Part shown: one piece after another, positions 1 to 64,000 of the stretch
Numbering within the stretch: position 1 is the first letter of the stretch
Layout: each line of letters begins with the position of its first letter
Assembly: GCF_964355755.1 (NCBI RefSeq)
Contig: NC_092677.1
Span: 10,066,101 to 10,130,100 of the forward strand
Length of the DNA stretch: 64,000 bases
Direction: 5' to 3'
From: Antedon mediterranea
Taxonomy: Eukaryota > Animalia > Echinodermata
Program-made: the position numbers and the translations under genes
The notes under the pieces: generated by a model
Told to the model about the DNA's origin: nothing
Database searches by the model: none
What the model saw: the letters and a program-made list of their open reading frames with translations, nothing else

Positions 1-2467
1 TTCGTTTTCCTATCTTTATGTTTTTTCTTTTTCCTTTGAAGAACTTTAAATTGTTCAAAACTTTTATTGATATCCGTGCATGCTTGTGATTCACTTACAT
101 CTGTAATATTACTCGATTTCTTTTTATATTTTTCTATTTCTTGATTTATCTTCCCCAAGTCCATATTTAGAAAATTAAGAGACTGTTGCGAGTGAACCTG
201 AATCGGAGGCATGTCTTCAACAGCTGGTAGCTGATGGTAGTCAATGTCTTCAGAATCTGCTGGTCCCATGTCGGCTTTATCAAGCAGTCTTTCTACCTCT
301 GCTATATTGGCACTGGCCTTATCACGTGTAAATACCATAATTGGGGTTCTGTTTAATATTCTTAGCGTCGCCAGCATGTGTCTATGTAGAAAATAATGAA
401 TTTTAAACAATATATAAAGAAGTTTATTTTACAATATTTCATTTACCTGTTGATATCATACTTATCATATAATATAATAATATCCTATCTAATGTATTAT
501 ATTAAATAGGATATAATGCCATTTTTGACAGATACGGTTATTGGCAATAGCAACTGTGGATGTAATTTATCTTTCTGTAGACAAGGGGGACCATGCGTGT
601 GCCGATAAGTTAATAGTTAGTGTGGTGCTATCGGCACAGTCAATCATGCATCAAATTCACTATTTTCTATCAGTATGGCCAAATCGTGACAGTAAGCCGA
701 AAATAGATAGAAATAAGATAGAAAATAGTAAATGACATGCATGGTTGACTGTACAGTGCTGATAGCCACTTCTATTCTTGGCTAGTACAATATTTTTATC
801 TCTGGTAGAGTTCACTGTACAAACGTACCTAATGGTAAACGCATATTTATCCAGTACTTCTTGCACCTTATCATCACTTTCAACATTACCTGATGCTTGC
901 CAGTAAACATGACAAGTTCGCAAATCTCCAGCCAACCTAACCTGTTCACAAAAAAAAATTAAACATCGAAACAGAATGAACTACAGTTCTGTCTTATACA
1001 GTATTTTCTGATTTTTCTGGTGAGGTAATTGAAAATAGAAGGTGAAAATGAAAATTTGGCTATATTTTTAATATAATACATTTCGGTTGATATTTTTTCG
1101 CAAAAAACGGCATGTAGTTTTAGCTTGGTTGCCATGTACTTGCTTGGATGTAGTGTTAAGTTGATAAAACACTATTGCTATTAAAATCTGATGGGTGCTG
1201 CTGACAAGAAAACTAACCAATGGAATCCCCAGCCTTTAAGGTTGATGTCAGATTTAAATATGTATTAAAAAATACAAATTCAACAAATTCAGTAGTGTAT
1301 TAAAAAAATAATTAAAAAAATTCAGTAGGCCATTTTAATGTTACATCATTTTTACAAAAGTGAATAACGTTATTAAAACTACAAAATGGCCTATTCAAAG
1401 TTTGATTTTATTCATATTTTTGTTCAAGTTTTGGGAAACAATACAAGATTTTGTATTGCTAAAATAAAAATATTTACTCCAAGTATCTGGACATTTAACC
1501 TCCCTAATTCTTCACTGATCATATCAGAATTGATGAAATCACTGACGTGCTGAAACAAGTTGTCATTCAAGCACCGAAGTCTGATGTTATCTTCGGGTTG
1601 TATCTGGCCGGACTTCCTAGATGTTGTCTTGTTAGTCTAATGGGCGCCAAAAGCACAAATAATTATTAATTTTAAGTATAATTCCTTTTAAATATTTATT
1701 ATTGATTGAGGCCGGATATTTTTAAAATCAAAAATGGCAAAAGGTTTATCAGACATCGTTTCATACTATGCTATTTATATAATGGATAAAGGCATTGTAC
1801 AGTAGTAGGTATAGTAGTAAGTAGCATTTACATGACCATACTGTTCTGTACTTTCGGCCAGAAAAAAGTTAAATAATCCCATGTTTTTATAGAAATTAAC
1901 CTAAAATACAGATCAATAGACTTATAGTTAACAACAACAACACGTCAGACCGACATACCGATTTAGTAAACTGTGTAGGATTGTTCACATCAAAATAAAA
2001 TTGTTTCCTAAAAAGATAAGATCAACAATTATGCTACAATCATTTTTACTGTATATGTTTTTTTAATAATCAAAACATTGCACACACATCATGACCTGTA
2101 ATGTATGCAGCTAGACTCCTTTCTTATCGTCACCTCAAATGAATTAAGGATGTCCAGCAGACAAGAGGCAGATCCCGACACAGCAGGCGAAGAGAAACTG
2201 ACACTGGTCAGGACAGCCTACTAGTAGGCCTAGCTAGGGCCTAGCTAGTTAGGCCATTTTGGCCTGGCCTAACTAGCTAGAGAAATTAAGTTGCAATCCA
2301 TTATGATAGGCCTACCTTTTCTTTACAAGAAGCCTGGTCATTTTTTCGAATTGTGATCTCTTCATTAGCAATGGATAAATTGAAAAACATCTTGGTATTT
2401 GTTGGGTAAATAATAATGTATTCGATTGTAAAAGTCTCATTACATGATGAACCATGGGCGCAGCCAT
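1..2467 (-). CDS. RBFA: Mitochondrial ribosome-binding factor A, 5 exons, 3' end beyond window
   Basis: Exons 2316-2467 (MAAPMVHH..., transit-peptide-like), 1959-2007 (KQFYFDV), 1478-1636 (EDNIRLRCLNDNLFQHVSDFI), 829-941 (VRLAGDLRTCHVYW), <1-381 (RHMLATLRILNRTPIMVFTRDKASANIAEVERLLDKADMGP). All GT-AG, phases consistent; motifs match animal mtRbfA. Confidence 0.9.
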
Positions 2468-2910
2468 TTTGAAATATAATCGAGTTCAAAAGTTCAGGAA
2501 TCGTCTACTTATTTTATAACGAATATTACCTTTAAAAATGTCCTCAATTTAAGTATTATTATTGTCAAATAAATTCAAATAACAAAGTTGATAACGAAAT
2601 AATACACTATATATTATAAAAGAGAAATATTAAAATATCTTATATTCATTATCATAAATATTCTTTTTGTTATGATAGTTTTATCATTTATAAATGGTAT
2701 ATGCCGAAAATAAGAGCGAAGTCGATGTTTCAAAGAATCATAGTTGCCATTTCTGGCATTATTATGCTTTCTGGCATTTTTTGGAGGCTCACGGCATCTG
2801 GCATAATGCCGCGGCATTATTTAGCCGTTTTTAGCATAATCTGGCATAATTTCGTGTTTTTAAACAAACAAAAAATAATATATCACAGAACAATCTGGGA
2901 TTAGTCTTGG

Positions 2911-3018
2911 ATCTCGTACATATCATCTCGTACATTATCATCTCGTACATATCATCTCGTACATATCATCTCGTACATATCATCTCGTACATATCATCTC
3001 GTACATATCATCTCGTAC
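2911..3018. repeat. 14-bp tandem repeat (ATCATCTCGTACAT)n, about 7 copies, in the left subterminal region of the hAT
   Basis: Directly visible tandem copies. Confidence 0.9.
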
Positions 3019-4866
3019 AATATACAACAGTGCACTGTCACTACTACTACCGAGTGTGCGATAAGCAGCTCAAGAAACCAAGGTCTAGGATTGACCAATT
3101 AGGTTGCTCCATTTGAGAGATCATGCTGCTTATTGGATCCCCAGATGATGTAATCAATTGGACGAAAACATTGTGAACAAAGGTTTTTTTTTTCAATTAC
3201 ACAATTGCAGTAAGTATCCATCATTATCACTTGGAACCATTTAATGAACTGAATTTGGGTTGGGTCAATCGGCTCAATTACAGTGATTTAGTTTACTTGT
3301 TTATGTTATGTAAATATTTAAAAGGAACGAATAAAAAATAAAATCGAATAGTCCACTACAAAGTAAAACTGTTTCGTTCGCTCTTTTCAGCCGAAAATAA
3401 GTAGTTAACAGTAGAAATTTAATTTTTTTTTTTTACATGGATATACCCAGTGGATCGTACACTACATGATTCAATCACTTTTATGTTGGTTCGGTGGGGT
3501 TTGCTATGTTTTTTTTTAGGTTTGCAAGGGTTTGCTGGGGTTTAGCAATAACCTGTTTTTTCCGCCAAATTGGACGCCATATTGGATTCTGGCATGATGA
3601 TGTCATTGTTATCGACTCGATTTATCAACTACTATGAGAAGTAGTTATTAAAGTAAGCCTCAGCAAATTTTAATCATCATAACACAACTCCAAGTAAAAA
3701 AAACGTGAATTTGTTTTCCCTATCCCCTGGTTGGAGAGACACACCTTACCGGTGACAGCGTTTTGTTTAATGCTTTTGTCTTTCCTCGGCCTCGTGTCTT
3801 GTTTTTCATATATATATATATATATATATATGTCTACGAAACAAATTTGTAGTGATTAAAACAATGAAGTAACCAAGTTTTCTGCTGTTATTTTATTTAT
3901 TTATGCTCTACCTTGGTATTGAGCACTCTATCCAAACGGTCTGAAAATTTCAACCTGAGTATATATATTTCTATGTTTTTTTTTGTATTGCCGAAATGAA
4001 TAAAATAAAATAAAAAAATATATATAGGTATTTGTGTGTGTTAATAGGCATATTGTGTGTGTTATATAGGCCAAAATTTGAAAGTGCCGTAAAAATTTTT
4101 CCCCAAGACCCTGGGATGGGGATTTTTTTCTGACATTCTATATGGTATACTCTATCAGAAAAAAAAGAAAACAATTTTCCTATACTTTTTCCCCGCAAAA
4201 TTTGTACTGCACCAAGGCTAGAGAACTGTCAAAACACTACTTTCTAGGTGTTTTATGTGGTTTTCTTTTCAGCTGGAAATTCTTTAAAGTCATTGATTGA
4301 TAACATTTATTTTTAAATATGCAATAGGACTGTAAAGTGTGTCAGGTACTATGAATACTAACACTTTAGTGGTCCCAATGCACCATATGTACCAACTCCC
4401 AACATCCCTCCCTCTATGGCTTAATTTTTAACATTTTGTGCTGAAGTAGGCTTTTTTTGTATAACTGTATACACGTGCTTGTGATGAAACAAGATGTCTC
4501 AGTCCAATCTTTTTACGTTTGGCTTTAAAACCAGTGACGGTAACGTTGACTGCCTATTAATTAGGTTATGTCTTCTAATTGGCATTATGTCTAGATAGAG
4601 CCATAAAAATGTGTAGGCATATATTTCACAATGAAGTAGTCACAGGATAGGGACGGCTAGGTTATATTAGGTAGACACGGTAACAAGGCCTCGTCATTAG
4701 GACAGGGTGGGCTCATGGACACAAAATAATCAACAGAAATTTACAACAGTAGGCCTATCTAAAGCAAAACTAATTTACTATGTGCTGTCCCACATTCCAA
4801 CTTAATTTGGTTATCACACCATTTATTAAGGATTAACAAAACTGTGAAGTAAATTCTAAATTTTAG

Positions 4867-7800
4867 AAAATGTGCGAGCAGATCATACGACTAAGGCTGA
4901 AAGTTCTAAAAAAAAGAAAACCAAAAAAACATCTGTGGCATCAGGAGTACGAAGCCCAGGACCCAGTGAGTTTTGTTTTAATATTTACCCTTGTATAAGT
5001 ATATATAAATATATATTGAACATTAAGCTAATATATAGTCCTGATCACGCAATTCGGTGTCGCTTCGACTATAACAGAGTTCTCAATACAGTATTTGTTT
5101 ATTACATAAGAGTGTTTTGTCTGTCTGTCTTACTCTTATATGCCTAACAAGATTCACATTTGTTAAACAGGTCGGACAATTGGATCTACAAAAAAACAGA
5201 AGTGGTGGCGGAAATATGGAAGAAAAACGAGTACGTATGGTCTTGTATGGTTTTCAAATACTGTTTTTAAAAATTACGTCATTTTCATTGGTTTGTTAAA
5301 ATTTGTTTGCCAGTTGTAGCAAAAACAATACATGAATGTTTGGACTTGGTTACATGCAGAATATCTCACAATCCACCCGGAGATGGAAGTTGTCAGTTTC
5401 ATGCGATTATATCACAATTAGATCAGGAGTGGCCAGGAACACATTTACAGTTGAGAAGATCTGCTGTGCAGTACATAAAAAAACAGGTTAGTAATATAGA
5501 ACATCACTTTCTTTATTATTGGTTTTGTTAAATAAATTAAACTTATTTTCTGTAACTAGACATTGCTAACATGATTGGTTACTTTATTTGGTTAGTGCTT
5601 TAAAGATAGTGCCTACAAGACAAAATTACTAATGGTCCATAATTCGAAGTCTATACCTGATTTCGCAAGAAAGATGTCCAAAGTAGGGACATATGGTGAC
5701 GAGTTTACCCTGTCTGCTTGTGCAAAAGTGTTGAATACAGATATAATCTGTTTAAAATATGACGATGTTAATCGAAAAGGATTTTCTGTGAGATATTATC
5801 AGGAAGGACATAAGACACACGAAGACCCAATCATGCTTGCTTTACATAGAAAGCATTACTATGTCATAGGTACGTTTTAAACAATTAGTCAAAATAGTTT
5901 TCTATAGCTAAGTTTGAACGTAATGAACGAAATTAATATAACAGGTGAGTGCATTGCCCATGAACACAATTCTCATTTTCTGTTTGAATTTTAGAATAAT
6001 TGGACCTTGCTTCCAATCCCTACTGTGCTTTCTCAAAAAAAAAAGAGAAACTATTTGCGTTCTTAGAAGTATCATTATAAAATAATCTTCTAACTGCTGC
6101 ACATTTTTCCCTCTTTTTAGAACCAACAGATGATACAACTTCAAGTACTATCCTAATTGACGAGCCAGGTAGGCCATACTTGTGTAATATGGAAATACTG
6201 TAGTATGTGTTGGTAAACACATTATATTATTATATTAAACAATTTATCTAGCCACGTTGTATATATTATATTTATTTTCCAGAGCCAGATAATGATCATG
6301 GGAGTGATGAAGACAACATCCTTATTGATGATCAAGGTAGGCATAATTCGTTTTAATAAAAGTATGTGATGTATAAAATCATATTTCATAGTTAATGTAA
6401 CAAACCATTTGCACTAGCCATGTTGTCTACATTGAATTTTATTTTCCAGAGCCAGATAATGATCATGAAAGTGATGAAGAAAACATCCTTATTGATGATC
6501 AAGGTAAACATAATTCATTGTAATTAAAGTAGGCCTATGTGTTGTATAAAATCATATTTCGTAGTATGTAACAAACCATTTTAATAGCCATGTTGTATGC
6601 ATTGAATTTTATTTTCCAGGGCCAGATTATGATCATGAAGGGGATGAAGACAACATCCTTATTGATGATCAAGGTAGGCATAATTCGTTTTAATAAAAGT
6701 ATGTGATGTATAAAATCATATTTCATAGTTAATGTAACAAACCATTTGCACTAGCCATGTTGTCTACATTGAATTTTATTTTCCAGAGCCAGATAATGAT
6801 CATGAAAGTGATGAAGAAAACATCCTTATTGATGATCAAGGTAAACATAATTCATTGTAATTAAAGTAGGCCTATGTGTTGTATAAAATCATATTTCGTA
6901 GTATGTAACAAACCATTTTAATAGCCATGTTGTATGCATTGGATTTTATTTTCCAGGGCCAGATTATGATCATGAAGGGGATGAAGACAACATCCTTATT
7001 GATGATCAAGGTAGGCATAATTCGTTTTAATAAAAGTATGTGATGTATAAAATCACATTTCATAGTTAATGTAACCAACCATTTGAATATAGCCATGTTG
7101 TATGCATTGAAGTTTATTTTCCAGAGCCAGATTATGATCATGAAGGGGATGAAGAAAATATAATTATTGGAGATCAAGGTAAGCATAATTTGTTTTAATT
7201 AAAGTATCCAATGTATAAAATCATATTTCATAGTTAATGTAACCAACCATTTGAATAGCCATGTTGTCTACATTGAATTTTATTTTCCAGAGCCAGATTA
7301 TGATCATGAAAGTGATGAAGACAAAATCCTTACTGATGATCAAGGTAAACATAATTCGTTTTAATTAAAGTATGCAATGTAAAAATCATATTTCATAGTT
7401 AATGTAACCAACCATTTGAATAGCCATGTTGTCTACATTGAATTTTATTTTCCAGAGCCAGATTATGATCATGAAAGTGATGAAGACAACATTCTTATTG
7501 ATGATCAAGGTAAACATAATTCGTTTTAATTAACGTATGTGTTGTATAAAATCATAGTATATAACAAACCATTTGCACTAGCCATGTTGTATACATTATA
7601 TTTTGTTTTCCAGAGCCAGATATTGATCATGAAAATGATGAAGAAAACATCCTTATTGATGATCAAGGTAAACATTATTTACTTGATGTTTGATTAAAAA
7701 CATAATTTTTGTTTGTAAACAAATTATATGCTTGTATTAAACAATTTAAACAACCATGTTGTATATATTATGCTTTATTCCAGAGCCAGACAATAATCAT

Positions 7801-10800
7801 GAAAGTGATGAAGACAACATCCTAATTGATGGTAGGCATACATTTTTTAAAATTAATTAATTTTAGCAACTTTTATTTTAACTACAACAAGCATTTCCTT
7901 TCTTGGTGACGCCACTATTTTTTGGGAAATAAATGTTATTTTGATTGATTGATTGAACAATAATAATAATTTCAATGTTATATAGAGCTAAGGTGTTTAT
8001 TAAAATATAAAATGTGTATAATAGTTTTTCCATAATTGGCAAACGCCTATTTTTAATCAACAGATCATAGAGAAACAGATAATGAAGATGAAGAAACCAT
8101 TCAACAATCTAGTAAGCATATCCAGCCAGTTGTTTTGATTTATTCATTATCATCATGTATTTTCCGAATTTATGGTTGTAGGCCCCATTTTTTTAGATTT
8201 TTTTAAAAAACATTATTAGCTATGTGCTATTGCTTTTGTGCATTTTATATACCGTAATAAATATCATTTTATTGTGAAGACGTTCACTATCATGTCTTAT
8301 TTTATAATTCAGTCTTACATTTTAAACAATCTAAATTTTCCGTATCTTGCTTGATCACGCTGTGATGTTTAGACGCATAATGATTAAACATTGCAATAGT
8401 CTGGCAACTTAATGGCCGTTTTAGTTTTAACAATATCACAACAATCTATCTATATTAGCATCAATATTTTACAGTGACCTCTTAAGCCTAAACAAATGAA
8501 CGAAGACAACATTTGTAAGAAAAACTTTTTCTTTCATTAGGAAAAGAGTATAACCAAAGCTATCGACTTGATTGGGAACGTAAGAGGTGGGCCATAGGAT
8601 GGTTGACGAAAGGTTCAGAAAATAACACTGCCTTCTGCAAATGGTGTAGAAAAACGTTTCGGTCAAAGCTCTCGATTATAAGGCAGCATTCAAAATCCAG
8701 AGTGCATTCTACTGCAGCAAAGGCAACAAGAAGTATTCCGAAGCAAGGCATCGCACACTTTTACGGCAAAGCTGTTGTTGTTGAAGCGGAACTTAACTTA
8801 GTTGCTTTAATAGCAAGGAGGAATATTCCTTTTTTATTTTTAGACCATTTAATTCCAACACTACAAGAAATTATCAAGGACTCAAAAGTAATTACGAATA
8901 TTAAATGTGGCCGTACAAAAGGAACATATCTTTTAACCGAATGTCTAGCGCCATATGCACATAAACAGCTTGTTGGAAAGTTGAAAAAATCAAAAGGTAA
9001 TGTACCGCAACATTTAATCATCTCAACATTGTATTGTAAACTATTATTGAACTATTATTATTTGGGGTATGATCCTCACTATTTAATATGCTCTATTATG
9101 TTTAAGGTTTCTCTATCCTGTGCGACAAAGCCACCGATATGACAACAGAACAGACGTTTTGCGTCAGTGTTAGATTCTTTGACGAGGAAGACAAAAGAGT
9201 GGTAACTGCATTCTATCGTCTCCTAAAGGTTGGGGTAAGTGATGGAAATGCTGCTGGGTTGTTTGCTCTACTTCAAAAGACGTTGGAAGAAGATGGCTTA
9301 ACATGGAAGTCGGTGATTGGGTATGCCTCAGATGGAGAAAATCTAATGCAAGGCGACCTCAACTCTGTACTAACCAGAGTCAAAGAGGCATCACCCACAA
9401 TATTTGTCCTTAAATGTTTCTGCCATTCCTTTCATTTGGTGACAAGTCACGCATGTGAACATCTTTCAAAAAGTGCGGAGCAACTTGTGCACGATGTCTA
9501 CAATTATTTCAAAAACTCTTCAAAGAGGTACGTCTACTAACACAATGTAGTTTATGTGTAGTTTATGTGTAGTCCTTGATTTATCTTGAGTGAAAGTGTA
9601 TACTAATGTGAATTTGAAGATACATTGCACCTTCTAAATATTACAATTTGCTTCAAACCAGTAATATGAATTCTATTTATATGTTTTTAAGGAAACTGAG
9701 ATTTGAAGAGTTGCAGCGAGAGTTTAGTGTTCAACCTCATAAACTTCTAAAGCCTTGTCAAACGAGATGGCTTTCACTTGCAACTTGTGTACAAAGAGTC
9801 CTTGAGCAGTGGAAAGTTTTGTATGAATTTTTTGATGCAGAAGCCCATCAACCAATATCGAAGCGCAACCCAAGTGCAGTGAAAATCTACCAAGTGATGA
9901 AAGAAAAACATGTGAAAGCTACCTTAGAGTTTCTACACTATGTTCTTCCTGACTTCACCATATTAAATAAAATGTTACAATCGGATGAATTTAAACTGCA
10001 CAAGTAAGTCTTGGTAATTTGCCGATTAACCCTTTTTTATTTGCTTAATTGTTTGTTTACAGTATAAACTATATATTATGGAGGCTGAACTTATGCATAT
10101 AAAATGTCACGCCTGTTTTTCTAATAATGTCCAAGATATATTTAAGCGACGTATGTTCGTAAAACAGTTGTGAAATCAGTTCATTTTTCATTTTACAGAC
10201 TACTTCCTGAAGCAAGGAGAATTGTACAGTCTCTATGTGCAAATTTTATGCAAGAAGAATATATTGACGACACAATTAACAAACTTCCCGATATCACCAA
10301 TGAAGCCAAGTGGAAGATTGTAAGTGAAGTATATGCTGGGGAGGAAGCTGCCGTCATCTCCAGGTCTATGGTACCGCATGAAAGGGAGTCTTTCCTCAAA
10401 CGATGTCGGCAGTGGTACATAGAAGCTGTAAATCAGATAGGGAAAAGAATAAATTTCGATGACCAGATTCTACGTAACCTGGTTTCCCTTGACCCTCGGA
10501 AGTTAAAGAACAACCAGTCTACTATTTCTGCTGGCAATGCACTGGCCCACAGATTCAGCCACATGGTAACCAGCAAAAGCATGATAGATAGGCAGTGGCG
10601 TTCTTTGTACTTTAACAGAGAATTCCTGAAAAAGGCTCCACAGGGAATTACAGCCTTTTGGTTACATGTTTCTGAGGAAGACAGTTACAAGAGCTTGGGG
10701 GAATTTGCATGTCAGTTACTAGCACTACCCCATAGTACAGCAACTGTAGAACGAGTTTTTTCAAAGGTTAGCCTTAACAAGACAAAATGTCGGAACCGAC

Positions 10801-10985
10801 TTGGTCTTGTAACCCTTGAAGCAGTCCTGACAACATCCCAATGTTTCAAAGGCAATTTCGTATCTGACCCTACACTATTTGAATTGTACAGCAAAGCATT
10901 TTATTCGTACAAGGCAAGGTTTTCTGATTGTGACCGGGAACGATATGAAAACGAAGACCAAGAACAACCACTTTTAGATGTGTAG
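4867..10985 (+). CDS. Spliced OTU-domain / acidic-repeat / zinc-finger / hAT transposase fusion (~1,070 codons, 5' start not located)
   Basis: Exons 4867-4965, 5171-5230, 5314-5486, 5596-5869, 6121-6168, nine 54-nt exons from 6283 to 7667, 7784-7831, 8064-8111, 8541-8996, 9107-9527, 9692-10003, 10199-10985 join in frame with GT-AG sites. Motifs: PGDGSCQFHAI, YGDEFTL, KHY (OTU); FCKWC..HSKSRVH (zinc finger); FSILCDKATD, YASDGENLM, CFCHSFHL, CQTRWLS, PHSTATVERVFS (hAT). First two exons are less certain. Confidence 0.8.
5314..5869 (+). CDS. OTU-like cysteine protease domain (two exons) within the hAT element
   Basis: HNPPGDGSCQFHAIISQL...HLQLRRSAVQYI and KMSKVGTYGDEFTLSACAKVLNTDIIC...IMLALHRKHY match the OTU cys-loop, WG/E-like and his-loop motifs. 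Confidence 0.85.
6121..7831 (+). repeat. Tandem array of ~158-170-bp exon+intron units encoding EPDxDHExDEDNILIDDQ
   Basis: 54-nt exons at 6283, 6450, 6620, 6787, 6957, 7125, 7291, 7456, 7614 flanked by ttccag / gta(g/a); related 48-nt exons at 6121 and 7784; 337-bp two-unit duplication (6450->6787, 6620->6957). Confidence 0.92.
8541..10985 (+). CDS. hAT transposase core (zinc finger, DDE, CxxH, C-terminal dimerisation domain), 4 exons
   Basis: ORF-track pieces 8603, 9139, 9648, 10170 join via introns 8997-9106, 9528-9691, 10004-10198 without stops. Confidence 0.92.
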
Positions 10986-11912
10986 GCTAAAGTAATATGT
11001 AAATGTTGGTACAGTATATTGCTCTGTACCATTAACCGACTGCGACATTAATAATCACTTGGAAACAGAAAGGTAGAAAATTGGAATAAAAACAATACTA
11101 GGTCCTATCCTTAATAGGTAACGCTTTTTTGTAAATAAAAGCTTTGGAGAGGTTTTGATGGGGCGGCATTGAATTTATTATGTATTATAAGTGTGTTATT
11201 GTTTTATAGGATATAAATCCAGAATAAATACGAATGCGTTTCCATCGTCCAACTCCCTTTCTACACACGCGTATAAGCTGACGCTACCCTTTCCACCACA
11301 AGAGTACTGCGATTTTTATGTTCATCGCCTACTGTCTGCTGCTGAGCATGAGTGCTCATTTACTGAGCTCTGATTGGTTGTGAAGTTTTTGCTTTGAAAA
11401 AAAGTAGAAAAAATTCAATTCGCCATTGATCACTATGATTGAATGATTTTGCATCCATTTTTTTTGTATATGGACACTTATTTAAAGAAAAAAAATAAAC
11501 GCACATTTAATAACAAAAATATAAATGTAAATTTTTAACATTGCGAATCTAATTTTAGGCCTTTTTTGTGTCAATTGGCGTTTTACAGACTTTTTAGGCA
11601 TGTAGCCGTTGGTGGCGCTATTTAGTTCTACATTTTTTGGAATCTGGCATTATTTTTCCCAATCTGGCATTATTTGAGACAGGCTACGGCATAATTTAAA
11701 TTTTATCGCTGGCAACGCTGCAAAGAATGACAAAGGATTCGTAAATCAAGCGAGAGGTCGTTGTTGACTGTTTATTGTGTGAAAAAAAGAAGGAAAACCA
11801 TTTAGATTCTCAGTATTAACTGGTACACGTGGTTAAGTGTTATTTTAGGCACAAGTTCTGTTTAGATTGAGACTAGAATACGGTATATTTTAGCCTGTAT
11901 AACTCTGCGAAA

Positions 11913-14900
11913 ATGTCGGTTGCCTTCGTCCCTCAACGGCAGAGGGGAAGAGCCATGCCTGACCAGGCAACCATACAAAAGGTAGGCTAAAGGAAGGAAA
12001 CACTTGAACTATACTAGGCCTAGGCCTACATTGTAAATAAAAAAATGGGCCTTTTTTATTTTTTGAAAAAATGCTATTCAGAAAGTTCTTTCTCTGACTG
12101 CCTCATTAATATAATAAATAATTTAATAGTTATATGCATCCTAAAATTATTTTATTTAGCCTACCTAATATTAATAATAATAATAGTTGTGCAGTTGTGC
12201 TATAAGCCAAAAGTAAGTAATAATAATATAATAATAATAATAACAGGATTTTTATAGCGCACATACCACTCAAGAGTGCTCAAGGCGCATTAAAATTATT
12301 AAAAAAAATAAAAACAAATCATACAAATGCCTGACAAATAAAATGCAATTTCTTTGGAGGGTCCCCATCCGTTCTCATTCTGTCGCGGTTCCGGACCCCT
12401 ATGTAGGTAACCATGGATGGCATAATAGAATAGTATAATTTATCTCATTTTAAATTTATTCACAGATGCTTGATGAGAACAATCAACTGATACAGACAAT
12501 AGTGGATTTTCAAAATAAAGGAAAAGGTGGAGAGGTTGCTCAGTAAGTAACATCTCTAAACAAGAAAGTATTGTAGATTTTCCATTGTGCTCTGAAGCAG
12601 AAGAATGACTGGTGGACCAGCTACAAGCGGTCATGGTGTACAAAAGCAATCTTTTCACCCTGCTTACTCTTACGACGGCATACCTAAGAACATAATATGT
12701 TGATATTTCCTGTTTTCCATGAACAAGCAGAGTGTAACTAATAAGATAAGATAAGATAACTTTTATTGATCCTCAAAAAGGAAATTCATTGCTCGTCATA
12801 ATAACAAAGAAAACACAATAAAAACAATATAGCATAAAACCATTCATATAAAAACATCTAAAAAATTACAAGATAAAATTATCTTCTTGACTTCCTGTTG
12901 TACTGGATGATACCGGAGGGAATAAAGGATTTAGCAAATCGATTTGTTTTCACACTGAGGAGCCTCAATCTACCACTTGGATTAATAATATTCTCTATGT
13001 TGTTTTGTAGACTTCCTTGAGGCATGACCTATTTAGATAGTTCCTCAATCAGTTTAAAACATAAATTAAAATATATCGTATTATATTTGTTATTTCCCTC
13101 AGATACCAACAGCTTCTACACAGAAACCTGGTGTACCTAGCAACACTAGCAGATTCAAACCAAAATATGCCATCAATTATGGGAGTAAGCTTTCATCTGT
13201 TATTTAAATAGGTTAATAGTTTTGTTAAACACCTAATTATTTTATAGCTTACATGTAATTTAATTCTTGTTATCATTTTATTAGAATCCTCAAGGAAATC
13301 AACCAACGCAGTCACAAGGAATGCTTGGGCCACATCAACAGGGAATGATGGGATCACATCCACAGGGCTTGCCAGGTTCCCACCCACAACCCATGCAGGT
13401 TAACCATCAACAAAACATGTCAGGACATCACCAACAAGGAATGGCAGGTTCTATGTCACAAGGCATGCAAGGATCACATCAACAAGGAATGCAGGGACCA
13501 CATTCGCAAGGTATGCCTGGTCACCACCAGCCAGGAATGTCCGTTCCACATTCATCCAATTTGTCAGGACCACATTCACAAAATATGCCAGGCCCACATT
13601 CACAAAATATGCCAGGCCCACATTCACAAAATATGCCAGGCCCACATCCGCAAAGTATGGCAGGTCATCAACCGAACATGTCAAGTAATCAACAAGGGAT
13701 GCCTGGACCCCATCCTCAAAGCATGCCAGGACAACACCCACAAGGTATGACCAACCCTCATCCGCAAAGTATGCCTGGCCCTCATCCACAGTCAATGTCG
13801 GGCCATCTTCCTCAACAGAGTATTGCTGGTCCACAACATCCTCAACAAAGTATGTCTGGAAACTCTGTTTCAAATATGTTGGCACCAACATCTTCAGGAG
13901 GAATACAGAGTGGTCCTGGGCAACAAAGCCAACAACAGGCATCAACAAACCAAGGACAACAGAGCATGCCTCCTCCAAGCTACACCCCAAGCTCAACTCC
14001 AAACAGTGTTAGTGATTCAGGCTCTGGATCGATGCCACCGCCTGCTGCCCCTCCAACATCATCAGGAATGCCCATGCAACAGCTTCAAGGTAAGAAGAGG
14101 TGGGGTATTTCCCTGAGTAGGGGTTGGACGTATTGTTAAAACATATATTGTTCATTTCATAGAAAAGTGTCAAATTAATAGGGGTGTCCTCTGAATATAG
14201 GTGTCCCAAAGGAGGAATTCTACTTTACCCACACCCAATAAGTTCCAGGCATTTGTATTATATCTATTAACACATCTATTGGCACAGTTTTATTTTATAA
14301 GAAAAGTTTTTTTAAATAGTAATATAATGTATATACTGAGGAATGAGTTTTTTAAATCGCCTAATCCAGGACCATCTCAACAAATGCAGCAACAAATGCA
14401 ACAGCTTCAACAGCAACCACCACAGCAGCAGTCAATGCCACCATCACAGGCACAGCAGCAACCTCAGCATTCTGCTGCAGGATCACAGTCAATGAACACA
14501 CCTAGTAGGTTCTCTGATAGCATGGGCGGTGGTGCGCCAGCACCGGGCAATTACGGGTCCATGGGACCACCGCAAGGTAAAGGTAACTAGGCTGGAATTT
14601 ATCATTTTGATTGAAACATAGTTAAGCAGTGCTTTTTTTATCAAACCATTTTTTTTAGGCAAGTTTGATAAATCTATTCTGTATTATCAAATCCTAATTA
14701 ATGCTTGTTAATGACAATCCGACTGTCAATTAAATTGTTTGTCAATTTTGGCTTTGATATTTAAATTATTTGTGTATTTGATTACAGGAGGAATGATGGG
14801 TATGCAGCAACAGATGCAGCAGCAGCAACAACAACAACAATCCCAGTACCCAATGCAGCCCAGGTATCCATCTCAAGGTGGAAATCAAATGATGCCACAA

Positions 14901-15544
14901 GAACAACAACAACAAATGGGATTCAGAGGGCAACAGCAATCAGGTATGCTTAACCTTACTTGTATTCAATATAAATCTAGTTTATTCCGGTTTTATACAA
15001 TAAATCCAGTTTATTCTGATTTTCTACAATAAATCAAATTTATTCCGGTTTATTGCAATAAATCTGGTTTATTGCAAAACAATCCAGTTTATTCCGGTTT
15101 ATTGCAATCCAGTTTAGTTTGGTTAATTGCAATCTAGTTTATTCTGATTTATTGTAATAGATCCAGTCCAGTCAAATTTACTGGTTAATTTCAGTTTATT
15201 TTGGTTAGTTACATTCCAGTTTATTTTGTTTTTTTTTAGTTATATTATACAATTTTTCTTCAGGTCAAACCTCATACAACCAGTCACAGAATTTCTTACC
15301 ACAATATCCTGGACAACAAAGCTATCCATCCCAGATGCAGCGACAGAACTACCCACAGGGCCCCAACATGCCATCCGGTAACCAATACTCTGGTAGCCAA
15401 CCTGGTGGTTATGGCAACTACCAACAAAGCCAAGGAGGTCCACCAGGATATGCATACAGACAACCACAGCCAGGTCAGCAGCAGCAGCAACAACCTGGTT
15501 ATGGGGGTTTCCCACAGGGTCAGTACCCAGGTGGTTACCAATGA
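11913..15544 (+). CDS. SS18: SS18/SSXT (BAF complex subunit), 7 exons
   Basis: Exons 11913-11981 (MSVAFVPQRQRGR), 12466-12542 (MLDENNQLIQTIVDFQNKGK), 13103-13184 (YQQLLHRNLVYLATLADSNQN), 13285-14089, 14370-14576, 14788-14943, 15264-15544. SNH domain followed by a QPGY/M-rich tail. Confidence 0.95.
12741..13030 (-). mobile_element. 3' remnant of a non-LTR retrotransposon in SS18 intron 2
   Basis: Minus strand encodes ...PSGRLRLLSVKTNRFAKSFIPSGI, typical of LINE RT C-termini, followed by an (ATCTT)n tail. Confidence 0.6.
14972..15225. repeat. Degenerate minisatellite (CCAGTTTATTCCGGTTTATTGCAAT-like) in SS18 intron 6
   Basis: Repeated cagtttatt / ccggtttatt motifs. Confidence 0.75.
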
Positions 15545-15950
15545 AGGGTTTGGAATTGTCCTGGACACTTAAAAACAACTTGTTACGCTGGAATCATAGC
15601 TGATTTTTTGTACTGTATCTATATAAAGTATAATAGGCATATTGCGTAATATAGGAAAGTCTCCTGTGATACCTGTATCATAAACTGCAAGCCTAAGCTA
15701 ACATAATACAGGCACCACATGTGATACACATGTGACACTGTATTATAGACCATTTCTGCTTTTCGGATTAATTACTACAATCTTTCGGTCATGATTGCAA
15801 TGGCCAGCCATATGATTTTGGCGAAAAACACTAACAACAACCAAATTGGATTCCGATACTACAGCTGGGGTGATATGAAACATTGCTTATAGCTTTACTT
15901 GATAAATTAAAATAATTTCCAAAATGTTCTAAAGTTTTTACAAAGGTTAA

Positions 15951-16285
15951 AGGGGAGCTCCGGGTTTAAAATTTTGCTTGTTATAAAATATAGAAAATAA
16001 ACTTTTACAAAAACATTGGAACCCCTAATTATTTTTCGACAGCACTGAAGAGGCAAAATGAATGTTGTGAAATAAGCTGCGTTTTTTTTAACAAATACTG
16101 TAATGCAACTTTTTCGTAATGATACAAATTTTAATGATTTTTAATGTCATACAATCATTATTTGGATAAAATTTGTGTATTTGCTCTCTTTTAACACAAG
16201 AATAGTTCATGAGGCTTATTTCATAAGTGAGGTTAACATCAATGTATATTTATAATATAAACAACAGAAATCCTGGAACCACCCT
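15951..16285. mobile_element. Kolobok-like MITE between the SS18 and sulfotransferase 3' ends
   Basis: TTAA|AGGGGAGCTCCGGGTTT ... AAATCCTGGAACCACCCT|TTAA; TTAA on both sides, AG..CT termini, imperfect TIRs. Confidence 0.6.
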
Positions 16286-16433
16286 TTAAAAGTAATAGTA
16301 AAAAGAAAATGTCATAATACTTAAATACTACAATAAAAATGAAACAATAAGGTTATGTATACATAGTCATTGTATTACGCTTTACATGCTAATATTTATT
16401 AAACTGATGAAGTTATTTGAAAGTGATTTTTAT

Positions 16434-18672
16434 TTATTTAAAGAGAGGGTGAAGATATTTGGAAAAATACTTATTTCTTTGTCGGGCTATTACAATGTGC
16501 AACACTTCATTATTTCGTTTGAGAAGTTTACATCGTGAAGGTTCGTTGGCTCCTAAATTGTTCCCGCCAGATCGTTCAGTAGCACATTCACTATTCATCT
16601 GAACCAGCATTGTCCGAAACAAATTAAGATCTCTTTGAAAGTGAGGACCATAGTGAGCAACCTTATTCCATAGAGTTTGATTAAAGTGTGTGTAAAGTAA
16701 CATATCAACTGAATTCCAATGTTGGATTGATTCTGTAAGATTCTGCGTCAATGGTGTTCTAGCTAGTCGTGCGTTCTGTTTTATGTACAAAATGTCCTCC
16801 CATGACCAGCAAAGCAGTTGTCGAAGAATCACCAATGATTCGTCCAAGTGCTCTAAAATAACAACCATTTCAAATTCCTTATCAAGCCGTTGAATATATC
16901 TGTCTACTACTTCTAAATCGCCGTGATACTCGTGGTCTAACCCAAGATCAAAGATCTGGCTGTTCTTTGCGTGAAACCACGGAACACCTTTCATTCCGTA
17001 CCAAGTAACATATTTTAACTTTTTCCGGTAAGAATCGGGTTTGCGAAAGAATTCTTCAAGACGCTGTTGTCCGGTTAATTCTTTACTAATACCCATGTAT
17101 TTTGATAGTTCGAAAAATGAGAAGGCAGATTCGAACTGAGTGGTCGGTTCCCGGATTATTGTAATATACACGGTGCCTGGTTTCATGAATGCGTCCATGA
17201 CTGGTCTGGAGTAACGTATATGTATCCCCAATAGGTTGTATTTATAATTTTTGTAATCTTTAATGCTAACACCCAAAGGTGGTAAAAAACTATACTTAGC
17301 CATGTCGCTGGAAAGTCCTTTTAAAATTCCGACGTGACCATTCATTGTACTATTTTTACTGAAAACAAATGAGAGGTTGTTACGGTATCCAAAAATATCT
17401 ATTATACTAGCTAAGGTGGTGCTACCAGTTTTATGTGTTTTTATATATGCAATGTTTGTATGCATTGAGCAAGTTTTGGTCATGTGCTGTCCCTCGTCAC
17501 TCCAACTCGATAGGAAATCCTCAAAACCATTCGAAGTAAGCCTACTGCCATTTTGTCTGTAAATAATAAATATTCGTTAGTACATTGACGGACATCGATT
17601 GAATTATAGATTATTAATATTATAGTTATACGATAACTGTGTTAAATATTGAAGTTTAGCTCCAGTTTTAGAATGTCTATTGTTTTGAGGTCATGGGCTT
17701 ATGCTATTACAAAACTCGTTCTGCATCTGCATCACTGTCAAATGTTGTTGCAATATGTTTGATGTGCCCATGTTGTAGATGTTATATCACTACCATATCA
17801 CTACCATATTTGGGCACATTAAACTTTTTTGTCGAACTAGTTTGATAGTGTAGACAGAGCTTGAATGCATTATCGATTCTATAGGCAGCACAAGAAGCAT
17901 GGCATATTGATCGATCAAAGGAATTAATCAATTCAATTGGTCCTTCATGCGGAGATTATCGATTGAGTATGCTTTTCAACTTACTTATTTGGGCTTCCAT
18001 AATTTCTGTCCGGTAGAATCAATTGTGACTTCTCTTGATTATAATAAGAATAAGTTATTAAGACTAACAAAGTCATCATTACGAAAGCATATAGTAATCT
18101 CTGTAAACACAAGTTGAAATTGTAAGTTAAAAATGTATATATAATAATAAATTTCACTACAAGTTATAGATGATCTTCATTGCCGATGTTCTTGTTGAGT
18201 TATTGGTGTATAACAATAAATAAAATGTGTTAACAATATATCATTATTTTGCTTATCATCATGTTCAAAATATACAGTGTCTTAAAATAAGTATTATTAA
18301 GCAGATGGCACTCTATAAAGCTTGGTTCCCACTAGAACGTGAGAGCAACGCAAGCGAATTGTTGACCAATGAAGCGCGTCAAGTTCGGATAATCCGTCGC
18401 GTGATTGGTCGACTTACTTATTGCGCGCGCTGACTTAAGCTTGATTCCCTCGTTTACTTAAATGTAATTAAAAACTTCCGTATATATTGAGCATAAATTA
18501 GGCGTACTGATGAATCAATGAATCAATTAATACGTACTTTAAGACAGTATAAGTTCCTCCTTTGCTTGACAGGCCTATATAGTCCGGTCCTCATGCTAAC
18601 AGGATGAAACTGGGTTAGGTATGGACTTAGCCTATTCGTATGGGATCGACTGCTGGATTCTGTTACCTCCAT
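16434..18672 (-). CDS. Galactose-3-O-sulfotransferase family (GAL3ST-like) type II membrane protein, 3 coding exons
   Basis: Exons 18538-18672 (alternative ATG at 18594), 17985-18100 (TM segment LLYAFVMMTLLVLITY), 16434-17556 (KTHKTGSTT 5'-PAPS motif, TIIREP 3'-PB motif, DESLVILRQLLCW, WNSVDMLLYTHFN). Confidence 0.9.
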
Positions 18673-20814
18673 GACAAATTCTACATTGACACATTTAATG
18701 AAAGCAAGAATGAATGAACCATGTATTAATCAAGTAATTAAAACAATATACTTTAAAAATCAATACAGTTAACACTTTGATTGAGACCTACACTTACCAT
18801 TTAAAAAAAATGAATTAGACCTATCGATCGTATGGAACTGAGCCTAAACTTGTGGCGTCGAAATCGAATAGGCTGAGAGTACTCTGTGCCTGTATATTAT
18901 AATGTATTTTATCTTGTATACTTGCCTAAAAGATAAACACCAGGGGCAGAATTAAGACTAAAGCTCTGTCTACACTATCAAACTTTATTTAAAAAAAAAA
19001 TGTGATGTGCTCATGTGGACATGATGATGTCATAGCACTACAATATTTAAGCATATCACTTTCATATTTGGGCGCATCGCACTTTTTAAAAGTAGCTTGA
19101 TAGTGTATGTAGACACACAGCTTAAGATGTTTGAAGGAATGTTTCTATGCCCTCCAAGTATTTGTTCCCTTGGCAGATAGCCGGCCTATAGGCGGAACTC
19201 TTTTGCCTCAGTTTATAACCTATTCGGTTTTCAGAAAATCCAAATTTCAACTGGAGGTCACAACACATGTACATTATAACAGTGAGTTATACATAGTAAC
19301 TAGTCTAGGCCATAGACCTACTATCCATTCATATCTATCTGCTATTAGAAAGTATACAACACGCTACAATTAGCAAATGAACGTGATGATTCTGTAACTG
19401 TAGCGTGGATGATTGTTCAATCACTATAATTTAACTGTTCCATGACTAATGAAATGTATAGCCTACCTTTAAATGTCAGCTAGCATGCACACATCAGTAT
19501 GAATGGGACACGTCCACCCGAACAAAATGCATGATATCTCCATTAATCAATAATGAATCATTAAATCAAAATTAATATAATCGACATGTTAGGCTAATGT
19601 CATGTGTCAGGATTTTTCTTCATATCATTAACAATGTTATTTTGTGCTAAATTTTATTATTAAGTTTATCCAAGTTTTGGCATTTTTATAAATTGTCACG
19701 ATTGTTGTAATTCAGTTTTTTTAAACTATAAAATACAAGAACACTAATTGAAATAAATAAACCTTGATTATTATAACATTACTACTTCACTCCCAAATAC
19801 GTAATAAGACTTTGAGAGTCTTGTGTAGGCCTATATGTTCTGTCGTGTGAACAGCATTGCCACCTTCAAGAAAGATAGTCAAGCATTTTTGCTAATGGCA
19901 ATTTGCAAAAATTTAATTATTTTTATAAAATTAATAAGTATGTACAATTCACTAATTTACTACTGTAGTAAATACACTTTTACTGCCACCACGTAGGCCC
20001 TATAATTTTATTTTTTCCTCTTTCAAAATTTTTTAAATATTTTTTGTAATGTAGTTTAGTTAAGTAAGTTAACAGTGCGTATGAGTACCCCAAAAGCTTT
20101 CCATAGGCCTAATACTAAAGCCTATTTTCCACTAGGCGAATCACGAACGCATCAGCTTATACGCATGCGTATTCATGTTTCCATCTTCCAATCCCTCTCT
20201 ACTACGCATGCGTATAAGCTGATTCGATTCGCGCGAACAAATTCACCTATAAAAATAGGCTTGCGTGAATTGTGGACGCTAAATCTAGTTACCATTATAA
20301 TAATTTTGACGTGGTCTCTCGTCTCACCTAAAAATGATTATCATCAATTGAGAGAACCGTAAGCCTATATCGGAGGACACAATGTATTAATAAAAACAAT
20401 AAACAAATATATTTTTTCAAACATTTTTGTTAAATTAATTCTATATTTAACATAGGCCTATAATACTTAGTGCCTACCACTATTATTTCAATTATTATCA
20501 ATATAATGACTGTTATAATATTAATAAACTAGCTATCAAACTACAACGATGAACCTTAATATGCATTTTAATTATCAGTGAGGCCATGAATATTATTAGT
20601 AGGCCTAGTATTTATTGATATTCATAACAGAGGACCATTGCTGCTAAAGCCAATTACTACAATATATAATATTACTGTTAAATTGTATATTTCTATAAAT
20701 TATTAATCCATTCTTGTATCCCTTTAGGCCTATAAACCGTGTTTATGTATCCAGAACCCAAGGAAAACGCCCATGAGCGGCCTCGACAGTGCTGTATAGG
20801 ATGTGAAATTATAA

Positions 20815-22813
20815 TCAGTTGTGATGTAGCGACAATCGGAAAACTAAATTCAAAACGACCCAGGAATTCTTCTCTTGTTTCAAATAAAACGATTCAGTAA
20901 AATAATGTGGAGAATCATTATCAAACTGAAAAATATAATAATGTAGAATTCTTAAATATATATATTCAGCCTGTTACGTTAAATCTATTGCATCATCGTA
21001 AAGCTACTTTTCACACGACGACGCCGCTCAGTTCTGTATTCAAATTCCACAAGTGTGAATGCAGCTCTATAGGCCTACTCTACATTTACCGCCTTCACTG
21101 GCAAAGCTTAGGTCGAGTTTACACACGTACGTAACATGTGTTTTACCTTGATTTACCTTGACCTTTAGACTATAAACCTGTTAAGGTTTGTGAGTCCCTC
21201 TTTGAACATCTTGGTTATATGGCTCAAACTTTAGGTTGTGGGTTTTCCAGTGTGTTTCAAGATGGGTTTTAAAATTATTTATAGAGGATGCATTTACTAT
21301 ATGATATGGCAAACTATTCCAATCATTTACTGCAGATATTGAAAAGAATTTCTGTCTGTGTTTCGATTTACTATGAACTTTTTTAATTTTAAAATTGTGG
21401 CCTCTAGTTACAGTTGTTTTGAATGGTGTCTGTATTGTGTGCTGTGTACGTGTGTGTATTTAAAGTTTTCTAGGCGATATAACTATTATTATAATATGGT
21501 TAACATTGAAAACCAAATTTAATTACCTTAAGTTGTCCGTTAACTTGTACGAATACGCCATTGTCAACAGTAAGTTGCGAATCAATATTTGATGTAACGT
21601 GCATGGTATTACTTGGTAAACTCTAAAAAAATAATTGTTTTAAGAAAAAAACATAGAAATTCTGTTTGCTCTGTTGGCGGAGAACAATATCCAACGGATA
21701 CAGCACGAACTCAAAACAAAAACATTACAAAAAATGTCTACATGATGTTTAAGGCTCTAATAGCTCCTGGAAAGAAACTATTTGTAAATCGTGGCTTATT
21801 GGCCTTAATAGAACGAAATCGCCGACCGCTGCGCATCAACTGGAACATACTAGAGGCCGGATGAAATTGATCATCTTTGATAGCCACTGCCTTTTTCAGA
21901 AGACAATCCGAAAAATTGTTCTCCAAATGCAGATCCAATTATACACGATGCGGTCTTGACTATTTTATTTAGGTCACGCTTTTCATTTTCGGTAGCGCCT
22001 ACCGAACCATCCGTTAAAGATACGTTATGCCACTCTCTATAACTGACCTATAGAAAGACGACATAATTGCAGAGTTTATACCATGACCTAAGTCTACGTA
22101 GGAAGTAGATTCTTCTTTGGGCATTTCTAATAATGTTGCTGACTCCTGACTCAAGTAGTGATGACTACGAGGAGAGCATGATCCGTAATGTTTTTCAATT
22201 TATAACACAATGTGTACATTATTAATTTTTACAAATGAAATAAGGAGCCAAAGAGGTTACTCGGCGTATAGGCTGCCTCTTCTCATAGATTTTATTGTGA
22301 AGATGTGTTATTAAAAATGTTGAGTGATGATGATGTTAAAATAGTCTCGAATTATAGTAGGTTTGTCTTGATAATGCCTTTGATTTGTTTACGTCGGTTG
22401 GTTAAAAAAAACCCGTATTCTTTGTACTGTACCTTCAACTTATCTATTATGTTTTTTTTCCCAATAAGCCTTTCACCTTCAAAAGTCATTGTCGAAACAT
22501 CAACCTGTGACATAAAAATAATATGTTATTGTGCTGTCATTGTCTGAAAGGGCATTTTCTTACGTTGCGTAGATTGCGTTATACGTTGGGTCGCTAGTGG
22601 GAACAAGCTTTATGACGTCTTTGTTACGTCTTTAGCGCGCAAGAATTTCTCAAATTTGTTATAAGTACAAACAGTGAAGTACGAATAGTGAAGTACGAAT
22701 AGGCCTAGTGTTTTACTCACAAATAAACTTTCCAACTTTGAACGGTCCTTGTCATATGTTTCATAATAATATGTTGCGAACTGCACACCGACTGAATCTG
22801 CATTAATAGACAT
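20815..22813 (-). CDS. NUTF2: Nuclear transport factor 2-like, paralogue A (123 aa), 4 exons
   Basis: Exons 22721-22813 (MSINADSVGVQFATYYYETYDKDRSKLESLF), 22433-22504 (STMTFEGERLIGKKNIIDKLK), 21527-21622 (SLP...IDSQLTVDNGVFVQVNGQLK), 20815-20925 (FDNDSPHYFTESFYLK...FRLSLHHN*); all phase 0. Confidence 0.88.
21140..21430 (-). mobile_element. CR1-type LINE 3' fragment in NTF2-A intron 3
   Basis: Encodes TRGHNFKIKK...FFSISAVNDWNSLPYHIVNASSINNFKTHL, a characteristic CR1 ORF2 C-terminus, followed by a short AAGGT-repeat tail. Confidence 0.75.
21650..22190 (-). mobile_element. Degenerate 5'-truncated LINE (RT C-terminal region, Rex1/L2-like) in NTF2-A intron 2
   Basis: NAQRRIYFLRRL ... DQFHPASSMFQLMRSGRRFRSIKANKPRFTNSFFPGAIRALN with frameshifts and stops. 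Confidence 0.75.
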
Positions 22814-25253
22814 CTTGAAAACTGTTATCAACCAGCAATACCAACGCCTGTAAATGAAAACGAATTAGTGGGCATAAACGACCGATTCAATTGTAAAAGC
22901 ATACCGACCAATCAACGCTTAACAAGCATTTTTACGATATAATTATTAATACAAATTAACCTAATTTCATGAGTGGTTCAGGGTTGTTATTTGCACAATC
23001 CATCGCTTCTTTTGATCAATTCTTTTTGTAATGTTGATCCGCAGTATATCAAATAGTTAGGTTCTAAGAGGATTTTGTGTAGAAAATCTAATTCCCACGA
23101 GATATACGCATTGATACCATTGTTTAATTTTAAATTGATGGTCACTTCTTGATTTTAAAATTCATTCAGGCCAAGAGTTAAGTCTGGTCTCTTGTTATAT
23201 TCAAGATCTTGATCCAGTCTTTTTTTGTGACGTTAAGTCTACACACATGCAATTATTCTTCCTTCAAAAGTCACAAAAAAAAAAAAAAAATCACAATCCG
23301 GTCAAACTATAGCCTACCTGCATAAAATGACAGAAAACTTAACTTCAATTACCTTGACTTGAGGCCTTCTATACTGTAGTCCATTCAATGGTTAAAAAGC
23401 CCCTTTTAATGTATCCAACAGAGTTGTATCCAAGGATTGGGAGAACTCCACAGTTTGAATGAATGTTTAAAGTACGAAATAAAGCGCGCTTATTTTGTCA
23501 CGCCGATTTTGTCACGTGGATTGAGGAATGGATGTTTACACATACCCTGTATTCAGCTAGGTTGGAAAGAAAGGTTGCACTAGCAAGAAAAACAAACGTA
23601 CAACACCCCTTTTTCAAATTTCTACTTTCCACGGGAAAATATTTTATCTCCGTGGACGGTTTCCGCTCAGGATAGATACAGATTCTACATGTATATCAGG
23701 GCTTATTTTACAACTCCCTAATGGGACACGGTTTTCCGCTTCGTACCGTTTACCACTCGTCTGTGTAAATTGGTCTTAAGTCTCGATTTAATATCCCGTC
23801 AGCCAGTTAGTTCATCAGAGTCTTGATTTCTTCACCCCGTATCAGCCAATAAAAGCTTGCCTGTGATATCACGTGCTATTACCTTGCCAACAAAAAGACA
23901 TTTACAAAAACCCTACAATCAGTTTAGAAAACACATACTTTATTAATGTAAGTGAAACATGCGTACGGTTCAATGTGTATTATTATTAGGGCCTAAATAA
24001 AACGAAATCTGTACCAACAATCAATCAAAACAGAGTTCATTATTTTGTTGCGCTACAGTGGATATTTTTTTATTAAGCATGCCAAAATACTTTCCAATTA
24101 ATTAGCTTTAGAATTTTAATATGGTCTAATTTTGTTAATATTATTGTGATTTACTGTATATACTGTAGTTTTTTCCAATTTTCAGAGCTACATATTTCGA
24201 TTTTTTGAAAAAAAGAAAACCAGACCCTTGCGGGGAACTGTAGTTTATGTCTGTCATGGAAACTGTTTCATCGAATTTACATTTTTTTGGATGAAATTAT
24301 ACACGCATAAAGTAAAATGATTTGAATTATATTCTATAAAAATTTATGCACTAACTATCAACCATCTTAAAATTAAAACACATTGCAATCTGCATATTTT
24401 AAATAATTTCACAATAAAAGCATCATACAAAATAATGGAGTAATGCACTGTGTTATGAAAAGTGATAATTTTAAAAGTTAATATAATTTTTCCAAAGCTA
24501 CTTTATTTATAATTTCCTGAATATTATTATCAATATAACGAAGTAAAGAATATTTATGAAAACATCACTGTTTATTTGTACATATTTGTGTAAACATTAA
24601 ATATATTATTATTACCAAGTGCTGAAAAAAACCCCAAAAAAGTGGTTTCAATAAAATCGCTAAACACTCTTGTTAAACAATGTGACAGCTTAAAACTCCA
24701 TCCCGTTTTTTTGTGATGGAACAATAGTGTACGCCACAGCGAATGCTCTGGTAAGTATCAAATACAAATCTCGCTTTTCGCAATACATACACCTTCACCC
24801 GATTTAAAGTTGAATTACCATTGCATTGTGGATGATTTTAAGTGCATTGTGGATGGTTTACATACATTGCACAAACATGGTAATCAAATCATTTTGTTTT
24901 ACTGAAAGTTTACTTATCTTAAGTAGAATATTAGTTTTTTCAAAAAGGCAAAATATCTACTGTACTAATAATTCAATTTGAGTTCCCACAGTAAGAATTG
25001 ATGGCACGGCATGACATGTTGACTTAAATATCTACTAATTCAATTTTAGTTCCCACAGTAAGAATTGATGACACGCCATAGCATGTTGACTTAACATGAA
25101 AAAACGGACGTTCTTGGTGTAAGGTATACAAAACATAAGAGATTTAATACGTGGTAATGAATTTATCCCAACCAGAATTTTACACCCATCTGTTAATAGG
25201 TCATTAGAAAAAAAAAAGATGGGGCACGTGCATTTGAGAAAATGTTTATATTC

Positions 25254-27289
25254 TTAGACATTATGCAGGATCAACCTAAAAAATGAATTCATTATAGAGA
25301 TTTGTCCATTGACATTCTTTAACAGAAAAGTTTCTGCAAACCCATGTGGATGATCATCGTCACTCTGAAAAAAAAATTAGTTTCACATCAATCAATTCAT
25401 GCATTGTGTAATTAAATAAGTGAAATGAGTTGAAACCGCATATTTCACCTTTTGCTTACATATGTATTGATTTAATATGAAAACAACAAACTATAAAAAA
25501 TTATACTATATATAGTATAGTTAATATAATATCGTTTTTTTTATAGCACTCTCTGTGGTTTGATGTTTTATAGCACCCTCTATAGTTTCATAAAACAAAA
25601 GTTTGTCTGTATTTATTACCATAATAATATAGTAATAAGCAGTATTTATTTACGTAGTTACAAACATTCATTAAAAAGATCAAAACAATCAGACAAAATG
25701 ATCAGACATGATAATTATAGTATTATTATTTACCTTGACTTGTCCTACAATAAAGACAATAAAGAATGTGTTATCTAAAGCCTGGCAATCTGCTGTTGAG
25801 AGTATACGTTGCATATTCATTGGTAAACTCTAAAAAATTAGGATAAAGGAAATTTAAAGTTATCAATTTGCATATACTAAGAAATAGTAACAGTTTGAGT
25901 GAGGTGTACTCTCTTATTTGGCTGTTGTCAAACCAGACAGAATTCGAATAGATGTAATATATTATTTTTGAATAATGAATGGAATTGGAAATAGAATACT
26001 ATTTTAAAAGATGGTTTAACTTTGAGACAGAAAACGAGCATAGAGAGATGTTGGAATGGACAACTGACTGGTGCAACCTTTTGCAGTCTGAATGCAATGT
26101 ACAGGTTCTGATTCTATTTCAATTTAGCTCAATAGTCATTCTAGTGCCTAGATGTTGTATTGTTGATCCTGGAACAAAGCAGGGAAGATTGGCAAGCTGC
26201 ATTTTACATGGTGTCACTAAACTTTCGATGCCTGCGAGTCAGGGGAGGACCCAGGAGTGCCAACATATATTAATAATAGTCTCGCTGTGTTCATTATTGG
26301 GTTTGCTGTGGTTCTTGGGATAATTCGTCGGAGCCTTGTTCATTGGAGTTCGCTGTGATTCATTATTTGATTTTGCTGTGGTTCATTATTTGGTTTTGCT
26401 GTGGTTCATTGGGGGACCAAAATTGTCTACACACCATTAATTTGGCCATTATTTGTTCTCTTCCTTTAAAACAAGCACCTTCAAAGGTCATGGTTGAGGT
26501 TTCCTCCTGAAAGACAAAAGATGAGATCATATATAAGTAAATGAAGGCCTCTAACTAGACAGGTACATTGAAGCTAGCAGTTGTCTTATTATTCTTATTC
26601 GTTATTATATTCTTAAAATAACTGTAATTGTAAACATATATATTTTACTTCGTATTTTATTATTAGTGGAAGTTACTTGACTTTATTATGAATAAAATAA
26701 TGAATACATTTTGTGAAAAAAATGTTTTCACAAAAAAAAACTATAAATTTGGTAAGAAGAGTAAAGACACAAATGCCAGCTCTGTGTCTAATCGAGCAGG
26801 GGCCAAATAAATAAAGATTTTTACTTTTTATTTCTTTACTCTAGGCCTGCTGGGCTAGAGGCTAGGCCTATATTAAATTTATTATTTTCTGTGCCTTTTT
26901 TCACTTACATTAATTACAAATTTATCGTAACTTGAACTAGGCCTAGCCTAGGCTTAACTGACAATTTACAAAGTTCAAATGATACAAAACTGTCATTTAT
27001 TTAGGCCCTAACAATAAACATAGGCCTACCCAGGTAAACGAATCCTTCCATTTCATCAACAGACACACGCACAAATAAGGCCATCCCTGGTTGGTTGTCA
27101 CACATTTCAGTCCCACTAGGCTACCTAGCTAGGCCTACTAGCTAGGCCTATTCTATGCCCTTATGCAGCCTAACTACTACTCACAAAGAGAGGGGCTAAT
27201 TGTTCACGATTAGACTGAAATTTCTCATAGAAATATCCTGTAAACTGTTGAGCTAACAGTTGGCTAGGATCTGGATTAGCGGCTGTCAT
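25254..27289 (-). CDS. NUTF2: Nuclear transport factor 2-like, paralogue B (127 aa), 4 exons
   Basis: Exons 27185-27289 (MTAANPDPSQLLAQQFTGYFYEKFQSNREQLAPLF), 26435-26506 (STMTFEGACFKGREQIMAKL), 25734-25829 (SLP...ADCQ...FIVGQVK), 25254-25364 (SDDDHPHGFAETFLLKNVNG...FRLILHNV*). Not present in the ORF track because the exons are short. Confidence 0.9.
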
Positions 27290-27687
27290 TGTGGAGCACG
27301 CTAACTACATAAAAAAGAGATAAAAAGTCGATCGACCACACGAAATCGCGACGACGTAGAGCGTGCATACCCCGCGTAAACTTTTTTTCGTTATCAAAAT
27401 CAAGCAGGCACTAATGGTAGGCGTGTAATTCTTGTTAACATGTTGAGTCGTGTGAAACCGCAAATGTTATTCTTTTTGAAAATTTATTTTCTAGTTCCCG
27501 AAAAACGACTGTGTTCAAAAGTCTAATAAATGGTGTGAGTGGGCAGGTCCGAACGTTGATGGCTGAGGTACTGTAAAAAGAATACGTTTCTGGATGTTTG
27601 GTGCGGTATAGTCGGAAGTTTTTAATAATGAAAATACACTTTTAATTTGTTTTATTTCTAAAATATTGTCTTAACTTTATATTTACA
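27290..27687. promoter_or_regulatory. Probable bidirectional promoter between NTF2-B and TRAPPC8
   Basis: Divergent ATGs only 398 bp apart; locally CpG-richer sequence. Confidence 0.6.
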
Positions 27688-30600
27688 ATGGCCCAATGCG
27701 CACAGAGTGCGCGGGAATTCATTCAGAATTCATTTGGGCCTATGGTGGCTGTTTTATGTAGCCACGACGCTGAGGTCATTGCACAGAAGAACAACCTGAC
27801 ATTTGTGGAAATGGCACGGCCCTTCTGTAGGCTCACGACCGAAGGTAAATGGATGGAGTACTGTACCTTAAATTATGTTTTGTTAATTATTTTGTCTACC
27901 ATCATTAATAGGTGTTTGCATCATGATCCATTTTGACTATTATTAGACATGATGTGTAGGGCCTGGTAGGCCTAGCTAGCTAGCTAGGCTAGTTATCCTA
28001 CTAGAATAAAAAGATTAGGAAAAAAAAGAGTATTTTGCACACCACAGTGTCATATAAATATATGTGCCAGTACAGTAGACCTGGATAATGAAAAACAATA
28101 AATTAATTACAATTTTCCCTATGAACACATAGGCAAGGAGAATCGGTACTAATATAGGCCTAGGCCTAGTTTCCGTTACAAATGCACAATCTGTCTTACT
28201 CTTAAGTAGTATACTAGCTAGTAGAGTAGTAGAAGTACAGTACATTATATGTTTCTGTTGTTTTCCAAAACAACTTCACAGTAATGTGACATACTGTAAA
28301 AATTAGATTAGAATCATGTGTTATTATTATTTTAATATAACTGCCTCCCATTTTCAGCTCATATTCGAGATCCACAAGGGCAGGTGAACTCGATTCGCAA
28401 CATGCGTATCATTCTAAATGATATGAACAGTCAGCCTCCATCTTCTGCTATTGTCAGAAAAATGCTCAATGATGTAGTCGGAAGTATACACCCAAACGCT
28501 GAAGCCTCCAAAAGCATCATCACAGCTGGAAATTACAATCTACAGCTTAGTAGTAAGTTTTAAAAAAGACTCTTAGTGAAAAAAGGGTTGTATAATACTA
28601 AATAGTGAAAAGGGGCTGTATAAGATTGAAAAAAAGGTTGTACAAGAGTGAAAAAAAGGTTTTATAAGAGTGAAAAAAAAGTTTGTACAAGAGTGAAAAA
28701 AGGATTGTATAAGAGTGAAAAAAGGTATAAAAAAGGTTTGTATAAGAGTGAAAAAAGGATTGTATAAGAGTGAAAAAAGGTATAAAAAAGGTTTGTATAA
28801 GAGTGAAAAAAAGGATAAAAAAGGTTTGTATAAGAGTGAAAAAAGGTATAAAAAAGGTTTGTATAAGAGTGAAAAAAGGATAAAAAAGGTTGTACAAGAG
28901 TGAAAAAAGGATTGTATAAGAGTGAAAAAGGGTATAAAAAAGGTTTGTATAAGAGTGAAAAAAGGTATAAAAAAGGATTGTTTAAGAGTGAAAAAAGGTA
29001 TAAAAAAGGTTTGTATAAGAGTGAAAAAAAGTGTTTTATAAGAATGAAAAAGAGGTTGTATTTAAGAGTGGAACAAATTGTATCTATAAGTAAGATTGAA
29101 AAAAGGTTGTATAAGAGTGAAAACATATTTTTATAAAAAGGATTGTTTAAGAGTGAAGAAAGGTGTCATGTAAGAGTGAAAAAAAATTGTATATAAGAGT
29201 GAAGGGTTGTATTAGAGTAAGTTGTGGTTTGACACAGTCCTGTTATATAGTTATACAATGGGTAGAATTAATAAAAACTATTTCTTTTAAACAATGAAGT
29301 CTAATTACAAAACAATTTGTTTAGTGCATTTTGCTGTATGCTATTTATATTTAATCCCTCTAAAGAGCAGCTCTTGGCAATTAATTAATATAATTATTTT
29401 TAGGCCTGGCACAGAAAAATAAGGTGAATATACTGTGTCATTGTTTCATAGTTACCTTCTTTAGGACATTCCTTGAATAATTAATAACATGTTTACTTGA
29501 TTTAGTTTTGGTTTTACTTTCCAAAACGATAATGTTTCAATGGTCAAATTCAATTGTTTTTCTTTCAGGTTCAACTCCATGGTTTGAAGCATACAGAGAG
29601 CACTTCCTGCAAGTTACACTTCCATCTGAACATGAATTTATTCGTCACTTCATTGCTTGTATCCTTCAGAAATCAAAACATACTTCACTAATACATGTCC
29701 TCTTTATATGTTGTCCCTGAATAGGGTTGGCCATAGTGTTGAAACATATACTGCCACTTAGTCATTAACAAGAAAATGTCCCTGAATAGAGGTGTCCCCT
29801 GAGTAGAGGTTGGCCGTAGTGTTGAAACAAATATTGCCACTCGGTCGTTTAACCCGGGGAAAATATCCCCTTAATAGTGTGTCCCTGAATATGAGTGTCA
29901 CCTAAATACGAGTGTCCCCTAAATAAAAGAGTAAAATCTGTACAGATTCTTTCATGTACTATATTATGTACATATCCTTCAGATTTAAGGACCTCATTAT
30001 AAATTTATCCTAGCCCATTGTTTTTCTGTATACATAAATAGTAAAGTATCATGGCAAATTCTGTGATACAGTATCACATATGTAAAGTTGTTTGAAAGTG
30101 AATGTAAAGTTGTTTTGTACGCTGACGATTGTGCAATTTTTTACTCCCATAAAGATCCAATCGCAATCCAATCTAAACTCCAAAACAATCTCGTATCATG
30201 CAATAATTGGCTGATCGACAATCAACTTTCGCTTCATATGGGTAAGACCGAATGCATCCTGTTTGGTTCTAAACGTAGATTAAGCAAAGTAAACGAATTC
30301 TATATTGATTGCTTTGGAACGACTATAAATGGATCAAAATCTATCAAATATCTAGGTATTGAGATTGACCAAAATGTATCAGGTGACGTCATTGCCCGCT
30401 CTGTTATAAACAAAGCAAACGGCAGACTGAAATTTCTGTACCGACAATCATCATTTCTTAATTCGCATTGTCGCAAAATTCTTAGTTTTGCTTTAATCCA
30501 ACCGATGTTCGATTATTCGGTTTGCTCATGGTCTTCTACGGTAAATAAAAATTTAAAATCAAAATTACAAACGACTCAAAACAAAATGGTTCGTTTTATA

Positions 30601-33600
30601 AAAAAGTTAGGTCCCCGATCTCATGTTGGTCAATCTCAGCTAAACAACGTTGGTATGTTAAAAGTCCAAGACCGTGTCGAATTTCTTAGAGTCTGTCATG
30701 TTTTTAAAATATATAATCATTGTTGTCCACCTTATTTATGCAATCGTTTTATTAGAATTTCAGACAGTCATAACTACAATACTAGGGGATGCAATTTTAA
30801 TTTTAGAATCCCAACTATCAAGCCAATGGCACATGTGACCTTTTTTTACAATGCTATTAAAGAATGGAATAATTTACCAATTAACATTAAGGAATCACAA
30901 ACTGTTTGTTGTTTTAAAAGTAAAGTTAAAAAGTATCTACAGGAACGTTCACTAGCTCTAGAAACTAATTAATTAGCGCTTCTTCTTTTTTCGATTGTCC
31001 TTTTTGCTGTTTTTTGTCATTTTTATTATGTTGCTTTGTTTGTCTTTTTTGATGTTCTTTCAAAGGACCTCATTGGAAACAAGTCCGTAGAGGACTTTTA
31101 TGAGTTATCCTTGGCATCCTTGTTTTATATTGGTATTTTTATATTTGTCAATTTTAATTGTATGTCTGTGATATTTTATGTACTGATGCCGAAATAAATC
31201 AAATCAAATCAAATCATCATAGGCCATAAGCCTAACTTAAAAATAACACAGGTTATACGTACATATGTAACACTGGGAATCCGTAACACTGTATCACAGA
31301 ATTTGCCTAATGAGACTGGTTATATGTGAAGATATGGTACAGAAAATCAAGTGTTTATTCTGTGCCAATAATTATGTGACCAAGGATGTACTAATCATAA
31401 ACATAAACATTTCTTGTTTCTTTGTATATTTACCCTTAACTGCCCCGTCAGGTATGCTTGTTGTATCCTCCAACCATGCAGACCCTATTGATCAGTTTTC
31501 TAAGTTAAACCAGCAACAGCATCAGCTGCAGCATAGTAGTGGGATCAACAACCCTAAGTGGCTTTGTCCAAACATCTTCAAGTACTACATCTTGTTACAT
31601 GATAACACAGAAGGAGAAGAGGAAAAGTAAGAGTACCCTAAAGGCCCATTTACACTAGGACGATAACGATGGACGATAAATATATAAACATGCATTTTTT
31701 TTACATAAAACAAAATAAATTAGAAAGGTTTTCGTTCTAGAACTATAGGATAATCATTTATGCTGTCTTTGATAAAAATGTTTTTAAAATTCCAATCAAA
31801 TGACGTCATGATAAATAAAAACAATAAAATAGTTGTATTGTCACGATATTATTGCTCTTACTAATCATGACGTCATTTGATTGGACATGTGAAAATATCA
31901 TTTTCATCAAAGAAAGCATAGAAGGTTATTCTATAGTTCTAGAATGAAAAGTTTTTATATTTCTTTTGTTTTATGTATGAAAAATGCACATTTGTCTATT
32001 TATCGTCGATCGTTATCGTCCTAGTGTGAATGGGCCTTTATGCTATGTATTTGATTTTTTTATAGTCTGCTGCTATAAATTTCATTGAACTGTGTTCAAG
32101 ATAAAAATTCAGCTTACAGTACAATATATTTCAGTTACAGTTATAACCCCTATTAAGGGGACTCGTTGGTACACCCAATATTGGTGTGTGCCAAAGAAAG
32201 GGTCTAGTTTAATTGACTATTTTATATTGATTACATAGAATTATTATACATATCCTTTCGTCCTACCCCTCCTGTCATATATGGTAATGCAGTGTGTATT
32301 TAAAAACACACCAGATTATCTACTTAAAGTACTGTAAATTACACATTAAGTGTCATTTGGAATTAGCCCTAGCTTACGGAAAATAATATACTTTTTTTTT
32401 TAAAGTAGGTGTGTTATAAAACAAATAATGAATGTTTTGTATTCGTTGAATGGAGAGAATATTTCATGAGTTTAAAAATTGACTGCTCTATTTTCAACTT
32501 GGCTCGTGCCTCGTTATATAGAGCAGTCAATTTTTCAACTCATAAAATATTCTTGCCATCCAACTCATTCATTATTTGTTATACTAACCAACACAAGGTC
32601 TTGGGATCTAATCTTGATAAACATTCTTTTTTATAAATATTTCTAACAGAGCTGAAGCTGTCTATCAAAGCATGAAGTCCACGTATGGCTCTCACGCCTG
32701 CCATTTGCTAAGAATAAACTCAAGATCCTTACAAGCGGCTGAGGTTGCTTCCATCGGGAATGAGTACACAGCGAATATGCCGGATCCATGGAGCCAATTT
32801 ATGACTAATAATTCAGTAGATACTGGTCCTGTAAGTATTCCTTGTTGAGAATAACAATATTTAATGTTTTTTTTCATTGATTGCATAGAGATTTACTCCC
32901 CCTCCCCAATCAACTAAATAAGATTTAATTATAATAAAGAATAACTTTTAGATTGGTTCTTGTAATTCATAGGATCAGGTAGAGATGGATATATCTCCAA
33001 ACGTTGATAGCGGCGGCTTTCCAGACAAAGTGACAGAAGCTGATCCGGAACACATGAATGATCCCACTCAGCCTGGGGAACCATTTCCAGAAGATGATGG
33101 TAAGCATGTGACAAGAAACTTGTTTTCTTCTTTTACAGGATCCTCAATAATGTCTTTAATTATATGATCTATATATTATTGTTTTTTTGCCATTATTGCC
33201 AATTCACAACCAACAGATAAAAATACCTCCATTAGAGGAAAACAAACCACATACAAGATACAAATATGATACAAATATGTTCATATATTTAATGATCATT
33301 GACATTTAATTTATTAAAATTAACAGCTAATCTTACTAAAATAATTGAATTTACTATGATTATATAATACTGTATGTATAGTATCATGATTAAAAATCAA
33401 ATTTTCAGATAGTCCAAATGGACCAATGCCCGACACAAATCCTTCGCATCCACTTTCCCAGCCAAACGATGTCGTCTCGCACCCGTTAGCTGTCGGCCAC
33501 GAAGCAAACGAATCGCAAACAATTATCACCGAAGACAACATGGATGCGACAGATGGAAACAATAAGGACATTGTTTTAAATAAACTTGTTGGTGTTCACG

Positions 33601-36600
33601 GCGCCTGTCTTACGTTGAGTGATCACGATCGATTACGAATATTCATCCATGAGTTTGTTGTGCGCGGATTGTTGCCGTATATTGAGAAGATGATTCGCAC
33701 ATTGAGTGAGCAGGTATGTCTGCAAGTTATTGCAAAATCAACTCAATTATTTTATTCCGTCAAAAACTTTGGCTCGAAAATTGTCTTGCTTGTACAAACA
33801 AAATACTAACAAAATCTTCTTCTCAGTACCATGCATAAATGTAAATGGGGGAATTTTCTGCAACTTGCAGCCTACTGGGTTAAATTGCACACAGTTGTGG
33901 ATGACACATACCACAACTTTCTTCTCCCCTAAGGGTCCCTTCGTGTTGAGTGCTGCCACCAAATGGTACCTGTACACAAAGTGTTAGTGTTATTAATATA
34001 CCAGACCTATATAAATTCCTGTATACTATGGATGGTGCAAGTTTACCATATCTTTCTATAGCACCCATTGGCATGATTCCACGATTTGTTAACGATTTTA
34101 CAATGCCAAGTAATAAAATATACACTTTTCTTTATAGAGTACGGTTAGTTATAAGTATTTTTTGGGATTTTTTTCAGTTGGCCTCCAGGAAAGGAATTTC
34201 GAGGAGTTTTATTAGCGCAACTAAGAATTGGTTTGGTGGCAAAAGAAATTCAGATAAGGCTAACAAAACACAAGTTGACATGGGCGGAAAGTATGTACAC
34301 AGTAAAATCATGGAACTCTCTCCATAGCATTGGGAGGGTTAACTTTAATAGTATTATTGCTGCTAAAGTATATATTATCACAAATTTGATTTTAATATTG
34401 TACATAGTTTTTGTAATTCTTTATTTTATTTTTATTTATTTATTCAAATATCCACTAATTACAGAAAAAAACTGAATTGCTTGGGATTTACAAAAAATAT
34501 AGTAATATAAAAAAAAAACTTCATGCTTGTATTGTTTGTCTGGAGTTGGAGAGACTCGTCCTTTTGGCAATAGTTGTCTTGTTGATTGATCTCTTCTCCT
34601 CAGTGTTCCCTTTTTATGCTTCACTGAATGGAATAAATAAAATAAAATTATAAATGTGTTTCAAAATCATTATCCCAATACAATACTCATAATTAAAGCA
34701 ATTCCATTATTTCTACACAATATCTTCTTTATTTACTTTGTTTACATTTATTTTAATCATTGTACCATTTTTTCTAGGTACTTACGTGAATCTCCAGAAT
34801 TACAAATGCGTCGTCTTGGAGATCTGGCGTTTCTAGTTCAAATGTACGAGCTAGCGTATACATCATTCCATACAGCAAAACGGGACTTCAATAATGATCA
34901 TGCGTACATGCATTGTGCTGGAGCTCTAGTGAGTTTTGTTATTTTTTACAAATATTTTTTTATTACCATATGATGCCTTGGTATGATATTTGAGGTTGGG
35001 ATTATACTTGGATTGCATTGTGAATATGTTGTGCAGGGCCATAGCCAGGATCTGTCAAGGGGGGGTTCGCACATTAAGTATTTGGGTCACCCCACCCCCA
35101 TACCTACCCCCCCCCCCCTGGGGTGGGCCTGAGGCGAAGCAAATTTTGTTATATGACACCCCTAGATGGCCGGAAAAGACACTCTCATGCAGCATTCTAC
35201 CAATGAGCAAAACGATCGTACTTGGACTCGTGGACTATTTAAACGATAACATTTGTTGCCGTATGTTAGATGCGCGTGCTCTGTGCGGAACCGCCGATTG
35301 TTTGATCATTTACTCGATATTTTGTTTTGCGTTCAAGTTCAATGCGAACGTACGTCTACGAGAAGCCCCGAAAAAAGCACACTGGGTGAAGGCAAATGCA
35401 ATTCTTATTATAGCTCTATCTATAATATTTATTTACAGCAATTTGTTGAGGAAATTAAATATGCCAATGTAAATAGGTGATATTGATACATTTGAGTACG
35501 TATCGGCGAAGCAAATTTTGTTAAATGACACCCTTAGATGGCCGGAAAAGACACTCTCATGCAGCATGCTACCAATGAGCAAAACGATCGTACTTGGACT
35601 CGTGGACTATTTAAACGATAACATTTGTTGCCGTATGTTAGATGCGCGTGCTCTGTGCGGAACCGCCGATTGTTAGATCATTTACTCGATATTTTGTTTT
35701 GCGTTCAAGTTCAATGCGAACGTACGTCTACGAGAAGCCCCGAAAAAAGCACACTGGGTGAAGGCAAATGCAATTCTTATTATAGCTCTATCTATAATAT
35801 TTATTTACAGCAATTTGTTGAGGAAATTAAATATGCCAATGTAAATAGGTGATATTGATACATTTGAGTACGTATCGGCGAAGCAAATTTTGTTAAATGA
35901 CACCCTTAGATGGCCGGAAAAGACACTCTCATGCAGCATGCTACCAATGACCAAAACGATCGTACTTGGACTCGTGGACTATTTAAACGATAACATTTGT
36001 TGCCGTATGTTAGATGCGCGTGCTCTGTGCGGAACCGCCGATAGTTAGATCATTTTACTCGATATTTTGTTTTGCGTTCAAGTTCAATGCGAACGTACGT
36101 CTAGGAGAAGCCCCGAAAAAAGCACACTGGGTGAAGGAAAATGCAATTCTTATTATAGCTCTATCTATAATATTTATTTACAGCAATTTGTTGAGGAAAT
36201 TAAATATGCCAATATAAATAGGTGATATTGATACATTTGAGTACGTATCGGCTGGTGGTCTAGAAAAAAATAATTGGATGCCATAATGTGAACTACAGTA
36301 CATGATACCATAGATATTATAGTGTAAAATATTAATATTCACTATAATCCTCTATGATACATTATACTTCATAGCCACACATAAATACTGATGTATGTCG
36401 GAAGGCTATATACTTTATGCATGCTGCCTGACTGCCAGTGATCTAAACAATTGGTACGCAGTTGTCTGGCGGTGTCCTTTGTACGAATCGTTCGTCCCCC
36501 AGCTCGCTGTGAGACGCGTCAATATCATGGTGAATGCAGGGACCAAACATTTATTTTTCAGGTTAAAATCGGCAATTCATTTGCAACTCTTAGAAATTTA

Positions 36601-39600
36601 CAGACTATATCGCTCGAAGTACGCTCATACAGGGAAGAAGGTACTGTATGAGTTATTCCGAACAAGTTTACGAATTTTTTAATTTACGAACAACTTTTTG
36701 TACTGTGGGGCACGTATTTGGACGATTTTCGGAGATGAGGGTGAGGTATTGGGCATGTCGGGGATGGGGGTTCGCAGTCAGTTAAGGGGGGTTCGCTGTA
36801 AAGGGGGGGGGGGGGGTTCGCCCGAACCATAAAAACCCCCCCTGGCTACGGGCCTGTTGTGTCTAAATTTACCAAAAATTAGGGGATGGGATTATAATCA
36901 AACATGCCTAGATAATTGTGTAAGAAAGGCTGATAATAATCCTTACGTTAAGCTCGGTTTACACTATCAAACTAGATATGACATCACATTTCTTGTCACA
37001 TAAAGTTTGATGGTGTAGGTAGACAGAGGTTTATCAATTTAAAAATTATTTTTCCTAGGAAATGGCAGCTACATCTGCATTTATGGTTGGTAGTTTTAAC
37101 AAGGTATATCCATCGCATTACATGGATAGTGCTGTATCAATGTATGCCCATACGTGCAAGTAAGTGAAAATATTTACTCGATTCTCAGGGCTGTATCTCC
37201 ACATACTATAATATTTGCCCAGTATCGTATGAATATTTGGTAATACAGCATCTCATTTGTATCACATGTGGTGCCTGTATCATGTAAGATTAGGTTATCT
37301 ATGATAATAGGCAAAACATGTGAAAGACATATGATGCTGGGTTCTCAATTATGGAATGGAAGTTCTATTATAGCAGTTGCATCCAGTCCAGGGGGATTTT
37401 TAAATTTGTATATTTATATTCAATCGTCTAAATTTTCAGGCAATGCTTATTACACAAGTTCTTTATATCTTTGTCATGCTATTGTATTACACCTCCCATT
37501 CACCTACAGACCCTAACTATGATAATAACGATGTTTTTTACCTTTGTAATTTTAGGAAACCTAGCTTTGCGACACGGGCAATTCTCTTAAGTACAGAAAC
37601 ACTAAAGGCAAGGGGCATGTATGGAGAAGCTGCTATGGAATTTATAAGAATGACTGGAGAGGTAATTCAAAAAAATATGACTATAATTATTATAATATAA
37701 TTATCGTAGTAGTGATTATTTACTGATGTTTTTGGTCAGCATAAAAGCCAATTTACACAGACGAGAGGTAACGGTAAGCAAAAAACCCCGTAGTTCTTCA
37801 CTAGCTTATTACCGTTACCACTCGTCTGTGTAAATTGGCCTTTAGAATATCTAGTTTTAGGAAAGCTGATTGTTATCATTTTATATGTGTTCAAATTCTT
37901 AAGCTCTGTCTACACTATCAAACCAAATATGGTAGTGGTATGAAATCATCATGTCCATATATGGGCAAATTACATAAAGTTTGATAGTGTAGACAGAGCT
38001 ACGTTTACGTACGCATACCTAAATTGAAATTCTTGCTTTATATTGTAGGATTCAGATTTGCGAAGTGCATTATTTTTAGAACAGGGTGCACATTGCTTTA
38101 TCAACATGAAGACGCCGATGGCTCGTAAATACGCTTTCCACATGATACTGGCAGGTCATAGGTATAGCAAGGCAGGACAGGTACGCAAGCATCATTTGTA
38201 ATTTTATTTCTTAACCATAATTCAATGGGATGAATAATTGTTTGCTACGAAGTCAGTCATTTGGCATACTTTGTCATAGTTTAAATTTATTTACATATTA
38301 AGTAATTCTTAGGTGGGTCTCGAACTCATGACCTCCAACCCTTGACCTGAGAACATTTTAAAAGCTTTTATAACTGACTGAGCATAACGTTCTGCCATTT
38401 ACGACAATCTTAAATAATCCAAAAAATGTATTTACAGTAAATAAACTGCTTTTTTTTTAAATAGAGAAAACATGCTTTAAGATGTTATTGTCAAGCGCTT
38501 CAAGTTTATAAAGGAAAAGGATGGATCTTATCAGAGGTAAAATATATTATAAATGTACATTGTACCTATAAACAAAAATATACATACATATATATGCATT
38601 TTAAATCTAAGAAGCCAGTTTATATAGTAATATGATACAATCATCCATGTTCATAAACCGCTTTTGTAATCTTTCTTTTGGGCCAAAGTTTTATTTTTTT
38701 AATGCAAAAGTCTACATTTTAACAATATGCTTATTACAATATTTTTATCACCTTGTATCCTTGGGTATAATCCTAGTATTGACTTTTGGTATGGATGTGG
38801 GCCTCTCTCTAGCCAGTTTAGATGAGTTTTTACAAGAAATGCTTACCAATCATTTTTTTCCTGAACTAGGGTTTCTCCGGGGTATATTTGCACCATACAA
38901 AGTCGGCCCAATTTCGTGTTCTAGGGAGGTGGGATTATACCAGAAGATATATCGTACATTATTTTGATGTTTTCTTTACAATAATAGGATCACATCAACT
39001 TTACCATTGGTCGACAGTCGTTCAATTTAAAACAGTTAGAGAATGCAAGTGCGGCATTCAAACATCTATTGACATACGACAGTCGACAACCAGCTGTCCA
39101 ACAGGCTGCATTTCTGAGAGAATACCTCTTCGTTTTTCAGGTAATAAATGTATTATTGAGTGTGTTACAGCACAATTTTTAGTAGAGTAAAACATTGTGG
39201 ATTTTTAATGTACACAGTAATTGGTGACCAATAAAACCCCAGAGTATAACTAAAACCATACTACTAATAAAAAGTCATAACTGCATACATCTATTCTCAC
39301 TGTGACATACTAAATGTATATACAATATGCCTAGCTCTGTCTACACTATCCAACTTTATGTGATGTGCTCGTGTGCACTTTAAAGAACCTAGTACATCTT
39401 TCGAGACGAGTAGGGGGTTACCCCGGTGTACTAGTTCACACACACACTGTCGTGGACAGACTTAATGGTGTGAAATAGCGCTATATAAATGTCGCATTAC
39501 ATTATATGGACATAATGATATCATATCATTATTTATATTTGGGCATATCACTACCATATTTTGGCAGATCACACTTTTTTTGTTAAACTTTGATAGTTTG

Positions 39601-42600
39601 ACTTTATTGATTGATTGATAGTTTGACGGACCTTAACACATGTTCAAAACATGTATAACATTATTAAATTCATTACTATTGTAAATTATTGTATTATAGT
39701 TTATTAACCTAGCTTGAATGTTTTTTAATCTAGCAACAAATGACAATAGCAGCACAGGAAGGTAAACCTTTAGAGCCAAATTTACCTCAGCTACCACTAC
39801 CAATCATAAACAAAGTGGCTACCAAAGTGCTTCTGGCCAATGCTGAACAACCTACATTACCAGGTAAACACGTTTTCTATTAAGTGTGATGTGCCTAAAT
39901 GTGGTAATAATATGCCCAAATATGGTAGTGATATGACATCATCATGTCCATATATGGGCACATCACATTTTTTTGTCACATACAGTTTGATAGTGTAGAC
40001 AGAGTGTTAGTAATGCATGGTGACTGCACTGGCATATTTGAATAGATGATTTACACCACTATTCAGAAGACACCTATTAAAAGGAGACACATTCCTATGA
40101 CACAAACAAGGGGTAATAATAATACATCTTTCAATATACGTCCTCATATTAAGAAGACACCCATATTCTTGTTTGTGTCCCGAAGGTTTCTCCTTAATTG
40201 AGCTTTTACTTTATTTCTTTTACCAACTAATCTTTAATGTTGTTTTTTATAGACAACAAAATAGCAGCCACTTCTGTATCCTTTGATCAGTTGTACGACT
40301 CGGCTGAGAACGACAAATGGTTTGAGTTAGAGGAAATGGTTGTGAAAGTTGCCAACAAATCAGCACTGTCTACATTAAGACCGTCACAGAAGCTGTTGCA
40401 TTCTAGAACAAATAACAGCCAACGTCCAGTTGCTGTGATTAGAGGTGAGACTGGTAAATTGATAATTGTGTGTTGAACCGTGAGTGAGGGGCCGAGCGGT
40501 TAAGGCAGTGGAACCGTAATTATGTAGTCATAACATTAGCAAGGGTGCAAAGCTCAATCGCTTCATGGTTCTGGTGGTAGAATGAGCCTTCTCGGATGAC
40601 TATGAAACCATAAGTCCAGTGTACACTAGCTCATGTGCACTTTAAAGAACCTACAGTAGTATCTTTGAAGACGCGTAGGGGGTTACCCCAGTATACTAGT
40701 ACACATACAGCCACTGTCAAACAGCCACTTTGCAATTGGACTCAACCATTTTACCACCTGTTGATCCCATCCTTCACTATTGTTATTATGTCTATCTCTT
40801 TGGAAGTACATCTTAGTGAGAAGTTGAATTAAAAAGAATTGTTCAAACTCTCTCTGATGTCAAAAAAACAACGGTGAATCCATGTGAACATTGTGTGTTT
40901 TACCTTGTCCTATAAATAGACTATTAAAACCACTGAATGTGTACATTATCAATAAGTAGTACTTATTTATTTTATGTTATAATCTGTTATTAATGTTTTG
41001 ATGCATTCTAAATTTCTGCATTTATTATCATATTTTAATATTAACATTTGTTTTTCTTTAGAACCCATCACTGTTGAGTTAGTTCTGACAAATCCGTTGA
41101 AGGTGCCTCTGATGTTGTGTGATCTGTCTCTTCTTTGGAGGTTCACGCCATTGGACTATGAAAAGGTTAACAACGAAACTCCAGAGAAACCACCGACAGT
41201 GATTTCAAACGAAAATATATGCGTAAGTCCAAAGGTAATTCATTTTCCATAATACATGCTTGTTTTTTTTTTTCCATTGTACTAGGTTCCTATAAATATT
41301 TGATGGTAACAGTCCAGTTTACACTGATAAGCAGTAATGGTAAGCAGTAAACGGTAATGTTATTTCTTATGACCATTTACACAAAATGTGGAGTGGATGG
41401 GTGGTTGAGCGAAAAGCCGATCAGGACAGATACAGATTATATGCGGGACAAGCACATGGTTTTCCGTCTACCGTTACCACTGGTCTGTGCAAATTTGTCT
41501 TTATGCATTTCATGTGAGTGCATGTCCTACAATATAAAACAAATTCTCAATAGTTAATACATTATTATTTTCCACAGATGAATATCGCAAACGAAATGAT
41601 TCGTTCCCAAATAATTCCAGAATTTGAACTAAAAGCAAATGAAATTAAAGCAGTGAGTATTTGAATTTGTTTTAGAATAACGGTTTTTAATTTGTTAAAG
41701 TATAACCTGACCACCTCCAACCCTGCCAAATTCTGGTAATTCATTTAATTACCCCTTGTGTAGGGATGAAACTAATACTAATAGTAAAAAAAATAGGTGC
41801 TTAAAAATAAATTTTTTTTTCTGTAGGTGCAATTATCTTTAACACCCGAGAGCACGGGTGAACTAAGCATTATGGGAATTGTGTACAGTCTCAGCGCTCC
41901 CTTGCAATCGAGTAGCACAGTGCCGCCCTCAACGAACATGGAAATTACAGATAGTCCGTCTCTGAAGCATTCCAAGAAAACTGGATCGTCCACCGTGTCA
42001 GTTCGTGGCAGGCAAGACGTGGATGTACAAGGTCCGCGACTTAATGGCACGTTAATGGAGAAGAGGATTATGACTTACGGTCCTGATCGAAGGTTGGATC
42101 CGATAATAGCGCCCCCAATGCCACTATTAGAGGTGATCACAAATATGTTTCTGTTAAATTAAGTAACACAAAATGGATTGGGATCTAATTTTGCACATGT
42201 GTATACAATTTTTTAAGATGTGTTCCAGACTGCATAAGCAGCTGGAACTTTGGTGTTCATTTCATTATTGACATTTGACACATTTACTTTCAGGCATGTT
42301 TTGCAGATTTTCCATATTCTTTATTATGTGGAGAGATTGGACAGACAATTTTAGAAGTATCAAACAAAGGAGATTACTCCTTACACAAACTTTACATAGC
42401 ATCAAAACAACCCCAGTGTTTTGCATTCAGATCTCCCAACAACACTGATATCCAATCAGGACCATTATACAGGACTATTCCATTAGGAGATAGGGAGGAT
42501 GTTGATGAGCATGTTGTTAATGTTCAAAATTTATCATGTGTTGTGGAAGTGCCTCTTCCCAATGGACTCCTAAAGCCTGGATGTTCGGCTTCAATTCCAA

Positions 42601-45600
42601 TGTGGATCCGCGGACCGGAAAAAGCTGGAATACATGATGTGGATATTTTGTTTTATTATGAATCAACTGAAGAGAATTTTAAGTTAAGGTAAGTAGAATT
42701 ACTGTAAAAATGTGAGATTAATCGTCTTCAGCAAATAGATAATTTCCTACTCTTTTCAAAGAGGTTAGCAAGTTTGCACATGTGCATTATATGTACATGA
42801 ACACAACAGCTTTGCATCTTATCTGACTGACTGTGGTGGGGTATGAGGTAATGAAGGTAAAGCCTCTGTCTACACTATCAAACTTTATGTGATGTGGCCA
42901 TATATGGACATGTTGATGTAATATCACTACCATATGTGGGCATATCACTACCATATTTGGGCACATCACATTTTGTCAAACTAGTTTGATACTGTAGACA
43001 GAGCTTAAAATATCTTGCCTAAAGGATACAAGCAATTTGGCCCAAGCACCTGAAATCCTAGTTGGCCTTTCATTATATTCCTCCCAATACACTTGCTTTG
43101 CCATTTGCTATCTATAAACTTGTATGAAACATACAGTCTACCGTTTTTTCTGTTTCAAAGTAAAATTATTATTCATCTATTGTCTTGTTTGTCACCTAGG
43201 CATCGGGTATTGCGACATTCAGCCGTGATAAACACAACGCACTCTTTGTGTTTGAAGGCTACAGCCACTAGAGGGCATATACCAGAACACAACCAGGGCA
43301 ATCAAAGTCTTGTAGTCAGTCTGCAAGGTGAAAACATGAACCAGGTAATAATAATAATAATTAAGTCTGAATTTATAATTCAGCAGTCTATGAAAAAATA
43401 CAGTTATACAGTAGCATTTGTAGGTGACTCTCGCTGGTAATACATGCGTAATACAGGTGTCTCAATGGTAATACAGGTGTCTCCAGACTTTTTAAAAAAA
43501 ACTTAAGAAAGGAAATAGAGTCCACTGTTTTCCAAGTTTTAAAATAAACTAGTAATTTCTAGTGTGTATTTTTTTTTCAATTTCAGGTGCATGATAGAAA
43601 TATCACAGAATTTAGTTTAGAACAAGTTACTTGTGTGAGTAAAACATGGGCACTGGAGCATATAGCTACCAAAGATAAACAAGGTAATTGAAATATTAAA
43701 TGGTTTTCAGGGGTGGATCTAGGGGTAGTGCTTGGAGCACTTGATCGTACTTTTTGACAGCTAAAAAGAAATTAATAATTTTTGATATCTATTTTGACAG
43801 ACTATTACTATTATATGTTAGCGTTCCCCCCCCCCCCCCCTTTGAAAAATCTTTAATTCTCCCCTGGTATATAGACCAACTTGCTGAGTATAAACAAACG
43901 ATAGAGAATCTATGCAGTTGATATGCAATGTTGACCCACCACTAGATTTTGCCCAATATTTTTTAAAGGATGGTGAATATAATAATCAATAAGCTTCACT
44001 TACTAATTAAATCATTTTATGTTATTCTTAGAATTTAAAATCAGTGGTGGTGAGTCTGTGATCTGTTGCCTCAAAGCCCAGCATTGTAAGCAAATCTGTA
44101 CATCAGATAGCAATCAGGTGGTGTTCACTGATGGAGTACTAGGCAAAGAAAAAGTAAGCACTTGCAATAAGAAGCCACAGGGTAGGCTCCCTCACTCATT
44201 GACGGCCAACCCCTAAGAAGGGGTTTGTTACAAGCAGACAGTAGACTGTCTTTATACTGTTTTTTCAGTTCTTTCTTGAATGAGCAGTTTTTATTGTAAT
44301 AGTTTTTATGTTTCCTGTCTATAACTGTGTGTTTCACATGTAAATAGTAGTAAGCTAACCCTTCACCTAACCTTACATGAGTTGATACAGGCACCATTTG
44401 TGATATAAATGAGATGCTGTATTACCAAATATTTCTATGATGCAATACCAAAAATCGGCTGGCATCTATATATAAATTTACGTAAGGGCAAAATTCGGTA
44501 AATCGCGCCTTACTTCTAGAATTTTTACTCGATGGTATATAAAGTTGGTTCGTACTTTCGGTACTGATTTTAACCACCTGATGTAACCCTGTTTACTAAT
44601 TAAATTGAGTTAGATAATTAGTTATTGACGATTAAAACGAATTTAGGTTCAACGATTTGCCCCAAATAGGGGTGTTTTATGATCGTGGTATACACTGTCT
44701 AATGGATGTCCATCTTGAAAAATACCCGCCACAAAAATGCGAGGAGGCTTCGCATTTTCCTATCCCCTCCTACGATAATTGTTTTTAATAGCTGAAAACC
44801 GGTTGAACAGCTAGAGTACAGCATCATAATGTTGAAGACAGGCCGATTTTCTTTAAAAAATACTATGTTGATAGATTTAATATATGATTATACAAATGTA
44901 TTGATTTGCGATGAATGGAACATACCAATCTCTCAGTCTGCCAGAGTTTGGTTTAACACAAGTAGGTAAATTTATGAGCCCTTGGTTTAACACATACGGT
45001 AGGTAAATAGATGGGCCCTTTGAGAATAAACTTCTTTGCAATACTTTGACAATACTGTAAATACACATTATTATACAAATAAACTTTATACTGACAGTTC
45101 TTTCTCAACGTTTGTATTAATTAAAGATGTATTGTCCCCCTGAAAAAAAATTTTTTTTCAATATTTTTGTTGAATAGGCCATTTTAATTGCACATAAAAG
45201 TTATTCACTTTGACCTCAATTTGGATTGAAAAAAATAATTTTTTACACGAGAAAATCGCAATTTAATGCAAAAATTAACCAACCGGAAGCTATTTGTCTG
45301 GAAGACAAATGTGTTCCGGTTTAATTTCACCCTTGACCTGAGTTAGCTCATAAATATTCATATTGTATGGATACATCGTGTGGATGATGATGCTTTCCAA
45401 ATCAACAGCCAACAACGATAGCATGCAATGCATGCGTGAGAGATCGAGTAGTGATGCGAGACGAATCTTGAAGAAAACACGAAAACTATAGCTAGCAGAA
45501 TGCTAAGTTAGAATTACAGTTGGCAACTTTGATGTTGAATCTTATTCATTTAGGTGAGTTTTTGTTTCGCTAACAGGAGAGGCCTAGCTAGGCCTAGGCC

Positions 45601-48600
45601 CGAATTTGCTGCTACTGTACTACTAGTCTACTACTAGGCCTACTAGTAACTACTACTACTACTAGCACTGACAGTCTCGAGTAGCCTAACTGCTGCCTAC
45701 TTCTGTCTCTAGAAGTAGAGAGTGTAGTAGGCCTAGGCAGTACACTGCTAGCTAGGGCTACAGTAGAACACCACCAGAAGGGATGTATTTTTGTTTTAAT
45801 CATGATGAATTGGTTTAATTTTTAAAGATTTCAACTATCTATTTGGCAGTGAAAATTAAAAAAAAAAAAAATCTAAATATTGTTTTGGATGTTTTACTGA
45901 TGCAATATTTTAAAAATATTTTCTGTATCAAATGCAATAGGTTCAAATTAACATTCCGCAAATAAACATTTTATGCAGATATTTTGACACAAATTTCTTT
46001 TTTTTTTTAGGTTGATTGATTGAACAATAAGAGCAAGTAGTGAGAAACATAAAATGTATCGTACAGTGGCAACATTCACAATTTATTGAAACGTTTCTTA
46101 CTATTAAAATGACACTTTGTAATGGATGTGAGCGATCTTAGAAGACTATAGCTGTCGTAATTACTGCCACAATCAACACATTGATAATTAGTAGACAAAT
46201 TGACACAAAAAACAATACAGGAATTCAATCAGATATACTGTATATATATATTTTATTAACTCCTTTTGCACTGTAATATTATGAAGTGTAAGTAAATTTG
46301 AAGAATTTATCCTGTGTACTGTTGTAGTAGTTTTTTTTTAATTTATTGAATGTTATGTTTACAAAATAATATACTGTACATATAATACAAAAAAAATGAT
46401 ACAATATTTTACAAGCTGGACAAGAACATATTGGCCGAATGCAGCAGGAGAGTCAGAAATATTTTTCCTGCAATATCCAATCATATTCCAATACCGAGTC
46501 TATCATTGTTGTCTTTGGGTGACCTCTGTTCCAGTCTTCATCAGCTCAACGTCTTTAAAAAAAGTAAAAGCAAAGTATGAAAATCTGGAAAAAATAGATC
46601 ATGCATATTTAGTGCAAAATTGGGCTAGTGAAATTGCTTACTTTGACATAGTCAAATAAGTATACTACCTTTCTATGGTAATTAAAACACATTACTTATA
46701 ATGTTATAACTTATAAAAAGAGAAAATAAATATTTGACTTACTACAGTACAGAGAACATTTGTTTGTGTTGTAAAATGGCTAAGCTGACTTTTCCCCTCT
46801 GTCTACTTGTTTGTACAGTGCTGCTGGAAGGTTCTCAATTTCAGGCTTGTATTGTATTGCAACCATTTTCCCTGAAAAATGTTTGTTTTATTTTTATCAT
46901 AAAAATTAGTTAAACAAGCTTCAACTGGCTGGCTGTATTTTCGGAATGTAGCTAAGATTGATGGCATATAGCCTAGGCCAGTCTATGAAGAGTACAATGT
47001 TATGTATAGATAGGGCCTAGCTGGGCATCTTCTGCAGGGACCCGATTGTCACAGTCTGCTTGCTACTAGCCTACTAGTAATATGCAGCAGCATGTATTAA
47101 TTATTCTAGGCCTAGCCCTGAACTGAAAAAATCCCAGGTTAAGTTAATTAATTTACCTTCCTGTTATTATTGCGTTATATATATTATTATTTTTAAAATA
47201 ACCGTCTAGGCCTACTTACCGACAAATTAACAGCTCAGCTTTACATATTTATACGATCAGGCCAGGGAAACCCACAGTCGAATCGCGTCGATCTCTGGTG
47301 GTGTTGTTGTACATACAACGTGCATCGTCCATTGTTAGATCAGATCTCTGCTGTGTGGATGCTCATTAACATATCATGCATATGTATGAGTTAGCTCTAC
47401 CGGCCTAATTTCTGAGCCGATGAGTTCGAAAAAATGGTAAACTTATTTTGATTTTTTTATAAGCGAAATCAATATTTTTTTCGGATTTTTTTTCGGTGGA
47501 AGTGAATAACTTTATGTTAACTACAAAACGGTCTATTCAAAATTTGATTTTTTTCATCTTTATTTTTCATTTTTTGGGGGACAATACATCTTTAATAATT
47601 ACCAAAAATATAAACGTCGTAGTGGTGTATCGTGACATGTACTTTAATATTTCAATCGATTATGACAGTGACAGTTTTAACAAAGTATTAAATCGCAAAT
47701 GTTTTACTGTATTTAGAGGTATATTAAGTATAGGCTTATAAAACATGAACAAAATATTTCGTTACTGAGTGGATAAAGAATATATTTAAATTGTTCCTCT
47801 TTGTACCTATCCGCTTTCCCATCCCTCAACCCTAATGTTACATACAAAACACAAATTAGGTTTCTTTAAATGAGTCCAAATCAAAAATTTGGACTCATTT
47901 TGTGATAAGTTTCTCTTTCGGAAGTAATTCCCAGGGTGCTAATTTTAGTTGACTACATAAATCATCGTGTCTATTTATTCGTTTCTGTAAACGACAATGT
48001 ACAGTATTATAGTCCTGCGGTACGTACATTTGAAATCGCCAGTTTTGTTACGCTGAAATTACTATATATTCGAGAACCATCTGTGGGCACGACCTAGATG
48101 GTACGCGAGCGAAGCGAGCGTACCATCTAGTTACTTTAATTCATGTTAGAGAAAGGAAACATAAAAACCATTACATATTAACTGCTCATTCAAGAAAAAA
48201 CTGAAAAATCATTTTTTGATTGATAGTATATTGAGATACAGCACTGGGAATCAGGTGGTAATACCAATTGATAACTTGTCTATTCAATCAGATTGGTTTT
48301 GCTTAGCTGCTAAATGTACAACATGGATTTTACTCATAAATATTAATTAGTATTAGGCTTGAAATATACATATTCATGAGCTGTACAAATAAATAGTTTG
48401 TTGTTGTTTGTAAATTATATTTTCTGTTGTGATTTCAGATTGTTAGTTATGAGAGTCCATGCTCAGACTTTTTCTTCCGTTCGAAATTTAAATTAAAAGA
48501 AATTGAACCCCCTCCCCAAGAATTTTCTCGGACGTCAAATAATACAAAAAGTATGTCCGTAAAGCAGTCACTAGAGGGTGCTCTAGAGGTAGATTTGACC

Positions 48601-50501
48601 TTATTGGTGCTATGGAAGGTATGTTGGTGCTTTGTTTTAATTGATAGAATGAATTTTGTCCAACTAAACTCTAATTTAATTTAAGTCTACACTATCAAAC
48701 TTTATGTGACAAAAAAAGTGATGTGCCCATATATGGACATGATGATGTCATATCACTACCATTATATGGGCTCATCACACTTTTTGTCAAACTAGTTTGA
48801 TAGTGTAGACAGCTTTAGAAATGTATTTAAACCAACATTGTTTATTTGACTGTATTTCATTCACAGGCGTTTGTTGTTGACGAAACTGGTGTGAGTCATA
48901 AGTATGTTGGGCAACATCATGTTACTATGACGATGCTCGATCAGCAAATATCAACAATTCCAACCGCACAGGTGCATATTCTTTAAAATTCGTATTTATA
49001 TTTAAAATTTAATTTGTAAAGCTCTGACTTACTATCAAACTAGAGTGTCATCTTAATACTGTTTTGAAAAAAAAAATTATTTTATTCTTTTAACATGGGC
49101 CGTCCTCTGTGGCAATATTTGGCCAAGTACTTCATTTTTTGTTTGTTACTTCATTCAGAGAATGGTTGAACAAAAAGCTGTGCGGTTTTTGAAAGATATT
49201 GATGTAAATAAAAGTGACGAACCAAGTTCAACAGTCATGATTCAGCTCATTAAATGTAGCCTACAACATCCAGACCATAAAGATCATGATTTCACCAAAA
49301 AACGGTTAGTAAAGAATTATTGGTGTTTATGTTAGTAGAAAAATATAAAACTTGTTTGCATTTGATTTTGTATTCAATTGGTTCTGATAGGGACATAATA
49401 GGGACTTTTCTCACTTAAACGTTAACTCCCAATATGTTCCGTCCACTTTGTAAACAACTTGATCTGCGTGTGCTCATGCATTACAAAATACTTTAAGAAC
49501 CTGAATAATAACGTCAATTGAATATATTAAAGGATATCAAAACATAGAAGGATCATTAAAATTGCGTTATGTGTAAACATAGATTCTATTTTTGCGTTTT
49601 CCACTTACCTTTACCGCTTACTGTTACCGCTCGTCTGTGTAAACTGACCTTTATGGTTTGGTACAAGTCATACCCAACACCAAATTAGGTGTGTCAAAGA
49701 TTCTTAAACTAAACTCAATTTAGATGTTGGGCTCCCAGAGTGAACTAAGATTAAATTTCTTTCATTTATCTTTAGACTATGTACAGTTCCAGCTACACTG
49801 CATCTATGCAACTGTACTGACAAGACACTGGCAATACAAGTTGATACGGACACAGCTCCGGACAACACTCCTTCGTAAGTATTCATCAGTTTTGCTGCTT
49901 TCCTTATGTTAAATAAGATTTAGTGTACAAATAATGAATTTGCCATGAGTTAATGAGATAATATCCTGATGAGTAGGAAGTTGACTTTCAACAACTTAAA
50001 ATATTTTCTATATTCTAAATAAACTTTTTAAAATTAATCTGCCACCCTTTTTAATTGAATGTCAAAGATTAGGCCATTAAAAAGGTGGCTCTAGGATTGA
50101 TGCCACCATGTGGAGCAGTTACTGTATAGACCGCTACCATGCAATAGTGCCCTATAATTGAAATGGGAGAAATAATTGCACTTTGGTGTGTTATAATAGT
50201 TAATACAAATGTTACTCATTTTTTTAGAATGGATACTTCCAGTGGCTACTACGTCACCCCCAAGCCCCCAAACTCGTCAGATTTTGTATGGGTGAGACAA
50301 GTATCTCAGCAGTTGGAGCTATCTGGTAACAGTAGCCACCAAATACATCTCCTAGCCTGCTTTTCCAAGGCTGGCGTGTTTAACTTAAGTAATATCAATG
50401 TAAATGTCACACGGAAGTCTCTTGGCCTAGAAGGAGAACCTGTTGAACAGAAGAAATTACTGCCTAGTGTTATCACTGTTAGCCAAACCACAAACAATTG
50501 A
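27688..50501 (+). CDS. TRAPPC8: Trafficking protein particle complex subunit 8 (Trs85), 28 exons
   Basis: Exons 27688-27844, 28358-28552, 29569-29658, 31452-31626, 32650-32830, 32973-33099, 33409-33713, 34178-34290, 34778-34928, 37059-37159, 37556-37661, 38049-38180, 38465-38536, 38988-39140, 39734-39863, 40253-40444, 41062-41234, 41578-41652, 41827-42132, 42294-42688, 43200-43344, 43587-43683, 44032-44153, 48439-48618, 48867-48971, 49159-49304, 49776-49874, 50228-50501. Motifs MAQCAQSAREFIQNSF, STPWFEAYRE, HGACLTLSDHDR, PELQMRRLGDLAFL, RKYAFHMILAGHRYSKAGQ, YGPDRRLDP. Confidence 0.95.
28575..29215. repeat. Purine-rich minisatellite (GTATAAGAGTGAAAAAAGGTATAAAAAAGGTTT)n in TRAPPC8 intron 2
   Basis: Visible ~21/33-bp units; explains the repetitive ORFs at 28598-29136. 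Confidence 0.9.
29659..31451 (+). other. U12-type (minor spliceosome) GT-AG intron, TRAPPC8 intron 3
   Basis: 5' site GTATCCTTC at 29659; branch-point CCTTAAC at 31434-31440, ~11 nt before the AG at 31450-31451; no polypyrimidine tract; splicing restores HFIA-C-MLVVSS. Confidence 0.9.
30088..31215 (+). mobile_element. 5'-truncated CR1/L2-group LINE, RT C-terminal half with 3' UTR and (AAATC)n tail
   Basis: Uninterrupted 294-aa ORF starting just before LYADD, with IKYLGI, QPMFDYSVCSW, YNTRG, KEWNNLP; tail aaatcaaatcaaatc at ~31195-31215. Confidence 0.9.
31642..32037. mobile_element. PIF/Harbinger-like MITE with long imperfect inverted repeats
   Basis: TAA|AGGCCCATTTACACTAGGACGATAACGAT ... 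ATCGTTATCGTCCTAGTGTGAATGGGCCT|TTA; TWA flanks, near-palindromic body. Confidence 0.75.
35034..36856. mobile_element. Non-autonomous DNA transposon with CAG..CTG TIRs, 5-bp TSD and internal 3x372-bp repeat
   Basis: TTGTG|CAGGGCCATAGCCAGG ... CCTGGCTACGGGCCTG|TTGTG; subterminal GGGGGTTCGC motifs at both ends. Confidence 0.8.
35133..36250. repeat. Three near-identical 372-bp tandem copies
   Basis: Near-identical ORFs at 35253 and 35625 (offset 372); third copy with a 1-bp indel. Confidence 0.92.
37745..37841. mobile_element. Short MITE (GCCAATTTACACAGACGAG TIR family; relatives at ~23700-23775, 41310-41500, 49600-49650)
   Basis: GCCAATTTACACAGACGAGAGGTAACGGTAA ... TTACCGTTACCACTCGTCTGTGTAAATTGGC inverted repeat. 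Confidence 0.7.
40478..40720 (+). mobile_element. tRNA-derived SINE, possibly with a Deu/Nin-type core (partial copy at ~39370-39500)
   Basis: A-box-like GGCCGAGCGGTTAAGGC head; core GTGCACTTTAAAGAACC...GTAGGGGGTTACCCC(G/A)GT shared by both copies; the 39370 copy ends GCGCTATATAAAT, an L2-like tail. Confidence 0.55.
42862..43005. mobile_element. Abundant ~140-bp Harbinger-like MITE (representative copy)
   Basis: TIR AGCTCTGTCTACACTATCAAAC / GTTTGATAGTGTAGACAGAGCT, often with TAA flanks; other copies near 17730-17860, 18962-19122, 36952-37030, 37902-38000, 39332-39600, 39880-40003, 48685-48814, 53266-53408, 53430-53560, 53980-54108. Confidence 0.8.
44465..48130 (+). mobile_element. Non-autonomous Helitron-like element (~1.2 kb without the nested insert)
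   Basis: A|TCTATATATAAA at 44464/44465 and CTAG|T at 48130/48131; GC-rich terminal hairpin CTAGATGGTACGC-N11-GCGTACCATCTAG; no TSD. Confidence 0.7.
45125..47591. mobile_element. Kolobok-like non-autonomous element (2,467 bp) nested in the Helitron-like element
   Basis: TTAA|AGATGTATTGTCCCCC ... GGGGGACAATACATCT|TTAA; TTAA TSD, AG..CT termini, extended imperfect inverted repeats; no long ORF. Confidence 0.8.
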
Positions 50502-51928
50502 ATGAATATATACAAAGGTGAAAATAATTTTATTTTAAATATGAGAGCGAAAATGTGATTAAGTAAAGTATAAAATGTAGATATATTAGTAGTTGTATCC
50601 ATGGAAATAATAGTTACCATTCATATAATAAACATTCTTATTATGTAATATATATTAAATGTTAGATCATTTTTGTTGTAATTGACAAAAAATAAATATA
50701 TATATCCGAAATATCTTTTTTTTTGTTCAGACATCCAATTTGATGTAAATACACTTTTCTTTAAATTTAGCATTCTATTTGTTTGGTTTTTTTGTCATAT
50801 TTTTATCTGGTAAACTACTGAAATCTTGATGGTTTATAAATAAATATAACTGTAGATATTTTCATATAAGGAAAACCATGATTTTACCTAACAATAGGAT
50901 CCTGTTCTGTGCTTGTGTTGTGGCCCACACATAGCACAATAGAACCCCTGTTTGAGGGGACACTTTTGGACCCAAACAAAGTGTCTACTTTATATATAGG
51001 GGTGTCCCTTTGATAGGGGTTAGTGCTAAAACATATAGTGCTCCTCATTTATTTCATGAGAAAGTGTCACCTTTAGGAGTGTCCCAAAGGAGGGGCTATA
51101 CGGTAGATCAAGCCATTTAGAGTAATTCTCTCATTTTGGAATTATATGCAACGTTACTCACCTTTTAAAGTAGAAATTAACAACGAAGTGGAAAGTACTA
51201 GTCAATGTTATGGAATACATTATAACATCTATTAAGGGGACACTTTGGGACCCAAAAAGGTTCCCCCTCATTAGGGATATCAGATATTGCCTCTTGTTCA
51301 TTTCACATCAAAATGTCCTCTCAATAGGAGTGTCCCTTGAATAGGGGTTGGCTGTAGTGTTAAAAGATATTGCCTCTTGTTCATTTCACATCAAAATGTC
51401 CTCTCAATAGGAGTGTCCCTTGAATAGGGGTTGGCTGTAGTGTTAAAAGATATTGCCTCTTGTTCATTTCACAGGAAAGTGTCCCCATAATAGGGGTGTC
51501 CCCTGAACAGAGGTGTCCTGCTGTAGTTCCCCTTTAATTTTATTATAACTGCACAATGATATATAATATGAAAAATAGAGTTATAGAATTATGTTTTCAT
51601 ATACAATTTTTAGATGATTTTTAAATTGGTATAATATATTGATATGTATTGATTTGATATGTAATTTCATTCAACCTTTATATATTATATTTACATATAT
51701 CCTTGCTTTCCTAGGGGCTTTTCTGCTTCTTTTGTATTGATTGTGGCTTGCATTGGTCGTGTGAAAAAAGTTGATTTTTAATATTGGCCATAAGAGAATG
51801 ATGTTGAAATTTATTATACATTATTATAGTTTTGCATAGGCTACTAATACAAATATTATTTGCCTTTTGGATTTCTATTTTCAATAACTCTTCATTTTTT
51901 ATTTTGTATCTCCATCAACTAATTTTAA

Positions 51929-52239
51929 AGATGTATTGTCCCCCAAAAACTTGAAAATGAAAATTAATTAAATCAGACTTTGAATAGGTCATTTTGTAGT
52001 TTTAATCAAGTTAATCACTTCTGTAGAAAAAATAACATGATAAATGGTTAAATTCAACCAAAAATCCATTGGCTTGCAGCCAATTTGACAATTTTTTTGC
52101 TTTAAATTACAGTTTTTCAGGTAAATAAATTTTGTTTCGATCTAATTTTTGGTCAAAGTGGATAACTATTATGTGAAAATAAAATTGCATATTTAACAAC
52201 AAAAAATGTAAAAATTATTTTTCAGGGGACAATACATCT
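51929..52239. mobile_element. 311-bp MITE sharing the Kolobok-like TIR (degenerate relative at ~1350-1446)
   Basis: TTAA|AGATGTATTGTCCCC ... GGGGACAATACATCT|TTAA. Confidence 0.8.
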
Positions 52240-52659
52240 TTAATAGGTGAAATAGGGCTATAATAACAGACTGATAACAATGTGCAATTAAAGGTGAATT
52301 ATAAATTAAAGGTGCAAAAACATGGTTAATAATTTGAAACATTCTATCCCAACTTACTAAGGTTTTTTTTTTTTAAATATTAGTTTTGTTACCGTCTCTT
52401 TAATACTGGATTTTTAATAGCTACCTGTACAGTATATGTGTCTTTATGTTTGAAATCTGTTTATATTAAATTCATAATCTAATATGTATCTTGTTATAAA
52501 ATATACCCCTAGTATATTATAATTATAATTGATTGCAGTTGTTCAATTGCTTTTAATCACTGTACACAATGGCTTTCAAAATATATATGATTTTTGTTTC
52601 TACGTTTATCATCATCTGGAGGAGTACGGCTTTGATTAGTTCAATATTTTATTGGTATA

Positions 52660-52785
52660 CAGTAAACCCCTATCAAGGGTACACACCTTTGAGACCCAAC
52701 AAAGTGTCCCTTTTAACTGGGTCCTCCCCAGAATACCGATGATTTAACCATTCTGTTAAATTCCCTGGAATAGGAGTTCTACTGT
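52660..52785. mobile_element. Tc1/pogo-like MITE (GGGGTGTCCC family; relatives at ~14150-14245, 29720-29940, 40060-40210, 50940-51525)
   Basis: TA|CAGTAAACCCCTAT ... ATAGGAGTTCTACTG|TA; shared GTGTCCCCTGAATAG motifs across copies. Confidence 0.55.
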
Positions 52786-54281
52786 ATAGCAATGATTAAA
52801 AATTTTTTTTTTAAACTGTATAAAAATAACAATTTTTTTTTCTCAATACAGTACAGTTTTTTGTAGATCTAATTTTTAAATCATGGGTTTATTATTTTTT
52901 AGTAAAAGGAGGGAGCAATTGCCACTTCCTGGTAAAACTCTACATTTTACATTTTATCAAGCATGATTGAACAGGGTGGGGGGGGGGGGGGGAGTTCTCC
53001 AAACTGGAATACCCAATTAAATTGGCTCTGTGGCAACCATTATTTTTTTAAGGTATTCAATTTCAGACTTATTTTATCATGTGTATTCTGAAAACTGCCC
53101 ATGATGATTTCTATAAATTGTACCTAATATGGTAAATACTATGAATATATTACATTACATAATTTGCATATAATGTAAAAATTATAGGAAATAAATAACG
53201 AACAAAAGTATTACAAAGAATTGTTTATATTTGACACATTATGAGTATACATTATTTCATTGATAAGCTCTGACTACACTAACTAGTTTGACAAACAAAG
53301 TGTGATGTGCCAAAATATGGTAGTGATAATATGACATCAGACATCATGTCCATATTTGGGCACATCACATTTTTTAGTCACATAAAGTTTGAAAGTGTAG
53401 ACAGAGCTTTAAAAAGTATTTTACTAATAAGCTCTGTCAGACTTTATGAGACAAAACAAATGTGATGCCCATGTACAGTATGGAAACGATGATGTCATAT
53501 TTCTACCATATTTGGGCACATCATATTTTGTTGTCCTATACAGTTTGATAGTGTAGATAGTAGTCAAACAATGCAATATTATATATGATATATAGCAATT
53601 TGTATAATCATTGCATCACAATACTTTTCAGCGGATGATTTACAGTGGAATCTACTTTCCTTACTATCTTCACACCCCCAATCCCAGGCCTTCACACCCC
53701 AAATCCATTCGCACACAATTTCCTGTATTAACTTGACCCATACTGAAATCAACACTCAACACCTTTGTCATATGTGTGATGTCTAAGTTGTCAATATCAA
53801 TCAATTAAATATCCAGGCTGAATTATTTATTATGAATAATTCATGAGATTAATTATGAAATAAATTAGGACATTATAGGGGGTGCTAAATAAGCATGGAC
53901 AGAGATCAAATATGTGTCTGAAGCTCATCATCGCATTGCATCGCACTTTTTTTGGTCAAACTAGTTTGATAGTGCTTTACGCTTTGTCTACACAATAAAA
54001 AAAATGTGATGTGCCCATATATGGACACGATGATGTCATATTACTACCATATTTGGGCACATCACATTTTTTGTTGTCAAACTTTTTTGATAGAGTGTAG
54101 ACAGAGATTTAGTTTAGGACAGTTTTACAGTCACTATTATAGGTACTGGGCAGGAAATATTTTACTCAATTCACATGAGGTCTTTGCTTGCATATGTCCA
54201 GAGTGTATTGTACATTAATAATTAATATAAATAGTGTCTATACTATGATTGACACAGAAAGGATACCAAGCCTCATCAGTA

Positions 54282-54686
54282 TCAACTTTCCTCATCTTCG
54301 TCTTCTCCAAATGAGAGGAGTGAATTGTTTTTTACTTTCTTTATCTTGCTTTTATCTTTGTCTTTTTTCTTCTTTGTTGTGCTGTTCATTTCGGACTCGT
54401 CATTCTTTCGTTTTGTTGGCTTCTTGAATACTATTTTTCCATCACCTAAAAAAGATTTAAAAATGTATTAATTTGTTTTGATAGAAATAATGAAAATTAG
54501 TCCCATAATATTTAAATAATATACAAACTTATACCACTCATTGCTTATACCTCTTTCTTTTTCTTTGATAAAATCATCTACTTCTTCTTGACTAATTTTA
54601 CTATTTTCAGGCATCACGATCACTGGTTTTTCATCTTGTTCTTCTGGTCTGTCGTCAAAGTCCTCTAAACCTTCCAATAAAGCCTT
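54282..54686 (-). CDS. KIAA1143: KIAA1143 (DUF4604) homologue, last two coding exons; first exon not seen in window
   Basis: Exon 54551-54686 (KALLEGLEDFDDRPEEQDEKPVIVMPENSKISQEEV) and 54282-54445 (GDGKIVFKKPTKRK...KVKNNSLLSFGEDEDEES*), phase 1 junction; matches the family's DEQPQVVV, DGRIIYRKP and KNSSLLSF motifs. Confidence 0.85.
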
Positions 54687-54705
54687 CTAAAAAAACAAGT
54701 TAATT

Positions 54706-54960
54706 GAGCGCCGTGAAGTTGGTTACTTATTCCTTATTCGACATTCGTCAATGGAAGTTGGTTCCTTATTCGACGTTCGACATTCGCTAGGCTAGGCCAA
54801 AATTTCAAAAATGATAATTTCCCAGCGGTAAATATGCCGTGCGCCACCAACCAATCTCCTGCTGTTACTTATTCCCTATTCGACATTCATTCGTGAAGTT
54901 GGTTCCTTATTCGACGTTCGCTAGGCCGCGGCCGACCGGCTGGCCCAAATTCGTACCAAA
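54706..54960. repeat. Short-repeat terminal domain preceding the satellite (GAAGTTGGTT[AC]CTTATT, TTATTCGAC[AG]TTC)
   Basis: Three to five copies of the motifs; begins AATT|GAGCGCCG. Confidence 0.65.
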
Positions 54961-54999
54961 GTAGACCTAGTGTAGATGTACCTATTTTATCACAGATTT

Positions 55000-57900
55000 A
55001 CATTTTTTAGTTCCGATATTACGACCATACCAACGCCTCGGGCCGGGTTCACAATAGTATAGATTGACGTAGTATGGTCCTGGAATTCCAGAAATGTGCC
55101 ACTTGCCCCGACCCAGATCGGGCAAGTACGGATTTTAAAGCAATTTAAAATGCGTATTTTTAGCATTAATTTAGTAAACACCACTTTTTAAAGTGGCCAT
55201 ATGACCACACACCGACGCCTCGCGTCGGGTACACAATAGTATAGACTGACGTAGTATGGTCCTGGCATTCCAGAAATGTGCCACCTGCCCCGGCCCAGTG
55301 CGGGCAAGTACGTGTTTTAAAGCAATTTCAAATGCGTATTTTTAGCAATAATTTACTAAGAATTAATAGCACCACTTTTAAAGTGGCCACATGACCACAC
55401 CCCGACGCCTCGGACCGGGTTCACGATAGTATAGATTGACGTAGAATAAATGGTCCTGGCATTCCAGAAATGTGCCACTTGCCCCGGCCCAGTGCGGGCA
55501 AGTACGTGTTTTAAAGCAATTTAAAATGCGTATTTTTAGCATTAATTTAGTAAACACAACTTTTTTAAAGTGGCCATATGACCACACCCCGACGCATCGG
55601 GCCGGGTACACAAATAGTATAGATTGACGTAGTATGGTCCTGGCATTCCAGAAATGTGCCACCTGCCCCGGCCGGCCCAGTGCGTGCAAGTACGTGTTTT
55701 AAAGCAATTTCAAATGCGTATTTTTAGCAAAAATTTACTAAGAATTAATAGCACAACTTTTAAAGTGGCCATATGACCACACCCCGACGCCTCGGGTCGG
55801 GTTCACAATAGTATAGATTGATGTAGAATGGTCCTGGCATTCCTTAAATGGGCCACTTGCCTCGGCCAAGTGCGGGCAAGTAAGTGTTTAAAAGCAATTT
55901 CAAATGCGTATTTTTAGCATTAATTTACTAAGAATTAATAGCACCACATTTAAAGTGGCCATATGACCACACCCCGACGCCTCGGGCCGGGAACACAATA
56001 GTATAGATTGACATAGTATGGTCCTGGCATTCCAGAAATATGCCACTTGCCCCGGCCCAGTGCGGGCAAGTACGGATTTTAAAGCAATTTAAAATGCGTA
56101 TTTTTAGCATTAATTTAGTAAACACCACTTTTAAAGTGGCCATATGACCACACCCCGACGCCTCGGGCCGGGTACACAATAGTATAGATTGACGTAGTAT
56201 GGTCCTGACTTTCCAGAAATGTGTCACTTGCCCCGGCCCAGTGCGGGCAAGTACGTGTTTAAAAGCAATTTCAAATGCGTATTTTTAGCATTAATTTACT
56301 AAGAATTAATAGCACCACTTTTAAAGTGGCCATATGACCACACCCCAACGCCTCGGGCCGGGAACACAATAGTATAGATTGACGTAGAATGGTCCTGGCA
56401 TTCCAGAAATGTGCCACTTGCCCCGGCCCAGTGCGGGCAAGTACGGATTTTAAAGCAATTTAAAATGCGTATTTTTAGCATTAATTTAGTAAACACCACT
56501 TTTAAAGTGGCCATATGACCACACCCCGACGCCTCGGGCCGGGTACACAATAGTATAGATTGACGTAGTATGGTCCTGGCTTTCCAGAAATGTGCCACTT
56601 GCCCCGGCCCAGTGCGGGCAAGTACGTGTTTAAAAGCAATTTCAAATGCGTATTTTTAGCATTAATTTACTAAGAATTAATAGCACCACATTTAAAGTGG
56701 CCATATGACCACACCCCGACGCCTCGGGCCGGGAACACAATAGTATAGATTAACGTAGTATGGTCCTGGCATTCCAGAAATATGCCACTTGCCCCGGCCC
56801 AGTGCGGGCAAGTACGGATTTTAAAGCAATTTAAAATGCGTATTTTTAGCATTAATTTAGTAAACACCACTTTTAAAGTGGCCATATGACCACACCCCGA
56901 CGCCTCGGGCCGGGTACACAATAGTATAGATTGACGTAGTATGGTCCTGGCTTTCCAGAAATGTGCCACTTGCCCCGGCCCAGTGCGGGCAAGTACGGAT
57001 TTTAAAGCAATTTAAAATGCGTGTTTTTAGTGTTATTTTACTAAGTATTAATAGCACCACTTTTAAAGTGGCAATATGACCACACTCCGACGCCTCGGGC
57101 CGGATTCACAATAGTATGGATTGACGTAGAATGGTCCGGATATTCCAGAAATGTGCCACTTGCCCCGGCCCAGTGCGGGCAAGTACGTGTTTTAAAGCAA
57201 TTTAAAATGCGAATTTTTAGTGTTATTTTACTAAGTATTAATAGCACCACTTTTAAAGTGGCCATATGACCACACCCCGACACCTTGGGCCGGGTACACA
57301 ATAATATAGATTGACGTAGTATGGTCCTGGCATTCCAGAAATGTGCCACTTGCCCCGGCCCAGTGCGGGCAAGTACGGGTTTTAAAGCAATTTAAAATGC
57401 GTATTTTTAGTGTTATTTTACTAAGTATTAATAGCACCCCACTTTTAAAGTGGCAATATGACCACACCCCGACGCCTCGGGCCGGGTACACAATAGTATA
57501 GATTGACGTAGTATGGTCCTGACTTTCCAGAAATGTGCCACTTGCCCCGGCCCAGTGCGGTCAAGTACGTGTTTAAAAGCAATTTCAAATGCGTATTTTT
57601 AGCATTAATTTACTAAGAATTAATAGCACCACATTTAAAGTGGCCATATGACCACACCCCAACGCCTCGGGCCGGGAACACAATAGTATAGATTGACGTA
57701 GAATGGTCCTGGCATTCCAGAAATGTGCCACTTGCCCCGGCCCAGTGCGGGCAAGTACGGATTTTAAAGCAATTTAAAATGCGTATTTTTAGCATTAATT
57801 TAGTAAACACCACTTTTAAAGTGGCCATATGACCACACCCCGACGCCTCGGGCCGGGTACACAATAGTATAGATTGACGTAGTATGGTCCTGGCTTTCCA

Positions 57901-60900
57901 GAAATGTGCCACTTGCCCCGGCCCAGTGCGGGCAAGTACGGATTTTAAAGCAATTTAAAATGCGTGTTTTTAGTGTTATTTTACTAAGTATTAATAGCAC
58001 CACTTTTAAAGTGGCAATATGACCACACTCCGACGCCTCGAGCCGGATTCACAATAGTATGGATTGACGTAGTATGGTCCTGGCTTTCCAGAAATGTGCC
58101 ACTTGCCCCGGCCCAGTGTGGGCAAGTACGGATTTTAAAGCAATTTAAAATGCGTATTTTTGGTGTTATTTTACTAAGTATTAATAGCACCACTTTTAAA
58201 GTGGCCATGACCACACCCCGACGCCTCGGGCCGGGTACACAATAATATAGATTGACGTAGTATGGTCCTGGCATTCCAGAAATGTGACACTTGCCCCGGC
58301 CCAGTGCGGGCAAGTACGGGTTTTAAAGCAATTTAAAATGCGTATTTTTAGTGTTATTTTACTAAGTATTAATAGCACCACTTTTAAAGTGGCAATATGA
58401 CCACACCCCGACGCCTCGGGCCGGTACACAATAGTATAGATTGACGTAGTATGGTCCTGGCTTTCCAGAAATGTGCCACTTGCCCCGGCCCAGTGCGGGC
58501 GAGTACGGATTTTAAAGCAATTTAAAATGCGTATTTTTGGGATTAATTTAGTAAACACCACTTTTAAAGTGGCCATATGACCACACCCCGACGCATCGGG
58601 CCGGGTACACAATGGTATAGATTGACGTAGTATGGTCCTGGCTTTCCAGAAATGTGCCACTTGCCCCGGCCCAGTGCGGGCAAGTACGGATTTTAAAGCA
58701 ATTTAAAATGCGTGTTTTTAGTGTTATTTTACTAAGTATTAATAGCACCACTTTTAAAGTGGCAATATGACCACACTCCGACGCCTCGAGCCGGATTCAC
58801 AATAGTATGGATTGACGTAGTATGGTCCTGGCTTTCCAGAAATGTGCCACTTGCCCCGGCCCAGTGTGGGCAAGTACGGATTTTAAAGCAATTTAAAATG
58901 CGTATTTTTGGTGTTATTTTACTAAGTATTAATAGCACCACTTTTAAAGTGGCCATGACCACACCCCGACGCCTCGGGCCGGGTACACAATAATATAGAT
59001 TGACGTAGTATGGTCCTGGCATTCCAGAAATGTGACACTTGCCCCGGCCCAGTGCGGGCAAGTACGGGTTTTAAAGCAATTTAAAATGCGTATTTTTAGT
59101 GTTATTTTACTAAGTATTAATAGCACCACTTTTAAAGTGGCAATATGACCACACCCCGACGCCTCGGGCCGGTACACAATAGTATAGATTGACGTAGTAT
59201 GGTCCTGGCTTTCCAGAAATGTGCCACTTGCCCCGGCCCAGTGCGGGCGAGTACGGATTTTAAAGCAATTTAAAATGCGTATTTTTGGGATTAATTTAGT
59301 AAACACCACTTTTAAAGTGGCCATATGACCACACCCCGACGCATCGGGCCGGGTACACAATGGTATAGATTGACGTAGTATGGTCCTGGCATTCCAGAAA
59401 TGTGCCACCTGCCCTGGCCCAGTGCGTGCAAGTACGTGTTTTAAAGCAATTTCAAATGCGTATTTTTAGCAAAAATTTACTAAGAATTAATAGCACCACT
59501 TTTAAAGTGGCCATATGACCACACCCCGACGCCTCGGGTCGGGTTCACAATAGTATAGATTGATGTAGAATGGTCCTGGCATTCCATAAATGTGCCACTT
59601 GCCCCGGCCCAGTGCGGGCAAGTAAGTGTTTAAAAGCAATTTCAAATGCGTATTTTTAGCATTAATTTACTAAGAATTAATAGCACCACATTTAAAGTGG
59701 CCATATGACCACACCCCGACGCCTCGGGCCGGGAACACAATAGTATAGATTGACGTAGTATGGTCCTGGCATTCCAGAAATATGCCACTTGCCCCGGCCC
59801 AGTGCGGGCAAGTACGAATTTTAAAGCAATTTAAAATGCGTATTTTTAGCATTAATTTAGTAAAAACCACTTTTAAAGTGGCCATATGACCACACCCCGA
59901 CGCCTCGGGCCGGGTACACAATAGTATAGATTGACGTAGTATGGTCCTGACTTTCCAGAAATGTGCCACTTGCCCCGGCCCAGTGCGGGCAAGTACGTGT
60001 TTAAAAGCAATTTCAAATACGTATTTTTAGCATTAATTTACTAAGAATTAATAGCACCACTTTTAAAGTGGCCATATGACCACACCCCAACGCCTCAGGC
60101 CGGGAACACAATAGTATAGATTGACGTAGAATGGTCCTGGCATTCCAGAAATGTGCCAGTTGCCCCGGCCCAGTGCGGGCAAGTACGGATTTTAAAGCAA
60201 TTTAAAATGCGTATTTTTAGCATTAATTTAGTAAACACCACTTTAAAGTGGCCATATGACCACACCCCGACGCCTCGGGCCGGGTACACAATAGTATAGA
60301 TTGACGTAGTATGGCCCTGGCTTTCCAGAAATGTGCCATTTGCCCCGGCCCAGTGCGGGCAAGTACGTGTTTTAAAGCATTTTAAAATGCGTATTTTTAG
60401 TGTTATTTTACTAAGTATTAATAGCACCACTTTTAAAGTGGCCATATGACCACACCCCGACGCCTCGGGCCGGGTACACAATAATATAGATTGACGTAGT
60501 ATGGTCCTGGCATTCCAGAAATGTGCCACTTGTCCCGGCCCAGTGCGGGCAAGTACGGGTTTTAAAGCAATTTAAAATGCGTATTTTTAGTGTTATTTTA
60601 CTAAGTATTAAAAGCACCACTTTTAAAGTGGCAATATGACCACACCCCGACGCCTCGGGCCGGGTACACAATAGTATAGATTGACGTAGTATGGTCCTGG
60701 CTTTCCAGAAATGTGCCACTTGCCCCGGCCCAGTGCGGGCAAGTACGGATTTTAAAGCAATTTAAAATGCGTATTTTTAGCATTAATTTAGTAAACACCA
60801 CTTTTAAAGTGGCCATAATTATGACCACACCCCGACGCCTCGGGTCGGGTTCACAATAGTATAGATTGATGTAGAATGGTCCTGGCATTCCATAAACGTG

Positions 60901-63190
60901 CCACTTGCCCCGGCCCAGTGCGGGCAAGTACGTGTTTAAAAGCAATTTCAAATGCGTATTTTTAGCATTAATTTACTAAGAATTAATAGCACCACTTTTA
61001 AAGTGGCCATATGACCACACCCCAACGCCTCGGGCCGAGAACACAATAGTATAGATTGACGTAGAATGGTCCTGGCATTCCAGAAATGTGCCACTTGCCC
61101 CGGCCCAGTGCGGGCAAGTACGGATTTTAAAGCAATTTAAAATGCGTATTTTTAGCATTAATTTAGTAAACACCACTTTTAAAGTGGCCATATGACCACA
61201 CCCCGACGCCTCGGGCCGGGTACACAATAGTATAGATTGACGTAGTATGGTCCTGGCTTTCCAGAAATGTGCCACTTGCCCCGGCCCAGTGCGGGCAAGT
61301 ACGTGTTTAAAAGCAATTTCAAATGCGTATTTTTAGCATTAATTTACTAAGAATTAATAGCACCACATTTAAAGTGGCCATATGACCACACCCCGACGCC
61401 TCGGGCCGGGAACACAATAGTATAGATTAACGTAGTATGGTCCTGGCATTCCAGAAATATGCCACTTGCCCCGGCCCAGTGCGGGCAAGTACGGATTTTA
61501 AAGCAATTTAAAATGCGTATTTTTAGCATTAATTTAGTAAACACCACTTTTAAAGTGGCCATATGACCACACCCCGACGCCTCGGGCCGGGTACACAATA
61601 GTATAGATTGACGTAGTATGGTCCTGGCTTTCCAGAAATGTGCCACTTGCCCCGGCCCAGTGCGGGCAAGTACGGATTTTAAAGCAATTTAAAATGCGTG
61701 TTTTTAGTGTTATTTTACTAAGTATTAATAGCACCACTTTTAAAGTGGCAATATGACCACACTCCGACGCCTCGGGCCGGATTCACAATAGTATGGATTG
61801 ACGTAGAATGGTCCGGACATTCCAGAAATGTGCCACTTGCCCCGGCCCAGTGCGGGCAAGTACGTGTTTTAAAGCAATTTAAAATGCGAATTTTTAGTGT
61901 TATTTTACTAAGTATTAATAGCACCACTTTTAAAGTGGCCATATGACCACACCCCGACGCCTTGGGCCGGGTACACAATAATATAGATTGACGTAGTATG
62001 GTCCTGGCATTCCAGAAATGTGCCACTTGCCCCGGCCCAGTGCGGGCAAGTACGGGTTTTAAAGCAATTTAAAATGCGTATTTTTAGTGTTATTTTACTA
62101 AGTATTAATAGCACCCCACTTTTAAAGTGGCAATATGACCACACCCCGACGCCTCGGGCCGGGTACACAATAGTATAGATTGACGTAGTATGGTCCTGAC
62201 TTTCCAGAAATGTGCCACTTGCCCCGGCCCAGTGCGGTCAAGTACGTGTTTAAAAGCAATTTCAAATGCGTATTTTTAGCATTAATTTACTAAGAATTAA
62301 TAGCACCACATTTAAAGTGGCCATATGACCACACCCCAACGCCTCGGGCCGGGAACACAATAGTATAGATTGACGTAGAATGGTCCTGGCATTCCAGAAA
62401 TGTGCCACTTGCCCCGGCCCAGTGCGGGCAAGTACGGATTTTAAAGCAATTTAAAATGCGTATTTTTAGCATTAATTTAGTAAACACCACTTTTAAAGTG
62501 GCCATATGACCACACCCCGACGCCTCGGGCCGGGTACACAATAGTATAGATTGACGTAGTATGGTCCTGGCTTTCCAGAAATGTGCCACTTGCCCCGGCC
62601 CAGTGCGGGCAAGTACGGATTTTAAAGCAATTTAAAATGCGTGTTTTTAGTGTTATTTTACTAAGTATTAATAGCACCACTTTTAAAGTGGCCATTTGAC
62701 CACACCCCGACGCCTCAGGCCGGATACACAATAGTATAGATTGACGTAGTATGGTCCTGGCTTTCCAGAAATGTGCCACTTGCAACGGCCCAGTGCGGGC
62801 AAGTACGGATTTTAAAGCAATTTAAAATGCGTATTTTTAGCATTAATTTAGTAAACACCAGTTTTAAAGTGGCCATGACCACACCCCGACGCCTCGGGTC
62901 GGGTTCACAATAGTATAGATTGATGTAGAATGGTCCTAGCATTCCATAAATGTGCCACTTGCCCCGGTGCGGGAAAGTACGTGTTTAAAAGCAATTTCAA
63001 ATGCGTATTTTTAGCATTAATTTACTAAGAATTAAAAGCACCACATTTAAAGTGGCCATAATGACCACACCCCGACGCCTCGGGCCGGGTACACAATAGT
63101 ATAGATTGACGTAGTATGGTCCTGGCATTGCAGAAATGTGCCACTTGCCCCGGCCCAGTGCGGGTAAAATGCGTATTTTTAGCATTAATT
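55000..63190 (-). repeat. ~187-bp satellite array, left arm (about 44 units) with higher-order repeats
   Basis: Unit ...CCACTTTTAAAGTGGCCATATGACCACACCCCGACGCCTCGGGCCGGGTACACAATAGTATAGATTGACGTAGTATGGTCCTGGCATTCCAGAAATGTGCCACTTGCCCCGGCCCAGTGCGGGCAAGT...; ORF-track periodicities 371, 748 and 4677 bp. Confidence 0.97.
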
Positions 63191-63204
63191 AACTAACATT
63201 AATT

Positions 63205-64000
63205 AACAGGACCATACTACGTCAATCTATACTATCGTGAACCCGACCCGAGGCGTCGGTGTGTGGTCATAATGGCCACTTTAAAAGTGGTGTTTACTAA
63301 ATTAATGCTAAAAATACGCATTTTAAATTGCTTTAAAACACGTACTTGCCCGCACTGGGCCGGGGCACATTTCTGGAATTCCAGGACCATAGTACGTCAA
63401 TCTATACTATTATATACCCGGCCCGAGGCGTCGGGGTGTGGTCATATGGCCACTTTAAATGTGGTGCTATTAATTCTTAGTAAATTAATGATAAAAATAC
63501 GCATTTTAAATTGCTTTAAAACACGTACTTGCCAACACTGGGCCGGGGCAAGTGGCACATTTATGGAATGCCAGGACCATTCTACATCAATCTATACTAT
63601 TGTGAACCCGACCCGGGGCGTCGGGGTGTGGTCATATGGCCACTTTAAAAGTGGTGTTTACTAAATTAATGCTAAAAATACGCATTTTAAATTGCTTTAA
63701 AATCCGTACTTGCCCGAACTGGGCCGGGGCAAGTGGCACTTTTCTGGAAAGCCAGGACCATACTACGTCAATCTATACTATTGTGTACCCGACCTGAGGC
63801 GTCGGGGTGTGGTCATATGGCCACTTTTAAAGTGGTGCTATTATAATACTTAGTAAAATAACACTAAAAAGACGCATTTTAAATTGCTTTAAAACCCGTA
63901 CTTGCCCACACTGGGCTGGGGCAAGTAGCACATTTCTGGAATGCCAGGACCATACTACGTCAATCTATACTATTGTGTACCCGGTCCGGGGCGTCTGGGT
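63205..64000 (+). repeat. Same satellite in inverted orientation, runs off the right edge
   Basis: CAGGACCATACTACGTCAATCTATACTA... is the reverse complement of the left-arm unit; ORF 63263 (+) mirrors the minus-strand ORFs. Confidence 0.95.

Follow-up and report, generated by a model that had tools for sequence, protein, structure and literature searches.

A hAT transposon of Antedon mediterranea predicted to encode an OTU-family domain, an acidic linker and a transposase in one open frame

A stretch of 64,000 nucleotides of the Antedon mediterranea genome (contig NC_092677.1, positions 10,066,101 to 10,130,100, here called the window) contains a hAT transposon of 8982 bp (~9.0 kb; 2739-11720), delimited by its terminal inverted repeats (TIRs) and target site duplication (TSD). 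Its unbroken gene would, by splicing of 21 exons, probably give rise to a single protein of 1085 aa in which an OTU domain is tethered to the transposase by an acidic linker. An earlier note on this DNA had already placed an OTU-family domain, fused in frame to a transposase, between hAT ends; profile matches and the open joined frame bear out the presence of this domain and make the in-frame fusion one possible product of the gene.

The ends of the element were spotted by eye and then checked computationally. They consist of TIRs of 11 bp, at 2739-2749 (+ strand) and 11710-11720 (- strand), that match at 9 of 11 bases and are flanked by exact copies of the 8-bp TSD CAAAGAAT (2731-2738 and 11721-11728), as had been claimed for both features. 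In addition, contigs from four out of four public runs, representing at most two samples, join 2730 directly to 11721, 8 letters at the joint being compatible with either side; this is the matching empty site, and it confirms the ends of the element independently. Behind the right end, from 11719-11724, contigs continue into many different sequences, which indicates a large family of non-autonomous copies with the same ends; in one deletion derivative, 2812 is followed directly by 3348. TGGCAT repeats lie next to the termini, with four copies on the left (2754-2847, + strand) and two on the right (11645-11670, + strand); from hAT biology, we take them to be likely binding sites for the transposase. 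The left arm also contains a 14-bp tandem repeat of 7.7 copies (2911-3019), and is followed by a non-coding 5' part (3134-4401), pieces of which are common to many other genomic copies according to contig comparison. At the other side of the gene, three AATAAA motifs (11085-11228, + strand) are candidate polyadenylation signals.

Sequencing runs also provide information on the mobility of the element. In run X1, the filled right junction is seen as a 56-nt contig with 26 and 30 letters on its two sides, just below the threshold for counting as bridging, at a depth of 140 versus 317 for the flank; the empty allele is likewise present in X1, so that both alleles occur within one sample. The empty site is seen as well in run X5, which comes from the second sample and leaves the coding region uncovered; that X5 is RNA is only a guess. 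Inside the element, one contig of 2117 nt and another of 1845 nt show zero differences from the window sequence, and their depth is ~1.5x that of the flank in X1 and X3, and 1.8 to 3.4x in X4. A rough estimate from these values is some three identical copies for each diploid genome, read depth not being the same as copy number. The coexistence of filled and empty alleles, the difference-free contigs at raised depth and the many copies sharing the same ends thus point to recent mobility of this element.

By all features tested, the transposon is a hAT: it displays short TIRs, an 8-bp TSD, a DDE transposase with CxxH and RW motifs, and a match to Pfam PF05699 (Dimer_Tnp_hAT). This match, which the earlier note had proposed to look for with HMMER, is provided by exon 20, the last exon (E 1.7e-7, above cut-off), and the family profile additionally matches Hermes structures (E 8e-4), in an alignment that covers the RW and Glu regions. 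In the gene, which lies entirely on the + strand, exon 17 (8541-8996) carries the zinc finger (C460/C463/H483) and the start of the transposase, exon 18 (9107-9527) carries D586, D655 and C683xxH686, exon 19 (9692-10003) the insertion domain with R745-W746, and exon 20 (10199-10985, stop codon at 10983-10985) E1008 and the dimerisation domain. The zinc finger and the D, D, CxxH and E residues first assigned by eye are conserved across aligned relatives: C460, C463, H483, D586, D655, C683, H686, R745 and W746 are kept in 14 out of 14, and E1008 in 12 out of 14, the two exceptions being proteins with aberrant ends. Open frame, catalytic motifs, TIRs and TSD are all present, in agreement with the intact hAT element originally described, and the element is unbroken and likely autonomous.

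The coding sequence had been read as 20 GT-AG exons joined into one stop-free frame. All 20 exons do have AG/GT ends and, once joined, give 1069 codons plus a stop with no internal stop, where the two remaining frames contain 58 and 122. The open frame lacks a start codon. Among 25 upstream combinations of an ATG with a phase-1 donor, scored with a donor matrix, the best candidate is 4494-4539 (exon 0; ATG at 4494, 15 codons, phase-1 donor), which was likely overlooked in the first model and whose in-frame joining leads to the predicted 21 exons and 1085 aa. Another start, at ATG 4870 with a donor at 5235, also leaves an open frame, but was rejected as its donor scores lower. Exon 17 has no start codon of its own: it begins at an acceptor with no in-frame ATG ahead, and the first Met encoded by exons 17-20 is residue 591, beyond D586, so that the transposase must start in an upstream exon. 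Within the transposase, three junctions are collinear with the relative P0001 (50% over 578 aa), and the annotated A. mediterranea protein P0033 (100% over 297 aa) runs across one of them. P0033 corresponds to residues 789-1085, and the public annotation of this gene covers just those last 297 aa. Junctions 5' of exon 17 were drawn from splice signals and phase only. In this upstream part, exon 1 (4867-4965) encodes a basic segment, labelled NLS-like from its sequence only, and exon 2 (5171-5230), placed by its splice signals and open frame, encodes a further basic segment.

The two following exons cover consecutive parts of the Pfam OTU profile (PF02338). Exon 3 (5314-5486), the predicted N-terminal half of the domain, matches positions 1-40 of 128 (E 0.036, below cut-off), and exon 4 (5596-5869), the C-terminal half, matches positions 45-123 of 128 (E 9e-6, 26.7 bits, cut-off 23.3). 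The HMMER comparison suggested at the outset hence recovers the OTU family above cut-off with exon 4, exon 3 being collinear but below it. Furthermore, OTU clusters account for 24 of the 30 ESM Atlas matches of exon 4 (top 0.95), and the best PDB sequence match of exon 3 is OTUD3 (4bou, E 0.034), with an alignment that comprises the GDGxC Cys loop, to which C95 is aligned, and the helices that follow it. The earlier note had considered the Asp, Cys and His motifs of the OTU as present; this stands for Cys95, in GDGSC, and for His213, at the end of the Pfam OTU match, but not for the Asp of GDGSC, which is not at the usual third-triad position. In the published triad pattern, C...H-aromatic-D/N/E, the third residue is found two positions after the His (PMC7396840); here, Tyr215 occupies this place, which distinguishes the element from OTUD-type enzymes. 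In other OTUs, mutating the third residue abolished activity, reduced it or left it intact (PMC7396840). A20-type enzymes use instead an acidic residue located ahead of the Cys. Because of Tyr215 in place of D/N/E, activity of the predicted OTU is likely but not certain, and this putative OTU cysteine protease is likely to be a deubiquitinase. An AlphaFold2 prediction of exon 4 alone, without the rest of the domain, has a pLDDT of 37.6.

No relative of exon 4 was found at E<=0.001 among 1.84 billion representative proteins, nor any match among PDB sequences, and a close sequence relative of the OTU was not found; the result at E<=0.001 argues against a fresh capture from a conserved host OTU gene. 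It suggests, for a query of only 91 aa, that the OTU has long been resident in mobile elements.

Exons 5-16 (6121-8111) encode the linker, 210 aa in total. Its acidic nature, claimed from the start, is confirmed (46% D+E), and its description can be refined, as it is a tandem array of ~168-bp units, each made of one exon and one intron. Nine of these exons are 54 nt long and three are 48 nt long, all with phase 1-1. Alignment of ten linker introns, of 104-116 nt, reveals 10 distinct gap spans, 6 of which are not multiples of 3; by length alone, the chance of all 10 indels falling in introns is ~2% in a hand calculation, for events that are not fully independent. Mean distance is also lower between exons (0.095) than between introns (0.156). 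This pattern of gaps and distances supports the view that the linker is spliced and translated more than the view that its sequence is conserved. Consistent with this, changes number 4 per 7.7 synonymous sites and 13 per 43.3 non-synonymous sites, and constraint on the amino acids of the linker is weak.

A profile search identified 176 relatives of the transposase, of which 120 were listed. PF02338 was found in none of these 120, and neither was the spliced OTU when phmmer was used. Among the relatives listed, 34 reach back to exon 17, with at most 44 residues before it, and 20 of these 34 start with MPK, 5-9 residues earlier than the start of exon 17; an OTU rescan of 24 proteins drawn from the 34 was negative for all of them. 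Many relatives probably stem from intron-blind gene callers, by which upstream exons could be missed. A quick tree of 27 rows places a 17-row MPK clade as the sister group of the element, and more distant rows are also devoid of OTU. Given the short N-terminus of the relatives and the OTU-free sister clade and distant rows, the simplest reading is that the OTU module was likely gained on the element's own branch. It follows as well from its absence in the listed relatives that the OTU is dispensable for this transposase family. When longer relatives were sought, exon 20 yielded a single one among 1890 candidates and alignment A4 none among 6117, such blanks being weak evidence. Similarly, nothing in viral contigs matched either of the OTU exons (3 and 4) or the profile of the transposase, and no OTU was seen in the best 10 of 30 ESM Atlas matches of the relative P0010. 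Thirteen loci from metagenome contigs also had no OTU match, with just 4 of them having more than 5 kb of upstream sequence, including 2 weak matches. A second OTU-bearing lineage that would show selection was not found in these searches. As for their annotation, relatives bear labels such as DUF4371 or FAM200/ZBED5-type.

These observations bear on what the OTU may do, if anything. Its exons could be weakly active or dead, and stay in frame only for the sake of the upstream start codon, with no role in transposition; this is unlikely, although it would be compatible with the fusion and has several points in its favor. The residue at His+2 is a Tyr, none of the 120 relatives listed needs an OTU, and, since the upstream frame must stay open anyway, a stop-free OTU without function would be explained. 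Yet, the Cys, the His and nearby motifs have been kept despite divergence beyond detection from all library proteins, and a useless module would be easily lost, or skipped in frame.

The junction between the OTU and the linker raises a different issue. The model donor is the best U1-consensus GT in 19 of the 20 model introns; the one exception, where an internal GT outscores the model donor, is intron 4 at this very junction, which counts against the fusion. The start of this intron (5870-5950, + strand) comprises in-frame stops at 5879 and 5906, an ATG at 5923 and a competing donor at 5945, located 75 nt past donor 5870, in the same phase and with a better match to U1, so that just 2 of 3785 GT sites of the + strand score as high. 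Use of donor 5945, or read-through, would produce a free OTU protein of 220 aa (stop at 5879), and OTU-less transposases could be made either from ATG 5923 (875 aa) or by skipping of exons 3-4 (936 aa). The gene may then give two products and no fusion, i.e., a free, nuclear 220-aa OTU acting in trans as a helper and a transposase of 936 or 875 aa without OTU. We regard this as fairly improbable. Across the 20 introns, no internal site other than donor 5945 beats a model donor, an in-phase ATG lies ahead of this site, all three alternative products have open frames, the location of the OTU exon pair between phase-1 introns makes in-frame skipping possible, and AATAAA motifs at 6355 and 8256 could terminate an OTU-only message. 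Nevertheless, stop codons ahead of many introns normally trigger nonsense-mediated decay, which is expected for a message with stop 5879 followed by 16 introns, and a start at 5923 requires a promoter within an OTU exon. Donor 5870 is itself credible, as the first six bases of its intron are the same as those of donor 9528, which is validated by homology. Moreover, from ATG 4494 to the end of the gene just two stops are encountered, both within 75 nt downstream of donor 5870, and this confinement fits the stretch being an intron. Of note, the routes to the fusion, to the free OTU and to the OTU-less transposase are not mutually exclusive. Finally, an assembly chimera, or a fragment of a host OTU beside an unrelated transposase, is highly improbable and largely refuted: the element is not covered from end to end by any one contig, but 4184-6300 lies in one contig without differences, the rest is tiled at similar depth (446-490 in X1), everything is enclosed by one TIR/TSD pair for which an empty allele is seen, and there is no host OTU match.

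The predicted fusion can be compared with known systems. Published hAT TIRs are of 10-25 bp, in a superfamily that includes the Ac, Buster and Tip groups (PMC3942097). With this superfamily, for which Hermes is the structural model, the element shares short TIRs, an 8-bp TSD, subterminal repeats, the zinc finger, the DDE residues with CxxH and RW, the C-terminal dimerisation domain and the existence of many non-autonomous derivatives. In contrast to a typical hAT, its length is 9.0 kb instead of 2.5-5 kb, it has 21 predicted exons, and its transposase part, of an ordinary size of ~660 aa, is preceded by a 427-aa N-terminal extension with the OTU and the acidic repeats. Transposases of the ~650-aa class from invertebrates and other animals (P0010, P0013, P0005, P0007, P0002, P0011 and P0006) are 45-49% identical over exons 17-20 and have the same catalytic residues; they start at MPK just ahead of the zinc finger and have no OTU, two features that are both altered here.

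Fusions with OTU domains are known from other transposons, as the earlier note had stated for Ginger, Helitron and Dada elements, and the available texts confirm the first two of these (PMC2836005; PMC11417382; PMC9741609). Ginger1 (Bao, Kapitonov, Jurka 2010; PMC2836005) also has a cut-and-paste transposase in frame with PF02338, as well as introns and aquatic invertebrate hosts. However, its transposase is Gypsy-integrase-like, its OTU or Ulp1 domain is C-terminal and its target duplications are CCGG/CCGT (PMC2836005), whereas the element described here combines a hAT transposase, an N-terminal OTU, an 8-bp TSD and an acidic repeat linker; the first three of these exclude its being a Ginger1. 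OTU domains have been published for Helitrons as well (PMC11417382; PMC9741609; PMC6431247), and were acquired independently more than once in Helitron/Helentron elements, where a deubiquitinase-type domain lies upstream of the transposition enzyme, as it does here (PMC11417382; PMC9741609). These elements rely on a rolling-circle RepHel enzyme and create no TSD, in contrast to the DDE transposase and TSD of the present element, which has no ORF of RepHel size and is thus not one of them. For Dada elements, the main text of the founding paper contains none of the terms OTU, ovarian, protease, peptidase or Ulp1 (PMC3706591), and OTU is only a filter term in the available text of PMC5751038. The earlier remark that OTU is not known as a standard hAT domain agrees with the absence of any hAT-OTU description from the literature searched, a scope outside of which lie most subscription papers, Repbase, Repbase Reports, Dfam and supplements. 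OTU capture by DNA transposases is a recurring theme, and its pairing with a hAT was not found published.

How such a fusion could have arisen, and act, can be sketched. The OTU would have arrived as a phase 1-1 exon module, the transposase would have lost the start codon of its family, with an ATG now supplied by exons upstream of the OTU, and the linker would have expanded via tandem duplication of an exon+intron unit. The tether could then carry the protease to the transpososome, where it might strip ubiquitin from the transposase itself or from neighboring chromatin or repair proteins, resulting in a longer-lived transposase or in easier excision or integration. Granting the fusion, such a tethered deubiquitinase is plausible, though somewhat less likely than not. 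These ideas are borrowed from two published cases: Helitron VTD deubiquitinases, which are active and for which a role in shielding transposition proteins against degradation was suggested (PMC9741609), and Ginger1, for the OTU of which a control of repair by ubiquitin was proposed (PMC2836005). In 2022, according to the available text of PMC9741609, transposon OTU domains had not been tested, activity being shown for VTD domains.

Splice variants, from use of donor 5945 or from skipping of exons 3-4, might in addition yield a free OTU or a transposase without it. A more speculative possibility, which we consider quite unlikely, is a switch between donors 5870 and 5945 that would direct synthesis of either the fusion or a free nuclear deubiquitinase, both with a PIP-box-like motif that would recruit the OTU to PCNA. 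This motif is encoded by exon 0 (residues 3-10), and a weaker one is present at residues 495-502; both sites are candidate motifs and leads only. Nothing relevant to a PCNA link emerged from a literature search. If such a switch existed, an active transposon would edit ubiquitin marks where DNA is replicated or repaired, to its own benefit and to that of its many non-autonomous copies, and would control its own transposase output, much as the third intron serves the P element.

The element adds hAT, among the best-studied superfamilies and one from which vectors for gene transfer are derived, to the transposon groups that have acquired ubiquitin proteases. An unbroken, apparently recently mobile copy makes the role of OTU domains in transposons testable; the OTU-less relatives at 45-49% identity provide a natural comparison, with and without OTU, for an excision or integration assay. 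The gene also illustrates how a transposase may gain a module by shuffling of phase-1 exons and how a linker may grow by duplication of exon+intron units. With respect to its genomic context, the element is inserted between two host housekeeping genes, where it appears to have landed recently.

At the empty site, two genes lie head-to-head with their start codons 456 bp apart, one on each side of the element: on the minus strand an RBFA-like gene (window 2467), whose match to Pfam RBFA at E 0.008 falls short of the cut-off, and on the plus strand an SS18-like gene (window 11913; Pfam SSXT, E 2e-10). The 9-kb insertion lies inside what is likely a bidirectional promoter of this pair, and it is carried by one of the two alleles.

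Comparison of contigs from public sequencing runs with the window revealed a second, diverged transposase copy under part of exon 18 (window 9187-9476), for which eight differences were listed. The depth of this copy is close to that of the flanks in runs X1, X3, and X4. In the same comparison, introns 15 and 16 were seen to contain high-copy repeat fragments (window 7889-8522).

Among the hAT relatives of the element, the L002 locus displays a splice-acceptor-like site directly before the MPK start codon (L002:1525-1560), which hints at a 5' untranslated intron in the family, a possible entry route for upstream exons. In another relative, the 919-aa protein P0014, the C-terminal part includes a segment of Tc1/mariner type (Pfam HTH_Tnp_Tc3_2); this combination is probably a gene-model merger.

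Elsewhere in the window, a 380-codon open frame on the minus strand (16434-17576) matches galactose-3-O-sulfotransferase (E 1e-56), and exons of a TRAPPC8/Trs85-like gene span 33390-42692 on the plus strand. A plus-strand reverse-transcriptase fragment (30067-30972; Pfam RVT_1) probably represents a non-LTR retrotransposon's 3' end. Tandem repeats include three near-identical 372-bp units (35133-36252) and a satellite array (55033-64000; GC 43-45%) of more than 43 copies of ~190-bp units, with a higher-order period of ~371 bp.
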